NCBI GenBank assembly: GCA_028717885.1
Contig: JAQUMX010000001.1
Location: 42,409-106,408, forward strand
From: Candidatus Omnitrophota bacterium
Lineage (GTDB): Bacteria > Omnitrophota > Gorgyraeia > Gygaellales > Profunditerraquicolaceae
Direction of reading: 5' to 3'
DNA: 64,000 bases
Part shown: piece by piece, positions 1-64,000 of the stretch
How positions within the stretch are numbered: the first letter of the stretch is position 1
How the letters are laid out: every line of letters starts with the position of its first letter
Made by a program: the position numbers and the translations under genes
The notes under the pieces: model-generated
What the model was told of the DNA's origin: nothing
The model's input: only the letters and a program-made list of their open reading frames with translations
Databases searched by the model: none

Positions 1-435
1 AGTGTAAACTTCAAAAAAAGAAAGCGGGCCGTATTTTGATTTATGATTGTAAGCCTCGATTGCGGGTTTTAATCTTTCTACCAACCCTTGGAGGGACTCT
101 CTTGAAATCATCCCTTCAAATTCTTTTTTTGGGCTATAAGTGCCTCTCGGTTTCAGAACCCGGATCCGCTCCCTAAAATCAGACAAATGCGGAGAAGTAT
201 ACAACCCTACTCTGTACCCGGCCTCTCTCAATATATAGGTAATAAAAGCACAGGTAGAACCTTTGCCTTTTGATCCGGCAACATGAATACAACGTAAACG
301 ATCCTGGGGATTGCCAACCGCCTTTAAAAAATCCATGACCCTTTCCAGTTTCAGGGATACTTTATAAGGGTATGCCACGGCCTTCTCGTAATTAATAAAC
401 GACTCGAGATATTTGATTACCTGCAGGTAGGTCAT
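1..435 (-). CDS. folC: Folylpolyglutamate synthase/dihydrofolate synthase, N-terminal part (gene runs off the left edge)
   Basis: Reverse-complement translation from the ATG at 433-435 gives [13 protein letters not shown]...[19 protein letters not shown]..., containing the Mur-ligase/FolC P-loop HVAGTNGKGS-type motif. No stop before the window edge, so it is absent from the ORF track. Confidence 0.6.
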
Positions 436-449
436 TTGACTTTAAAACA

Positions 450-2009
450 TCAATGCCTGAAATGCCTGATACCGCAAAAAACCATCGCGATTTTGTATTT
501 ATCGCAGGCCTTGATGATTTCCGCGTCGGCAATTGAACCTCCGGGCTGGATGATTGCTTTTACGCCGGCCTTTGCCGCTTCGATAACCGCGTCTTCCTTC
601 GGGAAAAACGCATCCGAAGCAAGCGCGGTATTCTTGGCTAATTTTCCGGCCTTCTTTTTCACAATCATTACGGAATCTACTCTCGACATCTGTCCTGCGC
701 CGATAGCAATGGTCTTATTGCCGTTTGCTAAAACAATGGCATTAGATTTTACATGCTTGGCTACTTTCCAGGCGAAGATTAAACTTTCCATTTCCTTTTT
801 GCTGGGCTTAATTTTGGTCACCACCTTAAGGTTGTTTAGATCAAGGGTTTCCAGGTCTTTATCCTGCACCAGCAAGCCGCCGCTAACCCGTTTAAGTTCC
901 AGTTCTGCGATCGGCTCCAAATCATATACTTCCAGTAAACGCAGGTTCTTTTTTTCTTTGAACAAAGCTGCTGCTTCGGGTTCAAAACCGGGAGCAATAA
1001 TACATTCCAGGAACCCGGCTTTGGCAATTGCCTTTGCAGCCTTAAGGTCAAGCTTGCGGTTCAATGCCACAATCCCGCCAAAGGCAGAGAGCGAATCGCA
1101 TTTCCAGGCATTGATAAATGCTTTCTCCAACGACTTATCTTCCGCAACGCCGCAAGGGTTATTATGTTTTACGATCACTGCCGCGGGCGAGCTAAATTCC
1201 TTCGCCAATTCAAAGGCAGCGTTAAGATCCAAAATATTATTGAAGGAAAGCTCTTTGCCTTGCAATTGCTTTAAATTAATCAATCCTTGGCTCTTGCCTT
1301 TTTCTTCGTAAAAGGCGGCTTTTTGATGCGGATTTTCTCCGTAACGCAGTTCCTGGATTTTTTCAAAACTTAAATTTAGCTGCTGCGGAAACTCTCCCTT
1401 ATTTTCCTTTTGCGCCGTCAAATGCTGGCTTAAATACCCAAAAATTGCCCCGTCATACTGGCTTGTCCTGCCAAATACTTCCACTGCCAAATCGCGCAGC
1501 AGCCCTTCCGGCAATGAACCTTTATTTTTTCTCAACTCTTCGATTACCTGCGCATAACGCGCCGGATTACAGATCACCGCAACCGACTGATGGTTCTTTG
1601 CCGCTGAACGCAACATTGACGGCCCGCCGATATCGATATTTTCGATTACCTCTTCGATTTTTACTCCGGGCTTCTGCGTAGTTTTTTCAAAGGGATAAAG
1701 GTTAACTACTACCATATCTATAAGGCCGATATTATGCTCCTGAATGGTCTTCATGTGCTCGCTATTTTCCCTTAAAGCCAATAATCCGCCGTGGATTTTC
1801 GGATGCAAGGTCTTTACTCTTCCGTCGAGCATTTCGGGAAAACCAGTATACTCGGAAACCTCTTTTACCGGAATATTATTTTCCCGGAATAATTTTGCGG
1901 TTCCTCCGGTAGAAAGAATCTCTACGCCGAATTTATTCAGCTCCTTGGCTAAATCCAAAACTCCGGCCTTATCCGAAACACTAATTAACGCACGCTTAAT
2001 CTTTACCAT
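450..2009 (-). CDS. purH: Bifunctional AICAR transformylase / IMP cyclohydrolase
   Basis: 519 aa. MGS-like N-terminus (KRALISVSDKAGV...) and AICARFT domain throughout. Strong SD (AAGGAGAGGAAGG) upstream of the ATG at 2007-2009. Confidence 0.9.
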   Translation of the reverse strand: MVKIKRALISVSDKAGVLDLAKELNKFGVEILSTGGTAKLFRENNIPVKEVSEYTGFPEMLDGRVKTLHPKIHGGLLALRENSEHMKTIQEHNIGLIDMVVVNLYPFEKTTQKPGVKIEEVIENIDIGGPSMLRSAAKNHQSVAVICNPARYAQVIEELRKNKGSLPEGLLRDLAVEVFGRTSQYDGAIFGYLSQHLTAQKENKGEFPQQLNLSFEKIQELRYGENPHQKAAFYEEKGKSQGLINLKQLQGKELSFNNILDLNAAFELAKEFSSPAAVIVKHNNPCGVAEDKSLEKAFINAWKCDSLSAFGGIVALNRKLDLKAAKAIAKAGFLECIIAPGFEPEAAALFKEKKNLRLLEVYDLEPIAELELKRVSGGLLVQDKDLETLDLNNLKVVTKIKPSKKEMESLIFAWKVAKHVKSNAIVLANGNKTIAIGAGQMSRVDSVMIVKKKAGKLAKNTALASDAFFPKEDAVIEAAKAGVKAIIQPGGSIADAEIIKACDKYKIAMVFCGIRHFRH

Positions 2010-2039
2010 TTACCTTCCTCTCCTTTTTTGTAGTAGTTT

Positions 2040-2304
2040 CTAACGATAAGTTATCGTACAAATGAATCTGGACGTCTTTTCGAGCGAATGGAGCTTTTAG
2101 GCAAAGCAGCTCGAACATTTTTGGGAATTCCGAGGCCGTCCGAAGGACGGCAATCTCGGAACGGCAAAATTTGTTTTAAGCGCCGAGGTAGAGACCGAGG
2201 CGCGAGTAATTTTGCCGCCAAAAATGCGAGAGATCTTTGCCGGCCCGAAGGGCAAAAGCGAATTTGAGCGAGAGAAGACGGACAGATTCATTTAAACTTG
2301 CTAA
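2040..2304 (-). promoter_or_regulatory. Structured 5' leader of purH, closed by a long-range ~19-nt inverted repeat (possible riboswitch-like element)
   Basis: AAATGAATCTGGACGTCTT at ~2061-2079 and its near-perfect reverse complement at ~2272-2300 flank ~200 nt containing several GC-rich hairpins (ccgtcc-gaa-ggacgg; gcccttcgggc; tccgag...ctcgga). Confidence 0.3.
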
Positions 2305-3006
2305 TTATTTGTTGAAACGGAAGTTTACGAGATCCGTATCTTGCATAATATATTCTTTTGGCTCCAGCCGCATTTTTCCTGCCTGCTTTACCGCATTTTC
2401 TCCGCCCAGCTGGATAAAATCATTAAAGCTAATGATTTCTGCGCGGATAAACCCTTTTTGAATATCCGAATGAATTGCGCCCGCAGCTTCCCAGGCGCTA
2501 ACTCCTTTTTTGATCAACCAGGCGCGGGTTTCCTTTTCGCCCGTCGTAAAAAAACTGATAAACCCGCCCTCTGCCACCGCGCGAAAATATAATTTATCGG
2601 TATTTTCCAGGTCATCTTTTTCCGCGATCACTACCGGCTTTAAGGTAGCCAAAGAATAGGAAGCGATTGCCTTCTTTTCCGCGTCATCTAAAGCCGCGGC
2701 TGAAGCGAATTCCTCTTTTTCCAGGGCCGCTTTTATTTTTTCGGCAATTGCTTTTTCCGCCGGCTCGCTAATCCGGCTTAAACGTGTTTCAATAAATTCC
2801 AGGTCCTTTAAGATCAGGTCTGCGCGAAAATCTTTGAGTGTCACCACTGTATCGGACTCATAAAGGCCGTCTTCGCCTACCAAATCCACCTGGACATAAG
2901 TCTTCTTTTTGGCCTTAGTAATCTTATCTACTTCATCCAAACGGCTGTCTTTAACGTTCACCTTACCTAATTTAATTTCTGGGAGAGAAAATAAAGAGAT
3001 TTTCAT
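2305..3006 (-). CDS. YchF/Obg-family protein fragment: coiled-coil insert plus TGS domain, lacking the N-terminal P-loop G-domain motifs
   Basis: 233 aa. The C-terminus (EKETRAWLIKKG...IHSDIQKGFIRAEIISFNDF...AGKMRLEPKEYIMQDTDLVNFRFN) is colinear with the YchF TGS domain. The ATG overlaps the stop of the upstream gene (TAATG), so there is no room for a G1 motif. Confidence 0.6.
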   Translation of the reverse strand: MKISLFSLPEIKLGKVNVKDSRLDEVDKITKAKKKTYVQVDLVGEDGLYESDTVVTLKDFRADLILKDLEFIETRLSRISEPAEKAIAEKIKAALEKEEFASAAALDDAEKKAIASYSLATLKPVVIAEKDDLENTDKLYFRAVAEGGFISFFTTGEKETRAWLIKKGVSAWEAAGAIHSDIQKGFIRAEIISFNDFIQLGGENAVKQAGKMRLEPKEYIMQDTDLVNFRFNK

Positions 3007-4964
3007 TAAACTTCCACTTCTGCTTTCCTAGTTGCCTGGTATTGGTTAATAATTCCCGAAGCGATTCTTTGCGGGACTTCTTCATAATGCGAATAACGCA
3101 TGGTGTACGAGCCTCTGCCGCCGGTTAAAGAACGTAAGTCATTGGCATAGGTAAACATTTCCGCTAACGGCACATTGGCTTTAACAATCTGTGATTTTCC
3201 TTTGATATCCATACCCATGATCCTGCCGCGGCGGGAATTAATATCTCCGGAGATTGCCCCCAAATATTCTTCGGGGATTACGATATCAACGCTCATAATC
3301 GGCTCCAACAAAACCGGGCCGGCTGCCATGACTGCTTTTCTCAAAGCCATTGCCCCGGCAATCTGAAAAGCCATATCCGAAGAGTCAACTTCATGATAAG
3401 AACCGTCATAAAGGATCACCCGGATATCCTGGATCTGATAACCGGCAACCGCACCTTCCAAACAGGCCTGCCGAATTCCTTTCTCCGCAGAAGGAATAAA
3501 ATTCCTGGGGATCGCTCCGCCAAAAATCTTATCGACGAATTCAAAACCTTTTCCTCTTTCCATAGGCTGAATTTCGATCCAGACATCGCCGTACTGGCCG
3601 CGGCCCCCGGATTGGCGCTTGAATTTCCCCTGGACCTTAGCGCTCTTGGTAATCGTCTCCTTATAAGAAACCTTTGGTGTGCCTAAATCTACTTCGACAT
3701 TAAACCTTTTTTTCAGCCGCTCTACCATAACAGTTAAATGCAGGTCCCCTAAACCGGAAATAATCAATTCTTTTGTCTGCGGGTCATGCATCACTTTAAA
3801 AGTCTGGTCTTCTGAAGTCAATTTATGTAAAGCCACGGAAATTTTATCTTCATCTGCGCGGGTTTTTGGCTTCACCGAAGCGGAAATCGCCGGCTCGGGG
3901 AAGACAATCGGGTCAAAAAGCAGCGGGTTTTTCTCATCGCTCAAGGAATCCGAGGTGAGAGTTTCTTTTAATTTTGCAATTGCCACAATATCACCGCAGG
4001 AGGCCTGGTCAGTAGTACGCTCTTCTTTTCCCTGAAGCAGATAAACCGGGCCGATCCTTTCTTTGACCCGCTTGTTCACATTATAAAAACCGGTATTTGC
4101 CATTAATTTCCCGCTAAAGATCCTCAACAGAGAAAGCTGGCCCACATAAGGATCAGCGATCGTCTTAAAAACAAAAGCAGATAATGGCGCGTCTTCCTTA
4201 AGTGCGATCTCCTTCTTTTCTTCCGGCTTTGCCGGATTACCTGCCTCCACTTTCAGCCTTTCTAAAGGAGAGGGCAGATAATGTATTACCGCACCCAGCA
4301 ATTCTGCTATCCCCTTATCGCTTAAGCCGGAGCCGGTCAACACCGGAAAGACCTTACGGTTATCTACTGCCAAGTGCAGGCCCTGGGTAATTTCTTCGCT
4401 GGAGAGCTTTTCTCCACCAAGATATTTTTCCAGTAATTTATCGTCGCTTTCTGCGACTGCTTCGATTAAATCCGGAGCATCCATGGATTCCAAGGTGACT
4501 GCGTTCTTGGAAAGCCGTTCCTTGATATCCAGAAGCGTTTTTTGCGCATCTGCCCCTTCTTTATCGGTCTTATTGATAAAAATAAGGCACGGCAACCCTG
4601 ATTCTTCCAATAATTGCCAGGCGCGCTCTGTACCGACCTCTACGCCGCTGGTAGCATCTACTACCAAAATCGCGCTATCAACCGCGCGGATACCGGAGAT
4701 CGCCTCCCCGAAGAAATCAGCGTATCCGGGAGCATCGATAATCTGGATTCTTGTTCCCTGGTAATCGCAATAAAGCAGGCTAAAATTAATCGAGCTTTTT
4801 CTTTCGATTTCATCAGCGCTATAGTCGCTGACTGCGGAGCCTTCCATTACTGAACCTCTACGGGGGGTAGCTTTACAAAAATAAAGCATGCTTTCTGCGA
4901 GGGTGGTCTTTCCGGACTGGGCGTGGCCTAAGAGGATAAAATTCCTTTTATTCTTGGCATCCAT
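3006..4964 (-). CDS. EF-G-like translational GTPase paralogue (EF-G2/ribosome-protection-like)
   Basis: 652 aa. G1 GHAQSGKTTL, G3 DAPGYADF and G4 NKTDK are present, but the G2 region is divergent (EIERKSSI instead of ERGITI). Domain II-V-like C-terminus. Confidence 0.7.
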   Translation of the reverse strand: MDAKNKRNFILLGHAQSGKTTLAESMLYFCKATPRRGSVMEGSAVSDYSADEIERKSSINFSLLYCDYQGTRIQIIDAPGYADFFGEAISGIRAVDSAILVVDATSGVEVGTERAWQLLEESGLPCLIFINKTDKEGADAQKTLLDIKERLSKNAVTLESMDAPDLIEAVAESDDKLLEKYLGGEKLSSEEITQGLHLAVDNRKVFPVLTGSGLSDKGIAELLGAVIHYLPSPLERLKVEAGNPAKPEEKKEIALKEDAPLSAFVFKTIADPYVGQLSLLRIFSGKLMANTGFYNVNKRVKERIGPVYLLQGKEERTTDQASCGDIVAIAKLKETLTSDSLSDEKNPLLFDPIVFPEPAISASVKPKTRADEDKISVALHKLTSEDQTFKVMHDPQTKELIISGLGDLHLTVMVERLKKRFNVEVDLGTPKVSYKETITKSAKVQGKFKRQSGGRGQYGDVWIEIQPMERGKGFEFVDKIFGGAIPRNFIPSAEKGIRQACLEGAVAGYQIQDIRVILYDGSYHEVDSSDMAFQIAGAMALRKAVMAAGPVLLEPIMSVDIVIPEEYLGAISGDINSRRGRIMGMDIKGKSQIVKANVPLAEMFTYANDLRSLTGGRGSYTMRYSHYEEVPQRIASGIINQYQATRKAEVEV

Positions 4965-5083
4965 AGACTTTCGCTCCTTCGTTAAAAAATAATCCTAATA
5001 TTTTTGGGGGTAAATCGGATTGAATTATTTTTTAAGAGATAATCAAATTATAGCTCGGTAAGCTGGGAGGGTCAAGCAATACT

Positions 5084-8000
5084 TTAACGCCAGGGGCCGA
5101 TTAATTTGGAAACATTCACCGTGCTGGATGTACTGTCAGTAATACCATTGCTATCCGTGACCGTCAAAGTTACTTCGTAGGTTTTATCCTGCCACCAAGG
5201 AGAATTGCGAAAAGTGTGGTCTGGGTTGGCCGCGGCAGATGAAGTGCCGTCCCCAAAATTCCAGTTGTAGCTCGCAATATCGGCGCCATCAGCCTCGGAG
5301 TTGGCGGCATTGAATTTAACTGCGGAGCCAGTAGTGGGAGCCGGAGTTTCAATAGAAATCTTTGCCTTTGGCGGCAGTTTTACGTGTAGAGTCACGGTTG
5401 CGCTATCAGAATCAAGCGCTCCGTCATTAGCCTTAAAAGTAAAGGAATCATCTCCTATATAATCGGTATTAGGCGTATATGTCAGGTCAGGCGCTGTTCC
5501 GGATAAGGTGCCGCTGGCCGGATTAGTCAGAACAATATAGGTTAGGCTATCTTTATCCTTATCCGTAGCTTTTAAAGTAATTGTTTTTGGCGTATTTTTC
5601 CGGACGTTGACTGATTGACTCTGGCTTACAGGCGCGTGGTTAACATGCTTTACTTTAATTGAAACAGTTGCCGGATCAGATTCCAGTTGACCATCACTGG
5701 CTTTAAAGGTAAATGAATCGTCTCCATAAAAACTCTCACTCGGAGTATAGGTCAAATTCGCAGCTGTTCCGGTTAATGAGCCGTTGCTAGGATTAGTAAC
5801 CACGGAATAGGTCAGGTTATCGCCATCAGCGTCGGTTGCGCTTAAAGTAATTGCGACAGGCGTATCTTCGTCAGTATTTACAGACTGATTGTGGCTATTC
5901 GGCCGATGATTAGTATGCCTGACGTTGATCGATACAGTAGCGGTATTGGAATCAAGATGGCCGTCATTGGCCTTGAAGCTAAAGGAATCCGTGCCTTTAT
6001 ACTTATTATTAGGCGTATAGGTCAAATTCGCAGCTGTTCCAGTTAATGAGCCGTTGCTAGGATTAGTAACCACGGAATAGGTCAGGTTATCGCCATCAGC
6101 GTCGGTTGCGCTTAAAGTAATTGCGACAGGCGTATCTTCGTCAGTATTTACAGACTGCTCATTAGCATATGGGGTATCGTTGATGGCATTTATCGTAATC
6201 GTGACAGTAGCGGTGTTGGAATCCGCCAGGCCGTCATTAGCCTTAAAGGTAAAGGAATCTGGCCCGTTATAATTCGCAGTCGGCGCATAGTTCAGGTTAG
6301 GCGCTGTGCCTGAGAGCGTACCATGCGCAGGATTAGTCACCACGGAAAAAGTCAAATCATCGCCGTCTACATCGGTAGCGGTCAAAGTAATATCTTTAGC
6401 CGTATCTTCATCCGTGGTTACGGATTGGTTATCGGCTATTGGCGCGTTGTTATTAGAAACCTCGGTAATCCCATCCGAATAACCGATACTGCTCCAACTC
6501 CCTGCCCCGTTCTTAGCTTTTACGCTAAAATAATAGGTCGTGCCTTTTACCAAACTTAAACCTCCGGAAGTAACTGATGCGGTCGTGCCGGTAGAGGTCC
6601 AATCAACGATTGCTTCTCCATCGGCAGAGTCTTGGGTAATTTTGTATTGGTATTCCTGGATCCCTGACTCTGCATCAGTAGAGCTAAAAGAAGCGTATAG
6701 CTGATTCTGATTGGAAGTCGTAGCGCCCTCATCGGTAACTACCGGTGTCGTGGGCGCACTAGTATCACCGGCTGCTGCCACTGCCCGGGCAGCATTGATC
6801 CTGCCGTAACCGAAGTAAGAATCTTTTCCTGCTGCACCGAGGTCATCGGCGCTAGAACGCAATAACCATCTGATTTCTGCGTCGGTAAGGCTAACGTTTT
6901 TAGCCAATATTAAAGCTATCGTGCCGGAAACATGCGGGCAAGCCATTGAGGTGCCCGAGGCTTCGGCGAGGTAATTCTCGTCCGTAGCTAAACTTAAAAT
7001 TTTCACTCCCGGAGCCGATACCCACACCGCATCTCCCCAGTTAGATTCCGTGTAACGCGCATCATTATAATCCGTGCCGGAAACTGCGATCACTTTCGCG
7101 TAATTGGCAGGAGAATAATAAGCCACATCATCGTTACTATTGCCCGCGGCAAAAGTAATAATACAGCCTTTTGAATAGGCATAATCTACTGCTGCTTCTG
7201 CCACCGGGTCATAAGCTAATCTGGACTCCGGCCCCCAGCTATTATTGACCACCCGCGCTCCGTTATCAGCGGCATAATGTATCCCTTCGGCTAAATCAGT
7301 AACATATCCCGAACCACCATCCCCTAATCCTTTACAAACCATAATCTTGGAATTAAAAGCAATGCCCACGACTTCATAATTATTATTCCCCACTGCGGCA
7401 ATAGTCCCTGCGACATGCGTTCCATGGCCGACAACATCCGTGGGATTGCCGTCCCTGTAAACAAAATCGTAGCCATTTACGTCATCGATGTAGCCGTTCC
7501 CGTCGTCATCAACACCGTTGCCGGCTATTTCATCGGAATTAACCCAGAGATTGCTTTGTAAATCAGGGTGGCTTAAGGCAGCTCCGGTATCTACTACAGC
7601 CACTACAATATTATCGCCCCGGGAACTATCCCACGCCGTGCCGCACTGAATTTTTTTTAGGCCATAAAGATCATCAAAAGGACCTAAAAGCCCGCTCGAA
7701 CTGTAAAACGGGTCATTCGGAGTAAACGAACTCTTCATGCGGTAATTTGGCTGGGCGAATTCAACTGAAGAATTATTTTTTAAAATAGAGACCACTTCTT
7801 CCGTAGTTGCCCCTTCGGGAATGGTAATTTTATAAATCCGGAATAATCTTTGCTCTTCCGGGCTTAATTTCTTATAGGCCTCGGCAAAAATCTCTTCTTC
7901 GGTTACCTCCTGGTATTTTTTTCCAAAGAACCAATACCAATTATCCGAATCCTTTTCCAAACGGTTTTCTTTTTTGAATTGGTTCACTACGCGGGTAATC

Positions 8001-8401
8001 GGAAAGACCCTTTTTAATTCCAGATAGGGGATTTTTGCTTCTGCGAGTGCGCGGGAAGGCGACGCATTCTCTTTAAAACCCACCACCACCTGGTTTTCTA
8101 CCGGCTGAATAACAGGAGCAGCGTTTTCCTCAGGCACCGCTACCTGCGTAGCGGGTGTTTCGCCATCGCTTAAAGCCTTTTGCCGCACTTGGCCATCTTG
8201 CTTGCTCAGCTGGTTCACTGGATAAAGCACAAATTCGCCTTTTTCTATGCCTTTCATTGGTTCGGCATTATTATTTGTATTCGGCTCTTCTTGCTCCGGA
8301 ATAAAGATTTTATTGATCGCCTCTTCGCCGGCAGCATTTGGATGCATTGGCCAAGAAAGAAACACAAGTAAGAGGATGCAGATCGTCATATTTTTGATCA
8401 T
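5084..8401 (-). CDS. Secreted subtilisin-like (S8) serine peptidase with four tandem cadherin/Big-like repeats and a C-terminal PKD domain
   Basis: Signal peptide MIKNMTICILLLVFLSW. S8 triad motifs VAVVDTGA, HGTHVAGTIAA and GTSMACPHVSG. Four ~90-aa repeats (SVNTDEDTPVAITLSATDADGDNLTYSVVTNP...). PKD-like WNFGDGT at the C-terminus. Confidence 0.85.
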   Translation of the reverse strand: MIKNMTICILLLVFLSWPMHPNAAGEEAINKIFIPEQEEPNTNNNAEPMKGIEKGEFVLYPVNQLSKQDGQVRQKALSDGETPATQVAVPEENAAPVIQPVENQVVVGFKENASPSRALAEAKIPYLELKRVFPITRVVNQFKKENRLEKDSDNWYWFFGKKYQEVTEEEIFAEAYKKLSPEEQRLFRIYKITIPEGATTEEVVSILKNNSSVEFAQPNYRMKSSFTPNDPFYSSSGLLGPFDDLYGLKKIQCGTAWDSSRGDNIVVAVVDTGAALSHPDLQSNLWVNSDEIAGNGVDDDGNGYIDDVNGYDFVYRDGNPTDVVGHGTHVAGTIAAVGNNNYEVVGIAFNSKIMVCKGLGDGGSGYVTDLAEGIHYAADNGARVVNNSWGPESRLAYDPVAEAAVDYAYSKGCIITFAAGNSNDDVAYYSPANYAKVIAVSGTDYNDARYTESNWGDAVWVSAPGVKILSLATDENYLAEASGTSMACPHVSGTIALILAKNVSLTDAEIRWLLRSSADDLGAAGKDSYFGYGRINAARAVAAAGDTSAPTTPVVTDEGATTSNQNQLYASFSSTDAESGIQEYQYKITQDSADGEAIVDWTSTGTTASVTSGGLSLVKGTTYYFSVKAKNGAGSWSSIGYSDGITEVSNNNAPIADNQSVTTDEDTAKDITLTATDVDGDDLTFSVVTNPAHGTLSGTAPNLNYAPTANYNGPDSFTFKANDGLADSNTATVTITINAINDTPYANEQSVNTDEDTPVAITLSATDADGDNLTYSVVTNPSNGSLTGTAANLTYTPNNKYKGTDSFSFKANDGHLDSNTATVSINVRHTNHRPNSHNQSVNTDEDTPVAITLSATDADGDNLTYSVVTNPSNGSLTGTAANLTYTPSESFYGDDSFTFKASDGQLESDPATVSIKVKHVNHAPVSQSQSVNVRKNTPKTITLKATDKDKDSLTYIVLTNPASGTLSGTAPDLTYTPNTDYIGDDSFTFKANDGALDSDSATVTLHVKLPPKAKISIETPAPTTGSAVKFNAANSEADGADIASYNWNFGDGTSSAAANPDHTFRNSPWWQDKTYEVTLTVTDSNGITDSTSSTVNVSKLIGPWR
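5760..6160. repeat. Near-identical ~129-nt direct repeat (period 270 nt) inside the protease gene
   Basis: 5760-5888 and 6030-6158 are essentially identical at the nucleotide level. Two further diverged copies follow, matching the protein domain repeats. Confidence 0.8.
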
Positions 8402-8436
8402 TTTTATACCTCATATATATTTGGGGCCTGACAAAC

Positions 8437-8505
8437 AAAAACCCCTAGGGTAAATTCCTAGGGGTAGATAAACAAAAAACTCTAAAGGTAATCTTTAGAG
8501 TTTTT
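8437..8505 (-). terminator. Two tandem rho-independent-type hairpins
   Basis: cccctaggg-taaattc-ctagggg and ctctaaag-gtaatc-tttagag, each flanked by an A-run on one side and a T-run on the other. They lie downstream of the minus-strand OMP gene. Confidence 0.5.
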
Positions 8506-8696
8506 CTCTTCTGGCAGCTCCGCTACCCCCGACAAAAATGTCTTGGGCCGGAAGCTTTGCGCCCCCAGGTTACCCTGAGTTTACCTTTTTCAGTATTACA
8601 AAATACCAAATTGTCAAATTACCATTACATAAAAAAGTATAGCATATTTTAAAGGTTTTTCAATAATCGGCGCTATATATAGGTAAGGGTTTAGGG

Positions 8697-9935
8697 CTAC
8701 CAGATATACCTTAATATTACGGAAGGATAATAGAGGATGCTGTTGACGTTTCTGATAAAATCTTCATTATCATAAATCAGGCCTGGCTGGTTGGCCGATT
8801 CTTTAAGTTTGCGCTGTTTACGCAGGAAATAATTGAAAGCAACGCCTCCCATAAGATGGGAAGTGATTTTATAGTCCAACTCGATCGACGCATCTATGCC
8901 AAAGCCGTTCCTGCCGTGCTGCTCGAAAACATTATTGGTCAGGTTCCACCAGCCATATGCTTTTGTAGTCAGCCACGCATAGGCAAACTCCATCCGGCCG
9001 GAAAACCTGCCGGAGGTAACTAAAGTACGGAATCCGAACCTGGGGCCGCGGTAGAAAACCTTGTAAAACGAATCTTCTCCGGCAATCGGATTATCCGTCG
9101 GCACCCACCACTCCACGGTATCTATTTTGTCGGTAGTGCGGTAACGGCTTTTTTGCCACTGGTAACCTACCAACAGGTCAAAAATCAAGCTGTCGTTGGG
9201 ATTACCCATTTTGAATAAATCGAATAGTTCGCCGAATTGCTTGTTTTCCCGCACCGTATCGGCATTTAAATCCAGTAGCCGGTAATAAAAATTAATATCC
9301 GAAAGCTGCGCCTGTGCTTTTTCGCGCGAATGCGACTCAAACCAGATGTCGGGATTAGTTGCCGGCTGCCAGTCGGTATCTGTAGCATATGATTTTTTAA
9401 AAAGGCTGCTGTCGAATTTTCCGCCAAGGAAAAATTTATCCAAATATCCCATCTCTCCTTTAACGCCGTACATTTGCCCGCGGTTCGGATAAAATAAGCG
9501 CGAGATTTTCCTGCTCGCGCCGTCAATAACCTCGAAGGTTTGCTCTCCCTGAACACAAAAACCGTATTCCATGGCCAAATCAAATTCCAATTTAGACAAA
9601 ACTTTCTCAATGGTAGATTTTCTTGCGTTTGAGGCATCTTTGGAACCTTCAATAAGAGGATTGCCTGCAGGAGGGTCGTTAGCTAATGCGGGATCTTGCT
9701 GGCTTAACCCCTGATCAAGCATCACGGAGTTTAAAGCATCTTCTCTTTGTGCGCGGGAATGAATGACTGATTCGGTGAGGTCCAGGAACTGATTGATTTG
9801 ACCGGCCCTTATATCCGTAGGCATCTCTGCCAGGGCAAACACGGGAAAAAGCAAAAACCCAAACAGGAAAATCTTCCCCGATAAATGCTTATTCAAGGTA
9901 AGTATAAATTTTGCCCTTAAAATTGCGCAAAACAT
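8697..9935 (-). CDS. Outer-membrane beta-barrel protein (signal peptide, C-terminal aromatic residue)
   Basis: The ORF-track frame is 8697..10007. The likely start is the Met at 9935 (MFCAILRAKFILTL...FALAEMP signal), which leaves only a short overlap with the kamA stop. Ends ...VILRYIW. Alternating amphipathic pattern. Confidence 0.4.
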   Translation of the reverse strand: MFCAILRAKFILTLNKHLSGKIFLFGFLLFPVFALAEMPTDIRAGQINQFLDLTESVIHSRAQREDALNSVMLDQGLSQQDPALANDPPAGNPLIEGSKDASNARKSTIEKVLSKLEFDLAMEYGFCVQGEQTFEVIDGASRKISRLFYPNRGQMYGVKGEMGYLDKFFLGGKFDSSLFKKSYATDTDWQPATNPDIWFESHSREKAQAQLSDINFYYRLLDLNADTVRENKQFGELFDLFKMGNPNDSLIFDLLVGYQWQKSRYRTTDKIDTVEWWVPTDNPIAGEDSFYKVFYRGPRFGFRTLVTSGRFSGRMEFAYAWLTTKAYGWWNLTNNVFEQHGRNGFGIDASIELDYKITSHLMGGVAFNYFLRKQRKLKESANQPGLIYDNEDFIRNVNSILYYPSVILRYIW

Positions 9936-11085
9936 ACTTTCCTTTTGCCTGAGAAAGGATATAGTTTGGCCCAACGGGAATTTTTCCGCCGCCGCCCGGG
10001 CCGTCAATCACATAGGTGGGCACTGCATAGCCCGAAGTGTGGCCGCGTAATTTTTCCATGATATTTATCCCTGCGGCTACGGGCGTACGGAAATGCTGCG
10101 TCCCTCTTACGGGATCGCATTGATAAATATAATAGGGACGGACCCTAATTTGCAGTAATTCATGCACCAGGCGCTTCATAATATACGGCCGGTCATTAAT
10201 CCCTTTTAAAAGCACGGTTTGGCTGCCTAAAGGAATCCCCGCGTCGGAAAGCATATCACAGGCAATCTTGCAACGCTTGGTAATCTCTTTAGAATGATTG
10301 AAATGGATGCTGATCCAAAGCGGAGAATATTTTTTGAGCATATTCACTAGTTTTTCGGTCACGCGCTGCGGCAAAGTAACAGGCACGCGCGTACCGAGCC
10401 TTAAAAATTCCACATGGGAAATTGCGCGGATTTTTTGGATCAGGTTTTCCAGCTCTTCATCCTCAAGGATCAAAGGATCCCCTCCGGAAATCAAAACATC
10501 GCGGATTTTGCGGTTGGATTTAATATATTCAACGGCTGCGTCAAATCTTTGCGCGCCACTTTCTTCTTTTTGCTCATGTTCGCCGACCAGGCGCCTGCGA
10601 GTGCAGTGCCGGCAATACATTGCGCAGTGATCGGTAGCTAATAATAAAACCCTGTCCGGATAACGGTGCACTAAATGCGGCGCAGGAGAATCCCTGTCTT
10701 CGGCGCAAGGGTCGGTCATTTCATGCGGAGAAATCAATGACTCGGCTTCCACGGGGACTGCTTGCCTTCTGATCGGGCATTCCGGGTCTTCCGGGTCAAG
10801 CAAGGCTGCCCAATAAGGGGTAATCGCCATAGAAAGCCTGCCCTTGGCTTTATCCACACCTTTTTCTTCTTCCGGGGTTAATTTAATGATCTGGGAAAGT
10901 TCTTCTTTGTTGCGGATACGGTTCTTTAACTGCCAATGCCAATCCTCCCAATCCAAAGGGTTGACATCTTTATAAATACTGATCTGTTGATAATCGCGGA
11001 TCCTTTTGATTTGGCGCGCAGGAGTAATTTCCGTTAATAACTTTTGCTGCTCGGCAACAACGGTATTACTGTTTGTGCTGCTCAA
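9889..11085 (-). CDS. kamA: Lysine 2,3-aminomutase (radical SAM, KamA family)
   Basis: 398 aa. CAMYCRHCTRRR CxxxCxxC motif in KamA-type context, PLP-binding region. Colinear with KamA/EpmB over the full length. Confidence 0.85.
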   Translation of the reverse strand: MSSTNSNTVVAEQQKLLTEITPARQIKRIRDYQQISIYKDVNPLDWEDWHWQLKNRIRNKEELSQIIKLTPEEEKGVDKAKGRLSMAITPYWAALLDPEDPECPIRRQAVPVEAESLISPHEMTDPCAEDRDSPAPHLVHRYPDRVLLLATDHCAMYCRHCTRRRLVGEHEQKEESGAQRFDAAVEYIKSNRKIRDVLISGGDPLILEDEELENLIQKIRAISHVEFLRLGTRVPVTLPQRVTEKLVNMLKKYSPLWISIHFNHSKEITKRCKIACDMLSDAGIPLGSQTVLLKGINDRPYIMKRLVHELLQIRVRPYYIYQCDPVRGTQHFRTPVAAGINIMEKLRGHTSGYAVPTYVIDGPGGGGKIPVGPNYILSQAKGKYVLRNFKGKIYTYLE

Positions 11086-12086
11086 TTGGACTTACCTTTC
11101 CTTTCTGAAGCGCTAAGCAATATCGCTTCGATTAAATCTTCGTAGCGCATGCCCGCGGCATAGGCCATGATCGGGAAATTAGATTCCTTAGGGTCTAAGC
11201 CCGGTAAAGGGTTGATTTCCAAAACATACGGCACATTATTAGAATCAAGCCGGATATCGGTCCGGGAAATATCCAGGCAGCCTACTGCACGGTGCGTCTT
11301 GAGCGCTGCTTCTTTAACCAATTCTTCGGTTTTTTTATCCAGGCGCGCAGGGCAGTGAAAAGTAGGGACCAATCCTAATTGTTCGTTACCCTGGAATTCT
11401 TTCATCCTCCAGGAATAAAAATATTCTCCGCTGTTTTTGCAGGTGGAAAAATCGATCTCCAGGATAGGCAGTATTGAAGTCTTGCCGTTTTCCAGAATAC
11501 CGACGGTCAATTCCTTACCTTCGATAAATTCTTCTACCAGGGCCTCCTGTTTATACACGCGGATCACTTCTTTTACCTTATTCATAAGGTCCTGCTGATT
11601 ATGCACCACGTTGGATTTATTAATCCCTTTGGCCGATCCTTCGCAGTTGGGCTTGACAATCAAAGGAAATTTCAAATCCGGCGATAACGCAGCATTCTCT
11701 TTGGAAAAAACCTGGAAATTCGGAGTAATTACCCCTTCTGCTTTTAATATTTTTTTCGTAAGCGCCTTATTCAAAGCAAGCGCCAGAGAAAAAGTGCTCG
11801 AACCGGTGTAAGGAATATTCAAATAATCCAGGATTGCCGGGACTTCAGATTCGCGGAACTTTCCGCATCTTCCCTCTGCGATATTAAAAACCATATCTAC
11901 GCGGTTTTTCTTAAAAAAAGAAAAAAGGCGCGGGTATTCCACATCGATTGCTTCGACGCTGTGCCCTTTGGTTTTTAGAGCAGAGACAATTGCGCCTATG
12001 GTCTCTTCGGAGTCAAATTCGGAGAAATAATCCTCGGGCTTGGTCTGGTCCTTTTTCTTCAAATTATAGGTAAGTGCGACTTTCAT
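11082..12086 (-). CDS. ATP-grasp ligase, D-alanine--D-alanine ligase-like
   Basis: 334 aa. Ddl-like three-domain layout; ATP-grasp motifs (FPLIVKPNCEGSAKGI, ...EEFIEGKELTVGIL..., LEINPLPGL). Start overlaps the kamA start codon region (ATGA). Confidence 0.7.
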   Translation of the reverse strand: MKVALTYNLKKKDQTKPEDYFSEFDSEETIGAIVSALKTKGHSVEAIDVEYPRLFSFFKKNRVDMVFNIAEGRCGKFRESEVPAILDYLNIPYTGSSTFSLALALNKALTKKILKAEGVITPNFQVFSKENAALSPDLKFPLIVKPNCEGSAKGINKSNVVHNQQDLMNKVKEVIRVYKQEALVEEFIEGKELTVGILENGKTSILPILEIDFSTCKNSGEYFYSWRMKEFQGNEQLGLVPTFHCPARLDKKTEELVKEAALKTHRAVGCLDISRTDIRLDSNNVPYVLEINPLPGLDPKESNFPIMAYAAGMRYEDLIEAILLSASERKGKSN

Positions 12087-12093
12087 CTGTATT

Positions 12094-13086
12094 TTAATTA
12101 AGGTTATACCTCTTGATTGCGCTATCCAGTATTTTTCCGATCATCTGTTCATAAGTAATCCCGATCTCTTTTGCCACCAACATAAAAACATCTTCCGTGG
12201 AAAGCGAAGGAAGCGGGTTAATTTCCAAAACAAAAGGGTTCCCCTCGTTATCTACGCGGAAATCTACCCTCCCAAAATCACGGCATTCAACCGCAGTATA
12301 AGTCTTTAAAGCCAAATCCTCGATTTTTTTCCTTAATTCCGGAGCGAGCCTCTCCGGACAAACATATTCCAGCCTGTCGGAAGTAATCCTGGCAAAGGTA
12401 TAGAATTTATCGTTAAGCTTGAACCTGCCGTCAATTTTAATCTGTACGATGGGCAACACCTCCGGCTGGTCATTTCCCACGATTGCCACGGTAAATTCCT
12501 GGCCGCTGATAAATTCCTCGACCAGCGCCGGCTGTTTATAGGTAGTCACGATAAATTCAACCTGTTTTTTTAGCTCATCCATATTTTCCACGCGGGAATT
12601 TTCGCTCAAACCCTTGGAAGAGCCTTCAAAACGCGGTTTTACGATTAAAGGAAACTTGCAATGGTCCGCATTTACCAATTCCTCCGTATTTTTTACCTCG
12701 AAAAATTTCGGCGTAGGGATTTTTTCCGCGATAAAAATCTTTTTTGCCATCACCTTATCCAAGGTAAGCCCCAATGTCAAGGCATCGGCCCCGACAAAAG
12801 GTATTCCTGCCATTTCCAGAACTACCGGCACTTGCGATTCGCGGTTCCTGCCCGTCATACCCTCGGAAATATTAAAAACAATGTCAACTTTCAACGAATC
12901 GATTTTTTCCAGAAGGTTGGTGACATTGCCGATACGCTCGACCTTAAAGCCGTTTGCCTCGATAGCCTTGGCAATGACGTCGATAGTGGATGGCGCGTCG
13001 AATTCCGCATTTGCATCCTCCGGATCATCGGCTTTAAATTTATAATCTGTTTTTAAATCGTAGGTTAACCCGACTTTTTTAGCCAT
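12094..13086 (-). CDS. ATP-grasp ligase, D-alanine--D-alanine ligase-like (second tandem paralogue)
   Basis: 330 aa, same architecture as the neighbouring ligase (FPLIVKPRFEGSSKGL; EEFISGQEFTVAIV; LEINPLPSL). Confidence 0.7.
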   Translation of the reverse strand: MAKKVGLTYDLKTDYKFKADDPEDANAEFDAPSTIDVIAKAIEANGFKVERIGNVTNLLEKIDSLKVDIVFNISEGMTGRNRESQVPVVLEMAGIPFVGADALTLGLTLDKVMAKKIFIAEKIPTPKFFEVKNTEELVNADHCKFPLIVKPRFEGSSKGLSENSRVENMDELKKQVEFIVTTYKQPALVEEFISGQEFTVAIVGNDQPEVLPIVQIKIDGRFKLNDKFYTFARITSDRLEYVCPERLAPELRKKIEDLALKTYTAVECRDFGRVDFRVDNEGNPFVLEINPLPSLSTEDVFMLVAKEIGITYEQMIGKILDSAIKRYNLN

Positions 13087-13317
13087 TATACTTAATTATT
13101 TCCGTTTTTTACAAATTTTACACAAAAAAAGGGCCCTCTCTTTCCTCCTGAGCCCTGATCATAAGCCTATTTTTCCAATTTCTCTATTTTCCTCGCTTAA
13201 ATCGCTAGAATTTTCCCTAATTTACCTATTTAACAATATTTTTTTATCATAACCTCGGCTCTTTGTCAAGCATTTTTTCTCGACGAGAAATTCGATAAAT
13301 CGAGTGTTTTTAATTAT

Positions 13318-14265
13318 TTAGCGCCTAAGAGGCAATTTTCTTTTGCGAAAAGCGGCAGGAAAATATTTCATCTTATGGAGGAATAAAACAATCAGATGGG
13401 GGCTATGGATAATGCAATACCCCCACTGCAATAATTCAAAGAGGATTATGCCCGGTAAATGCAGGATAAAGGCGAAAAATTTTTCATTTTTGATGATTGC
13501 TAAATAGCGGTTCTTAATCAAATCCAGGTGGCGCTCCTGGCTTAAATATCTTCTGGCAAAAGGCTTGCCAATACCTTTTGATTCCAGCCGGAATGAGCCT
13601 CCGCGTACATGATAAGCGATTGCCGCAGGCGTATAATATGCTTTCCATCCCGCGCGCTGCGCCCTCCAGGCGAGATCAAGGTCCTCGTAAAACACGTGGA
13701 ATGCCGGATCAAAATAGCCTTCCGGTTCTTTGATTTCTTCCAGCATTTTTTTGCGGTAAAATAGTACCGCGCCATTGACGCCAAAAACATACTCCGGTTT
13801 TTCGTATTGCCCGCAGTCTATCTTTCCATAGCCTCTTTCCTTAGCAGTGCGCCAGTAACTTAAAAACAGGCCGGTAGTGTCGATTGTTCTGGCGTCGCTA
13901 CGTAAAATCTTTCCGCTTACCATGCCGATTTTTTTATCTTGCGAAATAGCCTTCAAGGCCTGCTCAATATATCCGCACTCAAGCGTAACATCGTCGTTCA
14001 AAGCAAAAATATACTCGCCGCAAGAATCATTAATCCCCTGGTTTAAGGATTCACAATAGGATAATGGCCCTTTAAATAATTTTACCGGCGGGTAGAGCTT
14101 ACGGATTCCTTGGCCGAAAGCAACTTGAGATGAATTATCGATAACAATGAGTTCGAAATCTTGGATGGTTTGCTTCAAACATGAAGCAAGGCATTTTTGC
14201 AGATAATCCTGCTTGCCGCAGGTAACAATAATGATACTAACGATTGTGTTTGACGGTTTTTCCAT
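13318..14265 (-). CDS. Family 2 glycosyltransferase
   Basis: N-terminal IIIVTCGKQDYLQKCLASCLKQT...ELIVIDN and DxD region (LNDDVTL), typical GT-A fold GT2. Confidence 0.75.
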   Translation of the reverse strand: MEKPSNTIVSIIIVTCGKQDYLQKCLASCLKQTIQDFELIVIDNSSQVAFGQGIRKLYPPVKLFKGPLSYCESLNQGINDSCGEYIFALNDDVTLECGYIEQALKAISQDKKIGMVSGKILRSDARTIDTTGLFLSYWRTAKERGYGKIDCGQYEKPEYVFGVNGAVLFYRKKMLEEIKEPEGYFDPAFHVFYEDLDLAWRAQRAGWKAYYTPAAIAYHVRGGSFRLESKGIGKPFARRYLSQERHLDLIKNRYLAIIKNEKFFAFILHLPGIILFELLQWGYCIIHSPHLIVLFLHKMKYFPAAFRKRKLPLRR

Positions 14266-14287
14266 TTTGCAATAGAATTATAACATA

Positions 14288-15400
14288 ATGCTTTTCATAC
14301 TACTATCTCTAATCTGCGTACGCCCTTTTATCTCTTGCCTGGCTTACCCAAGAGAAAATTTTTTCTTCTCTCTCGCTTCTACAGCCATCTTATTAGCCTA
14401 TCTTGCAATAAAAGGAAAAAATGTTTCTCTGCCGCGCAGCTGTAGGTTCGCTTTACTTGCCTTCCTTACATGCCTGCTGATTACGGTAATCTTTTCTTTT
14501 AATACTTTCGTTTCTTTAAGAGAAGCAAATAACTATCTTCCGGCAATCTTGTTTTTCTTTGCGGCTTGCGCTTTTTCGCAAAGAGAGCGCAAGCGGGTTT
14601 TATTTGTTATCCTGGCTACCGGATTAGTCGTGGCTTTGGCCGCGATCTATCAATATTTCTTCGGCTTTGAACACACGCTCTACTTTATAGAAGGCCAGAA
14701 AAACCGCAATTATTTCACCCTAGAATACCTGACGAGAAAACGCGCCTTTTTCCCGTTTGTTACCCCGAATGCCCTGGGAGGATACCTGGCAATGATTCTG
14801 CCTCTTTGTTTTATTTTCAAAAAAATCCGCTGGGTAATTGTTCCCCTTGCCTTTGCTTTGCTTCTTACTAAATCATTAGGCGCTATTTTAAGTCTAATCT
14901 TTGCGCTCTTAATGTATTTTATAATTACCGGGTCTTCAAAAAAGAAACTGATTCTCACAGGATGCGGATTATTAATAATTCTTTCGGCCGTATTCTTAAA
15001 CCGGCTTTCCGCACGGAGCGAACACCTTCAGCCGTTATTTTCTTCTCTGATGCGCATCAATTACTGGCAGCAAACCCTGCAGATTATCCAACGCTCCCCG
15101 CTTCTGGGTGTCGGCCCCGGGGATTTTAACCTTCCGCAATCGCGCTATGCCCATAACGCATATTTACAAATCTGGGCAGAGATGGGTATTTTTACTTTGC
15201 TTTCCTTTTTCTGGTTAATCTCGGCAGGCATTGCTTCTGCAGCCAAAAGAATTAAAGAGCTTATGAATAAAAAAGAGGCGCTTTTTTTACTCACGGCATA
15301 CCTGGTTTTCCTACTGCATAATGTTATAGATTTTACTTTTTTCCTGCCGGAAGTATCCTGGTACTGGTGGATCATTGCGGGGCTATTAGCCGGGGCTTAA
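14288..15400 (+). CDS. Polytopic membrane protein, O-antigen ligase/polymerase (Wzy_C)-like
   Basis: 370 aa, about 10 predicted TM helices, with a periplasmic loop region (RYAHNAYLQIWAEMGI) reminiscent of Wzy_C. One of only two plus-strand genes. Confidence 0.55.
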   Translation: MLFILLSLICVRPFISCLAYPRENFFFSLASTAILLAYLAIKGKNVSLPRSCRFALLAFLTCLLITVIFSFNTFVSLREANNYLPAILFFFAACAFSQRERKRVLFVILATGLVVALAAIYQYFFGFEHTLYFIEGQKNRNYFTLEYLTRKRAFFPFVTPNALGGYLAMILPLCFIFKKIRWVIVPLAFALLLTKSLGAILSLIFALLMYFIITGSSKKKLILTGCGLLIILSAVFLNRLSARSEHLQPLFSSLMRINYWQQTLQIIQRSPLLGVGPGDFNLPQSRYAHNAYLQIWAEMGIFTLLSFFWLISAGIASAAKRIKELMNKKEALFLLTAYLVFLLHNVIDFTFFLPEVSWYWWIIAGLLAGA

Positions 15401-16288
15401 GAGGCGCTTCTTAAGCATCTTTGGCGCCAATACCAACACTTCAAAGCTTGCCTTAAGAAAATAACCCGGGCTAGTGAGCAGCATATAAAGGTTGCGCCAA
15501 AGGTCGTAAATCAGGAATACGAAAGGAAGCCTCAATACCCCCCATATTGATTCGTTCTTTAAGAGCATAAAATAGCGGTTGCGCATGCTTAAGTATTGGG
15601 TAAACCTGCCTCTTTTACGCGACACCCCTCCCAGATGGATACAGACTGCCTGCGGGCAATAAAATGAGCGCCAGCCTTTTTTTTGCAAACGCCAACTTAA
15701 GTCAATATCCTCGGCAATACAAAAAAAATCTTCATCGAAATATTCCCCATCCTGCCGCACACTCTCCAGGGATTTTTTTCGATAAAGCGCTGCGGCAGCG
15801 CTTACCCCGAAAATAAATCCGGGGCAGTTATATTTTTCATTATCCGGCTCTCCGTAGCCTCGGTTATAGAACCTGCGTAGCAAAGAGAGTTTGATGCCTA
15901 TAGTATCAATCAGCTTACCCGAATTTTGCAGCACCTTAGGCTGGATAGCGGCGATTTTTTCGTCGTTTTCTGCCGCAGAACAAATTTTTTTTAAAAAATG
16001 TTCCTGCAATTCAATATCATCATTCAGGGCCAGGACAAAATCCCCCCTGGATTCTTTTATCCCCCGGTTATAAGCTTTGGCAAAACCGGCATTAAAACTG
16101 TTCTTAATCAATTTTATCTGCGGGTAATTTTCTTGCAGGAGTTTCAGCGTTTGATCCGAAGAGGCATTGTCTACGACGATTACTTCCAGGGGTAAAACAC
16201 CCTGCGCAAATAAAGATTTCATCAGGGGCAAGATTTTGCTTTGCGAATTATAGGTGGCTACGACAACAGAAATTCCAGGCATGGGCAC
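15386..16288 (-). CDS. Family 2 glycosyltransferase
   Basis: ISVVVATYNSQSKILPLMKSLFAQ...EVIVVDNASSD; LNDDIEL DxD motif. Confidence 0.75.
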   Translation of the reverse strand: MPMPGISVVVATYNSQSKILPLMKSLFAQGVLPLEVIVVDNASSDQTLKLLQENYPQIKLIKNSFNAGFAKAYNRGIKESRGDFVLALNDDIELQEHFLKKICSAAENDEKIAAIQPKVLQNSGKLIDTIGIKLSLLRRFYNRGYGEPDNEKYNCPGFIFGVSAAAALYRKKSLESVRQDGEYFDEDFFCIAEDIDLSWRLQKKGWRSFYCPQAVCIHLGGVSRKRGRFTQYLSMRNRYFMLLKNESIWGVLRLPFVFLIYDLWRNLYMLLTSPGYFLKASFEVLVLAPKMLKKRLLSPG

Positions 16289-16300
16289 AATAAGGAAAAT

Positions 16301-17692
16301 CTATTCCTGGTTATAGGGTTTGCGAAAAAGAGAGCGGAATTTTGCGAAAAATTTCCCAGGATAATTCGATAAATACGCAGCCGGGGAAGAAATTACTTCC
16401 TGCAAAGAAAGATTCTGATCTTCGGCAACGCTGATGGACTCATACAATAATTTCTTCAGGTGTTCGTAATCGATCCCTCTAATCTTCGGCTCGTAACTAC
16501 TCCTGCGGTAACGATCATGGCTATCGATCAATGAAAGGTTATTCTCTATACAATACTGAAAAAGATCGCTCCCGGGATGCGGGGTATAATAAGCCGGGCT
16601 ACAGTGATAAGGCCGGATTTTTTTAATCATTGTTACCGTCTCTTCCTGCTCTTCCTTAGTCTCCGTCGGCACGCCCAACATATAATTCGCCCAGATTTTG
16701 ACATTTAGCTTATGGCAAATTTCTGCGGCCTCCAGGTTCTGCTCTAGGCTACATCCCTTCTTTAAAAATTTTAAGATCCGGGGGCTGCCGCTTTCAAATC
16801 CGATCAGGCAAAGGATTAGCCCGCAATCACGCAAACGCCTAAATGCATCCTTATTTTTCACGATCAGATCCGCCCTGCTTTGGCAAACAAAGGGCTGCCG
16901 GAAACCGTTGCCCTGGTATTTATCGCAAAATTCCAATACCCATTTCCTATCTTCGGTTAGGCAGTCATCATGAATCATGAATGAGTTAAACCTGAATTTG
17001 CTGCGCAGGGCTTTTAATTCCTCGATAACATTGTCAACGCTCCTGCGCCGCACGTTCTTGCCGAAAATAATCCTTTCCGCCGGCTGGCAATAATTACAGT
17101 TATAGGTGCAGCCGCGGCCGGCAATAATCGTGACAAATGGCCGCAACAAAAACGGGACAAAAGGCTCTTCCGGTAAAGCAAACAGGCCCCTGTCCACAAA
17201 AGGCAACCTATCCAAGTCAGGTTTTTCTCCGTAAATTAAACGCGGATTTTGTTCTCCTGCTTCTTCCTTACGCAAGAAGTCTAATAATGAAACCTCCGCT
17301 TCGCCGACAAAAACGTGGTCTATATTATTATTTGCCGCAAGCTCTTCCGGGGCAATTGAGGCGTGCGCGCCACCCACCAACACCTTAACCCTAGGACGGA
17401 TGCGCTTAATCGTTTCTATGCATTTATTCACCGGATTGAAATCAACGCTCATCATGGTTAATCCGGCGATATCGAAATCCTGTTCTGTCAATACACTTTC
17501 AAGATGCTCCCAGCCTTTTAGCCTTCGCAGGTCGATCAGGCTTACGGGATAGCCGGCAGATTTCAAAGTGGCACTTATGGAACAAAGGCCATGGTTCATC
17601 CAGCTGCCTTCATTCCCGGAAGCATTATTAAAACCGCTCTCGGTTATGCCGGCATAGAAGAGAATTATTTTTTTCTTGAAAGAAGGTCCCAT
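16301..17692 (-). CDS. B12-binding-domain radical SAM enzyme (class B, probable C-methyltransferase or related)
   Basis: 463 aa. N-terminal cobalamin-binding Rossmann-like region, then CTYNCNYC radical SAM cluster motif. Confidence 0.75.
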   Translation of the reverse strand: MGPSFKKKIILFYAGITESGFNNASGNEGSWMNHGLCSISATLKSAGYPVSLIDLRRLKGWEHLESVLTEQDFDIAGLTMMSVDFNPVNKCIETIKRIRPRVKVLVGGAHASIAPEELAANNNIDHVFVGEAEVSLLDFLRKEEAGEQNPRLIYGEKPDLDRLPFVDRGLFALPEEPFVPFLLRPFVTIIAGRGCTYNCNYCQPAERIIFGKNVRRRSVDNVIEELKALRSKFRFNSFMIHDDCLTEDRKWVLEFCDKYQGNGFRQPFVCQSRADLIVKNKDAFRRLRDCGLILCLIGFESGSPRILKFLKKGCSLEQNLEAAEICHKLNVKIWANYMLGVPTETKEEQEETVTMIKKIRPYHCSPAYYTPHPGSDLFQYCIENNLSLIDSHDRYRRSSYEPKIRGIDYEHLKKLLYESISVAEDQNLSLQEVISSPAAYLSNYPGKFFAKFRSLFRKPYNQE

Positions 17693-17838
17693 TTTAAACT
17701 CTTGTAATCAAGAAATAATTCCAATTCATTTTCTTTGATTAATTTATTCCTTTGAATAAGCGCCCTTTTCTTAAGCATCGCCCTAAGCATCGGCGCAGTA
17801 AGCAGAAATGACTTAAATCTTAATCCTCTGGGGATTTC

Positions 17839-18684
17839 TTATATCGGCATCAACAAAAAGGAAGTTTCTTTTAAGAATATTTTTCCGAAATTTTTCTTTA
17901 GATAGCGCGCAGGGAGGTTTTTAATAATACAACAGTATCGGTTGCGCAGGCCAAAAATAAGGTAATCTTTTTTCATCGGCGTATTATCTTTTCTGGTAGC
18001 GCCGCGTTCGTGATAAGCTACTGCGGAAGGGTTATAAACACATTTCCAGTTCCTTAAACACGCCCTCCAGGAAAGGTCCACATCTTCCACGTAATTCACG
18101 AAGTCCTCGTCAAAAAATTCCCGTCCGGATCTTATATCCTCCAGCATCGCTTTCCGGTATAAAGGAGCTGCCCCGCATGCGCCAAATACAAGCGCGCCTT
18201 CAGAATTATCGTATTGACCGCGGTCTTCTTCGCTCTGCCCCCGCGGATGCATGAAACAATGCCGCATGGTAATGCCGGTAGAATCCAGGATTTTGGTTTT
18301 GTTGCCGTTAGTCTGCCGGTAAAGCTTCCCGGAGACAATGCCGATTGATGAATCGTTTTTCATCATCTTTACCATCTCCCCCACAAAATCCGGTTCCAAA
18401 AATACGTCGAAATTAAGCGGCAAAATAAATTCGCCTTTGGCTAGATGAATGCCTAAGTTGTGGCTCTTGGAAAACCCTAAGTTTTCTTTATTTTTTACAA
18501 TCTTTACCTGAGGAAAATTTTTCGCGATGTATTCCAGAGAAGAATCCGTAGAACTGTTATCTACGACTATGAGTTCAATCGCAGGATAAAGCTGTTTCTT
18601 TATGGAATCCAGGCATTTCTCGATATAGCCCGATGAATTCCAATTTACGATGGTAATAGAAACTAACCCTTCAGCGCTTTTCAT
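17839..18684 (-). CDS. Family 2 glycosyltransferase
   Basis: VSITIVNWNSSGYIEKCLDSIKKQ...ELIVVDNSSTD; LNFDVFL. Confidence 0.7.
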   Translation of the reverse strand: MKSAEGLVSITIVNWNSSGYIEKCLDSIKKQLYPAIELIVVDNSSTDSSLEYIAKNFPQVKIVKNKENLGFSKSHNLGIHLAKGEFILPLNFDVFLEPDFVGEMVKMMKNDSSIGIVSGKLYRQTNGNKTKILDSTGITMRHCFMHPRGQSEEDRGQYDNSEGALVFGACGAAPLYRKAMLEDIRSGREFFDEDFVNYVEDVDLSWRACLRNWKCVYNPSAVAYHERGATRKDNTPMKKDYLIFGLRNRYCCIIKNLPARYLKKNFGKIFLKETSFLLMPI

Positions 18685-21671
18685 AACGGATCGTATAGTT
18701 TTGGGTCATCTAACGCTTTATCATATTTTTTTGCTCCGGGAAAAAGATGGCATCGTTGGCATTCATACGGCTTATCTTCCTGCTTCATTTTGCTCCTGAA
18801 CTTTTCGAACATTTCCCCGTTCCATACCTGTTCTGCATCTTGAGAATTTAAATCGCCGAGTACCCTTCCGGTAATACAACACGGTGCCACTGTCCCGTTA
18901 AAACGCACGAAAAACGTCTTCCATGGTTCAAGGCAAAAATCCTTTTCGCAGGCGCTTAACGCTTCGCTTTTCTTGCGGTCAGGCTCATCAAGAATAAATT
19001 TTTTTGCTACTGCCGAGAGCGATTCCGGGAACATTAAGGAAAAAACCATTCCTTTTTCTTTATATAACTGATCGCGCAATTTTTCTGTCTGGGCATAATA
19101 CTGATTGGCTAACTCCACTGTTTGTGGCAGGTTCGTTCTCTCTTTTTCCATCTCGGGAGTATGGGCAACAAGGTTGGTTATCGTAATTCCGCGCACATGG
19201 TGCGCATATGCCTTCTCTAGCAAGATAGGCAACTCCGCCAGGTTTGAGGCGTGCGCCACAAATTCGATGAAAATTACCGGTGGGGCAAGCTGTAAGTCAT
19301 CGCTGTTTTTTATCGGATTATATTTGGCTTTCATCTCATTCAATCGTGCGATATTCCCCCATAATTTTTCCCATCCGTCGGTTCCGTGGATCTTTTGATA
19401 AGTCTGCCTTGTCCCGGCGCTGCAGGAGAATGTAATCTCTGCCTGATTGTATTTTACCATAGCCTCGGCGATTCTCGCATTAAGCAATAACCCATTGGTA
19501 TTAAATGTCACTCTTGCTTTTTTCTTCGCGGCGATTTTTAAAAAACGGATAAAATCCGGATGCAGCAACGTTTCGCCGCGGCCAAAAAGCGCTAATTTAG
19601 TGTCCGGGGAGAATAAACGGGAAAGCCGCTTAAATACCTTCCTGGTCATAAACCCCTCGTCAGAAGCGGCTAATTTATAGTAACTACGCCCGCACATCCG
19701 GCATTGCAAATTACATTTCGTGCTGATTTCCGCATAAATTAAAATTGGCTTGCTGAAAAGAATAACCGGGAGGAATTTACATTCCGCTTCATTTACTTGG
19801 ATGTTCGTTCGCTGCTGAGCCACTCTCTTAACAAAACGCCTTTCGGCTAAGTTACGCATTAAAAGGAAAATCCTGTAAATCCTGGTGGAAGTAATTTTAT
19901 TTAACCGTTTGGAAATTGCGGTATATTCATTTTCCATACTTAAGAAACTTTCCCTTGCGCGGCCCAGGCTTCCCTCTAAGTCTGCTACCTTAGCCTGAAG
20001 ATTATCCCGCTCTCCGATAAACGCATTCAACTGATTATTCAAGTTGTTAATATGGAACTTAACCTGCTCTCTTTCCGCCTCGAGGTTATGGATATGGCCA
20101 TGAAGCGATTTACGCTCTTCGGAAAATGCCGCGACCTGCTTTTCCAGGTTATTAACATGCTCCTTGACGTTTTCTCGTTCTGATTCGAGGTTTCCGATAT
20201 GAAGTTTTATCTGTTTTCTTTCCGTTTCCAGGTTACCTATATGCAGTTTAACCTGCTCCCTTTCCGTTTCCAGGTTACGAATGTGGGTATTTAACGAGGT
20301 GTATTCTTCTAAAGATGCGGTAATTTGACTTTCCAGGTTACGCGCATGATTTTGCGCATTATCTCTTTGTGCCTGGAGGATAGTAATTTCCTCTTTAAGT
20401 TTTTCAATGTGCCTGGCTTCGGGGACAAGAAAAAGCTGCCCTTTCCTTTTAGCGCTCAAGCTATCCGGGGCAAGCTGCGGAGAAGCTACCCACGCTCTTA
20501 ACGCCTGAGTGGTTTTTTCAAAAGAATATTCCTCTATCACGAAATGTTTGGCTCGCGCTGCATACTGCTGCAATAATTTCGGCTGCGCAGCCAATTCCAG
20601 GATCATCTGCGCTAAAGCGCTCGGGTCTTCCTGTGTAAATGAGAATGCCATTTGATTGCGGCTTAAAGCCTGGGTCAATTCGCTGGGGGCAGTGGTTAAA
20701 ATTGGCAACCCTGCTTTCATCCAATCCAGCAGCCTGTGGCGGCTGCCTAAAACAACTTCATAACAATTCTTATCGATATTTATCGCGAGATTGCTCTCCA
20801 GGTAAATATTCGGTAAGTCATCTAAAGCAAGCCATCCGAGTAAAATATACCTGTTTTTGTGTGGAGAGGAATTTATTCTTTCGCTAAATTTCTTATAAGT
20901 AGTTTCATCCTGCCCGGGAATTACGCCACCCGTAGAAACAAATTTTATTTTCTTATTTTTGTTCATGGCAATTTCCAGCGCCGCAAACAACGTATCGGTA
21001 TCAGCCCAGGTATTATATCCGCCGGACCAGAGGATTACAAAATCATCATTTTGCACTAACCTTCCCCGGATAATATTTTTTACAAGCTTATGCTCCCCTT
21101 TTTCTATAGCGCAGGGCATTACATGGGCAAATTCATAACCCACTGTCTCCTTGTTAAGCCTGCCGGCATCCCCTAATTTTCCCATCAGGGCGAATTTTTG
21201 CGGCAAAGAATAACAGGAAAAAATATCCCCTCTTGCCAGAATATTCCTTTCCAAATCTAAAAAAAGGTAGAGATAATCATCATTATTTTCGGTGAATGAT
21301 TTCAATTGCGCCTCGGCAAGCAAATCTCCCCGGTCAAACCAGACCGGTTTTGCGGTGTTTAGGCCTATTACAGCTTTTGACTGCAGAAATGAGCTGATCG
21401 AAACAATACAATCGGGGCGAAAGCGGTCGTGAATTTCCTGAAGCGCCGCAGGAGTAGTAAACTGTTGTTGGTTCAGGGAAAAAACTGATAATCCATTGGC
21501 TTTTGGCTCTTTGACGGCAGAGTTAACGGTATTTAAACAAACCAGGCATACTTGATGCCCATCATCAATTAAAGGCTTTGCCATCTGCCAGGTCCTAATA
21601 CCGGGGCCGCTTAAGAAATTTTCGTTCTCTATTGGCAGCGGCCTTTCTCCGACAATCAAAACTTTACTCAT
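18681..21671 (-). CDS. Tripartite fusion protein: N-terminal GT-B (GT1/GT4-like) glycosyltransferase, central coiled coil with 14-residue repeats, C-terminal radical SAM + SPASM domain
   Basis: 996 aa. N-terminal region is glycosyltransferase-like. Residues ~400-590 are heptad-rich (HIGNLETERKQIKL repeats). C-terminus has CNLQCRMCGRS (CxxxCxxC) and Cys-rich SPASM-like motifs (CQRCHLFPG; CLEPW...APCCITG). Confidence 0.65.
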   Translation of the reverse strand: MSKVLIVGERPLPIENENFLSGPGIRTWQMAKPLIDDGHQVCLVCLNTVNSAVKEPKANGLSVFSLNQQQFTTPAALQEIHDRFRPDCIVSISSFLQSKAVIGLNTAKPVWFDRGDLLAEAQLKSFTENNDDYLYLFLDLERNILARGDIFSCYSLPQKFALMGKLGDAGRLNKETVGYEFAHVMPCAIEKGEHKLVKNIIRGRLVQNDDFVILWSGGYNTWADTDTLFAALEIAMNKNKKIKFVSTGGVIPGQDETTYKKFSERINSSPHKNRYILLGWLALDDLPNIYLESNLAINIDKNCYEVVLGSRHRLLDWMKAGLPILTTAPSELTQALSRNQMAFSFTQEDPSALAQMILELAAQPKLLQQYAARAKHFVIEEYSFEKTTQALRAWVASPQLAPDSLSAKRKGQLFLVPEARHIEKLKEEITILQAQRDNAQNHARNLESQITASLEEYTSLNTHIRNLETEREQVKLHIGNLETERKQIKLHIGNLESERENVKEHVNNLEKQVAAFSEERKSLHGHIHNLEAEREQVKFHINNLNNQLNAFIGERDNLQAKVADLEGSLGRARESFLSMENEYTAISKRLNKITSTRIYRIFLLMRNLAERRFVKRVAQQRTNIQVNEAECKFLPVILFSKPILIYAEISTKCNLQCRMCGRSYYKLAASDEGFMTRKVFKRLSRLFSPDTKLALFGRGETLLHPDFIRFLKIAAKKKARVTFNTNGLLLNARIAEAMVKYNQAEITFSCSAGTRQTYQKIHGTDGWEKLWGNIARLNEMKAKYNPIKNSDDLQLAPPVIFIEFVAHASNLAELPILLEKAYAHHVRGITITNLVAHTPEMEKERTNLPQTVELANQYYAQTEKLRDQLYKEKGMVFSLMFPESLSAVAKKFILDEPDRKKSEALSACEKDFCLEPWKTFFVRFNGTVAPCCITGRVLGDLNSQDAEQVWNGEMFEKFRSKMKQEDKPYECQRCHLFPGAKKYDKALDDPKLYDPL
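19990..20300. repeat. Tandem 42-nt repeats encoding the 14-aa coiled-coil repeat
   Basis: Units such as tttccgtttccaggttacctatatgcagtttaacctgctccc recur head-to-tail with small variations. Confidence 0.6.
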
Positions 21672-22585
21672 TATTTTAGCCTTCTCTTGGTATTAATTTT
21701 CCCTGCCAACCTCTTAGATAAAGAAACCGGAAGATACATCATCCCGGATAAGTAAGCAAGGATTAGCTGTTTCTTGAACTCAGCCGGTTTAAAATCCCTG
21801 AACCAGAGGAATTCTTTTTTTAAGAAATCCTTCAACAGGTACTTCAGGCTATAATTGTTGGCCAAAAAAACCAACCGGCTCTTATGATAGCGGTAATAGA
21901 AACGGGCAGTCAGGCCTTGAGTGGAATAATTTTCCCTGTGCATCAGGACAGAACTAGGCACAAAGACGACTCTTTTGCCGGCCTTCTTGGCACGAAACGC
22001 CAGGTCCGCATCTTCATAATAAAGAGGGGAATAACTGGCATCGAAATAGCCGACCTCCTTAAGTAGGCCGCGTTTAAAACCCATGGAAGCTCCACAGACA
22101 TAATCTACTTCCTGTAAAACATTATACTGCCCTTGGTCCATTTCGCCCCTACCGATATGCAAAGAAAGCCCGTTGTCAAAAATCATTCCTCCGGCATATT
22201 GGATGGTTTTTCCGTCTAAATCGAGGATTTTTGACCCGGCAATTGCGACATCCTGATCATATATCAATACCTTAACCAGTTCCGAAAGCCAGCTCTTTGT
22301 CACTACGGTATCCATATTCAATAAAGCAATAATTTCACCGAGCGAATTCCTGATCCCCCGGTTTACCGTGCGCACAAAACCGCGGTTCCGGCGGCTTTTT
22401 ATGATCTGCACTTGAGGGAATTTTTGTTTTATTTTAGCCAGGGAACTATCCGAAGAGCAGTCATCCGCCACGATTACTTCGAAATTCGGATAATCGCAAG
22501 CATAAACCGATTGCAGGCAATCGCAGATTACCTTTTCACCGTTATAATTAGGTATAATTACAGAGGCAAGCGGGTATATTTTCAT
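21671..22585 (-). CDS. Family 2 glycosyltransferase
   Basis: ASVIIPNYNGEKVICDCLQSV...EVIVADDCSSD; LNMDTVV. Confidence 0.75.
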   Translation of the reverse strand: MKIYPLASVIIPNYNGEKVICDCLQSVYACDYPNFEVIVADDCSSDSSLAKIKQKFPQVQIIKSRRNRGFVRTVNRGIRNSLGEIIALLNMDTVVTKSWLSELVKVLIYDQDVAIAGSKILDLDGKTIQYAGGMIFDNGLSLHIGRGEMDQGQYNVLQEVDYVCGASMGFKRGLLKEVGYFDASYSPLYYEDADLAFRAKKAGKRVVFVPSSVLMHRENYSTQGLTARFYYRYHKSRLVFLANNYSLKYLLKDFLKKEFLWFRDFKPAEFKKQLILAYLSGMMYLPVSLSKRLAGKINTKRRLK

Positions 22586-24243
22586 GGCAGCCGCACTTTC
22601 CAGTTATGCTCCAGATAAACCGTCCCGTGGTCGCCTTTAGAAAAAACCATATGCAGCGGGTAAAGCGCATGATAAAGGCTAAGGAATTTTTTTTCACGTT
22701 CATTCCAAACCCCAAAAGAAACCCGGTATTCCCCCGGCAACAAAGGAAGGCTGCGAAAGATAAATTCTCTTTTATTGGTATGCCCCATCTTCGATACCGC
22801 GCCTTGGCAAAAAATGCGGTCATCCCTGTAGAAACCAACCCAGATATAATTCTCGGGGTCATATTTTTTGATCTCGGGGAAAAAAACAGATAATTTAACA
22901 AGTTCTCCGGTGTGGAATTTATTTTTCTCCTCATGTAAAGAGTTATAAACCCTAAGGGAGCCTGGCCCAGTATCCGGCGATTCTAATTTTTGCATCCAGT
23001 TATTCCTTAATGTCTCCAGGTCCGGGTGGATTTTTCCTGAATCCGATGGAAACTTGGAAAAGCCAGCCAGAGGCATATTCAAAAGCTGGTTACTTAAATC
23101 GGCTTGCCCCTTAACTAAAAATTTATAACAGCCATCATGGTAATCAAAAGCAACTGTTTCATTCTTATCCCAAATCGCTATTGACACCCTGTAATCCCCG
23201 GGAGCCAATAATACACTCTGATAATTCAAGGTAAACGACCCTCTTCCTTTTTTTAAGATAGGGAATACCTGGCCGTCAAAAGCGGTATTCGGGCCATAAC
23301 AATATACCCCGTCGTTACGGAAGATTGCCACCCCGAAGTGAGGCTCTTTGATATCATTTAACGCCGTAAAATCTACCTTTATCCGCAACGGGGCGCGGCT
23401 CTTTAAAGACACACAATTAAAACCAAAACGGTTTTTAAAAGCTACCTTTTCTATGACTACTTCTTTTGTGCCTAAAATTTTACCCCAATTCTGCGGTTCA
23501 TCCGCCCATTTCTTGGTATTTTCAAAAATGCTTTCCGCTGCATTTGTCGATCCGATGAAAAACCCTTCTTTCGCCAAAAGTTCCCGATACTGCCTTACCG
23601 CTTCTTCTTTTTCTCCGAAATAAACGAGTCTGCCGTGCTCAAGCAAAGCGATCCGGTCACAGATCCTCTCCATAAGCTCCATATTCTGGTTCGTAATCAC
23701 CAGGGTTTTTCCGGCGCGCCTAAAATCCATAATTTTCTCGAAACATTTATTTTGAAAAAGCAGGTCCCCTACGGCAAGGATTTCATCGATAATCAGGATA
23801 TCAAAATCCAGATTAGCAATAATGCTAAAGCCCAGGCGTAACCGCATCCCCTGTGAATAAGTGCCTAACGGTTGGTCGATAAAATTACCCAGCTCTGAGA
23901 ACCCGATAACACCAGAAAGCTTTTCCTCTATTTCTGTGCGGTTAGCGCCTAATATTGCGCCGTTTAAAAAGATATTTTCCCGGCCGGTCAATTCATCCTG
24001 GAACCCCACGCCAAGGTTAAACAACCCTAATTTCCGGCCCCTGGTTTTTACCTCGCCCTGCGTTGGATATAGCACATCGGCAATGATATTAAGCAAAGTG
24101 GTTTTCCCCGCCCCGTTCCTGCCGATTATCCCGACAATCTCCCCCTTTACAACATCAAGAGAAACGTCTTTCAAGGCCCAGAAGCCGCTTGGCTGGTAAT
24201 TTTTCCCTACCTGCGACAGTTCAATTATTTTTGTGTTTTGCAT
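22582..24243 (-). CDS. ABC transporter ATP-binding protein, polysaccharide export type (Wzt-like) with C-terminal substrate-binding extension
   Basis: Walker A GRNGAGKTTLL, signature YSQGMRLRLGF, Walker B ILIIDEILAVGD. Extra ~250-aa C-terminal domain, as in O-antigen/teichoic-acid exporters. Confidence 0.8.
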   Translation of the reverse strand: MQNTKIIELSQVGKNYQPSGFWALKDVSLDVVKGEIVGIIGRNGAGKTTLLNIIADVLYPTQGEVKTRGRKLGLFNLGVGFQDELTGRENIFLNGAILGANRTEIEEKLSGVIGFSELGNFIDQPLGTYSQGMRLRLGFSIIANLDFDILIIDEILAVGDLLFQNKCFEKIMDFRRAGKTLVITNQNMELMERICDRIALLEHGRLVYFGEKEEAVRQYRELLAKEGFFIGSTNAAESIFENTKKWADEPQNWGKILGTKEVVIEKVAFKNRFGFNCVSLKSRAPLRIKVDFTALNDIKEPHFGVAIFRNDGVYCYGPNTAFDGQVFPILKKGRGSFTLNYQSVLLAPGDYRVSIAIWDKNETVAFDYHDGCYKFLVKGQADLSNQLLNMPLAGFSKFPSDSGKIHPDLETLRNNWMQKLESPDTGPGSLRVYNSLHEEKNKFHTGELVKLSVFFPEIKKYDPENYIWVGFYRDDRIFCQGAVSKMGHTNKREFIFRSLPLLPGEYRVSFGVWNEREKKFLSLYHALYPLHMVFSKGDHGTVYLEHNWKVRLP

Positions 24244-24258
24244 AATCTTAAGTGATTT

Positions 24259-25134
24259 TTAATAAGCCAGGTAATCGTTAATATATTTTCTATTTTTGAA
24301 ATAGAAGATAAACCCGATTACCATAACCGCCACGGCGATTAATGGCATGGTTACTGCCCAGGCGAACCAATGCACATCTAGTTTAATTGCCTGATAAAAA
24401 CCCTTTAAAAGAGTAAGCCTGTAAAAACTTAAAATGGCAACAAAGGGGTTCCAAAGATATAAGCAATAGGCTTTTTGGCTGAGCGCTTGCCTTACCAGAG
24501 AAAGCGAATAAAAAACAGGGGTAAGATAAAATAATGCCTGCAGCAAAATCTCCAACATATATTTTGTGTCACGCCAACGGATATAGGCAAGGCAAGCTAT
24601 CAATGCCAGGCCAAAAGTTATCATACAATGCATCAATAATACAGCAGGAAGAAAAATAATAAAAAGCGGTACACCTTTTAAAATAAAGAGCGTAAAAAAC
24701 ACCAAGATTGCCAGGGAAGGAAGAAAATTCAACAAGTTTGCAATAACCAATGATAAGGGAATCAAATAATGAGGAAAATTTGCTTCTTTAATCAAATTCC
24801 TGTTATCCATCAGGCAAGTAGCAGCAGAAGAAACAGCCTCCTGAAAAAACCGCCAGGTAAAAACTGCGGTCATCAGGTACAAGAGAAAATTTGCCTCTTT
24901 GATTTCTATTTTCATAAAAACGGAAAAGATCACGTAAAGGATCACGCTAAAAAAAAGCGGGGAAAGAAACGCCCAGAGAAAACTTAAAACCGGCCTTCTG
25001 TAGCGGGCTCTTAAGTCTTTGGCAATAAGCTCCCGCAGCAACGACCTTCTGGAAATAATTTCTTGGAAAATATTTTTCATTGTGGCATCAATTAAGCAAA
25101 GCTTTCTGCTATCTGTTTGCCGTCCAACAGGCAA
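24259..25134 (-). CDS. ABC-2 type transporter permease (Wzm-like)
   Basis: 291 aa, six TM helices, ABC-2 family features. Immediately downstream of the ATPase. Confidence 0.7.
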   Translation of the reverse strand: MPVGRQTDSRKLCLIDATMKNIFQEIISRRSLLRELIAKDLRARYRRPVLSFLWAFLSPLFFSVILYVIFSVFMKIEIKEANFLLYLMTAVFTWRFFQEAVSSAATCLMDNRNLIKEANFPHYLIPLSLVIANLLNFLPSLAILVFFTLFILKGVPLFIIFLPAVLLMHCMITFGLALIACLAYIRWRDTKYMLEILLQALFYLTPVFYSLSLVRQALSQKAYCLYLWNPFVAILSFYRLTLLKGFYQAIKLDVHWFAWAVTMPLIAVAVMVIGFIFYFKNRKYINDYLAY

Positions 25135-26393
25135 TCTTCCATGGACTTATAGCTCCAGGCGCCGTAACGGCCAAGCGGAAAAACTCTTTGTTTACGCAAA
25201 TACCCGTTAATACTCTTTAAAGACGGCGCGCGTAACCGGTCATAAATTATATAGCCGTATTTAATATCGTTGCTGTCTTGAATTAGTATTTTATCTTTTG
25301 GCTTGATGACTTTTGCGTGCTTAAGGCCATTGATAATTTTCCCGCCGATTCTTTTTTTATCCAACGGCTTTTCCCCGGAATAGGAGACTTCTGCATATAC
25401 CGAGCTTGCTCCTGGCGGAGCAAGTGAAGCGGAAAAGTTTTTTGGGAACCCCGCGCGGAAAAAAACGAATTTCTTTTCCGGAAAATAAACCCAGTGTTTA
25501 TCAGGGGTCCCATTGCCTGAAATCCCCAGGTTAAGGTTAAAAATGGAATTGTATTTTAAGTTCTTTAAAGCGCCTCTGACGCCGGAAGGCAGGTTCTTGC
25601 CCAGTGCCGCAATTTCCGGCAAGGGCAAGGTCAGGATTAAAGCATCGTATCGGTATCTCCTCCCGTTTTTAAAACTGACCTCTCTTTTTTTAAAATCCAA
25701 TGATTCCGCCTCATAGCCCAGATAGAGGTGCTTAACTTTCGCAGAAAACGCTTTTGACACCTCCTGGATGCCCCCTTGTTTTGGATACCAAAATGCCGCG
25801 TTATAGCCAAAAACTTTTTTATTCTCGCGTAACGCTCCCGAGATAATTTCTTTTAAGGTTGGCCTCGGGATAAATCCGCCAAACCAGTCGCAAGTAAGCT
25901 CCTTGCAATCCACGGTCCAGAATTTCTGGTTATAAGGAACCATGAAATGCCGGGCAATTCCTTTGCCGAAGGTTAGGTGCATCCATTCAAGAAATGAGAA
26001 GCCATGTTTTGCTTTATGCGGCAGATTGCGCTGCGCATCGATAAATCCGCTTAAGCATTCTTTAATCACCGGCCGCGGCAAGCCAAAAAGGTTTGCCTGG
26101 AACGGATAACGAGTAAAGCGGTTATACGAATAAACCCAAGCGCTTTTTTTATGCTCGATCAGGTTTTCCTGAAATAAATTTCTTATTAAATCCAGTGCAT
26201 AGGCAGAGCGAAAATGCAATAAATGCCCGCAATAATCAAAAGTAAAACCGGACATGGTTTTTGAACGGCAGAGCCCGCCGCACTCAGCCTCCTTTTCAAA
26301 CACCAGGCATTCTTTATTGAGCCTTTGTAAATGCCAGGCCGCGCTTAAACCGGACAATCCTGCCCCTAAAATCAAAATCCGTTCTTTAGTCAT
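25092..26393 (-). CDS. FAD/NAD(P)-binding oxidoreductase (amine-oxidase / UDP-galactopyranose-mutase-like fold)
   Basis: N-terminal dinucleotide-binding motif ILILGAGLSGLSAA...VFEKEAECGG. Confidence 0.6.
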   Translation of the reverse strand: MTKERILILGAGLSGLSAAWHLQRLNKECLVFEKEAECGGLCRSKTMSGFTFDYCGHLLHFRSAYALDLIRNLFQENLIEHKKSAWVYSYNRFTRYPFQANLFGLPRPVIKECLSGFIDAQRNLPHKAKHGFSFLEWMHLTFGKGIARHFMVPYNQKFWTVDCKELTCDWFGGFIPRPTLKEIISGALRENKKVFGYNAAFWYPKQGGIQEVSKAFSAKVKHLYLGYEAESLDFKKREVSFKNGRRYRYDALILTLPLPEIAALGKNLPSGVRGALKNLKYNSIFNLNLGISGNGTPDKHWVYFPEKKFVFFRAGFPKNFSASLAPPGASSVYAEVSYSGEKPLDKKRIGGKIINGLKHAKVIKPKDKILIQDSNDIKYGYIIYDRLRAPSLKSINGYLRKQRVFPLGRYGAWSYKSMEDCLLDGKQIAESFA

Positions 26394-27381
26394 TAATGCT
26401 TACCCTGGACATATTTTTCGCTAACAACAAGGCGGTTAAAAAAACAACTGCCACAGCTATAGCTGCCTGCCAATTCGCAGACCTATAAGTAATGATTGCG
26501 GCAAAAACAAAAAACAGGTTCCAAAAAATAGCGAAGCCGAGGGCCTTTTTCTTCGAATAACCCATTGCCAAACACCTTAATACCAGATGGTCATTGCTTT
26601 TCTTAAAAGGGATTTTTTTCTTTTTTAGGCGCATCAAAATAAGAAATAGCGTATCGTAAATAGGAAAACCTAAGATTAATATCGGGGTCACTAACGCCAT
26701 CTTCTTATCCATCGGGGCATAACTTAAGGTCAAGGCCAGGCCCGAGAGTAAAAAGCCTAAAAAATGGCTCCCGGCATTCCCCATGTAAACGCGCGCCGGA
26801 GGCAGGTTATAGGCTAAGAACCCTAAGACACTGCCGATCATGGCAACCGAGACGACCATTACTTTAAGGTCATGGCTTAAAAAAGCAACCAGCAAAAAAG
26901 CAGCGCCGATAATTGCGGCGGTAAAAGCCGTCACCCCATCCATAATGTCCAGGTGGTTAAAGGCATTGGTAATCGCCAGTACCCAAATTACCGTAATTAT
27001 GCTATTCACAACATTGCCGAGATAAACGATCTGGGTTTTTACGCCAAAACTGATCAAGACAAAGGCACAAATGATTTGCGCCGTAAACTTTAGCCCCACG
27101 GAGAGTTCCTTCCAATCATCTATAGCTCCGAAGGTAAGCATAAGAAGCGAAGAGAAAAAGAGCCCGAAGATTTCTTTGGAAAATATCTTCATAATAAAAA
27201 GGCCGTAACTGCCAACCAGGAAAAATGCCGCTGCTAAGGCAATTCCTCCGACAACTGCTACATCCCCCCTAGAAAAAACGCCGTATTTAAATGCGGCCCT
27301 TCTTAAAAGAAAGGTCAAGAATAGCCCGGATAAAAAAGCCGCGGCAAAAATGATCAAAAGATTAATTATTGGCGCGTTCAT
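26386..27381 (-). CDS. Polyprenyl-phosphate sugar-1-phosphate transferase (GT4 MraY/WecA family)
   Basis: 331 aa, ~10 TM helices; DDxxD-like and NxxNxxDGIDGL-like motifs (NAFNHLDIMDGV). Confidence 0.7.
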   Translation of the reverse strand: MNAPIINLLIIFAAAFLSGLFLTFLLRRAAFKYGVFSRGDVAVVGGIALAAAFFLVGSYGLFIMKIFSKEIFGLFFSSLLMLTFGAIDDWKELSVGLKFTAQIICAFVLISFGVKTQIVYLGNVVNSIITVIWVLAITNAFNHLDIMDGVTAFTAAIIGAAFLLVAFLSHDLKVMVVSVAMIGSVLGFLAYNLPPARVYMGNAGSHFLGFLLSGLALTLSYAPMDKKMALVTPILILGFPIYDTLFLILMRLKKKKIPFKKSNDHLVLRCLAMGYSKKKALGFAIFWNLFFVFAAIITYRSANWQAAIAVAVVFLTALLLAKNMSRVSIND

Positions 27382-28549
27382 CGTACGTTTTATTTATCCC
27401 TTTATTGCGGGCCAAATCCGCATAAAGCTGCCGGTGCATGGCGCAGCTATTACGTAAATCAAATTCTGCTTTTAAAAATTCCAGGGAATCGCTGCCCATG
27501 GACTTTCTTAAGGCGTTGTTATATAAAAGAAAAATTATTTTTTCGGCTAAAGCAAGGGGGTCTTTCTGCGGGACAAGAAAACCGTTTTTACCATCCTTAA
27601 TCACTTCTTTGATTCCGCCTGTGTCCGTGGCTACCACCGGGCAGCCGCTGGCAAGCGCCTCCAGGGCAGAAATCGGCAAGCCTTCCCAAAGAGAAGTCAG
27701 CACTAAGCAGTCGGTAGCAGACAAAATCCGAGGGATATCTCTGCGCCAGCCGGTAAGAATGATTTTTTCCTGCAGGCCCAGCCCTAAAATTAACTTTTCG
27801 ATTTTCCCGCGTAATGCCCCGTCCCCGACCAAAATAAATTTTACGCCACTAATTTTTTTCAGTACTAAATCAGCAGCCCGGATAAAATCCAGTACCGACT
27901 TTTGCGGCTTAAAACAAGAAATATTAGCCACTAGAAGGCCATCTTCGCCTAACCCGAACTCTGCTTTTACCTGCCGGTTTTGGGTTTGTTGATTAAAAAA
28001 ACCGTAATCAATACCGTAACGGATTAAGTGATACTGATCAACTTTCCCCACAGAATGTGACAACCCTCTTTCCCGGTCATACTGAGAAACTACCACCAGC
28101 TTATCGCTAAAGCCGGCAGCTTTTCTTTCCAGAAAAAGATACAAATTGCGTAAGGCACGCGGCTGATATTGATGAAAAGGCCAACCATGCACGGTATGAA
28201 TAATACACTTAGCTCCTGCTAATTTTGCTGCTGTACGGCCGAGAATACCTGCTTTGGAACTATGGGTATGTACGATTTTAATTTTGTTCTTTTTGATGAA
28301 AGAGTAGATCTCGATTATCGCCTTCAGGTCTTTCCAAGGGTTTATCGTTCGCTCCAAAGACTTTGATTTTCTTATAGTTAAGCCGTTTATTTTCCCGAAG
28401 TCATCAGACAGGAGCCCTTCTTGGGCAGTAAATAAAAAAAGCCTGAAATCTTTATTTTCCGTGAGGCTGCGGATCAGCTCAAAGAGCTGCATTTGTGCTC
28501 CGCCTAGCTCTAACTTGGTGACAATAAAGAGGAGGTTTATCTCAGGCAT
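27362..28549 (-). CDS. GT-B fold glycosyltransferase (GT4/GT1 family)
   Basis: 395 aa. C-terminal EGLPISALEALASGCPVVATDTGG (EX7E-type motif region). Confidence 0.75.
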   Translation of the reverse strand: MPEINLLFIVTKLELGGAQMQLFELIRSLTENKDFRLFLFTAQEGLLSDDFGKINGLTIRKSKSLERTINPWKDLKAIIEIYSFIKKNKIKIVHTHSSKAGILGRTAAKLAGAKCIIHTVHGWPFHQYQPRALRNLYLFLERKAAGFSDKLVVVSQYDRERGLSHSVGKVDQYHLIRYGIDYGFFNQQTQNRQVKAEFGLGEDGLLVANISCFKPQKSVLDFIRAADLVLKKISGVKFILVGDGALRGKIEKLILGLGLQEKIILTGWRRDIPRILSATDCLVLTSLWEGLPISALEALASGCPVVATDTGGIKEVIKDGKNGFLVPQKDPLALAEKIIFLLYNNALRKSMGSDSLEFLKAEFDLRNSCAMHRQLYADLARNKGINKTYDERANN

Positions 28550-28583
28550 AGCGAATATATTATAAGCTTTTTGAAAAATAATA

Positions 28584-29621
28584 TCAACAGATTCGCGGCA
28601 ATGGTTCGCTGGTAAGCATATCTACAACACGCCGGGTATTAAGTAAGGTGCGCAAAACGACCTTTCCCGCATGCCCATTTACTACGGAACCGATAACCCT
28701 GGCATTTTTAGCTAAAGCGTGTTTGCGCAAAGAGCTTAAAACCTTATTAGCTGCGCTTTGGCGCACAATCAGAATCGCAGCCCCTTCATTAGCAACATAT
28801 AAAGGGTCAATACCCAGGAGTTCGCAAGCAGCCCTTACTTGAGGGCTAAGCGGAATATTTTTTTCTTCGATCTCGATTCCCAGGTGGATAGCTTGCGTTA
28901 CTTCATTCAAAGTAGTGGCGATCCCGCCCCGGGTAGGATCACGCATGAATTTTACGGCATTGGTCTTCTTTAATAAAGGCAGCAATAAATGATTTAAAGC
29001 TGCGCAGTCGCTTTTGATACGAAAATCGAACTCCAGAGAGCGCCTGCGGGTTAATACTGCTAAACCGTGTTGGCCGATATTGCCGGTAATAATAATTTTA
29101 TCGCCCGGCGAAAGGCTTTTTAAAGATAATTTTTCTTTGCTGATCAATTTGCCGATACCCGCGGTATTAATGAAAAGTTGGTCGCAAGCGCCTCTTTCTA
29201 CCACTTTCAGGTCGCCGGTTGCGACCACTACACCGGCCTCTTTAGCGGCCCGAGAGATAGAATCAGTGATTCTTTCTAACAGGGAAAGTTCAAGCCCCTC
29301 TTCGATAATCATCGCCAAAGAAAGGTATTGCGGCTGTGCACCCATCATCACCAGGTCATTTACCGTCCCGCACACCGCAAGTTTACCAATGTCCCCTCCC
29401 GGGAAAAGTAACGGGGAGACCACAAAGGAATCCGTAGTAAAGGCTAATTTTTGCCGATAATCCAGGTAGGCGCTATCACCCAGCTCAGAGAGCACGGGAT
29501 TGTTTAGCCTGCTTAAAAAAACTTCCTTAATCAATCGGTGCGTGAGTAAACCGCCGCTACCGTGCCCTAAAAGGACTTGCTTTTTTTCCATGTTTTTTAA
29601 ACCTCTACTCCCAACGAGCAT
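28584..29621 (-). CDS. hypE: HypE-like AIR-synthase-family protein (hydrogenase maturation carbamoyl dehydratase homologue)
   Basis: 345 aa, PurM-like fold. N-terminal LLGHGSGG. C-terminus ends ...PRIC, the diagnostic HypE terminal cysteine motif. Confidence 0.8.
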   Translation of the reverse strand: MLVGSRGLKNMEKKQVLLGHGSGGLLTHRLIKEVFLSRLNNPVLSELGDSAYLDYRQKLAFTTDSFVVSPLLFPGGDIGKLAVCGTVNDLVMMGAQPQYLSLAMIIEEGLELSLLERITDSISRAAKEAGVVVATGDLKVVERGACDQLFINTAGIGKLISKEKLSLKSLSPGDKIIITGNIGQHGLAVLTRRRSLEFDFRIKSDCAALNHLLLPLLKKTNAVKFMRDPTRGGIATTLNEVTQAIHLGIEIEEKNIPLSPQVRAACELLGIDPLYVANEGAAILIVRQSAANKVLSSLRKHALAKNARVIGSVVNGHAGKVVLRTLLNTRRVVDMLTSEPLPRIC

Positions 29622-30220
29622 AAATCCGCTTCGAGTTGCTGCGCGCCCTTAAACACAAAACCCTGTATTCCCAAAGCCCGCGCACCCTCTACTAATTCCG
29701 GCCTATCGTCGGTATAAAAAGCTTTTTCTGCGGATACGCCCAGGGCTTCCAGGGCGCTGTGATAAATCGCTTCTTCGGGTTTGGTGACGCCCAGCTCAAA
29801 AGAAGTAAAGACGTGATCGAAAATAGGAAAGATCGGAAAGGCTCTTTTTAGGTATTCGAAGTGCAGGGTATTCACATTAGAAAGCACTGCTGTTTTATAA
29901 CGGCCTCTTAGCGAACTGGCAATAGAAAAAACCGCGCGGTTCTTGGCGCTAAAGAAAAAAATCTCGTTCCAAATCGGTAAGAATGTATTAAAATCCATCT
30001 TTAGATTCAAAGCCTGTTTTACCTGTGCGAAAAATTCATCCGGCGTGACTCTCCCCGCCTCGAAAAGAGTAGTGATCTGGGAATTAAAAAATAAACTGTA
30101 AATCTGTTTTCCGCTTTTTTCGCAAAAATTTGACATTCTATCCGCCGCGAGCATATGGTCAAAATCGATTAAAACATTGCCCAAATCAAAAATTATCGCT
30201 TCTATTTTTCCGTCAACCAT
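29597..30220 (-). CDS. HAD-superfamily hydrolase
   Basis: Motif I IIFDLGNVL (DxG); 207 aa. Confidence 0.6.
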   Translation of the reverse strand: MVDGKIEAIIFDLGNVLIDFDHMLAADRMSNFCEKSGKQIYSLFFNSQITTLFEAGRVTPDEFFAQVKQALNLKMDFNTFLPIWNEIFFFSAKNRAVFSIASSLRGRYKTAVLSNVNTLHFEYLKRAFPIFPIFDHVFTSFELGVTKPEEAIYHSALEALGVSAEKAFYTDDRPELVEGARALGIQGFVFKGAQQLEADLCSLGVEV

Positions 30221-31248
30221 CAGTTACTCTTTTCTTCTTTTGTTTTTCTGAATAAATCGAGGAACCGGTCTTCGTATTCTTTGTAGACATTCCATTTATC
30301 GAGCATGGATTTCAACTCATGCGCCTTGGCAATATCATTCTTGGCTTCGTTAAAAAGCGTTTCGATCTTGTCTTTTATGGAGAGGGGCAATTTGGTGAGC
30401 TGGTTTAGCGACCTCTTGATTTTTTCGATCTCTTCCTCGCCGATCGGCGCAGCCGGTGCCCCTAATTTCAGGTAATCCAATAGCCGATTGATCTCCTCTT
30501 CCATGGATCGGGCTTGGGTAAAAAGATCGGAGACGTCGATATCAAGCTTCAGGATTTTTCCCAGCGCCTCCAAAACGCTGGCCGAGGCTTTAGGGTTTTC
30601 GATTTGTATCGTGTAAAGCGGGATATCCGCAAGTAAACAAAGGCCGTCAATCCCGGCTTTTTTCGCATTCCCCAGGAATAAACCGTTCATACCGCTAATT
30701 TGCCCTTCTTTAAGCAAGCTGAAATTAAAACTCTTCAAATGCTCGATCAGCGGCTTAGAAGTAGCAGTAAACCAGACTGCCGGAGGCTGCGTATGGTCAA
30801 TTGCCTGCGGCATCGCGGCAAAGCCAACGATAGTCTTTACTTTGAAACTCTTTGCCAAGGAAATGATTTTACTGCTGTAGGCCTCCGCCTTTGCCAGGTC
30901 CGGCTGGGCATTGCTGATAAAAATAATTAAATCGTTAGTTTCGGATTTTCCGCCCTGGTTTTTAAGAGTGGTCGCGCGTTTCGCCGCTGGGTTCTTCCAA
31001 TAATAAAATTTACTCTGAGGAAGTTCCGGGGTCGAAAGCAGGCCGTCCTGAATAAAGCTGCCGGTAAGGTAAAAAAATTCTTCCGATGGGATATACGCAA
31101 ATTCCAGTGCGCCTAATTTTTCCACGAGATAAGAAGCAGCCTTAAAAGAAACTTCCCCCATCCCCGGCCAGGCAACAACCAGAATCGGATTTTTTAAACG
31201 CGGTCTCTTTGTGATCTTGATCCCTTCCATATGTCTTGCCCCCTCCAA
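30220..31248 (-). CDS. PAC2-family (proteasome-assembly-chaperone-like) protein
   Basis: N-terminal LVVAWPGMGEVSFKAASYLVEKLGA resembles the PAC2 GxPGxGxVG motif. Confidence 0.35.
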   Translation of the reverse strand: MEGARHMEGIKITKRPRLKNPILVVAWPGMGEVSFKAASYLVEKLGALEFAYIPSEEFFYLTGSFIQDGLLSTPELPQSKFYYWKNPAAKRATTLKNQGGKSETNDLIIFISNAQPDLAKAEAYSSKIISLAKSFKVKTIVGFAAMPQAIDHTQPPAVWFTATSKPLIEHLKSFNFSLLKEGQISGMNGLFLGNAKKAGIDGLCLLADIPLYTIQIENPKASASVLEALGKILKLDIDVSDLFTQARSMEEEINRLLDYLKLGAPAAPIGEEEIEKIKRSLNQLTKLPLSIKDKIETLFNEAKNDIAKAHELKSMLDKWNVYKEYEDRFLDLFRKTKEEKSN

Positions 31249-31257
31249 AGTTGAAAA

Positions 31258-32382
31258 TTAAAATTGGTAATTCTCCAAAAACCCTTGCAGGATCTGAGCC
31301 CCCTTATAGAGGTTTGCGATTTCCACGTATTCATTCGCGCTATGCGCGCACCCTGCCGAGCCAAACCCGGTTGCCACTGCCGGGATATTTTTTTCCTTAA
31401 AAAACGTAATCACCGTAGCCCCTTCCGAGCCTTTTATTTTTGGCCGTACCCTGCAATCTGTAACAGCCTTTTTTAACTGCCTTACCAAAGCGTGGCCCTC
31501 GGGGATCTCATACGGCTGTTGTATCCCTTCGATTTCGATTTTAAATCTTTTCGCGTACTTCTTTATGATCTGCTTTAACTCCGCTAATAACTTTCCTGCC
31601 CGCATTCCAGGCAAGAACCTGAAATCCAGCTCAATCTCGCACCAGTCGGCAACTACGTTCACCTTATCTCCTCCTTTAATCGTTCCGGTATTTACCGTCG
31701 GAGGCCTTAAGTATTTATTTTTCTTAAACACGGACTTCTTTGTTTTTAATTCCTTTAAAATATTTGCCGCTATATCAATCGCATTTATTCCGCGCCACGG
31801 GTAAGCGCCGTGGCTGCGCTTTCCGCTAATCTTAATTTTTAGATGCATCAATCCTTTTTGAGTGACAATAATATCGAACTCATCGGCGTCTAAAATCAAT
31901 GCTACATCCGGCTTTAATACCCCTTTCTTTAAGAGAGGAATCAGCCCCAGGCCCGGACCTGATTCTTCATCGGCAGTAGCGGCAAAGATTAAGTCATAAC
32001 CTAAAACTTTTTTCTCTTCTGCCAGGCTCCTGATTACTTCCAGGCTAACCGCAAGGTTACATTTACAATCCGTAGCTCCCAGGCCATAGATTTTTCCCCG
32101 ATGAATCCGCGCGGCAAAAGGCGGGAATTTCCAATTATTGCCTGCTGGCACGGTATCCAGGTGCGGAGTAATTAACAGGGAGCGCTTTGACTGCTTACCT
32201 TTTATTCGCGCAATGATATTCGGCCTGTTTTTCGCAAAACTATAAATGCGGCTGCGCACCCCGCAATCAGCGAGGTATTTTTTCACGAACCGCACAATTT
32301 TAACTTCATTGCCAGCCGGGTTTTCGGAATTAATCCGGATCAAATCCTGGGCCAGCTTAATCAGCCGGTTTTTATTAATCAT
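31258..32382 (-). CDS. M20-family metallopeptidase / deacylase (ArgE/DapE-like)
   Basis: ITPHLDTVPAG and GATDCKCNLAV metal-binding motifs; 374 aa. Confidence 0.75.
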   Translation of the reverse strand: MINKNRLIKLAQDLIRINSENPAGNEVKIVRFVKKYLADCGVRSRIYSFAKNRPNIIARIKGKQSKRSLLITPHLDTVPAGNNWKFPPFAARIHRGKIYGLGATDCKCNLAVSLEVIRSLAEEKKVLGYDLIFAATADEESGPGLGLIPLLKKGVLKPDVALILDADEFDIIVTQKGLMHLKIKISGKRSHGAYPWRGINAIDIAANILKELKTKKSVFKKNKYLRPPTVNTGTIKGGDKVNVVADWCEIELDFRFLPGMRAGKLLAELKQIIKKYAKRFKIEIEGIQQPYEIPEGHALVRQLKKAVTDCRVRPKIKGSEGATVITFFKEKNIPAVATGFGSAGCAHSANEYVEIANLYKGAQILQGFLENYQF

Positions 32383-32389
32383 TTTTTAT

Positions 32390-33118
32390 TTAGAAGCTAT
32401 AGTTTATACTTCCTGCGAAGGCATCGCTGTCAAACGCCTGGCCTTCCAGGTTAAGCCAAAATTTTTTACCTAAGGGAATATTGATCCCGTAAATAAAGCC
32501 GATGTCTTTGGTAAAATCCGACATGCGGCGCTTCTTCTCTCCGTTTACAGTGTGGATATAATCCACTCTTGACCAGCGTGTCCCCAGGTATGGGCTAAAT
32601 TCCTTAATATCATAAGAAACCAACAAAGAGGTCTGCCAGTCGTCAAGGATCGCCTGATTCTTGATAGTGCCTAATTCTACGCTTTTTGGATGCACGCTAA
32701 TATGCTGGAAACCAAAAACCATCCTCCAATTATTTTTATCGAGGAATTTTAGCCGCAAACCATACCCCCCGGCAAAACTCGAAGGGTACACCACTTCGTC
32801 GCTGGTATAAGGATGCTGCTTGATGTTGCCTCCGCCAGCCTTTAGATCGATAGAAAACCAGTCAAAAATTCCGTAGGACATCCCGTAAAACTGCTGCTGG
32901 TTCCTCATCGTGCCATGGCTATCTTCCAGGTATCTTTTAAACAGGCTATAGGATTCGAAATTAGCGAAAAATTTATTCCGCTTCGGCAGCTTCGTTCCGT
33001 AACAAGGAGCAGCTAAAGAAAACTCCGAAACACAAAATATTAAGCTCAAAATAAAAACCAAAATCCGCAACTTTACCCTAAAGGGCATTCTTCGCAACGC
33101 GGCCTCCTTTTTGAACAA
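32390..33118 (-). CDS. Small outer-membrane beta-barrel-type protein
   Basis: Signal peptide; alternating hydrophobic strands; terminal ...GSINYSF. Confidence 0.35.
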   Translation of the reverse strand: MFKKEAALRRMPFRVKLRILVFILSLIFCVSEFSLAAPCYGTKLPKRNKFFANFESYSLFKRYLEDSHGTMRNQQQFYGMSYGIFDWFSIDLKAGGGNIKQHPYTSDEVVYPSSFAGGYGLRLKFLDKNNWRMVFGFQHISVHPKSVELGTIKNQAILDDWQTSLLVSYDIKEFSPYLGTRWSRVDYIHTVNGEKKRRMSDFTKDIGFIYGINIPLGKKFWLNLEGQAFDSDAFAGSINYSF

Positions 33119-33705
33119 AAATCTTTAGCTAACCTTACTAAAAGCGCGTGGTATTCATTGAATAATTCCGGTTGGTTTTTTAAATTACGCATAAACAGGT
33201 TTTGCACTTCGCCGTAAGTAGCATCTGCCTTAATAAGCTTATGCCGCAAGAGGATGCGCTTAGTATAAGCATCGACTACAAAAACCGGCTTATTTAACGC
33301 ATACAAAAGGATCGAATCCGCGGTTTCCGGGCCTATGCCTTTTACCATAAGCAGGGCATTACGTAAATCATAAGTATCGCCTGCGGACATCTTTTTCGCA
33401 TTGCCCTGGTGCCGGGAAAAGAAAAATTCTAAAAAAATCTTCAGCCTTCGCGCTTTCAGATGATAAAAACCGCTTGGCTTGATTAATGCCGCAAGCTCCG
33501 GCTCTTTTAATGCCTGCAGCTTTTTTGCGCTTAAGGCTTTTTTCTTTTTCAGGTTGGCAATTGCCTTTTCCACATTCTGCCAGCTGGTGTTTTGCGTAAG
33601 GATCGCGCCGACCATTACTTCAAAAGGGCTTTTAGCCGGCCACCAGTGTTGCGGCCCGAAATAGCGGTAGAGCTTTTTATAAAAAGAGCTTAAAATTTTT
33701 TGCAT
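33073..33705 (-). CDS. HhH-GPD DNA glycosylase (endonuclease III-related)
   Basis: LMVKGIGPETADSIL helix-hairpin-helix and a catalytic-Asp region. C-terminal Cys residues (CSKRRPRCEECPLG) suggest a [4Fe-4S] loop. Confidence 0.7.
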   Translation of the reverse strand: MQKILSSFYKKLYRYFGPQHWWPAKSPFEVMVGAILTQNTSWQNVEKAIANLKKKKALSAKKLQALKEPELAALIKPSGFYHLKARRLKIFLEFFFSRHQGNAKKMSAGDTYDLRNALLMVKGIGPETADSILLYALNKPVFVVDAYTKRILLRHKLIKADATYGEVQNLFMRNLKNQPELFNEYHALLVRLAKDFCSKRRPRCEECPLG

Positions 33706-33708
33706 TGC

Positions 33709-35655
33709 TTAAGCTTCCAACGGATTATAATTATAGTAGGCAAAAATCGTATAGGCAGTGCCGGAAACACACCCCGTAGAATTACCCTTGGGCGTCATCC
33801 ATCCGTGCCCGGTATCGACAAAACTCTGCGTGGCAAAAGGCAAACAGCTCTGCCCGGATGAATGGGCGCTGGAGATCGTCATTTTTTCCAGAGTTGCCAG
33901 ATTATCATCTGCTTTCATTTCATAAAGATGGCCCTTGGCCTTAAGCCCTTTTTTATAATAGTATTCCGACATAATTTTATAGGCGACGACCATCTGCGCG
34001 GTCCACTCCGAAGAAATCACTCCTCCTCGCGCTAAATTTTGCTCCGGGGCAAAATCAAAACCTCTTAATTTAACGCTGTAGCCTTCGGGCCGGCAAAAGA
34101 CTACTTCAGCGCTGCAAAATTCTTGCGCTAACTCAATAATCCTCTCCGGGTTAATCCCTAATTCTTCCAGTTTTTCCGGGCCAATGGCGGCAATAGACCA
34201 GGCATAGGTATCGGTGGCGATAATGGCACCGGATTTTTCTTTTTTGATCGCTGCATCGGATTGTTCATACACATGTTTTAACAACCATTTCAATACGCTG
34301 TCTGCTGCCGTACGGTATTCCTGCTTGCCGGTAATTTTATAGAGCATATTGAAAAACGCGTAAGCATCAAGATTATGGTCCGCGGCGAACCATTCGATAT
34401 TCCTGCCTCCACGGATGCCTCCGTCGCTATCCTGGAGGCCGATCACTGCGCGGGCAATCTCTTCAGCTAATCCCAAATAAGTTTTATCCTGGCTTTTTTT
34501 GGTATATTGCAATATACCAATCCCCAGCCAAAGATTTGACCCGCTTTGCACGGATAATTCTGCCGGAGAGCCGCTTTCCGCATAGTAAGCGTTCATAAAC
34601 ATGCCGTTCACTCTTTTGGCCTTTTGCGCAAAAAAATCCAGGATCATTTGCGCCCTTTCGAAATCCGCAAAATTAGTATAGGCCTGGAGCGCCAAAGATT
34701 GATCGTAAATAAACGCCCAATTCTTAATATTGCTTTCGCCTTCAAAACTGATCACCAGCCCCGTAGAGCCATCCTGGCGTTTCTTGAGCCACTGGTACAT
34801 CTTTTCCAGGTTGGCTTTTTCCAGCTGCGCCTTTTTCTTATCCAGGTGCAACAATTCCTCTGCAACACCGTTCTCTTTTTTCTGCACTGCGATTAATTCT
34901 GCCTGCAACCTTTCTTTATCGGCGGATAATTTGTCGACGAGGGAAAAAATTTCCGCTTTTCTTTGTTCGAATTTTTTCTTATCCGCTGTTTTAGGAACTC
35001 CTAAATATTTCTTCTCCTCTTCCAACAAGACTTGCAGCCTGGAATCGGAATTCTGGATTTCCAGTTCCAACTGCGCGCGCTGGCGTGCCAACTCCTTTAC
35101 TTTTTGCTTGGCAATGCTCGATTCCTGGACAATACCTACCAATTGATGCACCAAAGCGCGGTTACCTTTAATCAATTTTATATTCAACCAGGTCCCCATG
35201 ACAAAAACCGATGCCAGGAACGCAATTAAACCCAGGGAAACAGGAAGAAAAAGTTTTTTTGCCCTGGCGTAGCGTATGAAGAGCATGTTTTTCTTTTCAT
35301 CCATCTCTTCGAAATGCACACCTACCAGGAATTTCTCTATGCCCTGCGAGGGTTCCTCCATCCAGGCAATCCTGCCTACTGCGGGAATCTCTTTATCCAG
35401 AAAAGGAAGTTCGATTTTTAAAGATAAATCCGCGCGCTGCTGGCGTAATACGACCACCCACTCCGCGCAAAGGTTATTTATTTCCAGGCATAACCCATCT
35501 TGGCTGACGTTGCGCGTAAACCCTTGCAGCCAGTCGGAAAGAAAAATATCCCAACGGTCCCTGCCGACTAAGGCAAATTGTACGGGAAATACCGTATCGA
35601 GCCTGATGTATTTTCTGCGGTCCGCAAAGACAGATTGTTTTTTACGCCAGATCAT
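33709..35655 (-). CDS. PilZ-domain protein fused to a TM segment, coiled coil and a C-terminal (alpha/alpha)6 glycosidase-like domain
   Basis: N-terminal RKYIRLD...NVSQDGLCLE (PilZ RxxxR/DxSxxG motifs); TM helix LPVSLGLIAFLASVFVMGTW; heptad-rich segment; C-terminal ~330 aa with a six-hairpin-glycosidase-like pattern. Confidence 0.55.
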   Translation of the reverse strand: MIWRKKQSVFADRRKYIRLDTVFPVQFALVGRDRWDIFLSDWLQGFTRNVSQDGLCLEINNLCAEWVVVLRQQRADLSLKIELPFLDKEIPAVGRIAWMEEPSQGIEKFLVGVHFEEMDEKKNMLFIRYARAKKLFLPVSLGLIAFLASVFVMGTWLNIKLIKGNRALVHQLVGIVQESSIAKQKVKELARQRAQLELEIQNSDSRLQVLLEEEKKYLGVPKTADKKKFEQRKAEIFSLVDKLSADKERLQAELIAVQKKENGVAEELLHLDKKKAQLEKANLEKMYQWLKKRQDGSTGLVISFEGESNIKNWAFIYDQSLALQAYTNFADFERAQMILDFFAQKAKRVNGMFMNAYYAESGSPAELSVQSGSNLWLGIGILQYTKKSQDKTYLGLAEEIARAVIGLQDSDGGIRGGRNIEWFAADHNLDAYAFFNMLYKITGKQEYRTAADSVLKWLLKHVYEQSDAAIKKEKSGAIIATDTYAWSIAAIGPEKLEELGINPERIIELAQEFCSAEVVFCRPEGYSVKLRGFDFAPEQNLARGGVISSEWTAQMVVAYKIMSEYYYKKGLKAKGHLYEMKADDNLATLEKMTISSAHSSGQSCLPFATQSFVDTGHGWMTPKGNSTGCVSGTAYTIFAYYNYNPLEA

Positions 35656-38030
35656 TTGATTTTTTCTAAAATTGCCCTTTGTTTGATTTTTTTCGCTAAA
35701 TTTTCGAAGAAAGCCTTAAAATCCTGGTAATCCGCTTCTTTTACGTATTCCTGTTTTAAAGCGACTCTTTGGCTGACTAAAAGTTTATTCCCTTGCCGGC
35801 TGTAGGCGATATTAAACCTTATCCAGGGGCTATCTTCATTGATCGTTTCCGGTATATATTTTATAGCAAAATTGCCCGGAATTGCAATCTCGAAATCCGA
35901 TTCTTTGGTTTCCGGAGAACCGAAGTCGATCGGGTATTTACGTTTATCCCTGGCAACCAAAGAAGTGTCTAAACTGGCCAGTGCAGGCAAAATTCTTAAG
36001 GGCCCCGCGACGATCAAGTATTCCGGCCCGTTAAAAGAATAGTCCAATTCTACGGGAGTATTCAAGTCATCCAGGTTCTTAATCTGATAATCGCCGAGTT
36101 TTGCTCCGATGGAAATATCCTGGATTTTTTCTTTTAGCGCCTCGGCAATAAGCTCCGGCGGAGTATAAAGCAGCCAGTACCGTTGCGCCTGGTCGTAAAT
36201 ACCAAATGTCGAATTCGTCTTTTGCGCAAAAATGCTCTCATCGGGCTTCACCGAAATTTTCAGGCTCTGCTTTACCAGGTTATGCTCTGCAGCAAACATG
36301 GGGGTAGGCTCTATAGAATACCCTTCCGGCTTAAAAATAAGCACCTTGCGGTTCTGGTCTCCTTGGGGCAGGTCCCCAAAAGAACAGGTCTGGGCTGTTG
36401 AATCCATAAATACGGTTTTTCCGCCCAAAGCAATCGCTGCGATAGCATGATTAAATAACATCGAAGGAAAATCATCGTTCAAGTTATAATATTCCTTGGT
36501 CGAAATCAAGAGCGGCCATGCCGAGAACCCGGCTTCCCTTAACATAGTTACCAAAAGAATGGCTTTATCTTTACAATCGCCGTATTTATTTTTAAAAGTA
36601 TCTACGGCGAAATGCGGCTCATATCCGGCCTGGCCATATTCTACGGCCACATAACGGATCTCCTGGCAGCAAAAATTATAGATCTGCCTGATTTTTCCTT
36701 CGGGGTCTTTTTGGTTCTTAATCAATTCCCGGACCTTGGATTTGATAGCGTCATCCGCCCGGATTTTATCTTTTGCCAGCCCCCACCACCAATCGAAAAT
36801 TTCCTGCCAACTGCCAAAAGTCGAAAGCATTATCGTAGGATTGATTTCCACTTCCGGAGGCATATTTGCTTCCGGCAGGATTTGCGGGATTTTTTTAAAT
36901 TGCCAATGGTAAACTACCCTGTTGCTTTCTTCGCTTACCTTGGGGCTTAAATCTGCGCCAAAATCATTGAATTTTTCGTTGAGGATCTTTCTTTGCAGCT
37001 TCAAAGTTTTTGGCAATTCCAAGTTAAAATCCGCAAGTAATATCGGGTCGGCCGTTTGCACGGGAAAACCTAAGACAATATCTTTTTTATTAATCAGCTG
37101 GTTACGGATGATTTTTACCTTATACTCGATCACTGCGCCTTCGGTTACTTCCGGAAAAGAAATAATATAAACGTGGGCATTACTGTAAAGCGGGAAATTC
37201 AGGTATTTGGAAACATCGCGGATATGCCGGGAGCCGACCTCAACCACAGTCCCGTCCGGCTTAATAGTGCGGGCATAATCCAATTCTATCCTTTCGAAGG
37301 TGGAATCATAGTCGATCTGGCTTTCGGCGTAGTTTTGTTTGCCTCTTTCATTAAGGATCTTGACCAAATAATGCAGCTCCGAAATTTCTTTTGCGTCCTG
37401 CGTAACCTTGATTTTTTCATCGGAGAGCAGGATAATCCCTCCTGCCTGAGGGTATTCTTTCTCCGAAGGCGCTTGTTCTATGATGCGGCTGACTTCAGGG
37501 CTGACTTCTTTGATATTCGCCAAACTCGATTGCATTTCGATAGAATCAACGCGCCCCTGTGCCAATAGCTTAAATTTTCCCGCAGCGATTTTTTGATAAG
37601 CCTTTAATGCCGTATCAAATAAGTTGAGTTTTTCCGCAGTCAAGCCATAGTAGTAGCTGCTTTCATCATCGAGAAAGCCGTCTTTACTAAAAAGGTCGAG
37701 CGCTTCGCTAAAATTCGACGCGTAATAATAGGCGATTGCCAGGTATTTTTTTGCTGCCTCAGACTGCGAATGTTTTAATTCCAGGATCGCGTTGTTATAA
37801 TCACCGTGCGCAAAATACAATTTCCCTAACTCGAAATAGATTCGGTCCAAGTCTTTTCCTTGGGCGATTAAACTCTTATAGGCAGAAATTGCCTGCTGGT
37901 AATACTGCTGGGAGATCTTGGTATATTCTTGCGCTTGACTATCGTCTTTAATTTGCTTACAACCCAAAAATAACAAACTCAAAGACAAAAATAAAACTAA
38001 CTTTAACTTAACGGTATCGATAATACGCAT
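35652..38030 (-). CDS. Transglutaminase-like cysteine-protease-superfamily protein with N-terminal TPR repeats (DUF3857/transglutaminase/DUF3858 layout)
   Basis: Core YGDCKDKAILLVTMLREAGF (catalytic Cys). TPR-like N-terminus after a lipoprotein-type signal (LFLGC). Confidence 0.7.
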   Translation of the reverse strand: MRIIDTVKLKLVLFLSLSLLFLGCKQIKDDSQAQEYTKISQQYYQQAISAYKSLIAQGKDLDRIYFELGKLYFAHGDYNNAILELKHSQSEAAKKYLAIAYYYASNFSEALDLFSKDGFLDDESSYYYGLTAEKLNLFDTALKAYQKIAAGKFKLLAQGRVDSIEMQSSLANIKEVSPEVSRIIEQAPSEKEYPQAGGIILLSDEKIKVTQDAKEISELHYLVKILNERGKQNYAESQIDYDSTFERIELDYARTIKPDGTVVEVGSRHIRDVSKYLNFPLYSNAHVYIISFPEVTEGAVIEYKVKIIRNQLINKKDIVLGFPVQTADPILLADFNLELPKTLKLQRKILNEKFNDFGADLSPKVSEESNRVVYHWQFKKIPQILPEANMPPEVEINPTIMLSTFGSWQEIFDWWWGLAKDKIRADDAIKSKVRELIKNQKDPEGKIRQIYNFCCQEIRYVAVEYGQAGYEPHFAVDTFKNKYGDCKDKAILLVTMLREAGFSAWPLLISTKEYYNLNDDFPSMLFNHAIAAIALGGKTVFMDSTAQTCSFGDLPQGDQNRKVLIFKPEGYSIEPTPMFAAEHNLVKQSLKISVKPDESIFAQKTNSTFGIYDQAQRYWLLYTPPELIAEALKEKIQDISIGAKLGDYQIKNLDDLNTPVELDYSFNGPEYLIVAGPLRILPALASLDTSLVARDKRKYPIDFGSPETKESDFEIAIPGNFAIKYIPETINEDSPWIRFNIAYSRQGNKLLVSQRVALKQEYVKEADYQDFKAFFENLAKKIKQRAILEKIK

Positions 38031-39096
38031 TGCAAGCTCCTTCTCGAGAAACCATACAAGGCCCGACCGGCTGCTCCGGCCGACAGGCGTTTTTGAATAA
38101 CGGGCAATCTAACGGAGAAGCTAATCCTCTTAAGATATCGCTGCATTTACACTTCGTAAGGCGTAAAGCGTTTGGCGTAATGCGCCTGATCTTAAAAATT
38201 TTTTGCGCGTCAAAGTCCGTAAATTCTTTAGCCAAATTTAACCCGCTATCGGGGATTCTTCCCAATGAACGCCAAATGCTGTCGCTTTGCACAAAGGCTT
38301 TACGCATGATTTTCTGCGCTTGAATGTTCCCCTGGGCGGTCACCACACGCCGGTATTGATTTTCTACCCGGGGTTTATTTTCAACTATTTGGCGTAACAA
38401 TAGATACAATCCTTCTAAAATATCCAAAGGCTCAAAACCGGCAATACAGCAGGCGGCCTTAAATTTTTTTGGGATGAAGGCATATGGCCTTGTGCCGATA
38501 ATCGCACTTACATGCCCCGGGCAAAGAAAACCATTAAGTTTAAGCCTTTTATCCTTAAGCAGATATTCCATAGCAGGAGGAATAAGCTTTAAGGAGGAAA
38601 GGAAAAAAAGGTTCTTTATTTTTTCTTTTCGCGCCTGCAAAATCGTAGCGGCAATTGTCGGAGCAGTAGTTTCAAAGCCTACTGCCAAAAAAATTATCCT
38701 TTTCCCGGGGTTCTTTTTTGCCAGGTTGATAGTTTCCAGTGGCGAATAAACTATTTCTACCCGGGCAGAATTTGCCCGTTCCTGCTCCAGGCTGGATTTA
38801 CTTCCGGGGATACGCAACATATCGCCGAAAGTAGCAATAATAGCTTGTTTTTCCCTGGCCAGAAAAATCGCATTATCAATGTATTCTACCGGGCTAACGC
38901 AGACCGGGCATCCCGGCCCGGAAATAAGCCTTAGGCCTTTCGGCAGCAATTTATCCAAACCGAACCTGCAGAAGTTCTGAGTATGCGTACCGCAGACCTC
39001 CATAAGATTTATTCGGCCTGCGGGCATAATCCGCCGGATTTGGGCTGCTATTCTCTTTGCCAATCTTAAATTACGGAATTCATCAACGTATTTCAT
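38008..39096 (-). CDS. hypD: Hydrogenase maturation factor HypD homologue
   Basis: MKYVDEFR...MEVCGTHT (CGxH) and GPGCPVC motifs; 362 aa. Confidence 0.85.
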   Translation of the reverse strand: MKYVDEFRNLRLAKRIAAQIRRIMPAGRINLMEVCGTHTQNFCRFGLDKLLPKGLRLISGPGCPVCVSPVEYIDNAIFLAREKQAIIATFGDMLRIPGSKSSLEQERANSARVEIVYSPLETINLAKKNPGKRIIFLAVGFETTAPTIAATILQARKEKIKNLFFLSSLKLIPPAMEYLLKDKRLKLNGFLCPGHVSAIIGTRPYAFIPKKFKAACCIAGFEPLDILEGLYLLLRQIVENKPRVENQYRRVVTAQGNIQAQKIMRKAFVQSDSIWRSLGRIPDSGLNLAKEFTDFDAQKIFKIRRITPNALRLTKCKCSDILRGLASPLDCPLFKNACRPEQPVGPCMVSREGACNAYYRYR

Positions 39097-39292
39097 CTAT
39101 CAGCCTTAAAGTCTCTTTCGCTTTTTGCGGATCAATTTTCTGGATCGCAAAACCTGCGTGTACCAAACAATAGTCGCCTACTTTTGCCTGAGGGAGCATA
39201 GAAATATTTATTCTACGGGTAAGCCTTCCGGTCTCTACCTCGGCAAATTCGCCCTTAATCTGTTTTATTTTCATGGGGATAGCCAAACACAT
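39083..39292 (-). CDS. hypC: HypC/HupF-family chaperone
   Basis: 69 aa beginning MCLAIP, the diagnostic N-terminal Cys2. Confidence 0.8.
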   Translation of the reverse strand: MCLAIPMKIKQIKGEFAEVETGRLTRRINISMLPQAKVGDYCLVHAGFAIQKIDPQKAKETLRLIDEIR

Positions 39293-39293
39293 C

Positions 39294-40385
39294 TTATTCC
39301 CTCGAATGGGCAGCTACTGCCACCTGGCCTAAGGATATGGAAACGTCGCTGCTCGATAAGCTCTGGTGGGTTATTGCTTTGAACTTAAGCTTACATAATA
39401 ACTCCAAAGTTAAGCCAAGTAAAAGCTTATTTTGAAAAACACCCCCGGAGAGGGCTACCTGATCAATCTCGCTTTCTTTGCGTAATTTTAGGCAGGTTTT
39501 TGCGATCATTTGCGCTATTGTGCAGTGAAACCGGAAGGCAATTTCATCTTTTGGTTTACGCTTCTCTAAATCTTCCAGGATTTGCCTGAAAATAGCTGTG
39601 GGGTCAATGATATATTGCCCTTGTTTTTTTTGAATCGTAAATTTATACTCTGCTGCCTTACCGGCATAGCAAGAAGCGGCCCTTTCTAGTTCAATCGGCA
39701 ATTCTGCTTCTTCTGCGACCTGATATTTTTTTAAAATCAGGCATCCTGCCGCATCAAAAAGCCTGCCCATGCTGCTTGCTGAGGGCGTATTTAGCCTTTG
39801 CTGCATGAGTTTTCTTAAGATACGGCATTGTTTTTGGTACTGTGCAGGCAAAACTGCGCAATTATCCCAAGCACAGACTAACCTCCAGGGCTCTAAAACA
39901 GCTTTTTCTCCCCCTAATAGCGGGATCTCTTTCAAATGCGCCTTTCTCTGATAATTCCCGTAATTACAAATCAGGAATTCCGAGCCCCAGATCGAATTAT
40001 CGCTGCCTAACCCCGTACCATCAAAAGCTACCCCGATAATTTTACGGTTAGTTAAGCCATTTTCCGCCATACAAGCGGCAATATGTGCGTGATGGTGCTG
40101 CACCGCAAAAAAACTATAACTCCCGCGGCCCAGGCTTAAGGCGAATTTACTGGATTGATAATCCGGATGCAAATCATAAGCAATAATTTTTGGTTTCTGG
40201 CGCAAAAAATACCTTGCCTCTTTTTCAAAAACTGTCAAATCATCCGGGTCGCTTAAATCATTGTGCGCTGTAGCAAGAAAAGCGGCCCTGCCCCGGGCAA
40301 AACAAAGGGTATTTTTAGTTTGCGCCCCAAAACCAAGCACTGCTTTATCCGCTGCAAATGGCAGAGGTATTTTTTTTAGTTTCAT
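39294..40385 (-). CDS. HypF-like carbamoyltransferase comprising only the C-terminal Kae1/ASKHA domain (no acylphosphatase, Zn-finger or YrdC domains)
   Basis: 363 aa. VLGFGAQTKNTLCFARG... and the HypF metal-site motif VQHHHAHIAACMAE. The start overlaps the upstream gene's stop, leaving no room for the N-terminal domains. Confidence 0.7.
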   Translation of the reverse strand: MKLKKIPLPFAADKAVLGFGAQTKNTLCFARGRAAFLATAHNDLSDPDDLTVFEKEARYFLRQKPKIIAYDLHPDYQSSKFALSLGRGSYSFFAVQHHHAHIAACMAENGLTNRKIIGVAFDGTGLGSDNSIWGSEFLICNYGNYQRKAHLKEIPLLGGEKAVLEPWRLVCAWDNCAVLPAQYQKQCRILRKLMQQRLNTPSASSMGRLFDAAGCLILKKYQVAEEAELPIELERAASCYAGKAAEYKFTIQKKQGQYIIDPTAIFRQILEDLEKRKPKDEIAFRFHCTIAQMIAKTCLKLRKESEIDQVALSGGVFQNKLLLGLTLELLCKLKFKAITHQSLSSSDVSISLGQVAVAAHSRE

Positions 40386-41137
40386 TTTCGTAATAAAAGC
40401 TGGTATCTGTTCAGAAACCTTCTGCTTACCCGGCCGGCTTTGCCTCCGGAAATTGATTTCGCCCCCAAACGCGTCAAAGGCATAACCCCCATCAGAGAAT
40501 TAGTCAAAAACGCTTCATTGCAAGCTGCTAAATCTTCCAGGGTAAAATTACCTTCGTATATATTTAGCCCGTCTTTCTTGGCAAAATCAAAAATTAATCT
40601 ACGGATTACTCCGGGCAGGCAACCGTTAGCTAAGGCAGGCGTAAAAAGCTCACCACTTAAGCGAAAGAAAATATTGCTCCTCGCACCTTCGCAGATATTG
40701 CCGCGCTGATTCAGGATAATCGCCTCATCAAAGCCTTTCTTCCTTGCTTCCTGCAAACTTAAATTATAAAGTGCACGATTGGTGGACTTGATGCGCGCAG
40801 ACAAACAACGTTCATCCTGGCGTAAAGATGAAGTTATCGCGGAAAAGCCTTTTTGGTATCTTTGCGCTGAAAATGGCTGATACGCTGTTGCAGAAACAAA
40901 AATCTCTGCTCCGGAAGGGGCTGCCTCGAGGACTACTCGCACCCGGGCATCGTTTAAACAGTTTAGCTTAACTGTGGCATAAATTTCATTCTCTAACTGC
41001 CTGCGGCTGACAGGCAGTTTTAAATTGATTAACTTAGCCGATAGCCTCAAGCGTTCCAGGTGCCAATCTAAATGCACAATTTTCCCCCGCAAGCAACGCA
41101 TAGTTTCGAATAGCCCGCTAATCTTCTTAATCTCCAT
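40382..41137 (-). CDS. Class IV (fold-type IV) PLP enzyme, aminodeoxychorismate lyase-like
   Basis: 251 aa; size, colinearity and position directly after pabB. Confidence 0.55.
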   Translation of the reverse strand: MEIKKISGLFETMRCLRGKIVHLDWHLERLRLSAKLINLKLPVSRRQLENEIYATVKLNCLNDARVRVVLEAAPSGAEIFVSATAYQPFSAQRYQKGFSAITSSLRQDERCLSARIKSTNRALYNLSLQEARKKGFDEAIILNQRGNICEGARSNIFFRLSGELFTPALANGCLPGVIRRLIFDFAKKDGLNIYEGNFTLEDLAACNEAFLTNSLMGVMPLTRLGAKSISGGKAGRVSRRFLNRYQLLLRK

Positions 41138-42434
41138 AAATCGCCTCTAATATGCCTTTAGCCTTCACCAGGGTTTCTTGATACCCCTCTAAAGGCTTAG
41201 AATCCGCAACGATGCCTCCGCCGGCCCAGAAATAAAGATTATTTCCTCTTTTTAAAATTGTCCTGATCAGAATATTAAAATCCATCCTGCCGCAAAAACT
41301 CAAATAGCCTAAGACGCCCGTATAAGCCAAGCGCTTATTAGGCTCCAGTTCTTTGATTATCTCCATGGCGCGGATTTTCGGGCATCCGGTGATAGAGCCG
41401 CCAGGAAAACAAGCGCGTAAAAGATCGAACCTGTCGCAATCGCGAAAAAGCCTGCCTTCAATAGTAGCGGTAGTCTGGTAGACCGTACGGTAAGCTTCTA
41501 ACTGCCTTAATTTACTTACCTTGATCGAATTATAATCGCATACCCTTCCTAAGTCATTTCTTTCCAAATCCACGATCATAGTCAATTCTGCTTTATCCTT
41601 AGCGCTCTTTAAAAGTTCCAGCTTCAAGGCTCTATCTTTTTTGGCGTCTAAATGGCGCGGCCGCGTGCCTTTCATGGGAACCGTACTTACTTTCCCCTGG
41701 GACAATTTCAGGAAGCGCTCCGGAGAAGAACTTAAAATCTGATGGTCCCCGGCATCGAAATACGCGGCAAAAGGCGCAGGGCTTGATTTTCTTAAACGTA
41801 AATAAATTTCTGCTGCCGATAGGTTTGTCCGGGCAAAGAAACGCTGGGAAAGGTTAACCTGATAAATGTCCCCTTGCCGGATATATTCTTTCGCCTTTTT
41901 TACCGCAGCCAGGTAATCGGCCTTCCTGAAATTAGATTCCAATTGGCTAGCTTGAGGCGCTTGTTTTTTATTCTCTCGCGTAACATTTGTTGCAAAGATT
42001 ATTTTTTCCGCTTTATCTAAATTCGATTCTGCCAAAATTTTGGCTAAAGAAGCGTTCTTTTCCGGAAAACCCGTACAGCAAATTAAAATCCTGCGCGTAA
42101 AATTATCTAAGGCAATTACCGTATTATAAAAATTAAAAATGCCTCCCGAATCATACCCCATATAGCCCACTGCGCCACCGATAAAAGGCGGAGCTCCGGG
42201 ATGCGCCTCTAATGAATATTCCCGGCTTGCTTTAGCCAATTCCCGGAAAGGGTCATGGCTTCTTTTTAATCTTATCTTAAGGAACGGCTCAAATCCCAGG
42301 AAAGAATACCTTGCGCTCTCGCGATTGGCCAACCCGGAATCCAAAAAAAACAAATCAGGATAACCGCAGAGCCGCTTAAAAATAGCTGCAGGGTCGAATT
42401 TTGGCTTATACGATTTCCAAATGAAGTATGCCAT
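41127..42434 (-). CDS. pabB: Chorismate-binding enzyme, aminodeoxychorismate synthase component I-like
   Basis: 435 aa; C-terminal FPGGSITGCPK chorismate-binding signature. Confidence 0.75.
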   Translation of the reverse strand: MAYFIWKSYKPKFDPAAIFKRLCGYPDLFFLDSGLANRESARYSFLGFEPFLKIRLKRSHDPFRELAKASREYSLEAHPGAPPFIGGAVGYMGYDSGGIFNFYNTVIALDNFTRRILICCTGFPEKNASLAKILAESNLDKAEKIIFATNVTRENKKQAPQASQLESNFRKADYLAAVKKAKEYIRQGDIYQVNLSQRFFARTNLSAAEIYLRLRKSSPAPFAAYFDAGDHQILSSSPERFLKLSQGKVSTVPMKGTRPRHLDAKKDRALKLELLKSAKDKAELTMIVDLERNDLGRVCDYNSIKVSKLRQLEAYRTVYQTTATIEGRLFRDCDRFDLLRACFPGGSITGCPKIRAMEIIKELEPNKRLAYTGVLGYLSFCGRMDFNILIRTILKRGNNLYFWAGGGIVADSKPLEGYQETLVKAKGILEAIYGD

Positions 42435-43227
42435 CTATTCTGAAAGAACGTTCCTCATTGCGTAAAGAACAGTAACCGATAACATAGCTGACTCCTCTTT
42501 CCTGCTTGATTTCCCTAGGAGTTACCTGCCTTTCCGTAACCTGGGCATTTACCGAAGAAAGGTATTTAATCTTTAATTTCATTTCCCGGGCAATTGCTTC
42601 CTCGATTTCAGCGATTCTCTGGGCATTTAAGTCCTGCAGGAATTGCGGGTTAAGCGAAAAAAGGCGGGAAAAATTCCTAAAATCGCTTACCCCCTGGGAA
42701 ATCAACTTTTCTTTTAAGTGTTTAAAAACCAACCAGGTAATCTCTACGTCGGAAAGCGCCCGGTGCTGCTGTTGCTGCTTGATTCCTAAATGCTGCACCA
42801 CAAACCAAAGCGCATAGCGCTCTAATTTAGGTAAGAGCCTTCTCGCCATTTTTAAAATATCCAGGACAATGATCTCTTTAGGAAATTCACTTTTAATAAT
42901 CCTGGCTTCATTTTGCATGAATTCCAGGTCAAAAGAGGCATTGTAGGAACAAATACAGCTGCCTGCGATAAATTTCAAGAATTCCGGCATTACCTCTGTA
43001 ATCTTCGGCGCATCCCGAAGCATTTCTTTACTGATTTTATTTACCGCGAAGGCCCCAGGAGAAACTTCTCTTTCCGGATTAACCAAGGAGGAAAAAACAG
43101 CCAGCTTTTCTTCTCCCTTAAACCTGATTGCCGCGATCTCTACCACCCGGTCTCCTGCCCGCGGCTCTAATCCGGTAGTTTCCGTATCAAAAATAGTGAA
43201 TTCTACTTCTTCAATTAGCCTGTCCAT
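42406..43227 (-). CDS. DEDDh 3'-5' exonuclease (DnaQ/epsilon-like) with C-terminal extension
   Basis: Exo I motif FTIFDTETTGL, Exo II and III (HRALSD) motifs; 273 aa. Confidence 0.75.
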   Translation of the reverse strand: MDRLIEEVEFTIFDTETTGLEPRAGDRVVEIAAIRFKGEEKLAVFSSLVNPEREVSPGAFAVNKISKEMLRDAPKITEVMPEFLKFIAGSCICSYNASFDLEFMQNEARIIKSEFPKEIIVLDILKMARRLLPKLERYALWFVVQHLGIKQQQQHRALSDVEITWLVFKHLKEKLISQGVSDFRNFSRLFSLNPQFLQDLNAQRIAEIEEAIAREMKLKIKYLSSVNAQVTERQVTPREIKQERGVSYVIGYCSLRNEERSFRIDGILHLEIV

Positions 43228-44122
43228 TTTTTTTCACGATTAACGCGGGAATCAGCCTGAGCGGCTTGTAAGAAAATTTTACCTGCTCAAGATTTTTTAA
43301 ACCGGAATCATCCATTACATTGATATATTTAAAATTTTTTGCCCGAACGCAGAATTCCTGAAAAATAAATTGCGCTATCCCCTTAAAAGAAAGGTCAGCC
43401 ACTTCATAGAGGACGCAAAATGTTTGCCGGTTTAATTTATAGCCTACGGTAAAAGCACGCACCTTTCCTCTGACTTTCACTACCAACCCTTCACAGCCCA
43501 GTGAATCGAAATTACGCAACAAAACTTTTAAAGCACTAAAGCTATCTTCCAGCATTCCCTGATAAACATGATCGCAATTTAGTTTAGCGCGCTGCTTTGC
43601 CCAGGCGTGATATAAATTAAGGCATTCATTGCGATGAGAATTCTTGAGGCTATCGACTTGAAATTCATTATGCTTTAAAAAGTAGTTTTTGCTGGAACGC
43701 TTAGATTTAAATTTATTCCCTTTTAATTCTGCCAGGTCACTGCGCGCACAAAGGTAATCAGAGGATTTCTTTTCGATAGATAGCCCCAGAGAGCGGTAAA
43801 AATCCAAATCCTTCTCTTCTACGTTTTCGATGCGGGAAATTTCCTTGTTTTTGTTCAATCCATCCAGTGTTTTAAAAATCTCCTGGACCAAACCGGGGGT
43901 TAATTTTTTTGTGAGCGGCCCCAGGTATAAAAATATACCGAAATTGTCCTTAAAAAAAATGCAGAGGCTCTCTTGAACTAAAGCCCAATATATCCGGAAC
44001 AACCCTTTCCAGATATAAATATCGGCAAAAGAATAAACAGCAAGCTCGTGGCTGGATAGTTTTAAAAAACGCTCGACAAGTGACTTATTCCGGAGTGTCA
44101 GCCTATTTAGTTTCATCCTCAA
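43211..44122 (-). CDS. DUF2156-like (MprF C-terminal / aa-tRNA-dependent GNAT-fold transferase-like) protein; assignment tentative
   Basis: 303 aa. Size and bipartite pattern resemble DUF2156. No strong motif could be verified by eye. Confidence 0.3.
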   Translation of the reverse strand: MRMKLNRLTLRNKSLVERFLKLSSHELAVYSFADIYIWKGLFRIYWALVQESLCIFFKDNFGIFLYLGPLTKKLTPGLVQEIFKTLDGLNKNKEISRIENVEEKDLDFYRSLGLSIEKKSSDYLCARSDLAELKGNKFKSKRSSKNYFLKHNEFQVDSLKNSHRNECLNLYHAWAKQRAKLNCDHVYQGMLEDSFSALKVLLRNFDSLGCEGLVVKVRGKVRAFTVGYKLNRQTFCVLYEVADLSFKGIAQFIFQEFCVRAKNFKYINVMDDSGLKNLEQVKFSYKPLRLIPALIVKKNGQAN

Positions 44123-44609
44123 TATTTAATTCAATAATTTCGGAAACTTCTTCGTAAGCAACAAGGAGCTGGGGATTTTCGTGTAAAATCTTTTTTTGCT
44201 CCGGAGAGTCAAGGAAAGCGGCCAGGTATTCGCTGTAATCTTTGAATTCTTTACTCTTTAAATTTTCTTTGACGTAAGGGCAATTCAAATCTACGGTCAA
44301 GAGCACTTTTTTATTGCGTAAATTGATTAAAAACGGATACAGCTGGCATTCAAACGGCCGGCAGGAATAGATACGGCATTGGTTTTGCCTATTTAAAAAC
44401 GGGCAGATAAAACCTTCCCCCTCGGGGTTAGCAACAGGATTGATCCTTTTATTCAAAGAAATCGTGCAGGCAGGCAAATTTTCTTTCTCTAAAAGCGCCT
44501 GTACTTCCTCGTCCAAAAGGCAGGGCGCCCAGACGGAATTCTCCTCCCGAAACCTGCAGCAGCCTTGGCATTTTAAACAAATTTCCTGAGGGACAAATTG
44601 CTCTATCAT
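44103..44609 (-). CDS. YkgJ-family Cys-cluster protein (CxxCxxCC)
   Basis: N-terminal CLKCQGCCRF plus additional Cys (CPFLNRQNQCRIYSCRPFECQLYP). Confidence 0.6.
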   Translation of the reverse strand: MIEQFVPQEICLKCQGCCRFREENSVWAPCLLDEEVQALLEKENLPACTISLNKRINPVANPEGEGFICPFLNRQNQCRIYSCRPFECQLYPFLINLRNKKVLLTVDLNCPYVKENLKSKEFKDYSEYLAAFLDSPEQKKILHENPQLLVAYEEVSEIIELNIEDETK

Positions 44610-44995
44610 TTTACGACGCTTCCTAATTTAACCTCTTTTTGCGGGCTAACTACCACAATCCCGTTTTCATCGGAAGCAGCCAGGATCATCCCCTGGCTTT
44701 CCACTCCCCGTAAGATCGCCGGCTCTAAATTATCTACGACTACCACTAATTTCCCGACTAAGTCTTCTTTTTGATAATAGGCCCTGATGCCTGCCACAAC
44801 CTGTTTCTGCCTATCGCCTAAGTCCAAAGTCAAAAGATAAAGCTTATCCGCATTCGGATGATCCAGGACTTCCTTGATTTTGGCGACCCTTAATTCCAAT
44901 TTTCGAAAATCTTCGATTGTAATCATTAAAGTCCTCCCTATTTTTCTTTTTTTAACTAAAGCTGAACGGAATTTATTTATGCGGGGAGCCGTCAA
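44606..44995 (-). CDS. tRNA-binding-domain protein (Trbp111/CsaA/EMAP-II-like OB fold)
   Basis: 129 aa with LELRVAKIKEVLDHPNADKLYLLTLDLGD...QVVAG, the hallmark of the standalone tRNA-binding domain. Confidence 0.7.
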   Translation of the reverse strand: MTAPRINKFRSALVKKRKIGRTLMITIEDFRKLELRVAKIKEVLDHPNADKLYLLTLDLGDRQKQVVAGIRAYYQKEDLVGKLVVVVDNLEPAILRGVESQGMILAASDENGIVVVSPQKEVKLGSVVK

Positions 44996-46121
44996 TCATT
45001 TCTGCGCGGGCATGAGCAACCTCGCAGAAATATTCTACCGGGGTATCCATCTTCCCAGTTTCTAAATGCGCATGGGCAGGGCACCAGATACAAAGATTAA
45101 CCAATGAACACTTGCGGCACTTATCCAAAAATGCTTTATTATCCGAACGCAGGTCCCTGACCTGCAGCACGAATTTTTCCCAAATCTGGCTTAAATCTCC
45201 TGTTTTTAAATCGCAGATGCACTGCGGATGCCATAATGAAGAACAAAGGCGGAAGTACCCTTCGTAACTGACCGTGAAACTACCGTTACCGGTTCCACAA
45301 TGAAAAAGATGATTGCAATTAAAATGCTCGAATTCCGGGTTGATCAATTCATTGCAGCCCTTCCTTAAAGCCCCGTAGCGTTCATCGTCCGCTTTTTCTA
45401 TCGCTACGATTTCTTTCGGAGAAAGCCGTTCGGATTTAATCTCTTCGTTGCGCTTTGGATTTGCATCGAAGCGCAAATGCAAAAACGGATCGAAGCGAAA
45501 ATAATCTTTCGTCCTCTCCCGGCAAAATTCGGAAATTAAAGGCAGCTCATGCACATTGGAGCGGATTGCCATTGCCTTATAGCGCACCTTAATCCCGTTA
45601 TCTAGGAGCATCTTCAAGCCCCGCATAAAAGCCTTAAAAGAGCCCTTTTTATTGCTTACCTTTTCATATGTTGCTTCGGTAACGCCGTATACCGTTACTT
45701 CGATATCCCGGGGAGGGTATTTTTTAAAAAGATCGATGTGTTTCTGCGTAATCAGCGTGGCATTGGTAAAAACCGAAATAAACAACCCCTTCTTCTTAAG
45801 GTACATATAGATTTCAAAAAAATCTTCCCGCAAAAGCGGTTCTCCTCCGGTAAGCAAACACCAGAGTGCGCCCAAGGAAACTGCCTGGTCGACGATTGCC
45901 TTGATCTGCTCTAAAGGGATTTCTTTTTTCTTCGCCTCTAAATCGTTTTGAGGCAGGTTAATGTAGCAGTGCCGGCAATCGTTGTTGCAGCGGGCGGTCA
46001 GTTCCAAATCAAATGAAATGACATTGCGCTGGTTGCGCATTTTTTCCCAGACCGGGAATTCAGGCAATGACATGCTGGAAACAAACATTTCGTTGTTTTG
46101 CGGTTTTTCTTCTTCCATCAT
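44973..46121 (-). CDS. Radical SAM / SPASM-domain peptide-modifying enzyme
   Basis: CNNDCRHC cluster motif near the N-terminus; C-terminal Cys-rich SPASM region (CGTGNGSF...C...CRKCSLVNLCIWCPAH). Confidence 0.8.
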   Translation of the reverse strand: MMEEEKPQNNEMFVSSMSLPEFPVWEKMRNQRNVISFDLELTARCNNDCRHCYINLPQNDLEAKKKEIPLEQIKAIVDQAVSLGALWCLLTGGEPLLREDFFEIYMYLKKKGLFISVFTNATLITQKHIDLFKKYPPRDIEVTVYGVTEATYEKVSNKKGSFKAFMRGLKMLLDNGIKVRYKAMAIRSNVHELPLISEFCRERTKDYFRFDPFLHLRFDANPKRNEEIKSERLSPKEIVAIEKADDERYGALRKGCNELINPEFEHFNCNHLFHCGTGNGSFTVSYEGYFRLCSSLWHPQCICDLKTGDLSQIWEKFVLQVRDLRSDNKAFLDKCRKCSLVNLCIWCPAHAHLETGKMDTPVEYFCEVAHARAEMIDGSPHK

Positions 46122-46633
46122 AGTATAGGTTTAAGGACCTTTCTGATTTTAATGGGGATCCTTCTCCAGCACCAGACCAAAGTAGGAAGGATTCTTTCCC
46201 GGCTTAAAAAAACAATCAAGGTCTGTTCTTTACCTAGCCCTAAGCGCACGGCTTTGCCGTTACGCTCGATTTTCGAAACAAACCCCAGCATATTTTTTTT
46301 AGGGATAAAACCATCAGGATAAAAAAGGCTGTCCCCCTTAATCAGGTAATGTTCCGGAAAATCTTTGATCACCCTGTGGATAATCAACTTTTCCGCGCAA
46401 GGATGAATAAAAGCAACTGCTTTTCCAAAAACCGATTTTGCGCTGGACAAGGGTGAAATCGTCACAATATCCCCGTCACGGATAAAAGGCGACATGCTAA
46501 AACCTTTTACCTGAAAACGGAAAAACGCCCTTTTTTCCAATGTTGCCAGCATCAACTCAGATAGCGCCTTGCCGGAAAGAAATAACTCTTCATCGCTGAC
46601 AACACAAAATTCTGACCTATTTTCCAATTTCAA
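46118..46633 (-). CDS. S24/S26-family serine peptidase (LexA/signal-peptidase-like), possible leader peptidase
   Basis: KGFSMSPFIRDGDIVTISP matches the S24/S26 catalytic Ser region. Lys-containing downstream segment. 171 aa. Confidence 0.5.
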   Translation of the reverse strand: MKLENRSEFCVVSDEELFLSGKALSELMLATLEKRAFFRFQVKGFSMSPFIRDGDIVTISPLSSAKSVFGKAVAFIHPCAEKLIIHRVIKDFPEHYLIKGDSLFYPDGFIPKKNMLGFVSKIERNGKAVRLGLGKEQTLIVFLSRERILPTLVWCWRRIPIKIRKVLKPIL

Positions 46634-46925
46634 CGAGCATATTCCTTTTCATTAACTCCTGGGTAAACCCAAGAATATCCTGTTCTATGTCGCTTGTACC
46701 GCTTTCAAAATCGCTGCTTAAATCTTTGGCAATTACTTTTAATGTTTTTTTACCATCCATCCTGTCCCAGATCGCCCTCCCGGTTTCATTCAGGGTAAAT
46801 ATTTCATCCTCCAGGTCGCCGATTCCGCTGGTGATAGGGATAATGATAAATTCTCCTTGTACCTGCCGCGCTACCACATCTTCACTGGGTTTATAAACTT
46901 TTTCGATGCTCACCTTTTTCTCCAT
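46617..46925 (-). CDS. PqqD-family protein (RiPP recognition element)
   Basis: 102 aa with the PqqD pattern (...FTLNETGRAIWDRMDGKKTLKVIAKDLSSDFE...DILGFTQELMKRNMLV). Confidence 0.7.
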   Translation of the reverse strand: MEKKVSIEKVYKPSEDVVARQVQGEFIIIPITSGIGDLEDEIFTLNETGRAIWDRMDGKKTLKVIAKDLSSDFESGTSDIEQDILGFTQELMKRNMLVEIGK

Positions 46926-46934
46926 ACCACCCTC

Positions 46935-48116
46935 CTATATTTTCCTCGCACACAAATTATCGATTCTTTCTTTCCAATTCTCCACTTCCCAAGCCCGTTC
47001 GTCCTCTCCCACTAACCCTAAAAACCTTGCCTGGGCATGGGCAATTTGGCAAAGATAGTCGCTCGGCGTATCCAGCGTGCCGTATTCCGACCAGGATTTT
47101 GCCGGGCACTGCTCACAAAGCCCTTTTAAAAAACAACGGGCGCAACGATCCAAATAATCCTTATTTTTCGCCCTGATTTGCCGGACCTTAGGGAAAAAAT
47201 TAGTCACTGCGTCTTCCAATGTCCCTTTAGATAGGTCATAGGTAGTTTGCGGATGCCGCAACATCATACAGGGCTGGAAAAAACCGTAAGCATCTACGCA
47301 CCCGCTGCAATTGCCGGAGCCGCAGGAAAAAAGGTTATCTGCGGATGCGCGCATAAATTTAGAGCAGAATTCCTGCATGCCTTTGATATATTCGTCTTTT
47401 TTCCGGGTCAAAACTCCCAAGCCCTCTTCTGCAGAAAGCCTTAATTTTTTAATCTGCTCGCTCTTGGCATCCCGCCTGCAGCGTAAATCAAAAAACATCG
47501 AATATGACGGCGGACGGTTATCCATCCAGGGGATCTTTTTTGACCAGGCTTCGAATTCTTCGATTTCATTCTTATTCTCATTGAGCAAAGCGCCTTTTAC
47601 CACAAAAGGGACTTTGTTTTCCCATAAAAGATTGATCCCGCGAAAAGCAGCCGCATAAGACCCTTTTACCTGGGTCACTGCTTCATAGGATTTTTCTTTC
47701 ATTCCATAAACAGTCACTTCCATTTTTTCCATAGGAGGAATATGTTTAAATAATTCTATCCATTTTGGGGTAATCAGCGTGGCGTTGGTAAAAATCATCA
47801 CCTTTAGCCCCAGCCTACGGGCAAAAATGTAAAGCTCTTTGAAATCTTCCCTTAAAAACGGCTCTCCGCCGGTAAACCTGACGGTCATGCACCCTAAATC
47901 CGCGGCTTCCTTAAGGATCTCTTCGATCCTTTGCGTCGAAAGCTCTCTTTTTTTGGCCGCAGGGTCATCCTTGGATAAATTAATACAGCAATGGACGCAA
48001 TTATTATTACAGCGTTCCGTCAACTCGATATCCAACCAGCCTAAAACCGGGCCGCTGCCTTTACTAAATTGCGGAGCACTTGCATTTACTATTGAAACGT
48101 AAGATTCGTTCTTCAT
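46935..48116 (-). CDS. Radical SAM / SPASM-domain peptide-modifying enzyme
   Basis: CNNNCVHC; C-terminal SPASM Cys cluster (CGSGNCSGCVD...C...CARCFLKGLCEQCPA). Confidence 0.8.
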   Translation of the reverse strand: MKNESYVSIVNASAPQFSKGSGPVLGWLDIELTERCNNNCVHCCINLSKDDPAAKKRELSTQRIEEILKEAADLGCMTVRFTGGEPFLREDFKELYIFARRLGLKVMIFTNATLITPKWIELFKHIPPMEKMEVTVYGMKEKSYEAVTQVKGSYAAAFRGINLLWENKVPFVVKGALLNENKNEIEEFEAWSKKIPWMDNRPPSYSMFFDLRCRRDAKSEQIKKLRLSAEEGLGVLTRKKDEYIKGMQEFCSKFMRASADNLFSCGSGNCSGCVDAYGFFQPCMMLRHPQTTYDLSKGTLEDAVTNFFPKVRQIRAKNKDYLDRCARCFLKGLCEQCPAKSWSEYGTLDTPSDYLCQIAHAQARFLGLVGEDERAWEVENWKERIDNLCARKI

Positions 48117-50068
48117 AATTTTTTTAAAATCCCCACGATTTCTTTATCTTTATTAAACCTCTGAATATAACAGGGGACATTTTCTACGATATCATCAACC
48201 AGGACCAAAGTTTTATCCCACCAATCCGTAGTGACAAAAGGCTTGATCAGGCAGCTTAAAACCCTCTTTGTCGCCTCATTTTTATCCTTAAGAGGGATCA
48301 GCCTGTTTTCCTTGGCCTTTTCCAGAAAAAGCAAAGCCGTAAGCGGAACGGATTTCCCGGAAACCGTGGGGCAGTCCCCGTGGCTCCAGGTACCGTATGC
48401 CTTGAAATCATTTTTGCATTTACGCACGATAATCCGGTCATCACAAAGTATCTGCGCGTCGTCTTTCAAAATATTCGCCATGGTAGTTTTTCCGGCTTCG
48501 GAGTGGCCGACAAAAAGCAAACCCTTGCCGTTAAGGTCGACTCCGCAAGCATGCAAATAACAGCCTTGCCTGTCCGCCAAAATGCGCGCAATCAAAATCT
48601 GATCCGTAGGAAAGAGAGTCAAAGAATGCAAATCCCCTTTACGGAAATATTCGTCTTCGGTATTGTAGATCCTGGCGCTGGTATGGTCATGATTAAAAAC
48701 AGCAACCCGGTGCAAACTTTTATCTTCTGCCTGGGGCGAGATGCCTAAATATATCCAGGAAGAATTATTTTTATAAACTGCCCAGGGAGGCTTGCGGTAA
48801 AATTCCTTGCCCAATTCTTTTTCTTTTAATTCCGGAAGCGAAAAATGGTGCCTGATGCTGACGATATCCTTGCCGGGCTTGTCAGTAGCAAATAAGTTGA
48901 ATTTAGGATGAAAGGTCTTTCCATCCATCGGAACATCTGCCTCTACCTGAATGGTAATATCTGCGATATTAAAATAGCGTCGGTGGGTCATTATCCAATC
49001 CTCCTTGAATTTTTCATTCTCCCTGGCCGCATCACAAAGATAATCTATTTTTGCGTCGTATCTGCCATGTTCCAGGTAACTGTATACCGGGCAGATCCGG
49101 CAATTCTGCCGCTGCGCGCAGGACCCGCAGTTCTCTTCATATTCTTTGGTAACTTTAATTTTTTTTCCTAACGAAGGAATAAAATTTTCCCATCCTTCCT
49201 CGAAGGTGCCCTTGCGCAGGTCATAGCGCATCTTTGGATCCTTTAAAAAGCAGCAGAATGTCATTCCTCCGTAAGGATCGACATGAAAATCCCTGCGCAT
49301 CGCTACACAAGAACCAAAAAGATATTCTTCCTTGCTGTCATGGCAATAGCGGTGGCCAGCTTCGCGGTGCATCTGGTCTTCATATGATAAATCCGGCTTG
49401 TCTAGCTCAATGACTTCTTTGGCAGGTAAGCGTTGGCGGATAATTTCCTCATTTATTTTTTTGTCTGCGCAAGCGGAAAGATACAACCATGCAGCTCCCA
49501 CACGGTAATGCTTGCTTAGAGATTCGGCTAATTTAACCATCTCCTGAAATTGATGGTAATTATCGCGCATAGGGATCAACTGCACGATAAAACCGGCGCC
49601 TGCTTCTTTAAGATAGCGAAACCCACGCATGGTCTGCTCGAATGAACCGGGGTTACGCGTAATGCGATCGTGCACTTCGGCGGTAGCTCCGTAAATCGCC
49701 ACCATTTTCGCGCCTTTTTTCTTTAAAAGCTTGGCGATTTTAGGCGTAATTAACGCACCATTGGTATTAATAGAATAAGAATTCGCATTACTGGTAATAT
49801 ATTCGAAAATTTCCGTAAAATCCTTGCGCAACATCGGTTCCCCGCCGGAAATCGACCACCTGCGGCAACCCATTTTCTTGGCATCGGAAACCAGTTTCTT
49901 GATTTCTGCTAAGCTAAGCTCATTTTTCGCTTCTTTGGCATCGGGACCCACCCGTAACCAGCAATGCCGGCAATTATTATTGCAGCGATAGGTTAGATCC
50001 AAACTTCCTTCGAGCGGAAGGCGCGGAAGGATAAATTGTTGTTTTACCTCAGAATATTCAATAGACAT
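48113..50068 (-). CDS. Radical SAM / SPASM enzyme fused to a C-terminal HPr-kinase-like P-loop domain
   Basis: N-terminus CNNNCRHC plus SPASM Cys cluster. C-terminal ~250 aa with FVGHSEAGKTTMA Walker-A in an HprK C-terminal-domain-like context. Confidence 0.7.
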   Translation of the reverse strand: MSIEYSEVKQQFILPRLPLEGSLDLTYRCNNNCRHCWLRVGPDAKEAKNELSLAEIKKLVSDAKKMGCRRWSISGGEPMLRKDFTEIFEYITSNANSYSINTNGALITPKIAKLLKKKGAKMVAIYGATAEVHDRITRNPGSFEQTMRGFRYLKEAGAGFIVQLIPMRDNYHQFQEMVKLAESLSKHYRVGAAWLYLSACADKKINEEIIRQRLPAKEVIELDKPDLSYEDQMHREAGHRYCHDSKEEYLFGSCVAMRRDFHVDPYGGMTFCCFLKDPKMRYDLRKGTFEEGWENFIPSLGKKIKVTKEYEENCGSCAQRQNCRICPVYSYLEHGRYDAKIDYLCDAARENEKFKEDWIMTHRRYFNIADITIQVEADVPMDGKTFHPKFNLFATDKPGKDIVSIRHHFSLPELKEKELGKEFYRKPPWAVYKNNSSWIYLGISPQAEDKSLHRVAVFNHDHTSARIYNTEDEYFRKGDLHSLTLFPTDQILIARILADRQGCYLHACGVDLNGKGLLFVGHSEAGKTTMANILKDDAQILCDDRIIVRKCKNDFKAYGTWSHGDCPTVSGKSVPLTALLFLEKAKENRLIPLKDKNEATKRVLSCLIKPFVTTDWWDKTLVLVDDIVENVPCYIQRFNKDKEIVGILKKL

Positions 50069-50127
50069 GCTTGTTGGGTACCTCTAGAGCTCAAAAGATG
50101 GGCCTGTTTATTTCAAAAGGCGCTTAA

Positions 50128-50170
50128 CTGCTATATTATACAATAGATTAAGATATTTTAAAGGGTTTTT
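50128..50170 (-). promoter_or_regulatory. Putative sigma70-type promoter (extended -10 TTGTATAAT) between the small ORF and the radical SAM genes
   Basis: Minus-strand reading: TTTAAA-16nt-TGTATAAT, then AGAGGT RBS before the ATG at 50068. Confidence 0.3.
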
Positions 50171-50215
50171 TCCGGCAAATCAATTACTTACCAGGAAAAA
50201 CGCCCTTATATTCCT

Positions 50216-50416
50216 TTATGAGTTTGCCATCTGGTCACACCAATTGCCGCCGCAATATCTTTCATTGAAAAAATGATAACATCCATAGTCTTTACCGTCA
50301 GGGCCCGATAGAGGATATACATACTTGCAGGATCGCAGTATATTCTCCTGCCTATGGCTTTCTCTGGCCAGAATAACAATCTTTGGCCTTAACCATTTTT
50401 TCTTTCTCTGAAACAT
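50216..50416 (-). CDS. Candidate RiPP precursor peptide: 66 aa, basic leader, Cys-rich core, C-terminal Ser
   Basis: Strong RBS (AAGGGAGGT, 5 nt before the ATG). Sequence ...RSCKYVYPLSGPDGKDYGCYHFFNERYCGGNWCDQMANS. Sits between the ABC exporter and three radical SAM/SPASM genes. Confidence 0.45.
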   Translation of the reverse strand: MFQRKKKWLRPKIVILARESHRQENILRSCKYVYPLSGPDGKDYGCYHFFNERYCGGNWCDQMANS

Positions 50417-50469
50417 CTATACCTCCCTTGTGTTTACCATTTAAAGATTTAGTTGTCTTTTATAGCGCC

Positions 50470-52200
50470 TTAATCGGTCTGATTTTGAAAAAATTCCCGG
50501 TAATCCTGGCTGGCTGACAAAAGTTCTCTGTGGGTGCCGGTTTCCATCTGGCTGTCCTTTTTAAGAAAATAAATCCTATCTGCATCTTTTACCGAAAAAA
50601 GGCGGTGAGAAATAATCAGCGTGGTTAATCCTGCTCGCTGTTCTTTAAGATTATTGAATATCTTCTCTTCGGTCTGAGAATCTACGGAAGAGGTGGCTTC
50701 ATCTAAAATTAAAAGCCTGGGTTTCCTGAGAATTGCCCTTGCCAAAGCTACCCTTTGTTTAAACCCCTGAGAGAGCCGAAAGGCATCTTCCCCAATCAGG
50801 GAATCAAATCTGTCCGGCAATTGGCTGACAAAATTGTCAATACAGGTGATCCGCGCCGCATCTTCGATTTCCGCTTGAGAAACCCCCTTTAAACCATAGC
50901 AGATATTCTCTTTTATCGAAGCATCGAATAAAAACGGCTGCTGAGTGGCAATAGCGATATTTTCTCTTAAGTCCCTGATTTTAATCAGTTTTAAATCCTG
51001 CTGGTCTAAAATAACCTCCCCTTTCCAGGGATCATACAGCCGTAGGATCAAATTAAAAAGCGTGGTCTTTCCGCATCCCGAAGGGCCGACAATCCCTGCC
51101 CAGGAAAAAGCCGGGATATGAAAATTTAACCCCTTAAAAACAGGGGCGTTTTCTTGATACCCGAACCAGACGTCTTGAAAAATAATTTCTCCGCGCACAT
51201 TTTTTACGCTTTTTGCCTGAGGCAGGTCACGTACTTTTGGCCGTGCATGTAAAACCTCGAATAACTTTTCCAGAGAAACCGATTCCTGTACAAAATTCCG
51301 TAACCTAAACCCCATCGATTCCAATAAGCCGCCTAGTTGCGTCAGGTAGATCATTACTGCTGTGTAGCTACCCAAGGTAAGGCCGCCCTTGATAATCAGC
51401 CATCCGCCGTAGAGGGTGATTACTCCGAAAATTGCCTTGGAGAGAAAGCTGGAAGTGATGGAGCTAACCAGCCCCCAGCGAAAACTTTTTATCCTCCAGC
51501 GTATATTTTTGATCAGAGAATCAAGGTACCTGTGCCTTTTAAAATTCTCCAGGCCCAGTGCTTTAATAATCAGGATTTTGGAGAATGCCTCATTCAGTTC
51601 TTTATAAAGATAGGCGCTGAACCTCCAGATCTCTTCATAAATCGGCCGTAGTTTATTTTGGATGTAAAAACTCTGGATAAGAAAAAGCGGGCTTAAAATT
51701 ACCAACAGGACGGTCATGCGCAGGTTTAACCAGAGGCAGATTCCCAGGATCATGACCATCTTAACGATATCGCACAAGATCTGCGGGCATTGTTCAAGCA
51801 AAAAATTAGCCACAATTTCCGTATCAGACAGCCTGAAGAGGTTTTCTCCGATAGATTTACTGTAGAAAAAAGAGATGTCCTGGGAAAAGAATTTTCTGAT
51901 CAGCTTATGGGATAAATTTAGGCGCAATTTTACGGAGATGCGGTTTTTCACGATATCGCTTGCCAGCGTGAATAGAGTACTAAAAACAAATACTACGGCG
52001 CCCCAAAACGAGAGGCTTAAAAATTTTCCCAGGTCCTTTCCCAGGAATGCCTTATCGATAAAAAGCTTAGAAAAATAAGGGCCGATAAGAAAAAACAGAG
52101 AGGAAAGAAAAGAAAGAAAGAAAAGCACCAGGATTTGCCTTTTATAAAGCAGGACAAACCCCATTAAATTCCTGATTTTCGTTTTTGTTTCCGCTTTCAT
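50470..52200 (-). CDS. ABC exporter, fused TMD-NBD (type I exporter, peptide/lipid export family)
   Basis: 576 aa; six N-terminal TM helices; Walker A GPSGCGKTT, signature LSQGFKQRVALARA, Walker B LLILDEATSSVD. Confidence 0.8.
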   Translation of the reverse strand: MKAETKTKIRNLMGFVLLYKRQILVLFFLSFLSSLFFLIGPYFSKLFIDKAFLGKDLGKFLSLSFWGAVVFVFSTLFTLASDIVKNRISVKLRLNLSHKLIRKFFSQDISFFYSKSIGENLFRLSDTEIVANFLLEQCPQILCDIVKMVMILGICLWLNLRMTVLLVILSPLFLIQSFYIQNKLRPIYEEIWRFSAYLYKELNEAFSKILIIKALGLENFKRHRYLDSLIKNIRWRIKSFRWGLVSSITSSFLSKAIFGVITLYGGWLIIKGGLTLGSYTAVMIYLTQLGGLLESMGFRLRNFVQESVSLEKLFEVLHARPKVRDLPQAKSVKNVRGEIIFQDVWFGYQENAPVFKGLNFHIPAFSWAGIVGPSGCGKTTLFNLILRLYDPWKGEVILDQQDLKLIKIRDLRENIAIATQQPFLFDASIKENICYGLKGVSQAEIEDAARITCIDNFVSQLPDRFDSLIGEDAFRLSQGFKQRVALARAILRKPRLLILDEATSSVDSQTEEKIFNNLKEQRAGLTTLIISHRLFSVKDADRIYFLKKDSQMETGTHRELLSASQDYREFFQNQTD

Positions 52201-53285
52201 TTTAGCAATTGGCTATATATACCTTCTAAAGATTCTACTATATTATCCCAGTTATAGCCAGCGGCAATTCTTTTTGCTTCCAGGCCTTTTTGCTTTACCA
52301 CTTCCGGATGGTTAATCAGATATTCAAGCTTATTTCTTAAGTCCCGGGCATTGCCTTTCTGAAAATAAACCCCTGCGTCTTTTAAAACTTCTTTGAACTC
52401 CGGGATATTGCTTACCAACAAGCATTTAGCGAATGAAGCAGCTTCCAACATCGAGAAAGAAAGCCCTTCAATCTCAGAAGGAAAAACCGCCAGATACGCC
52501 TGGCTATAAAAAAAATCTAGCGCCCTACTGTCAACTTGCCCTACAAAAACCGTATTTTCTCCTGCTATGCTTTTCAAATATTCTAAATATTTTTTCGCGA
52601 ATGCAGCATCCCCGGCAATCACCAGCTGAAAATCACTCTTTAGCGCCTTAAAAGCCGTAATCAGGCAATCTATGCCTTTCTCTTCGGTGATCCTGCCGGA
52701 AAACAGAATGAATTTGGCATTTTTCCATCCGGCGTACTGCGGCCCAATCTCCGGAGTAGCTTCCTTTAAATTAATGCCGTTAGGAATATAGGTTGCTCTG
52801 CCGGCAAACATTTTTTCCATATTTTTCGAAACCACGATCGTTTTGTCGGCAAAATAGAGCGCGGGGAACTGGCAAGCCCAAAGAAAAATTTTTGCGAACC
52901 ACGGCCATTTTTTTCTTTTCCAATCTAAAGCATGGATCGTTACTACCGTTTTTTTTCCAAATATCCTGGGTAGAAAAGAAAAAACCGACGGCCCCAGGCA
53001 ATGATAGTGCACTATATCTACCTTACGAAACAATACATCGGCAGTGGCAAAAAATGAGGCGATAAAAGTAGCAAGGTATTTATTCTTTAACGTCGGAGTT
53101 TCGATTACGTTCACCCGGGGAAAAAGCTCTTTTTTTCTGAAAACACGCTGCAAATTCTCTGCATGGCCATAGACAATAAATTCCGCATTCTTTAAAGAAA
53201 GCCTTTTTACTGTCTCTTCAATATTCCTCTCTACCCCGCTGTAACAAGCAGGAATCCCCCGGGAACCGATAATAGCAATTCTCAT
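52197..53285 (-). CDS. GT-B fold glycosyltransferase (GT4/GT1)
   Basis: 362 aa; C-terminal EGLSFSMLEAASFAKCLLVSN EX7E-type region. Confidence 0.75.
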   Translation of the reverse strand: MRIAIIGSRGIPACYSGVERNIEETVKRLSLKNAEFIVYGHAENLQRVFRKKELFPRVNVIETPTLKNKYLATFIASFFATADVLFRKVDIVHYHCLGPSVFSFLPRIFGKKTVVTIHALDWKRKKWPWFAKIFLWACQFPALYFADKTIVVSKNMEKMFAGRATYIPNGINLKEATPEIGPQYAGWKNAKFILFSGRITEEKGIDCLITAFKALKSDFQLVIAGDAAFAKKYLEYLKSIAGENTVFVGQVDSRALDFFYSQAYLAVFPSEIEGLSFSMLEAASFAKCLLVSNIPEFKEVLKDAGVYFQKGNARDLRNKLEYLINHPEVVKQKGLEAKRIAAGYNWDNIVESLEGIYSQLLK

Positions 53286-54496
53286 TTATTTTTTACGCTC
53301 ATCTCTCCGGCGCCTGCTGTCACGCTTAAAATCGCCAGGAAGATCCAGAACAAATAAAAGGTTGTCTGCCATAATAAGCCGTCAAACGCAGCCATATTAA
53401 TCAGCAGGCCCAAAAAGCCCAAAAATAAAGCGCTCTGGCGGTTTTTCCATGCCTTTTTAAAAACAACACCTAAAAGAAGCATTAATCCCAAAAAGCCCAA
53501 CAAGCCTGTTTCTGCTAAATGCATAAGATAAATGCTGTCCGGCACTCTTACTTCCGGATTAAGCCGATAACGCGTAAAATTTGCGGCAAATTCCCGGTAA
53601 TGATTTAATCCGATTCCCACAAGAGGATGGTTTTTTAAAACATCCCAGGTAATTAAATAATTCTTTGCCCTGTGGCTAAATCTGACATAATAAAACAGCC
53701 TGACTATCCCGAAGCGTTTGGAAAAACCTGGCCCAAAAATCGAGAATGCGCTCAGAATAGAAAAAAACAAACAACCCAGCCAAAGATAAGAAATCCATTT
53801 CTTTTTGCCTACTTGCCAGAGCCAGAAAGAGCAGATCAGTAAACCAGCAAACCATGTCCCGCGGGAAAAGCTTAAGATAATCCCCGCTACAATCAGGCAA
53901 AAACAAGCTAGGTTAAAGAGTTTAAGCCTGTAAGTTGGGGCGTTACGGTAAAAATAATTCGCCAGGGGCGCACAACCGATCAAGTATGCTCCCACAATAT
54001 TCGGATGCACCAAAGTTGACATTACTCTCTTGCCGATGAAGCGTAGATAATACGGATTATCCAACAAATACAGATAAACAGGATTGGCTTTAAAAAACAT
54101 TTCTAGAATGCCTAAAAGCGAAACGATCCCTGCGCAAACTACCAAACAATAGAGTATTTCCTGATAGTCCTTTGATTTGGCTACCTGCCGGAAGATAAAA
54201 AATACCGAAGCGGCACTAAGGCAGAAATCCTTATAAAAAACAAAGGCCTGATTTGAAGATAACGCTCCCGGCAAAAGCAAAAGGAAATATGCGCCCAGAA
54301 CCGCTGCCGAAGGATTTAAAAAATATTCCCGGAAATTAAAACGCTGTTCGATTAAAGAAAGCAGAAAAAGCATGCCTAATCCGAGATTAAGCTGTAGTTT
54401 ATACTGCGCCTGGAACGGATCCGGCACAAAAGAGATCCAACAGATAAAGAAAATTAAAGACAGCTTGATTATCCGGCGTAAACCTCCTCTTAACAT
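53282..54496 (-). CDS. O-antigen ligase/polymerase (Wzy_C)-like membrane protein
   Basis: 404 aa, ~11 TM helices, large loop with HLAETGLLGFLG-type Wzy_C pattern. Confidence 0.6.
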   Translation of the reverse strand: MLRGGLRRIIKLSLIFFICWISFVPDPFQAQYKLQLNLGLGMLFLLSLIEQRFNFREYFLNPSAAVLGAYFLLLLPGALSSNQAFVFYKDFCLSAASVFFIFRQVAKSKDYQEILYCLVVCAGIVSLLGILEMFFKANPVYLYLLDNPYYLRFIGKRVMSTLVHPNIVGAYLIGCAPLANYFYRNAPTYRLKLFNLACFCLIVAGIILSFSRGTWFAGLLICSFWLWQVGKKKWISYLWLGCLFFSILSAFSIFGPGFSKRFGIVRLFYYVRFSHRAKNYLITWDVLKNHPLVGIGLNHYREFAANFTRYRLNPEVRVPDSIYLMHLAETGLLGFLGLMLLLGVVFKKAWKNRQSALFLGFLGLLINMAAFDGLLWQTTFYLFWIFLAILSVTAGAGEMSVKNK

Positions 54497-54499
54497 CTG

Positions 54500-55822
54500 C
54501 TACTCCTTCATCCCTGTTGTCAAAGCAGCCAGCAAGCCGCAGTAAATCCAGAACATATATAAAGGCACTACCCACAATAAAGCATCAAAATAAACCATCG
54601 CAAACAGGATAATCAAAAACCCGGAACTTAACGCCAAAACAAGGCCGGAATCGCTGCGCTTAGCCCGGATATATTTTACGGCATCCCGCATTAAGATATA
54701 AATAAAAAAAACAAAGGAAAGGAAAACGATTACTCCCCCTTCAGCCAAGATCGTCAAGTACATATTATCGGCGATTTTGGCATAATCACGCTTAATTTCA
54801 GGGTTATAAAAACCATAATATGAGCGGAATTGCGCCAGCCCTACTCCGGCAAAAGGATGGTCCTTAGCCATTTGTAGCGCAATTTTCCAGTTATTTGCGC
54901 GCGAATTGGAGTCAACTAACATGCCGATACTAAACCTGAAAAATACAGCGCCCACCCGCGATGTGGGATTGAATTTCGTAATCAGCGTAGAGAATAAAAC
55001 CAAGGTCACAAAAATCAGGATAATATGGCGCCACATTTTTCTATTTTTGAAAAAGGCATAGAATAAAGATGCTGCCAAAACAGCGAGAAACACTCCCCGG
55101 GTAAAAGTAACAAAAACCCCGGCGCCGATCGTAATCGTCATTATCCCGGCAATTAAACGCTGCTTCTTCCTTCTTTCCGCAATAAATGCCTCGAAGAAAA
55201 GCGGCAAGAGCGCCCCAAGAAAAACCCCCAAGACCTGCGGCACTGACTGAGTAGCCATTGCGCGGCGCTGAAAGAGAAAAAACAGGTAAAAAGCATTGTA
55301 AATTAGTTTTTCGAAAATCAGATTCCGGTCAAGAATGAATTCGACCACGGCAAACCCGGCCACAATCAAGGCAAAAACACCAAATAATGCCAAGAATGCT
55401 TTTTTGTTTTTCGATAGGGGGAATTCATTTTTAAATAAGAAGTACAAAATGGGGCCGGGTAAAACGAATTTGACAAAACAGGATGCGGCGGCGGGCCTAT
55501 CTTTTACCCAAATCAGATTAAAAGAAAGAATTGCCAAAAATAAGACCACTAAGAAGTCTTTTGTTCCGAAACTGGCGATTCTTCCGGCAAAGACAGAAAC
55601 AGCCAACCCGATCAACAGCATAATAAGTATAGGCGTACTGCAGCTTGAATAAAGCGCTTCCGGTAAAAACGATAGCCAAAAAGCCAAGAACAGGCAAATC
55701 ACCGAGAAGGCCCCCGACGAATATCCCTGCAACTTATGCCTTGCCGACAAAGAACCTGGAAAAATGCCTTTCATAAAATGAAACCCTCCATAGGTAGAGA
55801 AGAAAATCCAGCGGATTATCAA
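54500..55822 (-). CDS. O-antigen ligase/polymerase (Wzy_C)-like membrane protein
   Basis: 440 aa polytopic; loop YLTILAEGGVIVFL similar to the neighbour. True start may be an internal Met, which would reduce the overlap with the upstream gene. Confidence 0.6.
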   Translation of the reverse strand: MIIRWIFFSTYGGFHFMKGIFPGSLSARHKLQGYSSGAFSVICLFLAFWLSFLPEALYSSCSTPILIMLLIGLAVSVFAGRIASFGTKDFLVVLFLAILSFNLIWVKDRPAAASCFVKFVLPGPILYFLFKNEFPLSKNKKAFLALFGVFALIVAGFAVVEFILDRNLIFEKLIYNAFYLFFLFQRRAMATQSVPQVLGVFLGALLPLFFEAFIAERRKKQRLIAGIMTITIGAGVFVTFTRGVFLAVLAASLFYAFFKNRKMWRHIILIFVTLVLFSTLITKFNPTSRVGAVFFRFSIGMLVDSNSRANNWKIALQMAKDHPFAGVGLAQFRSYYGFYNPEIKRDYAKIADNMYLTILAEGGVIVFLSFVFFIYILMRDAVKYIRAKRSDSGLVLALSSGFLIILFAMVYFDALLWVVPLYMFWIYCGLLAALTTGMKE

Positions 55823-56822
55823 AAAGCAATAAACGCAGTACCGCCCCTTTCCATCTTCTAAAAAAGAAAAAGTTCTGCCGGTTCAAGATTGCGCCTAATA
55901 AAAACTTCTTTACCGGGCAAACTTTAAATTTTGACGCGGTTAAATCCGGGATTTTTACCCTGAGTAATTCCTGGCAAAGATAAAGCACAAAATACACAGA
56001 ATTAAAAAAGTGGTTTTTGCGCGCATTATCCCGGATATAATCCCAGTCCAATATTTGCCCATGTTTTTTCAATAATTCTGCGATATCTACCAACGAATTT
56101 AAAGTAATATCCCGGATATGCCTGCGCAGATGCAAGGTTAAGTAAAGAAAATTATCCTCTTTTGAAAGGCTATAAATTTCACGGCCTGCCGCAATAAGTG
56201 GCTCCGCCCTCTCCCAGGCCATAGGCAGCCTCAAAACATATGGCCTGCTAGGCAGGAGCTTCCAATGCACATCGATATAAATATACTGCTCCTTAAAAAC
56301 TTTTTTGGAAAACATCAATTCATATTCGCCTTCCTGCACGCAATGCTTTACTGTTTCCTCGTTTGCTCGATATCCCGATTGAAGGAAAATTTCTTTTAAA
56401 GGCAAAAGCTCATGCCTGGCAATAAACAAGTCTACATCAACCATGATTCTTAAAGCATGGTCCTTGTATAAAGCATAGACCAGCGCCAAGCCTTTAAGCA
56501 GGATAATCTTAATTTTCTTATCCGATGCTAATTCCAGAATGCGAAAAATTTCTTTTTCCAGGACTAAATTTCGTTGCAGGTTTGCCAGGTAGATTTGCTT
56601 CAAAGAAACCATTGTCCCCGAGGGAATATGGTTTGACTGGCTAAATTTTTCGAGATTTACATACAATAAGGGGCTGAGTTTCTCTTTTTCGGCGATCTGT
56701 TTTATTTTTTCCCAGTCTAATGGCAGGGCTAATAAGGCGTTTAATTCTTTTTGCGCGGATTCTTCGAGGCTAAGCGAGGCACAGAGCAGGATTAATTTTT
56801 GTTCATCAGGAATTTTTGGCAT
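55734..56822 (-). CDS. Uncharacterised nucleotidyltransferase-family protein (NTP_transf_5-like)
   Basis: 362 aa; the family is frequently found beside PqqD/HprK-like genes. Central MVDVDLFIARHEL resembles the nucleotidyltransferase Asp pair region. Confidence 0.45.
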   Translation of the reverse strand: MPKIPDEQKLILLCASLSLEESAQKELNALLALPLDWEKIKQIAEKEKLSPLLYVNLEKFSQSNHIPSGTMVSLKQIYLANLQRNLVLEKEIFRILELASDKKIKIILLKGLALVYALYKDHALRIMVDVDLFIARHELLPLKEIFLQSGYRANEETVKHCVQEGEYELMFSKKVFKEQYIYIDVHWKLLPSRPYVLRLPMAWERAEPLIAAGREIYSLSKEDNFLYLTLHLRRHIRDITLNSLVDIAELLKKHGQILDWDYIRDNARKNHFFNSVYFVLYLCQELLRVKIPDLTASKFKVCPVKKFLLGAILNRQNFFFFRRWKGAVLRLLLFDNPLDFLLYLWRVSFYERHFSRFFVGKA

Positions 56823-56833
56823 AATTTGCGCGA

Positions 56834-57826
56834 TTATCTTACGACCATCCGTGCCAAATAATAAGCCAGGGCAGAAATCAATGCGGAACAGGGAATGGTC
56901 AAAATCCAGGCCCAGACAATCCGTCCGGCAACCCCCCAGCGCACAGCGCTTAAGCGCCGCAAAGAACCAATCCCCATAATCGAACCGGTAATAGTATGCG
57001 TGGTGCTTACCGGAATACCAAAAGCTGAAGAGATAAACAGTACAATGGCAGCTCCGGATTCAGCGCAAAAGCCATCTACGGGTTTTAATTTTGCAACTTT
57101 TTGCCCCATAGTTTTCACAATCCGCCAGCCGCCAAACATCGTCCCCAAAGCAATTGCCCCCTGGCAGGCGATGACCACCCAGAGAGGTATATAAAATTTC
57201 CCGCCTAAAATGCCTGCGCTAAAGAGCAGGCTGGCAATAATCCCCATAGTTTTCTGCGCATCATTGCCGCCGTGCCCCATACTGTAGAAAGCAGCTGATA
57301 TTAATTGCCCTTTCCTAAAAACGTGGTCTACTTTTAAAGGGGCGCTTTTACGAAAAAGGCGATAGACGATAATCCCTAGGCTTAAACCTAAAATCAAACC
57401 GGCTATCGGAGAGACAAAAATAAAAATTACGGTCTTAAGGATGCCGCTCCAAACTAAAGATCCCGGCCCGGCTTTAACCAATGCCGCGCCAATCATCCCG
57501 CCGATCAGCGCATGCGAGGAACTGGTAGGCAAGCCAAAGTACCAAGTGATAATATTCCACCCACAGGCACCGGCCAATGCCCCAAAAATTACCGACTGGT
57601 TTATGATATTGATATCGATGATCCCTTTACCGATGGTATTGGCAACGTGAAGGCCGAAGAAAAGGAAGGCGACAAAATTAAAAAATGCTGCCCAGATGAC
57701 AGCGTAGCGTGGGGAGAGGACGCGCGTAGAAACTACTGTGGCAATGGAATTTGCCGAATCGTGAAAACCGTTTAAAAAATCAAAAAGTAATGCCAGAACA
57801 ATCAAAAAAACTATTGCCAGTGTCAT
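56834..57826 (-). CDS. pitA: Inorganic phosphate transporter, PiT family
   Basis: 330 aa polytopic; GANDVANSIAT-like motif (GFHDSANSIATVV) repeated in the second half (GHGGNDAQKTMG). Confidence 0.85.
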   Translation of the reverse strand: MTLAIVFLIVLALLFDFLNGFHDSANSIATVVSTRVLSPRYAVIWAAFFNFVAFLFFGLHVANTIGKGIIDINIINQSVIFGALAGACGWNIITWYFGLPTSSSHALIGGMIGAALVKAGPGSLVWSGILKTVIFIFVSPIAGLILGLSLGIIVYRLFRKSAPLKVDHVFRKGQLISAAFYSMGHGGNDAQKTMGIIASLLFSAGILGGKFYIPLWVVIACQGAIALGTMFGGWRIVKTMGQKVAKLKPVDGFCAESGAAIVLFISSAFGIPVSTTHTITGSIMGIGSLRRLSAVRWGVAGRIVWAWILTIPCSALISALAYYLARMVVR

Positions 57827-57829
57827 ACA

Positions 57830-58456
57830 TTATGCCTGTTTTACCATGATCGAGCCAACTACATGCGCCACATCTTCGCAAATATCCAGCACGGTTTCCG
57901 CATCCTGATAAATTTCTTTCCATTTGATTACTGCAATCGGGTCTTTCTCTGATTCAAAAAGCTCGGCAAGTACCCGGTCCCTCTTACTGTCTCCGACATT
58001 CTCCAGGCGGTTGATTTCAACGCAGGCTTCCTTGATAATCTGAGAGTTCTTCATATTCCTTAAACCCTTCACTGCACAAGCTACTGATTTAGCCGACTCT
58101 TCGATCATCCCGGAAAAATCAACCAGGTTCTTATTCACTCCGGAGAGCTTATATACCACTAACCTGCTGGCAATGGTATTGATCATATCGATCACGTCAT
58201 CAAGCTCTTTTGCCAAAGCATGGATATCTTCCCGGTCAAATGGGGTAATAAAGGTCTTATTCAATTGTTCGATAATATCGTGCATTGCCTCATCACCCTG
58301 GTGTTCGATGGCCTGAATCTTCTCCAACGCGGCTTCATCCATCTTGCCTTTAGAAACGACCTCCTTAAAATAGCTGGCGGCGTTTACCGCGTAACCAACC
58401 TGTTTTTCGAAAAGGTCAAAAAAATTGAATTCTTTAGGTAAAAAATTCCCGAACAT
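57830..58456 (-). CDS. DUF47/PhoU-like phosphate transport regulator
   Basis: 208 aa, all-helical, TIGR00153-like. Conserved partner gene of PiT transporters. Confidence 0.75.
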   Translation of the reverse strand: MFGNFLPKEFNFFDLFEKQVGYAVNAASYFKEVVSKGKMDEAALEKIQAIEHQGDEAMHDIIEQLNKTFITPFDREDIHALAKELDDVIDMINTIASRLVVYKLSGVNKNLVDFSGMIEESAKSVACAVKGLRNMKNSQIIKEACVEINRLENVGDSKRDRVLAELFESEKDPIAVIKWKEIYQDAETVLDICEDVAHVVGSIMVKQA

Positions 58457-58509
58457 AAGCTTCCCTCCCTATTATTCGCTGCCTTAATTTTCTATTATAC
58501 CCCCCCTTT

Positions 58510-58556
58510 GAAAAATGTAAATAACTTTGCGCTTAAAAATGGTATAATACTTCAGG
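58510..58556 (+). promoter_or_regulatory. Putative promoter with extended -10 (TGGTATAAT) for the glutaminyl cyclase gene
   Basis: TGGTATAAT at 58540-58548, then RBS AAAGGGG before the ATG at 58573. Divergent from the PhoU-like gene. Confidence 0.35.
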
Positions 58557-58572
58557 AAAAAAAGGGGTAATA

Positions 58573-59337
58573 ATGAATTTCTCGCGGATATTTTTTGCTC
58601 TGGTGATTATTTTTTTTCTTGCCGGAAGGGCTCCGGCAGAAACACCTGTATACAGCTATAAAATCGTTAATGCCTACCCGCATGATCAGGAGGCGTTTAC
58701 TGAAGGGCTCGTATTTGAAAACGGCACGCTTTATGAAAGCACCGGCATTAAAGGGCATTCTACCTTACGCCAAGTTAACTTAGAAAGCGGCAAAGTACTT
58801 TCTTTATACAAACTGCCGGATGCCTATTTTGCCGAGGGCATTGCCATTAATGCCGGAAAAATCATACAACTAACCTACCAGTCGCACCTGGGTTTTGTCT
58901 ACGATAAGAAAACTTTTCGCTTATTGGGGAAATTTAGCTATCCCACTCAAGGGTGGGGGCTTACCTTTGACGGTAAAAATCTGATTATGAGCGACGGAAG
59001 CGCTAAGTTATATTTCTTGGACCCGAAAAATTATAAACTTTTGCGCACAATCGAAGTATACGACGAAAATGGGCCGGTGCGGGGCTTAAATGAATTGGAA
59101 TACATTAAAGGGGAGATCTTCGCCAATATTTATCCTACGCAGCGCATCGTAAAAATTAATCCGCAAAACGCGCAGGTCAGCGCATGGATCAATCTGGAGG
59201 GAATCTTAAAAGACGAGCCCGCGGCTGTTGCAGGATGTTCTTTAAACGGCATTGCTTATGACGCTTTAAAAAACCGGATTTTTGTCACAGGAAAATACTT
59301 TCCGAGGGTTTTTGAGATTGAGGTAGTAGAGGAATGA
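58573..59337 (+). CDS. Glutaminyl-peptide cyclotransferase (plant/bacterial beta-propeller type)
   Basis: Signal peptide, then YSYKIVNAYPHDQEAFTEGL...LYESTG...LRQV, characteristic of the bacterial glutamine cyclotransferase family. Confidence 0.75.
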   Translation: MNFSRIFFALVIIFFLAGRAPAETPVYSYKIVNAYPHDQEAFTEGLVFENGTLYESTGIKGHSTLRQVNLESGKVLSLYKLPDAYFAEGIAINAGKIIQLTYQSHLGFVYDKKTFRLLGKFSYPTQGWGLTFDGKNLIMSDGSAKLYFLDPKNYKLLRTIEVYDENGPVRGLNELEYIKGEIFANIYPTQRIVKINPQNAQVSAWINLEGILKDEPAAVAGCSLNGIAYDALKNRIFVTGKYFPRVFEIEVVEE

Positions 59338-59395
59338 TGAGTGGGCACTTCGCTCGCTACGGCCCTAATCGGGCCGTTTAACGCTCGCTCTAGTG

Positions 59396-59430
59396 CCGCT
59401 TAAATTTTCCTTGTCGGAAAATTTAAGCGG
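59396..59430. terminator. Perfect 15-bp stem hairpin (ccgcttaaattttcc-ttgtc-ggaaaatttaagcgg) between the cyclase gene and tRNA-Asp
   Basis: Seen directly. No clear U-run on either side, so terminator function is uncertain. Confidence 0.3.
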
Positions 59431-59503
59431 GGCTGACGGGATTCGGACCCGCGACCTTCTCCGTGACAGGGAGACGCCCTAAACCAGACTAGGCCACAGC
59501 CCC
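59428..59503 (-). tRNA. tRNA-Asp (anticodon GTC)
   Basis: Minus-strand cloverleaf: acceptor GGGGCTG/CAGCCCC; anticodon stem TCTCC/GGAGA with loop CTGTCAC; T-arm GCGGG-TCCGAAT-CCCGT. Confidence 0.75.
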
Positions 59504-59561
59504 ACAAATAAGGAAACTAATTATACCCGAAACTCTTCCTTTTGCAACTCAATTTTCTAAG

Positions 59562-59635
59562 TGGGCGATAGAGGACTTGAACCCCTGACCTTCTGAATGT
59601 AAGTCAGACGCTCTAACCAGCTGAGCTAATCGCCC
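59562..59635 (-). tRNA. tRNA-Val (anticodon TAC)
   Basis: Minus strand: GGGCGAT-TAGCTCAGCTGGTTAGAGC-...TCTGA-CTTACAT-TCAGA...AGGGG-TTCAAGT-CCTCT-ATCGCCC-A. Confidence 0.75.
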
Positions 59636-59684
59636 GAAATATCCCATATTATAAAACAGGAACGAATGGACGGCAATACCTATT

Positions 59685-60050
59685 CTATTGATTCGGAAGA
59701 GTGGTTGTCTCGTTCTTTTTGCGTGTTACTTTGAATTTTGCCTGCTGCTCGGCAGTCAGCACAGCCATGATTTCATCGTGGGCTTTTATCCGCAGTTCTT
59801 TTGCCTTATTCCTGGCATTTTGCATCAGAACCCTTAAATCTTGCGAGCCCTTACCGAGAATTTGCTTAACTTTTGCCTGCTGCTCGGCAGTCAAGTTTAA
59901 TTCTTTGGTTAATTCGTCTACCCGGGATTGAATTTTGCCGACTTTCTCATTTGCTTGTGCCGGTACCGATCCGGTTTGGGAAAACAAATAGTTCGCGCCA
60001 AACACCAGAGAGAACATTAAGAACAAAAACCAGGTGCGCATAGAAAACAT
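59685..60050 (-). CDS. Spy/CpxP-family periplasmic protein (LTxxQ repeats)
   Basis: Signal peptide; two LTAEQQAK motifs. Confidence 0.6.
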   Translation of the reverse strand: MFSMRTWFLFLMFSLVFGANYLFSQTGSVPAQANEKVGKIQSRVDELTKELNLTAEQQAKVKQILGKGSQDLRVLMQNARNKAKELRIKAHDEIMAVLTAEQQAKFKVTRKKNETTTLPNQ

Positions 60051-60065
60051 CCTCTCTCTCCCTCT

Positions 60066-60731
60066 TTAAAATAATTCTTTAACCGCTTGTAGCGGGTCTT
60101 TAGCTGCTAAAATCGGCCGGCCAATCACTAAAAAATCGCTTCCTGCCGCAATTGCCTCTTTGGCCGTAGCTGTCCTTTTCTGGTCATTACTCACAGCTTC
60201 TTTGGGCCTAATTCCCGGGGTCACTGCTAAAAATTGCTGCTTAATTTCTTTTTTTAAAAATTCTACTTCCCGGGCAGAACACACTACACCGTCGAGCCCG
60301 CTCTCCACTCCTAACCTGGCAAGAGTTAAAACATCGCTGGAAGTAGTTTCCTTGCTGGTTAATACCGTAACCCCCACCAACAGCGGGCGCTTTATTTTTA
60401 AAAGTGAAGCTTCTTCTTCAGCAGCAGTAATTGCTGCTTTAATCATTTCTTCATCTCCCAGGATATGCATGGTGAGCATTTTGACTTTCAGCCGCACTGC
60501 CTGGCGCACTGCCTGGGCAACGGTATTGGGGATATCGAAAAATTTCAGGTCCAGAAAAACTTCCCCGCCTTTTTTCTCAATATATTCAAGTACCTGCGGG
60601 CCGCAGCCCGTAAAAAGGTGGATCCCTACTTTAAAAATCTTGATTTGCGGATAAAGCAAATCCACAAAATATTTTGCCCGTTCGAAATTATCCACATCCA
60701 ATGCTAAAATTACCTTTTCGGAACTTTTCAT
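60066..60731 (-). CDS. pyrF: Orotidine-5'-phosphate decarboxylase
   Basis: VILALDVDN...KIFKVG...DLKFFDIPNTV motifs. Confidence 0.8.
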   Translation of the reverse strand: MKSSEKVILALDVDNFERAKYFVDLLYPQIKIFKVGIHLFTGCGPQVLEYIEKKGGEVFLDLKFFDIPNTVAQAVRQAVRLKVKMLTMHILGDEEMIKAAITAAEEEASLLKIKRPLLVGVTVLTSKETTSSDVLTLARLGVESGLDGVVCSAREVEFLKKEIKQQFLAVTPGIRPKEAVSNDQKRTATAKEAIAAGSDFLVIGRPILAAKDPLQAVKELF

Positions 60732-61648
60732 GCCTTTAGCGCCCCCACGATATCTTCAAGATGAGAAACACGGTTCTCTTTTAGGTATGAACGGATGCCT
60801 TCGATAATTGTATTACTTATTTTTGGATCGATAAAATTTGCCGTTCCCACTGCCACCGCGCTTGCTCCAGCAAGGAAAAATTCTAAAGCGCTGGAAGCAT
60901 CAATTATACCACCCATTCCGATAATCGGAATCTTTATTTTTTGAAAGGCCTCCCAGACCATCCTAACTGCTATTGGCCGGATTGCCGGCCCGCTTAAACC
61001 GGCAGTTATACTCGCAATCTTTGGCTTCCTGGCCTTAACATCGATGCTCATACCCAAAAGGGTATTGATCAAACTTACTGCATCGCTTCCTGCGTTTTGC
61101 GCTGCCAAGGCAATCTGCGTAATATCGGTAACATTGGGGGAAAGTTTAGTAATCAGCGTTTTAGTGCTCACCTTACGCACTGCCTTAACCACCTGAAAAG
61201 TTGCTTCGGGGTCCTGAGAAATTAATGACTTCTGCGTTTTAACATTCGGGCAGGAAATATTCAATTCGATTGCCGCCACATCGCGGATTTTTTCCAACTC
61301 ATTAGCCAAAACGACAAATTCTTGCGGGTCATTTTCCGAAGCTATGCTTACAATAATAGGGGCTTTTGCCCGGCGCAAAACCGGCAATTTTTCTTTGATA
61401 AATTTATTTATCCCAGGATTTTCCAGGCCGATAGAGTTCAACATCCCGGCAGGGGTTTCACAGGTGCGCGGCAGCGTATTTCCCGGCCGCCCCTTTAAAG
61501 TAATTGTCTTAGAAACTACCGCCCCCAGCTTATGCAGGCCTACCAGGCCGCTAAATTCTTCCGCATAGCCGAATGTCCCGGAAGCTACCATCACCGGATT
61601 TTTCAATTTCAACTTTCCGATTTTCACGCTAAGATCAGGATTTTTCAT
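60728..61648 (-). CDS. pyrD: Dihydroorotate dehydrogenase catalytic subunit (class 1B)
   Basis: NPVMVASGTFG...; FMN-binding GGI...GASAVAVGTA C-terminus. Confidence 0.8.
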   Translation of the reverse strand: MKNPDLSVKIGKLKLKNPVMVASGTFGYAEEFSGLVGLHKLGAVVSKTITLKGRPGNTLPRTCETPAGMLNSIGLENPGINKFIKEKLPVLRRAKAPIIVSIASENDPQEFVVLANELEKIRDVAAIELNISCPNVKTQKSLISQDPEATFQVVKAVRKVSTKTLITKLSPNVTDITQIALAAQNAGSDAVSLINTLLGMSIDVKARKPKIASITAGLSGPAIRPIAVRMVWEAFQKIKIPIIGMGGIIDASSALEFFLAGASAVAVGTANFIDPKISNTIIEGIRSYLKENRVSHLEDIVGALKA

Positions 61649-61653
61649 CGCTT

Positions 61654-62799
61654 TTAAAAACTCGGCTCTATGCAGAGTACTTTATATTTCTTAAAATCCT
61701 TTAAGCCCCCTTGAATAAAACTAAGGTTAGTCAGGTATTTCATTTTGCACCAGCTCAAGAATTTAGAACGCGGCTCCATAGTAATGTTCCATTTGATATA
61801 TTGATAAGAAAAATAAACCAGCAGGAGAAATGCGGCGGCGCTAAAAATTTTTAGCCAAAGCGCCGGAAAAAATAAGCTTAAGCCCAGCCCGGCAAGAAAA
61901 AGTAAAAGAAAAAAATGCAGCAGATGAAAGTTGCCGATATAAACAAACCCCCGCACCGGTAACTTAAGCGTAAAAGAAGGGCTCCCTTTTAAAAATTGCA
62001 GGATGATTTCCAGGCCGCTTTTCTGCACATATTTATCGATCAAAGGCAAGTGGGCTTGCCCGTAAGTAACCCAGACTTTACGTAAAGCCTTTAAATCCGC
62101 ACGGTGCATATGGTCAACCTTGGCTTTAGGCGCAAAATAAAATTTCCACCCCTTGGAGCGGTGCTGATAACTTAAATCCATATCTTCGCCTGTGGGCCGT
62201 TCCCAGAATTTCGCTCCAACCCCTTTCATCGCGCTTCTGCGGTAAGCAACATTACAAGTGCCAAAAAAGAAGGCGCGGTGGCCTCCGATATCCGTTGGCT
62301 TTGGCTGTTGGGGAAAAGCCGGATAATAACCTTCGGGGATAAAGCCATAGCGCGGAGCCACCATATTAAAACGAAAATGCTGGCACCAGGCTTCGACCTC
62401 ATTGTCCGGATCAACCTTCAAAGTATAAACCTCGCCGCCGACTGCCGCGATTTTTTCATCCCTTTGAAAATGCTTGAGCATTTCGCTGATCCAGTTTTTT
62501 GCCGGTGCACAATCCGCGTCGGTAAAAAAGAGAAAATCGCCTTTTACTACTTCCAACGCCTTATTCCGGGCATAGCCAGGAGAAGGGCAATTGGGAATTT
62601 CCACTAATTTAATAAAGGGGTATTTCTTTTGCCAGTCCTTAATGATAGCGACAGTCTTATCCGTAGACCCTCCGTCGGCGATTACCCATTCCCAGGAATC
62701 ATGCGGGCAGTCTACATCCAGCAGGTATTCAAAAGTTTTAACAATAGTGCGCTCGAAGTTTTTCACCGGGATGATAATGGAAACAAAACTATTTACCAT
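61654..62799 (-). CDS. Family 2 glycosyltransferase with C-terminal TM segments, inserted between pyrD and pyrK
   Basis: VSIIIPVKNFERTIVKT...; DxD (FTDADCAP); C-terminal hydrophobic helices. Confidence 0.65.
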   Translation of the reverse strand: MVNSFVSIIIPVKNFERTIVKTFEYLLDVDCPHDSWEWVIADGGSTDKTVAIIKDWQKKYPFIKLVEIPNCPSPGYARNKALEVVKGDFLFFTDADCAPAKNWISEMLKHFQRDEKIAAVGGEVYTLKVDPDNEVEAWCQHFRFNMVAPRYGFIPEGYYPAFPQQPKPTDIGGHRAFFFGTCNVAYRRSAMKGVGAKFWERPTGEDMDLSYQHRSKGWKFYFAPKAKVDHMHRADLKALRKVWVTYGQAHLPLIDKYVQKSGLEIILQFLKGSPSFTLKLPVRGFVYIGNFHLLHFFLLLFLAGLGLSLFFPALWLKIFSAAAFLLLVYFSYQYIKWNITMEPRSKFLSWCKMKYLTNLSFIQGGLKDFKKYKVLCIEPSF

Positions 62800-63590
62800 A
62801 TTACCTCCTCCGCTTGAAAAACCGGTCCGTCCTTACAAACCCGTTTAAAACCTTTGCTTGTTTCTACTGCGCAGCCTAAACATGCCCCAATGCCACAAGC
62901 CATGTGCTCTTCCAAAGAAACTTGCGCGGGAATACCGAACTCCTTTGATAATTTGGCGATTTCCTTAAGCATTGGGCGCGGGCCGCAGGCAAAAATATTC
63001 GGGCGTAATGCGAAATGAGTTGTGCGTAAAACCTGCTTCAACAAATCAGAAACATAACCTTTTGCACCTTTACTCCCGTCGTCAGTAGATACCCGCACTT
63101 CAAAGCCGGATTTTTTGAACTCCGTTTCGCAAAGTATCTGAGTTTTTGTTTTTGCTCCGATTAAAGCGATTTTTTGAATTTTGGATTTAGGATCTACGCT
63201 TTTCTTTAGTTTTTCGGCAAGAAAAACCAGGGGCGCTACACCCATACCCCCTGCCACTAAAATTATTTCCCCTCTTTTCTGGAGATTAAAACCGTTTCCC
63301 AAAGGCCCGATAACATCTAAATAATCTCCGGAATTTTTTTGCGCCAGCATTTCCGTGGCCTTGCCTACTACCTGAAAAAGCACCTCAAAATTATTCTTCT
63401 CTATCCTGTGGACCCCCAGGGGCCGGCGCAATAACGGCACAACCGAATCCTGGACCCTTATTTGCACAAATTGACCCGGAGCGCTATTGGCGGCAATCTT
63501 TTTCGAAGCAATTTTCAGAAGAAAAAAATTGCTGGCTAATTTCTGCTTGCTTAAAATGCGCGTTTTCTCCTGGTAAATAGTTTTTCCCAT
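62793..63590 (-). CDS. pyrK: Dihydroorotate dehydrogenase electron-transfer subunit
   Basis: FAD/NAD-binding ferredoxin-reductase-like fold; C-terminal Cys cluster (CGIGACLGCAV...C) for [2Fe-2S]. Confidence 0.75.
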   Translation of the reverse strand: MGKTIYQEKTRILSKQKLASNFFLLKIASKKIAANSAPGQFVQIRVQDSVVPLLRRPLGVHRIEKNNFEVLFQVVGKATEMLAQKNSGDYLDVIGPLGNGFNLQKRGEIILVAGGMGVAPLVFLAEKLKKSVDPKSKIQKIALIGAKTKTQILCETEFKKSGFEVRVSTDDGSKGAKGYVSDLLKQVLRTTHFALRPNIFACGPRPMLKEIAKLSKEFGIPAQVSLEEHMACGIGACLGCAVETSKGFKRVCKDGPVFQAEEVIW

Positions 63591-63593
63591 TTT

Positions 63594-63962
63594 TTACTTA
63601 AGATAAAACCAGACCTTTAAAGCTATTATAAATATAGAGGTATAAAGAAAAGAAGACAACTCTTTTTTTATCCATCCGGATTTAATCATGCAATATTGTT
63701 CCGGTGAAGTAGATAATAGCGTGCCCAGAGCGGGGAAGAATTTCGGTACCTTCCGGCAATACCAATCGAAGCGCTCCGAAAACCTTTCTGCGAGAACTTT
63801 TTCTTCTCGGTTGATTTGCGGGATATAAATCGCCAGATATACGGCAAGAAATACTGGAATCACCCACCAGCGAAAAAGGGCGGTAATTACGCCCAGGCCA
63901 ATACATAACGTTCCTAAGTACATGGGGTTTCGCGTCAGCAAATATGGGCCGGTAGTCACCAA
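63594..63962 (-). CDS. Isoprenylcysteine carboxyl methyltransferase-like / phospholipid methyltransferase-family membrane protein
   Basis: LTRNPMYLG motif typical of the ICMT/PEMT family; hydrophobic. Confidence 0.55.
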   Translation of the reverse strand: MVTTGPYLLTRNPMYLGTLCIGLGVITALFRWWVIPVFLAVYLAIYIPQINREEKVLAERFSERFDWYCRKVPKFFPALGTLLSTSPEQYCMIKSGWIKKELSSFLYTSIFIIALKVWFYLK

Positions 63963-64000
63963 GGTATTTCCATCCGGATTTTCCTGAGCCTTAAAACCGC

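Follow-up and report, generated by a model that had tools for sequence, protein, structure and literature searches.

The 64-kb window, i.e., the whole stretch of Omnitrophota DNA that was analyzed, carries two adjacent minus-strand genes that the initial annotation had recognized as EF-G-like and YchF-like, and both open reading frames were confirmed. The first (3006..4964, minus strand) encodes a protein of 652 amino acids that the ORF list, Pfam and NCBIfam identify as an elongation factor G paralogue of the EF-G2 type (EFG II), referred to as EF-G2 in the following. The second (2305..3006, minus strand) encodes a YchF-related protein of 233 amino acids for which the ORF list, Pfam, alignments and an AF2 model agree on the absence of any nucleotide-binding motif, and which is termed mini-YchF here. 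The two genes overlap in a TAATG sequence (3004..3008, minus strand), where the stop codon of EF-G2 (3006-3008) and the start codon of mini-YchF (3004-3006) have base 3006 in common; the stop had originally been assigned to the YchF-like gene and in fact belongs to EF-G2. The ORF list places purH downstream of the pair (450..2009, minus strand), and this gene shows 76–81% identity with its counterparts behind mini-YchF in loci L001–L006, which have the domains MGS and AICARFT_IMPCHas. Upstream of EF-G2, a σ70-like sequence, TTGACC-17-TATAAT (5047..5075, minus strand), agrees with the consensus at 11 of 12 positions; as four such sites were found in the whole region vs. 4.1 expected from shuffles, it is a consensus match only. 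The ATG of EF-G2 is preceded, at a distance of 9 nt, by a Shine-Dalgarno-like AAGGAG that was read from the sequence (4974..4979, minus strand). EF-G2 is flanked by a subtilase gene on one side and by mini-YchF and purH on the other, while in relatives the flanking genes are kamA-like and purH. Neither ribosomal protein nor tuf genes were seen near the EF-G2 gene, and no paralogue that could represent a second EF-G was found within the window.

EF-G2 matches the Pfam families GTP_EFTU, EF-G_D2, EFG_III, EFG_IV and EFG_C, in each case above the gathering score. Among NCBIfam models, NF009381 (PRK12740.1-5, from the PRK12740 EF-G2 cluster) is passed with a score of 839 (cut-off 583), NF009379 is passed as well (531, cut-off 513), and the canonical EF-G equivalog TIGR00484 is passed marginally (670.4 vs. 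659.4). Tetracycline ribosomal protection proteins (TetM/TetO) were rejected as a possible affiliation, the score on NF012153 being 317 with a cut-off of 775. The nucleotide-binding motifs noted initially, G1, G3, G4 and an altered switch I, are all readable on the minus strand: the P-loop GHAQSGKT (residues 13–20, 4905..4928) with invariant G13, H14, A15, Q16, G18, K19 and T20, followed by Leu22; switch I/G2 EIERKSSI (residues 52–59, 4788..4811) with R55, S58 and I59 invariant in orthologues; G3/switch II DAPGY (residues 77–81, 4722..4736) with invariant D77, P79, G80 and Y81; and G4 NKTD (residues 131–134, 4563..4574) with invariant N131, K132 and D134. A GSG/GSA motif is likewise present and invariant alongside GHAQSGKT, DAPG and NKTD. 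In Omnitrophota orthologues, which are 57–90% identical and occur on very many Omnitrophota contigs, GHAQxGKT, S58-I59, DxPGY, NKxD and GS are invariant down to 57% identity, the invariance of S58 and I59 having been judged over 13 orthologues. The domain IV tip loops RQSGGRGQYGD and DGSYHEVDSSD are invariant as well. The description of the protein as degenerate or as a pseudo-GTPase is therefore not upheld: its GTP-binding motifs are intact, and the altered G2 is the published feature by which EFG II is defined.

Ser58 stands where RGITI of canonical EF-G has the Mg-coordinating Thr, and in EFG II the G2 consensus is relaxed from RGITI to xxxSx, with RxxSI and r/kxxSI as variants of sub-subgroups (Margus, Remm & Tenson 2011, PMC3150367). 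When the G-domain core is compared separately, the best match is EF-G-2 of Thermus thermophilus (1wdt) with 108.8 bits, followed by mitochondrial RRF2/EF-G2 with 94.7 bits, and canonical EF-G reaches about 88–91 bits. The T. thermophilus protein reads GHAGSGKTTL and DAPGYGDF, such that GHAxSGKTTL and DAPGYxDF are common to both. Leu22, conserved in at least 90% of the orthologues, aligns with Leu25 of 1WDT, a position listed among those conserved in EFG II, and replaces a Thr of canonical EF-G. Five domains, the RxxSI-type Ser in G2, a Tyr in place of the catalytic His, the NKxD motif and a location outside the str operon are all shared with EFG II/EF-G2, and on these sequence characters the gene is a member of this already published kind of second EF-G. 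The earlier suggestion that it represents a paralogue type and not the fusA of the str operon is thus borne out by the signature and by the unrelated neighbors. Domain order, domain IV tip loops and the marginal TIGR00484 pass are common to EF-G2 and canonical EF-G (EFG I, fusA), which differs in having AHIDAGKT, RGITI and DTPGH instead of GHAQSGKT, RKSSI and DAPGY, an untrimmed G' domain and a place next to rpsG and tuf in an rpsL-rpsG-fusA-tuf arrangement. The three-residue KDG insertion in switch I that marks spdEFG1 is absent from EF-G2, the switch I of which reads GSVMEGSAVSDYSADEIERKSSI.

In several respects the protein departs from EFG II, a subfamily in which domains I, II and III are poorly conserved relative to EFG I. 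Unlike in the "fast-evolving" members of this group, domains III–V are much nearer to canonical EF-G than expected: relative to Staphylococcus aureus EF-G, identity is low in the G core (34%) and in domain II (31%) but amounts to 52% in domain III and to 52–59% over domains III–V, and the whole protein scores 599 bits against canonical EF-G vs. 444 bits against 1WDT. Furthermore, G' is shorter by about 48 residues, a loss that had been overlooked. Residues 5–183 align to residues 9–188 of S. aureus EF-G and residues 164–641 to residues 212–689, which places the junction at about residues 155–164 (4473..4502, minus strand), where the acidic helix EAVAESDDKLLEKYL is kept. NF009377, the NCBIfam model that actually bears the name EF-G2, failed (576, cut-off 890), while its sister model NF009381 was the one that fitted; the orthologue in locus L010 retains about 23 more G' residues and matches NF009381 from end to end. 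The Bacteroides thetaiotaomicron EF-G2 (PDB 7UVP; NF058620) resembles the protein studied here in that it, too, is a second EF-G and its G2 is altered. The latter, however, remains far below the NF058620 cut-off (509 vs. 1000) and has RKSSI, not the YGYSV that constitutes the G2 variant of Bacteroidetes EFG II (PMC3150367).

A further feature that had escaped attention is Tyr81, which occupies the position of the catalytic His. EF-G-2 of T. thermophilus, which also has a Tyr, is reported to show ribosome-dependent GTPase and poly(Phe) activity, and Tyr81 is therefore no proof of lost hydrolysis. In EF-G2 of Mycobacterium smegmatis (PDB 9K0Z/9K10), on the other hand, the replacement of H88 by Y98 goes along with the lack of ribosome-dependent GTPase activity, and an EF-G paralogue from Bacteroides is described as translocating without GTP hydrolysis (Han et al. 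2023, cited in PMC12775393).

The only Pfam match of mini-YchF is PF06071 (YchF C-terminal/TGS), which is covered from profile positions 2 to 84 of 84 with 121.6 bits. The family model TIGR00092 gives 140.6, below the cut-off of 279.2. With YchF/OLA1 (TIGR00092; PDB 1JAL, 2DBY, 2OHF, 8KIE) it has in common a three-lobed fold and the order β1, β2, hairpin and TGS. An AF2 model (pLDDT 93.8, pTM 0.85) predicts that the protein folds confidently as a trimmed YchF; its best Foldseek match is YchF 1jal with a query-normalized TM-score of 0.81, and the top 15 matches are all YchF/OLA1 proteins with query-normalized TM-scores of 0.66–0.81. Residues 1–57 (2836..3006, minus strand) form a remnant of the G-domain sheet, in which a helix lies between the strand pairs β1/β2 and β3/β4 (strands predicted at 2–6, 14–18, 38–43 and 53–57), and contain the segment KDxRLDxVDKITKAKKKTY. 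This part aligns to canonical β1, the counterpart of MKISLFSLP in mini-YchF, and to VPDxRLDxL; K19, R22, L23, D24, V26, D27, K33, K35, Y37 and Q39 are invariant in it. Residues 58–113 (2668..2835, minus strand) correspond, according to the AF2 model and the alignments, to the coiled-coil insert of YchF in the form of a shortened helical hairpin with helices predicted at 58–78 and 82–96. That the helical insert is retained, as claimed before, is correct insofar as a hairpin is present at residues 58–96, though it is shortened and its tip is deleted; the gap relative to 1jal residues 129–217 amounts to 9 residues in the HMMER alignment and to about 20 columns in the multiple alignment. The TGS/C-terminal domain (residues 148–233, 2308..2565, minus strand) is intact, as proposed at the outset, with 121.6 bits for PF06071 and 95.9 bits against residues 279–362 of Haemophilus influenzae YchF, to which residues 149–232 are highly similar, including the HxDxxxGFIRAE motif that appears as a near-invariant HSDIQxGFIRAE in mini-YchF.

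Compared to full-length YchF, mini-YchF is about 130 residues shorter, has gained the conserved KAKKK segment and lacks Walker A, the switch I Thr, a functional DxxG, NxxE and G5, the G4 variant of YchF proteins being defined as (N/T)(M/L/V)xE. It was thought to start behind the position of the P-loop. In the alignment to canonical YchF, β1 is kept and the P-loop, α1 and switch I are missing owing to an internal deletion that spans about 27 residues; four other deletions take away switch II, a β/α segment, the tip of the hairpin and the G4/G5 half in its entirety, where about 55 alignment columns are absent. None of G1, G2, G4 and G5 is left in this alignment, and none of the short-form ORFs, when read from the upstream stop codon, has a P-loop motif within its first 80 residues. 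With every nucleotide-binding element deleted, mini-YchF therefore cannot act as an ATPase and, judged by its amino acid sequence, is a genuine pseudo-NTPase, in line with the original proposal of a pseudo-GTPase without P-loop.

Homologues of mini-YchF with 233–234 amino acids form more than 120 clusters of 65–88% identity from independent assemblies, and the family as a whole maintains its constant length over hundreds of clusters; mean column identity is 78%, and purifying selection acts on every region. At the 50% level about 25 clusters remain, extending down to 32% identity. The protein occurs in Omnitrophota and in metagenome-assembled genomes (MAGs) labeled Verrucomicrobiota, and a sister group of 229 amino acids is found under the labels Marinimicrobia, Latescibacterota and others. 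Its nearest full-length relatives are divergent YchF proteins of ~340–357 amino acids with GxxxSGKT P-loops from MAGs labeled Gemmatimonadota, Planctomycetota, Myxococcota and Neomarinimicrobiota. Their TGS motif is of the same HSDI/LxxGFI variant as in mini-YchF, from which they differ by an intact P-loop and G4/G5 half. In two of these relatives the P-loop is partly degenerate (GLAQTGKK in L039, GWPGNGRD in L047). At NCBI, mini-YchF is merely named "DUF933 domain-containing protein," and no paper describing it was found.

The order EF-G2, mini-YchF, purH was encountered at 12 distinct loci, with mini-YchF identity as low as 36%; it is kept deep within the Omnitrophota and is absent in several lineages. 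The designation of the two genes as a translationally coupled pair nevertheless goes too far. They overlap only here, by one base, and in L010, by four bases, the gap elsewhere ranging from 6 to about 100 nt. In L017, also from the Omnitrophota, the same neighborhood lacks the EF-G gene; adjacent EF-G2 is likewise missing from mini-YchF in L007, a complete Omnitrophota genome, and in L008 and L011; and mini-YchF is present without EF-G2 alongside in the Verrucomicrobiota-type and 229-amino-acid groups. Neighbors with a relation to the ribosome recur beside mini-YchF, namely, apart from EF-G2 in Omnitrophota, BipA and DeaD (L094), an ABC-F ATPase (L043) and a pseudouridine synthase with S4 and PseudoU_synth_2 domains (L011). 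At many loci the neighbors are unrelated, e.g., uvrA, thiolase and homoserine dehydrogenase. The arrangement of EF-G2 and mini-YchF is lineage-conserved and implies co-expression, not an obligatory complex.

The adjacency might simply reflect a gene order handed down in a genome that is compact, with each gene acting alone and no functional link between them. This reading fits a conserved block in which clearly unrelated metabolic genes take part (ATP-grasp, ATP-grasp, kamA, EF-G2, mini-YchF, purH, folC, mnmE, folE), insertions into the block (subtilase and a 436-amino-acid ORF here, a GIY-YIG gene in L009), the dropping of EF-G2 from it in L017 and an intergenic distance that varies between -4 and about 100 nt. 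We regard it as a possible but somewhat doubtful explanation, as synteny lasts down to 36% identity for mini-YchF and 43% for PurH, longer than is usual for neutral synteny, and as mini-YchF adjoins other ribosome NTPases in unrelated phyla.

Closer cooperation, with mini-YchF as a dedicated partner or subunit of EF-G2 that regulates or stabilizes its GTP state or replaces the trimmed G' on the ribosome, so that the two would form a machine of two proteins, appears unlikely. Adjacency persists while identity falls to 36% for mini-YchF and 55–57% for EF-G2, start and stop codons overlap in two distant lineages, and both proteins look like hydrolysis-impaired versions of ribosome NTPases. Against a dedicated partnership speak, however, the four loci without adjacent EF-G2 (L007, L017, L008 and L011), the Verrucomicrobiota-type and 229-amino-acid groups, where mini-YchF thrives without a neighboring EF-G2, and L010, in which the genes overlap yet G' is much less trimmed.

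Even less probable is that EF-G2 constitutes the only, housekeeping EF-G of the organism, bearing a lineage-specific divergent G domain without the catalytic His. The strong Shine-Dalgarno sequence, the 11/12 promoter match, the invariant domain IV tip loops and the presence of the gene on very many Omnitrophota contigs agree with such a role, and some room is left for EF-G2 as the primary factor because domains III–V are near-canonical (52–59% identity with EF-G of S. aureus) and the TIGR00484 cut-off is passed. The gene nevertheless carries EFG II signature motifs, lies outside the str operon and is missing from the otherwise equal neighborhood in L017. Over the same set of genomes, PurH and the KamA-like protein are both better conserved; with 73–78% identity across relatives, compared to 76–81% for PurH, EF-G2 is no better conserved than its metabolic neighbors. 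Where a genome has a single EF-G gene, this is always EFG I (Margus et al., PMC3150367), and an EFG II gene is expected to accompany an EFG I or an spdEFG pair. As complete Omnitrophota chromosomes have been reported in a preprint to carry S12-S7-EF-G-EF-Tu operons, a canonical fusA is probably present elsewhere in the genome.

A TIGR00092 score below cut-off and the 130 missing residues might suggest a pseudogene in decay, or a frameshift or assembly artifact hiding a normal YchF, but this view of the YchF-like ORF is refuted by the conservation data and can practically be dismissed. A length of 233–234 amino acids recurs in over 120 clusters of independent assemblies, every region is strongly conserved, AF2 predicts the fold with confidence, and what is missing is spread over five internal segments that are separate from each other. 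Canonical YchF queries, G domain included, have no other match in the window. EF-G coding sequence extends as far as the ATG of mini-YchF and leaves no space for a G domain, and a frameshift could not bring back the lost motifs.

We consider it probable that the locus represents a small Omnitrophota operon combining an EF-G2 paralogue with a mini-YchF devoid of a nucleotide site, both non-canonical relatives of ribosome-associated NTPases. The two genes would be co-transcribed, with overlapping start and stop codons in this genome, and both products probably act on the ribosome. According to its motifs, EF-G2 keeps a complete GTP-binding pocket together with the tip loops of domain IV that translocation requires. 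By analogy with characterized EF-G2 proteins, it would bind GTP and the ribosome and hydrolyze GTP poorly or not at all. Translocation without hydrolysis by B. thetaiotaomicron EF-G2 is adopted as functional model, in which the protein studied here might serve as a slow, GTP-sparing translocase or as a stress-specific ribosome factor beside a canonical EF-G encoded in a str operon.

Full-length YchF binds the 50S subunit via its helical domain, and a role in ribosome binding has been proposed for the TGS domain. In Escherichia coli YchF, the lysines K149, K152, K156 and K159 at the hairpin tip bind H62 of the 23S rRNA in the 50S subunit. It is this lysine-rich, H62-contacting tip that is deleted in mini-YchF, and the canonical mode of 50S binding may therefore be lost. 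Mini-YchF would most likely function as an adaptor that binds the ribosome or RNA independently of nucleotides, using the cleft between TGS domain and hairpin. Its existence suggests that YchF, a widely conserved ATPase, can be maintained in a nucleotide-free form as a protein associated with the ribosome.

The gene at positions 2305..3006 of the minus strand encodes a YchF-like protein of 233 amino acids, termed mini-YchF in the following, in which only the C-terminal YchF/TGS domain was recognised (PF06071, 121.6 bits) and which scored 140.6 against the YchF model TIGR00092, i.e., below its cut-off of 279.2. Alignment with canonical YchFs identified the segment MKISLFSLP as the counterpart of strand β1, followed by an internal deletion of about 27 residues with which the P-loop, helix α1 and switch I are gone. 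Of the other deletions, one affects switch II and its helix, one a β/α segment and one the helical hairpin at its tip; the last comprises about 55 columns, in which G4 (NxxE) and G5 would lie. The absence of the P-loop, pointed out in the initial annotation, is therefore confirmed, but the protein does not start after the P-loop position as had been stated there: β1 is kept, and the five deletions are all internal, which rules out an N-terminal truncation or a split gene. No nucleotide-binding element is left in mini-YchF; conservation of the leftover DxxG (VDLVGE) does not extend to distant members. The TGS domain is indeed retained (95.9 bits against the Haemophilus influenzae domain), and so is the helical insert, the latter not intact but with a shortened hairpin lacking its tip.

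An AlphaFold2 model calculated with 40 orthologues (pLDDT 93.8, pTM 0.85) retrieved exclusively YchF/OLA1 proteins as top Foldseek matches, with query-normalised TM-scores of up to 0.81, and predicts a trimmed YchF consisting of a five-stranded sheet stub, the shortened hairpin (helices 58-78 and 82-96) and the TGS domain. Mini-YchF thus keeps the YchF fold and has lost every nucleotide-related defining feature. Classification as a YchF ATPase would be inappropriate, and the most fitting description is that of a pseudo-NTPase variant within a known family.

A hidden frameshift that would append a P-loop, or a pseudogene, is not compatible with the data. The coding sequence of the preceding EF-G-like gene (652 amino acids, 3006..4964, minus strand), which is conserved to its last residues, reaches the ATG of mini-YchF, and the distance between the two genes in relatives ranges from -4 to about 100 nt. 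Neither the two proteins nor canonical YchFs found any other match when compared with the 64-kb window by tblastn. In addition, the length is 233-234 amino acids in over 120 clusters with 65-88% identity, and invariant residues occur throughout the protein, including the N-terminal KDxRLDxVDKITKAKKKTY segment.

With regard to its distribution, a search of 1.84 billion cluster representatives yielded about 25 full-length clusters of 225-235 amino acids down to 32% identity, one of them from the complete 1.28-Mb Omnitrophota genome CP070684.1. Scanning of GTDB species genomes resulted in at least 600 matched stretches, from which 80 loci were kept. The 233-aa form is present in 13 of these 80 loci at 53-67% identity, six of which are labelled Omnitrophota, four Verrucomicrobiae, Opitutaceae or Verrucomicrobia (one on a 5.16-Mb chromosome) and three otherwise (Margulisiibacteriota, Limnocylindrales, Acidoferrum). 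The contigs carrying the last three labels (L013, L016 and L019) encode mini-YchF at 58-65% identity; at least L013 looks mis-binned or mislabelled in the respective MAG catalogue because its flanks contain EF-G2 and purH of the Omnitrophota type. A sister group of 229 amino acids with the same deletion pattern occurs in MAGs labelled Lentisphaerota, Marinimicrobia and Thermodesulfobacteriota. It produced 1500 matches at E ≤ 1e-10; among the matches listed, nearly all are 229 amino acids long and labels include Latescibacterota, Spirochaetes and Planctomycetota. The nearest full-length relatives of mini-YchF are divergent YchFs of 340-357 amino acids with intact GxxxSGKT P-loops, which stem from mixed phyla, none labelled Omnitrophota, and are therefore uninformative about the ancestor. 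Partly degenerate Walker A motifs were observed in two further full-length relatives, GLAQTGKK in L039:4393-5424 (343 aa) and GWPGNGRD in L047:3742-4761 (339 aa), which may represent intermediates toward loss of nucleotide binding. Two other representatives of 'full-length' YchF clusters, P0256 and P0267, are internally duplicated or permuted, P0267 repeating a block of 46 letters, and probably arose from misassembly of short contigs. NCBI lists the mini form as 'DUF933 domain-containing protein'. Neither a full-text search for DUF933 nor searches for YchF without P-loop uncovered a publication on it; the protein has database entries with a DUF name but is apparently undescribed.

The occurrence of canonical YchF appears to differ within the Omnitrophota. 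In the source data of Seymour et al., the KO lists of genomes 58 and 231 pass from K06941 directly to K06962, which means that K06942 (ychF) is missing. Genome 58 nevertheless lists PF06071, which fits a genome with the mini form only and hints at replacement rather than addition in at least one member of the phylum. On the other hand, genomes 104 and 194 (Seymour et al.) have entries for TIGR00092, and CheckM output for two other genomes places PF06071 at residues 284-366 and 299-382, as expected for full-length YchF. The picture is mixed, and genomes with and without canonical YchF both exist.

The EF-G-like protein, designated EF-G2 here, contains all five EF-G domains according to Pfam. 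Its top NCBIfam model is NF009381 (839 bits, cut-off 583), which is named 'elongation factor G' and constitutes a sub-model of the PRK12740 EF-G2 cluster. TIGR00484 was passed marginally (670 vs. 659), and the models that carry the name EF-G2 were not reached (NF009377, 576 < 890; NF058620, 509 < 1000). Compared with solved structures, domains II-V reached 503 bits against canonical EF-G and the G domain only about 95 bits, the closest match to the G-domain core being Thermus thermophilus EF-G-2 (1WDT), with which it has GHAxSGKTTL and DAPGYxDF in common. The G' subdomain is shorter by about 48 residues. Identity to Staphylococcus aureus EF-G amounts to 34% in the G core, 46% in the G' remnant, 31% in domain II, 52% in domain III, 58% in domain IV and 59% in domain V. 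Defining features of TetM-like proteins or of spdEFG were not found, and both identities were rejected. An AlphaFold2 model based on 15 close orthologues reached a pLDDT of only 57.6 and was not relied on.

The proposal that this gene is degenerate does not hold, since G-domain motifs (GHAQxGKT, R55, S58-I59, DxPGY81xDF, NKxD, GS) are invariant in 13 orthologues down to 57% identity, as are the domain IV tips RQSGGRGQYGD and DGSYHEVDSSD. Judged from sequence, EF-G2 is under constraint as a GTP-binding protein, and its catalytic centre is unusual but fixed: the GTP pocket and the translocation loops are kept, tyrosine occupies the catalytic position and G' is reduced. The altered G2 region (EIERKSSI) next to preserved G1, G3 and G4 had been described correctly; however, it is a published hallmark of the EFG II subfamily, which keeps G1, G3, G4 and G5, relaxes RGITI to xxxSx with serine for threonine (variants RxxSI and r/kxxSI), has leucine after GKTT and is encoded outside the str operon (Margus et al., 2011; PMC3150367). 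Mycobacterium smegmatis EF-G2 has the corresponding His-to-Tyr exchange (H88→Y98) and is devoid of ribosome-dependent GTPase activity. The EF-G part of the locus is therefore a member, or a close sister, of a known class.

That EF-G2 is the only EF-G of the organism is very unlikely. A lone EF-G is always EFG I, normally located in the str operon (Margus et al., PMC3150367), and a contiguous S12→S7→EF-G→EF-Tu→S10→L3 arrangement is found on several chromosomes in a 2026 preprint covering 176 complete Omnitrophota genomes. Between the same genome pairs, EF-G2 exhibits 73-78% identity vs. 76-81% for PurH and 80-83% for the KamA-like protein and is thus no better conserved than these enzymes, unlike what would be expected for a sole EF-G. 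Moreover, the gene is simply missing from the kamA → mini-YchF → purH neighbourhood of L017, which is an Omnitrophota locus. Ribosomal-protein genes are absent from the window, and Pfam analysis of 20 window ORFs revealed only polysaccharide-synthesis and radical-SAM genes. Values for KOs, Pfam and TIGRFAM in the supplement of Seymour et al. (2023) are binary and therefore give no EF-G copy number, and the supplements of the limonene-enrichment paper contained no pertinent entries. The evidence, albeit indirect, favours a second, canonical EF-G gene in the genome.

EF-G2 and mini-YchF share one base in a TAATG junction (TAA 3006-3008, ATG 3004-3006, minus strand); the overlap recorded in the initial annotation is real, although the stop codon belongs to the EF-G2 and the start to the mini-YchF gene. 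An AAGGAG sequence is situated 9 nt upstream of the EF-G2 ATG, and a promoter-like TTGACC-17-TATAAT element at 5075..5047 (minus strand) agrees with the consensus in 11 of 12 positions, this being a consensus match only. Downstream, purH (450..2009, minus strand) follows past a spacer of 295 nt (2010-2304) vs. about 11-110 nt in relatives; no convincing terminator was detected between mini-YchF and purH and no Rfam match at positions 1900-5300. In L009, a GIY-YIG gene is located at the position of this spacer. Public exact and near matches carry the names Candidatus Omnitrophica or Omnitrophota.

The window shares the order EF-G2 → mini-YchF → purH, after which folC, mnmE and folE usually follow, with L001/2, L003, L004-6, L009 (mini-YchF 43% identical), L010 (36% identical, four-base overlap), L012-15, L018 and L021. 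This order is absent from L007 of a complete Omnitrophota genome, in which mini-YchF is preceded by a tRNA-synthetase class-Ic-like gene, from L008 and L011, from all Verrucomicrobiota-type loci (after uvrA in L016 and L020), from the 229-aa group and from L017:1264-9477, where two ATP-grasp genes, kamA, mini-YchF, purH, folC and mnmE surround an empty EF-G2 slot. Outside the pair, mini-YchF has ribosome-related neighbours in unrelated lineages, the 229-aa form directly following BipA and DeaD in L094:1215-5690 and an ABC-F-type ATPase in L043:2773-5178, and a 234-aa form preceding a pseudouridine synthase with S4 domain in L011:5001-6453; elsewhere, neighbours are unrelated (thiolase, homoserine dehydrogenase). 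The two genes, intact and under constraint, are organised for co-expression in an operon arrangement that is old and has often been retained. The designation as a translationally coupled pair goes too far; the coupling is not obligatory.

Farther upstream, a block at 9889-13086 (minus strand), also present in L001, L003, L004 and L017, comprises a radical-SAM gene for a KamA/AblA-type lysine 2,3-aminomutase (522.5 against TIGR03820, cut-off 525.4; weaker, 258 bits, against the EF-P-modifying EpmB) and two D-Ala-D-Ala-ligase-like ATP-grasp genes, and could serve formation of a product or a modification with β-lysine. In most relatives this block adjoins EF-G2 on its upstream side. A gene for a subtilase-like protein (1105 aa, repeated cadherin-like segments) and a 436-aa ORF without Pfam match, which lie between the kamA-like and EF-G2 genes at 5084-10007, hence look like an insertion into a conserved block, and the TTG start of the 436-aa ORF, which overlaps the kamA-like ORF by 119 nt, is probably mis-called. 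Two further radical-SAM regions, three consecutive genes at 44973-50068 (382, 393 and 651 aa, the first followed by a 171-aa ORF without Pfam match) and a 996-aa glycosyltransferase fused to a radical-SAM/SPASM domain at 18681-21671, are located among glycosyltransferase and O-antigen-ligase-like genes that form a long run on the minus strand.

By analogy with characterised EF-G2 proteins, the EF-G2 studied here would bind both the ribosome and GTP, its stimulated hydrolysis being low or absent, and may act in slow, GTP-sparing translocation or in a stress-specific function. Loss of hydrolysis is likely but not certain, as T. thermophilus EF-G-2, which also has the tyrosine, reportedly shows ribosome-dependent GTPase activity. 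Full-length YchF occupies a 50S site formed by uL14, bL19 and H62, mainly through its hairpin tip, promotes subunit splitting and has been proposed to contact h5 via TGS. The lysine hairpin tip is gone from mini-YchF, while TGS domain and hairpin base are kept, and its binding mode is probably unlike that of Escherichia coli YchF. Our best guess is a nucleotide-independent ribosome or RNA adaptor acting via the TGS/hairpin cleft. A farther-reaching proposal, which we regard as improbable, is that mini-YchF is the sole YchF in this Omnitrophota clade and constitutes a nucleotide-sparing ribosome module together with a hydrolysis-impaired EF-G2, for example in subunit splitting, anti-association or slow translocation under energy limitation, the family as a whole being nucleotide-free adaptors for which a neighbouring ribosome NTPase, i.e., EF-G2, BipA/DeaD or ABC-F, would act in trans.

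The EF-G part of the locus is ordinary; it extends an established class by an EF-G2 with trimmed G' that occurs across the phylum, mainly useful as comparative material on the G-domain alterations that a translocase paralogue tolerates; the surprise offered by the YchF part is moderate. Failure of mini-YchF in TIGR00092, which belongs to the bac120 marker set, means that marker-based completeness estimates and phylogenies will score YchF as missing in such lineages. Few P-loop NTPases are as widely conserved as the YchF/OLA1 proteins, the cellular role of which is still debated. The existence in several phyla of a family in which fold, hairpin and TGS domain are strongly conserved and the entire nucleotide site is lost implies that part of YchF function is independent of ATP, and makes mini-YchF a natural 'separation-of-function' variant for probing the TGS/hairpin module on the ribosome.

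Follow-up and report, generated by a model that had tools for sequence, protein, structure and literature searches.

Two Ddl-fold ATP-grasp ligases and a lysine 2,3-aminomutase form a conserved operon in Omnitrophota, a probable module for the synthesis of a beta-lysine peptide

Introduction

Carnosine synthase is an ATP-grasp enzyme that ligates a beta-amino acid, and the mycosporine-like amino acid pathway uses two successive ATP-grasp/Ddl-like ligations, by MysC and then by the Ddl-like MysD. Paralogues of the lysine 2,3-aminomutase KamA provide beta-lysine for the translation factor EF-P. For the osmoprotectant N-acetylglutaminylglutamine amide (NAGGN), PMC8070244, citing Sagot et al. 2010, places an acetylating and ligating enzyme and a peptidase in the same operon. 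Here we describe a locus of Candidatus Omnitrophota in which KamA is encoded with two Ddl-like ligases, AG1 and AG2. It lies in a 64,000-nucleotide stretch of contig JAQUMX010000001.1 (assembly GCA_028717885.1), referred to below as the window.

Results

Organisation of the operon

Positions 8697-13086 of the window are filled by four co-directional open reading frames on the minus strand (Table 1). AG1 and AG2 are separated by a 7-nt spacer (TAA AATACAG ATG), with zero overlap, while AG2 and KamA share a 4-nt TTGA overlap, the KamA start codon being TTG and not ATG. The barrel gene overlaps KamA by 8 nt if it starts at the TTG codon at 9896, which agrees with the lengths of its homologues, or by 47 nt if it starts at the ATG codon at 9935, the choice of the NCBI record (P0402). 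The four genes named in the first-pass annotation are therefore confirmed and are tightly packed, but its ATGA-type overlaps at all junctions are not upheld: an overlap of the NTGA type occurs at one junction only.

Table 1. Features of the operon and its leader, in window coordinates
Feature	Position	Strand	Description
Sigma-70-like promoter	13241-13269	-	TTGACA 13269-13264, 17-nt spacer, TAAAAA 13246-13241, TG at 13249-13248
Leader core	13167-13196	-	SD-like GCGAGG 13196-13191; mini-ORF TTG GAA AAA TAG 13178-13167
Intrinsic-terminator-like hairpin	13124-13155	-	Stem arms within 13155-13131, T-run 13130-13124; between leader and AG1 start
AG1	12094-13086	-	330 aa; Ddl-fold ATP-grasp ligase, KamA-linked 'type A' family, NPLPSLSxxD subfamily
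AG2	11082-12086	-	334 aa; type-A ATP-grasp ligase, paralogue of AG1
KamA	9889-11085	-	398 aa; lysine 2,3-aminomutase, short form
Accessory outer-membrane beta-barrel	8697-9896 (TTG start) or 8697-9935 (ATG start)	-	Omptin-like fold

Conservation was judged on the 67 species-level Omnitrophota loci that are long enough. KamA directly follows the ligase gene or genes in every one of them, so that the adjacency holds throughout the phylum; AG1, AG2 and KamA are contiguous in 63 of the 67, and the other four have AG1 and KamA. The recurrence of this order indicates that the arrangement is more than chance. The conserved core consists of AG1, AG2 and KamA, and the barrel protein lies outside it. 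Across 31 genomes, the median identities to the window proteins are 82% for KamA, 77% for AG2 and 76% for AG1, above those of PurH (72%) and EF-G (71%) in the same genomes, which suggests that the operon proteins are under strong selection.

The ligases AG1 and AG2

Both ligases match the Pfam family Dala_Dala_lig_C (E = 3e-39 for AG1 and 4e-36 for AG2) and are 41% identical to one another. Their NCBIfam Ddl scores of 189 and 201 bits lie below the cut-off of 243, and in the NCBIfam scan neither reaches the cut-off of any Ddl family. The AlphaFold2 (AF2) model of AG1 has a pLDDT of 96.2, and its best Foldseek matches are Ddl structures, with a TM-score of about 0.8 at 23-28% identity; the full Ddl fold and the ATP/Mg residues are present in both proteins. 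Residue mapping of AG1 onto Escherichia coli DdlB reveals that the equivalents of K97, K144, S150, S151, E180, E187, R255, D257, E270 and N272 are retained, whereas Glu stands at the position of H63, Arg at that of K215, Ile at that of Y216 and Asp at that of S281, and AG1 also deviates at the position of G276. AG1 thus departs from Ddl at second-substrate positions, and this pocket carries Asp in AG1 but Ser in both Ddl and AG2. AG2 retains the PG...S motif that marks the site in Ddl; its version, NPLPGL...S, is the canonical form common to the KamA-fused ligase domains. In the N-domain of both ligases, the HGxxGEDG of Ddl gives way to EGxxGxxRES, within the family motif FNIxEGxxGxxRES.

No mur or fts genes were found beside the ligases in any locus examined. 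Taken together, the scores, the N-domain motif and the synteny support the view that AG1 and AG2 are not housekeeping Ddl enzymes. The first-pass annotation had recognised two paralogous ligases, which is borne out and can be refined in that both are of type A and arose by duplication within the Omnitrophota lineage. It had also named clustering with housekeeping Ddl, with mur/fts synteny, and loss of KamA adjacency as evidence against its proposal; we found neither, which favours the idea of beta-lysine amide ligation. The AG1 family comprises more than 120 clusters at at least 80% identity. Some members have no KamA nearby, and the family is therefore not limited to beta-lysine.

KamA

KamA contains the Pfam domains Radical_SAM and LAM_C and matches the lysine 2,3-aminomutase (LAM) structure 2A5H with E = 4e-146 and 57% identity. 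The CAMYCRHC (CxxxCxxC) motif and the equivalents of Asp293, Asp330 and Lys337 of 2A5H are kept, that is, the PLP-binding lysine and both aspartates that contact the lysine epsilon-amine; these aspartates are invariant across 15 fusion proteins. The score is 354.7 bits on NCBIfam TIGR00238 (cut-off 199.2) and 522.5 bits on TIGR03820, just under its cut-off of 525.4, as compared with 258 bits on the EpmB model, whose cut-off is 369. All module-linked KamA domains, including this one, lack the C-terminal ~50 residues of the clostridial enzyme. We infer that KamA is a lysine-type aminomutase, LAM/AblA-like rather than EpmB-like.

The leader

Upstream of AG1 lies a putative promoter, proposed on its match to the consensus, whose TTGACA-N17-T(G)ATAAAAA arrangement aligns in about 40 Omnitrophota loci. 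It is followed by a mini-ORF in which the TTG-RAA-AAN bases are invariant or near-invariant in 42 aligned leaders, the encoded peptide ranging from 3 to about 27 codons among loci. Each locus has a single copy of the composite motif GGAGG-N8-16-AWTTGRAAAA, in every case immediately upstream of AG1, and the motif is found nowhere else in the Omnitrophota loci searched; its sole other match is in a locus outside that set (L094). The terminator-like hairpin is predicted in both the MFE and the centroid folds and is the sole helix that RNAalifold detects as conserved among 42 loci; in many loci its T-run ends 4-8 nt ahead of the AG1 start. Neither the RNAalifold analysis of the 42 loci nor the MFE and centroid folds gave a conserved alternative (antiterminator) structure. 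As judged from sequence, the predicted promoter, mini-ORF and terminator make up a conserved and operon-specific leader. The operon would be transcribed from its own promoter through this leader, and because a strongly initiating mini-ORF precedes an intrinsic terminator, expression is probably under attenuation control.

The outer-membrane barrel

The product of the fourth gene has a signal peptide and a C-terminus ending in ...RYIW, and it scores 23.6 bits against the Pfam family 'Pom' (cut-off 22.4). In its AF2 model (pLDDT 77), a barrel spans residues 104-398 approximately, preceded by an extra helical region of low confidence. The family comprises only 13 clusters, and the gene is found in the operon in only three lineages, each time directly after KamA. 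The closest folds are those of OmpT and Pla (E about 1e-14, TM-score 0.75-0.81 on the target). As these omptins have no pore, we rejected the porin or export role that had been suggested for the protein. It differs from the omptins in its added N-terminal region and is only about 15% identical to them; no histidine is invariant in the 13-member family, which gives no support to an omptin-type Asp/His catalytic set.

The module beyond Omnitrophota

Adjacency of KamA and ligase, which the first-pass annotation proposed to look for in other phyla, is found there and in archaea, and includes natural fusions. We identified more than 60 KamA-ligase fusion clusters, in both domain orders, from Omnitrophota, Nitrospirota (Cand. 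Magnetoovum), Eubacteriales, DPANN archaea (Woesearchaeota, Nanoarchaeota) and Methanocellales; type A is the ligase type repeatedly fused to KamA. Ligase-ligase fusions account for 32 of the 150 closest representatives at 50% identity, and an Elusimicrobiota homologue of AG1 has KamA 4 kb away. Outside Omnitrophota, the partner of type A is a ligase of another kind, 'type B', and a GNAT usually accompanies the pair. This small acetyltransferase is the only recurrent neighbour there (18 of 39 module loci), and none of the module-linked GNATs matches AblB. GNAT-HDAC proteins occur in three module loci, a Peptidase_S58 gene follows one ligase-ligase fusion and, in Eubacteriales, a fusion gene lies close to an oppositely oriented operon for lysine biosynthesis. 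The Omnitrophota loci show no consistent linkage to a GNAT, a peptidase or a dedicated transporter, although three of them have an MFS transporter after KamA.

Discussion

The gene content, conservation, fusions, folds and residue patterns described above are observations, and from here we infer the chemical steps, product and regulation of the operon. We think it probable that the operon is a dedicated module that builds a small beta-lysine peptide non-ribosomally, and the findings point to a previously undescribed pathway. Homology and the conserved substrate residues suggest that KamA, a radical-SAM/PLP enzyme, would convert L-lysine to (3S)-beta-lysine. A type-A ligase would then use ATP to form an acyl-phosphate and join beta-lysine to a partner by an amide bond, and the second ligase would add a further residue. 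Given the Asp/Ser difference in the second-substrate pocket, AG1 and AG2 most likely each perform a ligation of their own, and they may do so as a heterodimer resembling Ddl. As product we consider a di- or tri-peptide of beta-lysine most likely, small, soluble and cationic, that is kept in the cytoplasm, where it could serve as a solute or polyamine-like cation; the GNAT encoded with the module in other phyla would N-acetylate it there. The GNATs, GNAT-HDACs, S51 and S58 peptidases, nearby lysine-biosynthesis operon and MFS transporter are hints of a small-peptide product. The source metagenomes are mostly from groundwater, freshwater and sediment, settings that speak against an osmolyte of the classical salt-stress kind, and conservation exceeding that of EF-G is odd for a solute pathway and may reflect a more central role. 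Also weighing against this reading are the AG1-family members away from KamA, the want of a consistently linked GNAT, peptidase or transporter in Omnitrophota and, for the leader, the lack of a conserved antiterminator.

Other roles have to be weighed against this one. In the window, the operon adjoins a ~43-kb glycan locus that encodes GT2, GT4 and GT1 transferases, Wzy_C, Wzt and numerous radical SAM proteins; about 16 of 80 Omnitrophota loci have GT2 and Wzy genes immediately upstream, and genes for envelope proteins recur as insertions after KamA (the omptin-like barrel, lipoproteins and further proteins with signal peptides). The ligases might accordingly couple beta-lysine through an amide bond to a carboxylate on a surface polysaccharide or a lipid-linked sugar, or make an envelope-attached beta-lysine peptide, with the glycan locus and the barrel serving the same process. 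We consider this unlikely, since the operon appears to have a promoter and leader of its own, many loci have upstream genes with no relation to glycans, the barrel is confined to its three lineages, and the module is also found in archaea, whose envelopes are quite different, and has no glycan neighbours in the loci examined outside Omnitrophota. Iterative synthesis of a cyanophycin-like or poly-beta-lysine-like polymer, instead of a defined di- or tri-peptide, would be in keeping with loci that carry anywhere from one to three ligase genes, and with a natural polypeptide that fuses Peptidase_S51 (the cyanophycinase/dipeptidase E family), ligase and KamA. That fusion is, however, a single case among the 120 proteins listed; to our knowledge, characterised Ddl-fold enzymes form single amide bonds, and the additional Mur-ligase-type domain that cyanophycin synthetase requires is absent here. 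A storage polymer thus seems quite improbable.

In 43 of 58 Omnitrophota loci the operon is followed by the genes for EF-G and a YchF-like protein, and the conservation is on a par with that of translation genes; with the supply of beta-lysine to EF-P by KamA paralogues as precedent, an ATP-grasp enzyme might modify a protein such as a translation factor with beta-lysine, in place of EpmA. Yet EF-G is not adjacent in the remaining 15 of the 58 loci, insertions at the junction vary, KamA is not EpmB-like, and the module is found in other phyla away from translation genes and in archaea, where hypusinated aIF5A takes the place of EF-P. The characterised Ddl-fold enzymes of which we know act on small molecules, and we regard protein modification as very unlikely. 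Finally, one or both ligases could be the cell's own D-Ala-D-Ala ligase, with KamA placed beside them by a chance of gene order peculiar to the phylum. Among characterised families, Ddl comes nearest in both sequence and fold, AG2 has kept the second-substrate motif, source databases name the protein 'D-alanine-D-alanine ligase', and a search of 1.31 Mb of partial loci, a small part of each genome, turned up no canonical ddl. Set against this are the sub-threshold Ddl scores of both ligases, the replaced N-domain motif, the missing mur/fts synteny and the fusion of the same ligase type to KamA in many lineages, including DPANN archaea and Methanocellales, which lack murein. We judge a housekeeping role to be highly improbable.

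For the beta-lysine peptide module that we favour, comparison with known enzymes begins with Ddl (VanA/B/C family; EC 6.3.2.4). AG1 has in common with Ddl the three-domain ATP-grasp fold over its full length, the ATP, Mg and acyl-phosphate residues and, probably, the chemistry (carboxylate to acyl-phosphate to amide). It differs in its 23-28% identity to the solved structures and scores below the curated cut-offs, in its N-domain motif and in the changed positions of DdlB H63, K215, Y216, G276 and S281, and both ligases lack dcw synteny and are genetically tied or fused to KamA. KamA resembles the Clostridium subterminale LAM (2A5H; 57% identity) in its Fe-S motif, PLP lysine and lysine-binding aspartates, and AblA of the N-epsilon-acetyl-beta-lysine pathway in its score of 522.5 bits on the AblA model (cut-off 525.4). 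It lacks the C-terminal ~50 residues of LAM, no lysine-fermentation genes lie near the operon and, unlike the AblA/AblB pathway, the Omnitrophota operon has no AblB-type acetyltransferase. As in the EpmB/EpmA system, a KamA-family enzyme would make beta-lysine for ATP-dependent amide ligation, but the operon KamA is not of the EpmB type, the ligase is an ATP-grasp enzyme and not a LysRS paralogue, and the KamA-ligase module extends to archaea. Carnosine synthase and MysC/MysD offer analogies for the proposed ligation of a beta-amino acid by an ATP-grasp enzyme and for two consecutive ATP-grasp/Ddl-like ligations in a single pathway, respectively; both act on other substrates, and neither involves a radical-SAM aminomutase. 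In its mode of working, the module is reminiscent of NAGGN synthesis (Ngg/AsnO), which PMC8070244 presents as the ATP-dependent, non-ribosomal production of a small N-acetylated peptide solute by an acetyltransferase and a ligase function. Modules outside Omnitrophota that combine KamA, one or more ligases and a GNAT, with occasional peptidase fusions, would parallel that gene set. Beta-lysine would take the place of glutamine, the Omnitrophota operon has no GNAT, and AG1 and AG2 showed no homology to Ngg when scanned against Pfam and NCBIfam; the resemblance is one of mode of working and not of family membership.

Organisation of the operon

In the window, which derives from a Candidatus Omnitrophota MAG, four ORFs follow one another in the same orientation on the minus strand, confirming the operon recognised in the first-pass annotation; their positions, and those of the leader elements considered below, are collected in the table. 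The accompanying claim that ATGA-type overlaps run throughout holds only in part. AG2, the second of the two Ddl-like ATP-grasp ligases, and KamA, the lysine 2,3-aminomutase, overlap at a TTGA in which TTG is the KamA start codon, and KamA overlaps the fourth gene by either 8 nt or 47 nt, but AG1, the first ligase, is separated from AG2 by a spacer of 7 nt.

Positions of the operon genes and of the leader elements upstream of AG1
Feature	Position	Strand	Type
AG1	12094-13086	minus	ORF
AG2	11082-12086	minus	ORF
KamA	9889-11085	minus	ORF
Fourth gene, signal-peptide protein	8697-9896 (TTG start) or 8697-9935 (ATG start)	minus	ORF
Leader promoter, TTGACA-N17-TAAAAA with upstream TG	13269-13241	minus	sequence motif
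Leader SD-like element (consensus GGAGG) and mini-ORF	13196-13167	minus	sequence motif
Leader GC hairpin and T-run	13155-13124	minus	predicted intrinsic terminator

KamA resembles lysine 2,3-aminomutase

KamA aligns with clostridial lysine 2,3-aminomutase (2A5H; E = 4e-146, 57% identity). Its CAMYCRHC segment, the radical-SAM CxxxCxxC motif, aligns with C125, C129 and C132 of that structure and its GGGGK with the PLP-binding K337, while the YQCD and VIDGPGGGGK segments align with D293 and D330, the lysine epsilon-ammonium aspartates. The equivalents of this aspartate pair, which are replaced in glutamate 2,3-aminomutase, are invariant in 15 KamA-ligase fusion proteins. Lysine 2,3-aminomutase (KamA/AblA) is EC 5.4.3.2. 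KamA passes the KamA family model TIGR00238 (354.7 bits, cut-off 199.2) and falls 3 bits short of the AblA equivalog TIGR03820 (522.5 against 525.4 bits) because its C-terminus is short, ending at the equivalent of residue 367 of lysine 2,3-aminomutase; the match ends at position 360 of the 417 in the model. The protein is far from EpmB (TIGR03821, 258 bits against a cut-off of 369.3), and no class-II aminoacyl-tRNA synthetase-like gene was found among the called operon neighbours. Nor did any context listed contain kamDE, kdd, kce or kal-like neighbours indicative of lysine fermentation.

AG1 and AG2 differ from D-alanine–D-alanine ligases

AG1 and AG2 are paralogues with 41% identity, and each matches Pfam Dala_Dala_lig_C. 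The AF2 model of AG1 is very confident (pLDDT 96.2) and has the three-domain ATP-grasp fold of Ddl; the top 50 Foldseek matches in the PDB are all Ddl or Van ligases at TM scores of about 0.75-0.85, the nearest with a TM score of about 0.8 and identities of 23-28%. The ATP, Mg and transition-state residues of Escherichia coli DdlB, K97, K144, E180, E187, R255, D257, E270 and N272, correspond to K111, K150, E190, E197, R273, D275, E288 and N290 of AG1, which are invariant across the family alignment, and S150/151 is likewise kept.

The D-Ala site is altered. H63 of DdlB is replaced by E75 in AG1, K215/Y216 of the omega loop by R233/I234, G276 by S294, S281 by D299 and L282 by V300, with D299 invariant within the AG1 subfamily. 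AG2 keeps Gly and Ser at the positions of G276 and S281, in the sequence PGLDPKES, and is without the HGxxGEDG motif of Ddl. In the N-domains of both ligases this motif is replaced by FNIxEGxxGxxRES, and both carry AE[FW]D before the first helix. Every curated Ddl cut-off is missed by both proteins: AG1 and AG2 score 189.4 and 200.6 bits with NF002378, the broadest Ddl model (cut-off 243), and 165.0 and 165.4 bits with TIGR01205 (cut-off 245.65).

No mur or fts (dcw) genes were seen in the window or around the ligase genes in 84 loci. A stretch at 44973-58456 has dcw-like ORF sizes and was considered as a dcw cluster; it was rejected on finding that its genes are for glycan, ABC transporter, radical SAM and phosphate transport functions. 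In 1.31 Mb of partial loci, which represent part of each genome only, there was no candidate for a canonical ddl beyond AG1 and AG2.

Conservation within Omnitrophota

Homologues of AG1 at 80-97% identity, which bear Omnitrophica or Omnitrophota names, fall into more than 120 clusters built at 90% identity. Scanning one genome per GTDB species with a 12-sequence alignment as the query confirmed 583 relatives. The best 80 of these loci are all Omnitrophota, either labelled as such or bearing names that are generic or seem to be wrongly assigned (Planctomycetales, Margulisiibacteriota, 'bacterium'); other phyla were reached through the fusion proteins and a metagenome scan. KamA directly follows the ligase gene or genes in all 67 loci that extend far enough (tblastn), the order being AG1-AG2-KamA in 63 and AG1-KamA in the other four. 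Among 31 genomes holding all of the compared genes, the median identity to the window protein is 82% for KamA, 77% for AG2 and 76% for AG1, compared with 72% for PurH, 71% for EF-G and 61% for the YchF-like protein.

The genes for EF-G, the YchF-like protein and PurH lie downstream of the operon in 43 of 58 loci. In the window, the 652-aa EF-G (2305-4964, minus strand) passes the EF-G cut-offs with a match in two stretches that leaves out about 45 positions in the model's G-domain insertion. The gene that follows encodes 233 aa with the C-terminal YchF domain only, its N-terminal half being unassigned; its counterpart in L175 and L176 is called as 120 aa only.

KamA is 40-260 nt from the next gene in 41 loci, with variable insertions in the others, and this junction with the next conserved gene is an insertion hot spot in Omnitrophota. 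An MFS transporter follows KamA in three deep-branching loci (L070, L071, L083), a 190-aa lipoprotein in L075, L082 and L084, and unrelated signal-peptide proteins in L001, L007 and L061, some with an aromatic last residue as in outer-membrane proteins.

The module in other phyla

Clustering of the AG1 family at 50% identity gives, among its 150 closest representatives, 32 ligase-ligase fusions and 3 ligase-KamA fusions, the latter in both orders. One KamA-ligase fusion used as a query led to more than 60 further fusion clusters from Omnitrophota, Candidatus Magnetoovum (Nitrospirota), Eubacteriales, Woesearchaeota, Nanoarchaeota, Methanocellales and unnamed archaea. Magnetoovum and Methanocellales share the arrangement KamA-ligase fusion, ligase, GNAT; in Woesearchaeota-type loci the fusion is followed by two ligases. 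The synteny of kamA with Ddl-like ligases, a check suggested in the first-pass annotation, extends to other phyla. Eubacteriales encode a ligase-KamA fusion with a dapA-dapB-dapF-lysA operon a short distance off on the opposite strand, in Elusimicrobiota 4 kb separate an AG1-type ligase from KamA, and an unassigned locus (L088:8001-10835) encodes a single 944-aa Peptidase_S51-ligase-KamA protein, preceded by the gene for an F390-synthetase-like adenylating enzyme. KamA is lacking beside a ligase-ligase fusion at L174:8001-11432, which has a gene for a Peptidase_S58 of the DmpA/BapA family after it, and near one further AG1-type gene.

For neighbour clustering, ORFs were called in 87 fetched loci, 39 of which carry both a ligase and KamA. 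A GNAT of about 166 aa, present in 18 of these 39, is the sole neighbour that recurs. Identification of these GNATs with AblB was rejected, as only generic GNAT models were matched. No homologue of this family was detected in the window or in 84 Omnitrophota loci, where the scanned window ORFs and the called genes near the operon were also free of GNAT domains. Three metagenome loci have a protein with GNAT and histone-deacetylase domains after KamA (for example L116:12827-14572). At L086:12439-13371 (Woesearchaeota) an EgtD-like Methyltransf_33 methyltransferase follows the KamA-ligase, ligase, ligase cluster; it scores 95 bits, below the cut-off, on the L-histidine N-alpha-methyltransferase model, and could hint at a betaine-type modification or be a coincidence.

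A motif table separates two types of ligase. Type A, the type fused to KamA, has AE[FW]D, RES, EGSSKG and NPLPGL; type B, the usual second ligase elsewhere, has EDASxG, YxAKW and NPNPDIS. AG1 and AG2 are both of type A, AG1 belonging to a derived subfamily with NPLPSLSxxD, and a simple orthology of AG1 and AG2 with the ligase pairs of other phyla was therefore rejected.

A candidate attenuator upstream of AG1

The window shares the ordered elements of the leader with at least 50 of 80 loci (for example L015:9846-9992 and L033:9845-9990). An invariant TTG-RAA-AAN opens mini-ORFs of 3 to about 27 codons; the hairpin and T-run come about 45-60 nt after this TTG, and many loci have just 4-8 nt between the end of the T-run and the start of AG1. 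In the Omnitrophota DNA searched, the composite motif occurs once per locus, just upstream of AG1 only; one other match, in L094, lies outside this set. We considered a riboswitch or other structured aptamer and rejected it: an Rfam scan at E-values up to 1 gave no match, RNAalifold across the leaders found no conserved helix except the terminator stem, and the fold is not more stable than that of shuffled sequence (z = +0.82). On these grounds the leader, which is specific to this operon, looks like a translation-dependent attenuator and is a candidate new one.

The fourth gene and its surroundings

The product of the fourth gene is 100% identical to the NCBI entry 'hypothetical protein PHT31_00270 [Candidatus Omnitrophica bacterium]'. 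Its family comprises 13 clusters only, all from Omnitrophota, and besides the window the gene is found in two other divergent lineages, in every case with KamA directly before it. The model (pLDDT 77 overall, lower at the N-terminus) contains a long ten-stranded beta-barrel over residues of about 104-398. The closest Foldseek matches are OmpT (1I78) and Pla (2X55), with E-values of 4e-14 to 2e-13 and target TM scores of 0.75-0.81, with OpcA and a Legionella T4SS porin ranking next; matches to general porins and FadL are poor, and the export or porin role proposed in the first-pass annotation is not supported. Omptins employ catalytic Asp-Asp and His-Asp pairs; the 13 homologues of the fourth protein have several invariant Asp/Glu residues and no invariant His. 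Given the rarity of the family, the omptin-like fold, the poor porin matches and the lack of an invariant His, we describe the predicted structure as an accessory barrel of omptin-like type; a role as a protease or as a channel for export of the product is not supported. A 327-aa unannotated protein after KamA in L001, considered as a possible diverged homologue of the barrel, aligns with it in hhalign over the N-terminal 76 columns only (probability 86%).

Beyond the fourth gene, the minus strand carries a c-di-GMP-I-GGC riboswitch at 8509-8594 (62.4 bits, cut-off 59) within a region, 8441-8663, that also holds a promoter-like site before it (8663-8636) and terminator-like hairpins after it (8506-8474 and 8465-8441). 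It lies just upstream of the gene for a 1105-aa secreted-type subtilase (5084-8401) with Big_9, cadherin-like and PKD repeats, of which tblastn found no homologue in other Omnitrophota loci. On the other side of the operon, at about 13318-56822, lies a very large glycan-type locus. Its products include three Wzy_C proteins (O-antigen-ligase-like), several transferases of families GT2, GT4 and GT1, an amine oxidase and a Wzt ABC ATPase. Radical-SAM genes number at least six; one encodes a B12-binding radical SAM (16301-17692), and another (18681-21671) a 996-aa protein in which GT1, a coiled coil and radical SAM/SPASM domains are fused.

Proposed function of the KamA-ligase module

KamA and a type-A ligase constitute the minimal universal unit. 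Such a pairing is a classic signature of consecutive steps, and the type-A ligase therefore most likely uses beta-lysine. Retention of the Ddl catalytic set points to acyl-phosphate chemistry, by which the ligases would form an amide bond. The presence of a second ligase, together with the differences between AG1 and AG2 at second-substrate positions, suggests that a further, different ligation would follow, and the frequent ligase-ligase fusions would be in keeping with a Ddl-like dimer whose two subunits differ. The GNATs, deacetylase-domain proteins, peptidases, MFS transporters and proximity to lysine biosynthesis fit a small, turnover-prone, amine-rich peptide. We infer all of the chemical steps and the product. 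The conserved KamA adjacency and the fusions in other phyla support and considerably strengthen the earlier proposal that these ligases join beta-lysine in amide linkage.

A housekeeping Ddl is unlikely in view of the scores below cut-off, the different motifs, the lack of dcw synteny and the fusion of the same ligase type to KamA in archaea, which have no murein. Hundreds of database entries named 'D-alanine-D-alanine ligase' are probably mis-annotated, and the name could distort cell-wall inferences in these lineages. Decoration of a glycan or the envelope is suggested by the neighbouring glycan locus and the envelope genes inserted nearby; this setting does not extend beyond Omnitrophota, and we consider such a role improbable. 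A polymer product, to which the single S51 fusion would point, seems slightly less probable again. Slightly less probable still is the idea that the ligases make no free metabolite and link beta-lysine, alone or within a beta-lysyl peptide, to a component of the translation apparatus encoded beside the operon, with EF-G and the YchF-like protein as conceivable targets, or to EF-P from a gene elsewhere; the evidence for it is the synteny within the phylum. Were it true, it would represent an ATP-grasp-based counterpart of EpmA-type beta-lysylation, and would account both for AG1, AG2 and KamA being more conserved than EF-G and for a leader with a ribosome-dependent mini-ORF.

Beta-lysine has known roles in lysine fermentation, where it is an intermediate, in the synthesis of the osmolyte N-epsilon-acetyl-beta-lysine, whose precursor it is, in the modification of EF-P and in a few antibiotics, of which it forms a building block. 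A widespread module that couples Ddl-like ligases with the making of beta-lysine would give it one more fate, in peptides built by ATP-grasp enzymes. Throughout the uncultured phylum Omnitrophota the module belongs to the core and exceeds EF-G in conservation, and it recurs, often fused, in Nitrospirota, Firmicutes, Elusimicrobiota, DPANN archaea and one order of methanogens. We found no description of it in the searchable literature on aminomutase, KamA or beta-lysine with ATP-grasp or Ddl, or on Omnitrophota with aminomutase or Ddl; the enzymes are of known kinds and it is their combination for which no description was found. The KamA-ligase fusions, as compact two-domain proteins, could be expressed for identification of the product.

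Comparison with known systems

The AblA/AblB pathway pairs AblA with the acetyltransferase AblB, whereas the Omnitrophota operon is without an adjacent AblB-type GNAT. EpmA/EpmB combines an EpmB-type aminomutase with the LysRS-like EpmA, neither of which is found in the operon or among its called neighbours. Because conservation is unusually strong and the sample sources named in the locus titles are mostly non-saline, we would argue for a role in Omnitrophota more central than classical osmoprotection. The closest working precedent for the module is the NAGGN pathway, in which, according to PMC8070244, one enzyme both acetylates and ligates and a peptidase is co-encoded.

Follow-up and report, generated by a model that had tools for sequence, protein, structure and literature searches.

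Why should a glycosyltransferase and a radical SAM enzyme be joined in a single polypeptide by a long coiled coil, and on which substrate would such a protein act? This question is raised by a locus of a Candidatus Omnitrophota bacterium, located in a stretch of 64,000 nucleotides (GCA_028717885.1 JAQUMX010000001.1:42409-106408), hereafter the window. The protein is encoded by a single ORF of 996 aa on the minus strand (18681..21671) with an ATG start, and its N-terminus agrees with those of its homologues. It comprises, in this order, a GT-B glycosyltransferase (residues 1-403), a coiled coil (~418-595), a basic/aromatic helix (595-622) and a radical SAM (rSAM) domain (623-996). The assignments of GT-B, coiled coil and radical SAM, already made in a sequence-only reading of the window, were correct according to Pfam profiles: Glycos_transf_1 and Glyco_trans_1_4 match residues 205-391 with 31.5 and 32.8 bits, both above their gathering cut-offs, Radical_SAM matches residues 649-780 (57.1 bits, cut-off 29.5), SPASM matches residues 913-975 (54.9 bits, cut-off 21.5), and numerous coiled-coil families match over ~406-600.

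A fusion of this kind in a metagenome-assembled genome might be an assembly or sequencing artefact, in which a single-base indel wrongly joins two neighbouring genes. In sister genomes, the GT-coil part and the rSAM part are indeed adjacent overlapping genes; in locus L005, the stand-alone rSAM orthologue (L005:11952-13112, 386 aa, 54% identical to the fusion domain end to end) overlaps the GT-coil gene by 14 nt in a different frame, so that one indel could fuse the two, and the next gene of the window itself, GT2b, shows an apparent error or nonsense codon. Against this explanation, the same GT-B/coil/rSAM architecture was found in other metagenomes, as a continuous ORF with an unbroken junction in four independent, divergent Omnitrophota assemblies: P0040 (partial, 82% identical to the window fusion) and, with 41-55% identity, P0002 (963 aa), P0003 (1218 aa) and L009:8255-11293 (1012 aa). 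More divergent GT-B+rSAM fusions are also known from the homologue survey. The fusion is thus not an artefact, an explanation that we consider extremely improbable, and the ORF is contiguous, as originally read.

The N-terminal domain (20463..21671, minus strand) is a GT4-like GT-B enzyme (PF00534/PF13692) with the two-Rossmann GT-B fold and an EX7E-type donor-binding motif in the C-lobe. Its signature motifs are PxWxDxxGxxMAEAQxK, LWSGGYNTW and YExxLGSRxRxLDW, and the family motif WxxxPxxAPD marks its end. In other genomes, members of this GT-B family are often joined directly to the neighbouring GT2 enzyme GT2a, in both orders, through short linkers and without a coil; such an arrangement would agree with polymerase or side-branch functions as readily as with termination.

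The coiled coil that follows (19887..20420, minus strand) was delimited by a heptad register scan and by the coiled-coil Pfam matches. Its heptads are unbroken and free of proline over ~175 residues, which would span ~26 nm if extended. Seven H[IVA]xNL motifs, at residues 442, 463, 477, 491, 505, 526 and 540, are spaced by 14 or 21 residues, and the DNA contains 2.3 copies of a 42-bp (14-codon) tandem repeat (20184..20278, minus strand; TRF score 127, 83% matches). The 14-residue repeats described from the sequence alone are therefore real, although less numerous and less regular than had been implied. Between conserved flanks, homologues have coils of 128 to 211 aa, and P0016, a protein with the order GT-B-coil-GT2-GT4, has one of ~450 aa. 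Where the coil ends lie a conserved S(T/S)RxYRxY motif and the basic/aromatic helix (residues 595-622, STRIYRIFLLMRNLAERRFVKRVAQQR; 19806..19889, minus strand). Homologues with GT and coiled coil only terminate in the same motif and basic segment; ~30 of them consist of GT-B, coil and a basic tail of 10-15 residues only. With a net charge of +3 to +5 and a hydrophobic moment of 0.35 in the fusion (0.46-0.55 in homologues), the helix is a candidate for docking or for peripheral anchoring to the membrane; since it is only moderately amphipathic, membrane anchoring, and hence the polarity of the protein, is something that we infer. As judged from heptad register and Pfam matches, an extended coil separates the catalytic module from this predicted membrane-proximal end.

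The rSAM domain (18684..19805, minus strand) belongs to the radical SAM superfamily (PF04055), with a partial TIM-barrel fold, a CX3CX2C cluster motif (C653, C657 and C660; 19692..19715, minus strand) and a SAM-binding GGE-like motif, here GRGE; together with four invariant auxiliary cysteines, these features suggest a competent enzyme. Within the radical SAM enzymes, the SPASM subfamily carries two auxiliary [4Fe-4S] clusters, and the twitch subfamily, which includes BtrN, MoaA and SkfB, carries one, bound by a shortened SPASM located after the barrel. A SPASM domain had been assigned to the protein, an assignment that closer comparison corrected. Across 28 family members, only C913, C931, C971 and C974 are invariant in this region, C908 and C932 of the fusion not being conserved. 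The fusion departs from the seven-cysteine SPASM pattern CX9-15GX4C...CX2CX5CX3C...C, as its CX2CX5CX3C part is absent and no CX5CX3C follows C974. The four invariant cysteines, arranged as CX17C...CX2C, all match those of BtrN in a profile alignment to BtrN residues 163-253 (E = 1.2e-7), and NCBIfam N_Twi_rSAM matches residues 910-975. Judged from this cysteine pattern, the Fe-S module (residues 908-975; 18747..18950, minus strand) is a twitch of the BtrN type, predicted to hold a single auxiliary cluster. BtrN, a twitch enzyme that acts on a sugar, is also the best PDB sequence match of the rSAM domain.

The fusion gene sits in a Wzm/Wzt ABC-transporter glycan locus of the "polymerase-terminator" layout. 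The locus, of polyprenol-linked glycan type, contains Wzm, Wzt with a Wzt_C carbohydrate-binding module (CBM), WecA, a GT1, four GT2s and a Wzy_C protein, and nearly all of these genes run in the same direction and overlap; all genes listed here lie on the minus strand unless marked otherwise. On one side of the fusion, the stop codon of GT2a (21671..22585) overlaps the fusion start (TAATG), and next to it is the Wzt ATPase (22582..24243) with two tandem C-terminal Wzt_C-like CBMs (Pfam Wzt_C at residues 258-378, 1.3e-25; a second homologous copy at ~425-553, the halves being homologous with E = 2e-7). Then come the Wzm ABC-2 permease (24259..25134), a flavin amine-oxidase-like oxidoreductase conserved in the locus (25092..26393), a WecA/MraY-family polyprenyl-phosphate sugar-phosphate transferase as initiating enzyme (26386..27381) and a GT4 glycosyltransferase as candidate adaptor GT (27362..28549). 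On the other side, the start of the GT2 enzyme GT2b (17689..18684) overlaps the fusion stop (ATGA); in the window, this gene is broken by an in-frame TAA at 17839-17841. Beyond it are a B12-binding radical SAM enzyme (B12-rSAM, 16301..17692), whose best NCBIfam match, HpnJ, is below cut-off, the GT2 enzyme GT2c (15386..16288), an O-antigen ligase-like Wzy_C-domain protein (14288..15400, plus strand) and the GT2 enzyme GT2d (13318..14265). Synteny with a wzm/wzt glycan locus was also observed in L001, L002, L005, L009 and L038.

Comparison across genomes shows which modules travel together in this locus family, which spans Omnitrophota, Planctomycetota and Chloroflexota. All seven GT-coil loci with a visible Wzt (window, L001, L002, L005, L007, L009 and L038) have a Wzt_C module, whereas in loci with rSAM but without GT-coil the Wzt is short or has no Pfam Wzt_C, which indicates that coil and GT track the CBM and that rSAM does not, within a negative set that is small and in which the Wzt of L010 and L035 has C-terminal extensions of no assigned family. 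The rSAM or an rSAM paralogue lies directly after the coil in 8/8 GT-coil(-only) loci; in L003, L004 and L038, it is an rSAM/SPASM gene that comes immediately after GT-coil. Across phyla, no partner of the twitch rSAM is more conserved than GT2b, and many metagenome contigs have the two fused; they form a single ORF in eight of 16 metagenome loci, where B12-rSAM always follows. Every locus examined links the twitch rSAM to a GT2 and to B12-rSAM. Fusions of B12-rSAM+rSAM and of B12-rSAM+GT-B+rSAM occur in other genomes, and Planctomycetota-type loci encode the rSAM, GT2b and B12-rSAM trio without a coiled-coil protein. The statement that glycosyltransferases and radical SAM enzymes are not normally fused holds in general but not in this lineage, where such fusions recur: two divergent clades have GT-B+rSAM proteins, and in metagenomes this twitch rSAM family most often takes the GT2+rSAM form.

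Based on these architectures and on the analogy with known systems, we hypothesize, with a probability of about one half, that the GT-B domain is a distal capping enzyme, the coil a ruler and the rSAM domain a membrane-proximal glycan-tailoring enzyme. The fusion would be the scaffold/ruler subunit of a Wzm/Wzt polymerase-terminator machine, like WbdD, WbbB or ORF7-O4 of K. pneumoniae. The WecA-type enzyme would start the chain on polyprenyl phosphate and the GT2 enzymes would lengthen it at the cytoplasmic membrane face. The protein may oligomerise through its ~26-nm coiled coil, presumably parallel, and use the basic/aromatic helix to sit at the membrane, holding the GT4-like GT-B at the distal tip, where it would cap only those chains long enough to reach it; the tandem Wzt CBMs would then recognise the cap and release the chain for export. 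Since the helix adjoins the rSAM domain, this twitch enzyme, with one predicted auxiliary [4Fe-4S] cluster, would lie at the membrane-proximal end, beside the polymerising GT2s. There, together with GT2b and B12-rSAM, it could modify a sugar of the growing, lipid-linked glycan by radical C-H chemistry, for example by oxidising or epimerising it or by priming it for C-methylation. A small indel may have welded to the scaffold what remains, in sister genomes, a separate, translationally coupled subunit. The idea of a molecular ruler, raised before the context was considered, fits that context, as wzm and a CBM-bearing wzt adjoin the gene and an extended coiled-coil protein marks chain-length control in such loci. 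A role for the coil as a spacer between two enzymes acting in turn on one residue is improbable; what the coil keeps apart in known systems is the terminator and the site of polymerisation near the membrane. More tentative, and somewhat against the odds, is the suggestion that rSAM, with its B12-rSAM partner, works on the lipid-linked growing polysaccharide inside the ruler complex, either by in-line tailoring of the residues that GT2b has just added (C-H oxidation, epimerisation or C-methylation, for instance) or by making a radical-derived cap, without precedent, that the tandem Wzt CBMs read.

The earlier suggestion of a substrate shared by both enzymes gains support, in the case of a glycan, from the conserved synteny and from the repeated fusions with GT2 and B12-rSAM partners. 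The peptide alternative, a RiPP-like maturase whose rSAM/twitch domain would cross-link or epimerise a peptide or protein that the GT then glycosylates, found no such backing and is very unlikely: the rSAM core starts ~20 residues after the linker with no RRE/PqqD-like domain between helix and core, the conserved synteny holds no precursor gene and no conserved small ORF, all conserved partners are glycan enzymes and the Wzm/Wzt exporter, and the sugar-acting BtrN, BlsE and DesII are equally close.

Two further readings keep the glycan and change the roles of the modules. The coil might only oligomerise or co-localise enzymes, with GT-B, GT2a, GT2b, rSAM and B12-rSAM building and tailoring the repeat unit and no length being measured. 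Pairwise fusions, many with short linkers, do link all five modules across genomes, and in the Planctomycetota contig P0039, outside a glycan context, an rSAM/SPASM enzyme is followed by a related module of coil and tail; however, an uninterrupted coil of 175 residues far exceeds the needs of oligomerisation, its length varies widely between the conserved flanks, partly via the 42-bp repeats, and it strictly co-occurs (7/7) with a CBM-bearing Wzt, which in studied systems implies termination-gated export (PMC11231755). We consider this reading fairly unlikely. It is also quite unlikely that the polarity is reversed, the coil still being a ruler, with rSAM, alone or with B12-rSAM, making the cap read by Wzt, and GT-B acting as polymerase or adaptor. 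The chemical diversity of known terminators (methyl, methyl-phosphate, Kdo; PMC11231755) would allow it, as would the frequent fusion of GT-B straight to the polymerase-like GT2a without a spacer and the constant position of rSAM or its paralogue after the coil. Yet the rSAM trio occurs in Planctomycetota-type loci without coil and with a Wzt lacking Pfam Wzt_C, so rSAM is not bound to the gating of export by a CBM; it is rSAM, and not GT-B, that the conserved basic helix adjoins, and most homologues are GT-B plus coil only, the layout of known terminators.

A literature search with the term "radical SAM" found no rSAM enzyme attached to a coiled-coil ruler scaffold, and the protein would be the first ruler seen with a built-in radical enzyme. 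Coiled-coil rulers are the accepted means of setting polysaccharide length in ABC-transporter-dependent pathways, and the tailoring of sugars by radical SAM enzymes is familiar from small-molecule antibiotics (BtrN, DesII, BlsE); to our knowledge, that of cell-surface polymers is essentially uncharted. If rSAM chemistry does take place in the ruler complex, bacterial glycan assembly and the control of chain length would gain a new class of chemistry. The natural GT-rSAM and GT2-rSAM fusions are convenient entry points for finding the reaction, the natural coil-length variants allow tests of the ruler model outside Enterobacteria, and the locus is informative about the envelope of a phylum, Omnitrophota, that is largely uncultured.

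The four auxiliary cysteines that align with those of the fusion belong, in BtrN, to the prototype twitch enzyme, the 2-deoxy-scyllo-inosamine dehydrogenase of butirosin synthesis, whose substrate is carbohydrate-like. The CX2CX5CX3C cysteines with which SPASM enzymes (anSME, SuiB, PqqE etc.) hold a second auxiliary cluster are missing from the fusion, which, unlike those enzymes, has neither an RRE domain nor a peptide context. Regarding the rulers, an extended coiled-coil protein with the terminator at its distal end is the characteristic marker of the polymerase-terminator strategy, in which the Wzt CBM reads the terminal group of the chain and, in WbdD-type systems, the coiled coil is held to set chain length (PMC11231755). 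The catalytic modules found so far on such rulers are methyltransferases, kinases and glycosyltransferases (PMC11231755). The class formed by WbdD and WbbB is a functional one and not a sequence family, and the analogy is architectural only, as no sequence or fold relation of the fusion to the catalytic domains of WbdD or to the GT99 domain of WbbB was detected. WbdD, the terminator/ruler of E. coli O9a/O8 and K. pneumoniae O3/O5, shares with the fusion a Wzm/Wzt-CBM locus and, over residues 1-622, the order of N-terminal catalytic module, extended coiled coil and short C-terminal helix, membrane-proximal and amphipathic in WbdD (PMC11231755) and predicted to lie near the membrane in the fusion. 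Its layout matches that of the GT+coil-only homologues, whose GT-B, coil and basic tail have the topology of WbdD and ORF7-O4. Where the fusion has its GT-B, the catalytic part of WbdD is a methyltransferase, alone or with a kinase. WbdD lacks a radical SAM domain; in the fusion, rSAM replaces or follows the region that recruits the polymerase in WbdD. Like the fusion, WbbB (K. pneumoniae O12/Raoultella terrigena) and the K. pneumoniae proteins ORF6-O7 and ORF7-O4 carry an N-terminal terminating enzyme and a coiled-coil ruler in one polypeptide, the terminator being a GT in WbbB and ORF7-O4. WbbB and ORF6-O7 have, as does the fusion, further catalytic modules C-terminal to the coil, and the GT-B-coil-GT2-GT4 homologue P0016 mirrors WbbB.

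The reading frame at 18681-21671 (minus strand) is a single unbroken ORF of 996 codons, and its product is identical to P0001, a protein annotated by NCBI in a MAG as 'radical SAM protein [Candidatus Omnitrophica bacterium]'. The union of a glycosyltransferase, a coiled coil and a radical SAM enzyme in one protein, proposed by the sequence-only reading, was borne out by Pfam annotation: Glycos_transf_1 and Glyco_trans_1_4 match residues 205-391 just over threshold and a GT4 N-lobe faintly matches residues 21-151, followed by many coiled-coil families (406-600), Radical_SAM (649-780) and SPASM (913-975). The best NCBIfam matches, namely TIGR04317 (tungsten-cofactor maturase), TIGR04311 (rSAM_Geo_metal) and GPMC GT4, scored 3-4-fold under their cut-offs and were therefore given no weight for function. 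The same architecture was found as one ORF in other genomes, in P0002 (963 aa, 48% identity, Omnitrophota MAG GCA_026387455), in P0003 (1218 aa, 41% identity, GCA_025490955) and at L009:8255-11293 (1012 aa), where the JGI gene call, P0043, was truncated; in the partial protein P0040 the coil also reads through into a radical SAM part that is 82% identical. Recurrence in independent assemblies contradicts a fusion falsely created by assembly or sequencing, the chance of which is next to negligible, and the fusion is real. In the Omnitrophota SAG AM-312-C06 (locus L005) the two halves are separate genes overlapping by 14 nt, the downstream protein of 386 aa aligning over its full length with residues 623-996 at 54% identity. 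Fused and split forms are interleaved in a neighbour-joining tree of the radical SAM domain; the two halves have therefore repeatedly been joined and separated, which is to be expected if they are subunits of a single complex with coupled translation.

The subfamily of the GT-B domain is large and distinctive, with 438 representatives at E <= 1e-30 in a search of 1.84 billion clusters. Its invariant residues are distributed over both lobes (PxWxDxxGxxMAEAQxK, GDxFSxVS, GRLN, SGGYNTW and YExxLGSRxRxLDW), SGGYNTW standing where GRxxxxKG is usual, and the domain ends with WxxxPxxAPD. Such conservation in both lobes favours a catalytically active enzyme whose donor site is unusual. In about 30 Omnitrophota homologues the GT-B domain is followed by a coil, a conserved S(T/S)RxYRxY motif and a basic/aromatic tail of 10-15 residues that forms the end of the protein. 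The motif and a basic helix (595-622) are kept in the window protein between the coil and the radical SAM domain. By analogy this helix is a candidate membrane anchor; the amphipathicity calculation gives only a moderate signal. A register scan of the coil found a steady heptad register without proline from ~418 to ~595, a span of ~175 residues that would measure ~26 nm if extended (at 0.148 nm per residue). The 14-residue repeats noticed earlier are present as seven H[IVA]xNL motifs, at residues 442, 463, 477, 491, 505, 526 and 540, at intervals of 14 or 21 residues, and a 42-bp tandem repeat (20184-20278) underlies three of them. Across homologues, 128 to 211 residues separate the end of the GT from the S(T/S)RxYRxY motif, and the coil of P0016 reaches ~450 residues. 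Between the two conserved flanks the coil length modulo 7 varies, because the linker after the GT is itself variable. A C-terminal coil of the same HxxNLExERE repeat type, with a comparable basic tail, also occurs in P0039 (L006:5823-7751, Planctomycetota), a radical SAM/SPASM enzyme 26% identical to the window domain and set in a non-glycan context of S8 peptidase and acyl-CoA genes; the coil-plus-tail module may thus be a portable scaffold.

As for the C-terminal part, the radical SAM assignment of the sequence-only reading stood, whereas its SPASM label needs correcting, as only four cysteines of the Fe-S region (C913, C931, C971 and C974) are invariant among 28 family members; C908 and C932 vary, and CX2CX5CX3C is absent. 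Residues 623-996 are a bona fide radical SAM enzyme that falls within the twitch definition and lacks the full SPASM cysteine motif; judged by its cysteine pattern, the Fe-S module is of the twitch kind, which has a single auxiliary cluster. The best PDB-wide sequence match was the twitch domain of BtrN (E = 2.5e-5 with the single sequence, 1.2e-7 with a profile), with all four cysteines matched. The predicted structure of residues 619-996 (pLDDT 90.3, pTM 0.89) superposes on SkfB (22.9), SuiB (22.6), BlsE (22.1), anSME (21.3), DesII (20.5), MoaA (20.3) and BtrN (15.7), so that the model resembles SPASM/twitch radical SAM enzymes. C750 (domain residue C132), in an FSCSAG motif, is shared by 90% or more of the members and directly follows a modelled strand (domain residues 127-131). 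In radical SAM epimerases a cysteine serves as hydrogen-atom donor, and C750 could, speculatively, do the same. The family is rare, with 9 loci in 185,579 GTDB species representatives (Omnitrophota, Planctomycetota and Chloroflexota). In many Omnitrophota a conserved beta-rich domain of ~130-170 residues precedes the twitch radical SAM domain (N-termini of P0042, P0045 and P0048-P0052), and a domain of the same type is inserted in P0003 (residues ~640-830); one bearer lies on the P0011 contig. Its signature is DPQIYLY...GQLIWW..DGRWQTS...LRLDP. Neither Pfam nor a sequence search of the PDB gave a match to this domain, for which a carbohydrate-binding module is one possibility.

The fusion lies midway in a nearly co-directional string of overlapping genes, which constitutes an ABC-transporter-dependent polysaccharide locus. 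This comprises a GT1 (27362-28549), a WecA-type initiating transferase (26386-27381), a flavin oxidoreductase (25092-26393, minus strand), Wzm (24259-25134), Wzt with a Wzt_C carbohydrate-binding module or CBM (22582-24243, minus strand), the GT2 glycosyltransferase GT2a (21671-22585, with a TAATG overlap with the fusion), GT2b (17689-18684, or 17839-18684 to an in-frame TAA, minus strand, with an ATGA overlap with the fusion), a B12-binding radical SAM enzyme (16301-17692), GT2c (15386-16288), a Wzy_C ligase-like protein (14288-15400, plus strand) and GT2d (13318-14265). The order is repeated in L001, L002, L005, L009 and L038, and in all these Omnitrophota versions the flavin protein, which is amine-oxidase-like and weakly resembles UDP-galactopyranose mutase and PRK07208 hypothetical proteins, stands between WecA and Wzm. 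The 553-aa Wzt (orthologues 562-590 aa) carries two homologous CBM-like halves past the ATPase, at residues 258-378 (Pfam Wzt_C) and ~425-553 (BLASTP between halves, E = 2e-7), and a more complex terminal epitope may be what these tandem modules recognise. The TAA in GT2b (17839-17841) reflects either a sequencing error or a nonsense mutation particular to this strain, and the catalytic GT-A part is intact: orthologues have 339-388 aa, homology runs on in frame for ~50 codons past it to the B12-radical SAM start (single tblastn HSP, 62.6% identity), and L021, a relative with 92% identity, has an unbroken gene of 339 codons. Just beyond the cluster, a lysine-2,3-aminomutase-like radical SAM gene and two tandem ATP-grasp genes of the D-Ala-D-Ala-ligase family (9889-13086, minus strand) may work together to modify or ligate amino acids, and 5084-8401 (minus strand) encodes a secreted-type subtilase (Peptidase_S8) of 1105 aa that has a PKD domain besides four Big_9/cadherin-like repeats.

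Comparison across genomes separates two sets of partners. Wzt_C is found in 7/7 loci that have a visible Wzt and encode a GT-B plus coil protein (the window, L001, L002, L005, L007, L009 and L038). Outside Omnitrophota the twitch enzyme occurs without any such protein (L008, L010, L014, L024 and L029), and Wzt there is short or without Pfam Wzt_C; its constant partners are an adjacent GT2b orthologue (39-56% identical) and, directly downstream, the B12-radical SAM enzyme (54-60% identical). Thus, the coil and the GT-B follow the CBM-gated export feature and the radical SAM domain follows GT2b and the B12-radical SAM enzyme. GT2b and the twitch enzyme form one ORF of 779-1004 aa in half of 16 metagenome loci (L024, L026, L028, L029, L031, L032, L033 and L034), always with the B12-radical SAM gene next, and are also fused in P0076 and P0134; the architecture, the commonest in the family, appears to be undescribed. 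Further fusions join B12-radical SAM, SPASM-radical SAM and twitch domains (P0121), B12-radical SAM, GT-B and radical SAM domains (P0186), GT-B and more divergent radical SAM domains (P0123, P0164, P0201 and P0205), and GT2a and GT-B in either order. Through these pairwise 'Rosetta stone' fusions, GT2a, GT-B, twitch enzyme, GT2b and B12-radical SAM form one network, which is strong evidence for one assembly complex and one product. Another beta-rich linker domain follows a hydrophobic helix in the GT2b fusions (L029:8522-11131). In some Omnitrophota, two consecutive radical SAM/SPASM genes (~365 and ~498 aa) follow the GT-B plus coil gene, at L003:4021-6607, L004:11830-14413 and L038:11440-14026; being only 24-27% identical to the window domain, they represent a paralogous replacement at the same position.

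In 'polymerase-terminator' glycans the non-reducing end is capped, and the cap is recognised by a CBM on Wzt, export being confined to capped chains (Kelly et al., JBC 2024, PMC11231755). For WbdD of E. coli O9 and WbbB of K. pneumoniae O12, the coil is established as a molecular ruler; polymerising GTs lie C-terminal to it in WbbB and ORF6-O7, and in ORF7-O4 a terminating GT precedes the coil, which is C-terminal (PMC11231755). We hypothesize, with a probability of about 0.5, that the window protein serves such a machine as ruler and scaffold, with a capping GT-B and a sugar-modifying radical SAM domain. The GT-B at the distal tip would cap chains grown long enough, the coil would fix that length, and the basic helix would keep the C-terminal end at the membrane, placing the twitch domain (encoded apart, as a docking subunit, in sister genomes) next to the polymerising GT2s. 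There it would act with the B12-radical SAM enzyme on the lipid-linked chain, modifying one of its sugars, most likely that added by GT2b. Among possible reactions, a two-electron oxidation of a sugar carbinol in the manner of BtrN has the closest precedent, but the domain could equally well epimerise the sugar or prepare it for B12-dependent C-methylation.

It is doubtful that the coil is a scaffold with no ruler role, given its length, the variation of that length and its strict co-occurrence with the CBM. The reversed polarity, with the cap made by the radical SAM domain, is still less likely because the radical SAM trio exists without coil and CBM. A peptide maturase is very improbable: neither an RRE nor a precursor is present and the context is all glycan.

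Regarding known systems, nothing relevant was found in the literature on radical SAM enzymes with O-antigen, Wzt or chain termination, and no glycan ruler protein bearing a radical SAM module is described in the accessible literature, the main bioinformatic survey of terminators being outside its scope. A radical enzyme within a ruler and the wider family of GT2-radical SAM-B12-radical SAM glycan loci are unexplored and experimentally tractable. Homologues ending with coil and tail share the topology of WbdD and ORF7-O4, and P0016, which runs on past its coil into GT2 and GT4 domains, has a WbbB-like one. The window protein resembles WbdD, WbbB and ORF7-O4 in function, although the catalytic domains are not homologous; the logic linking coiled coil and glycan was already established, and what would be new is the radical enzyme hard-wired into it.
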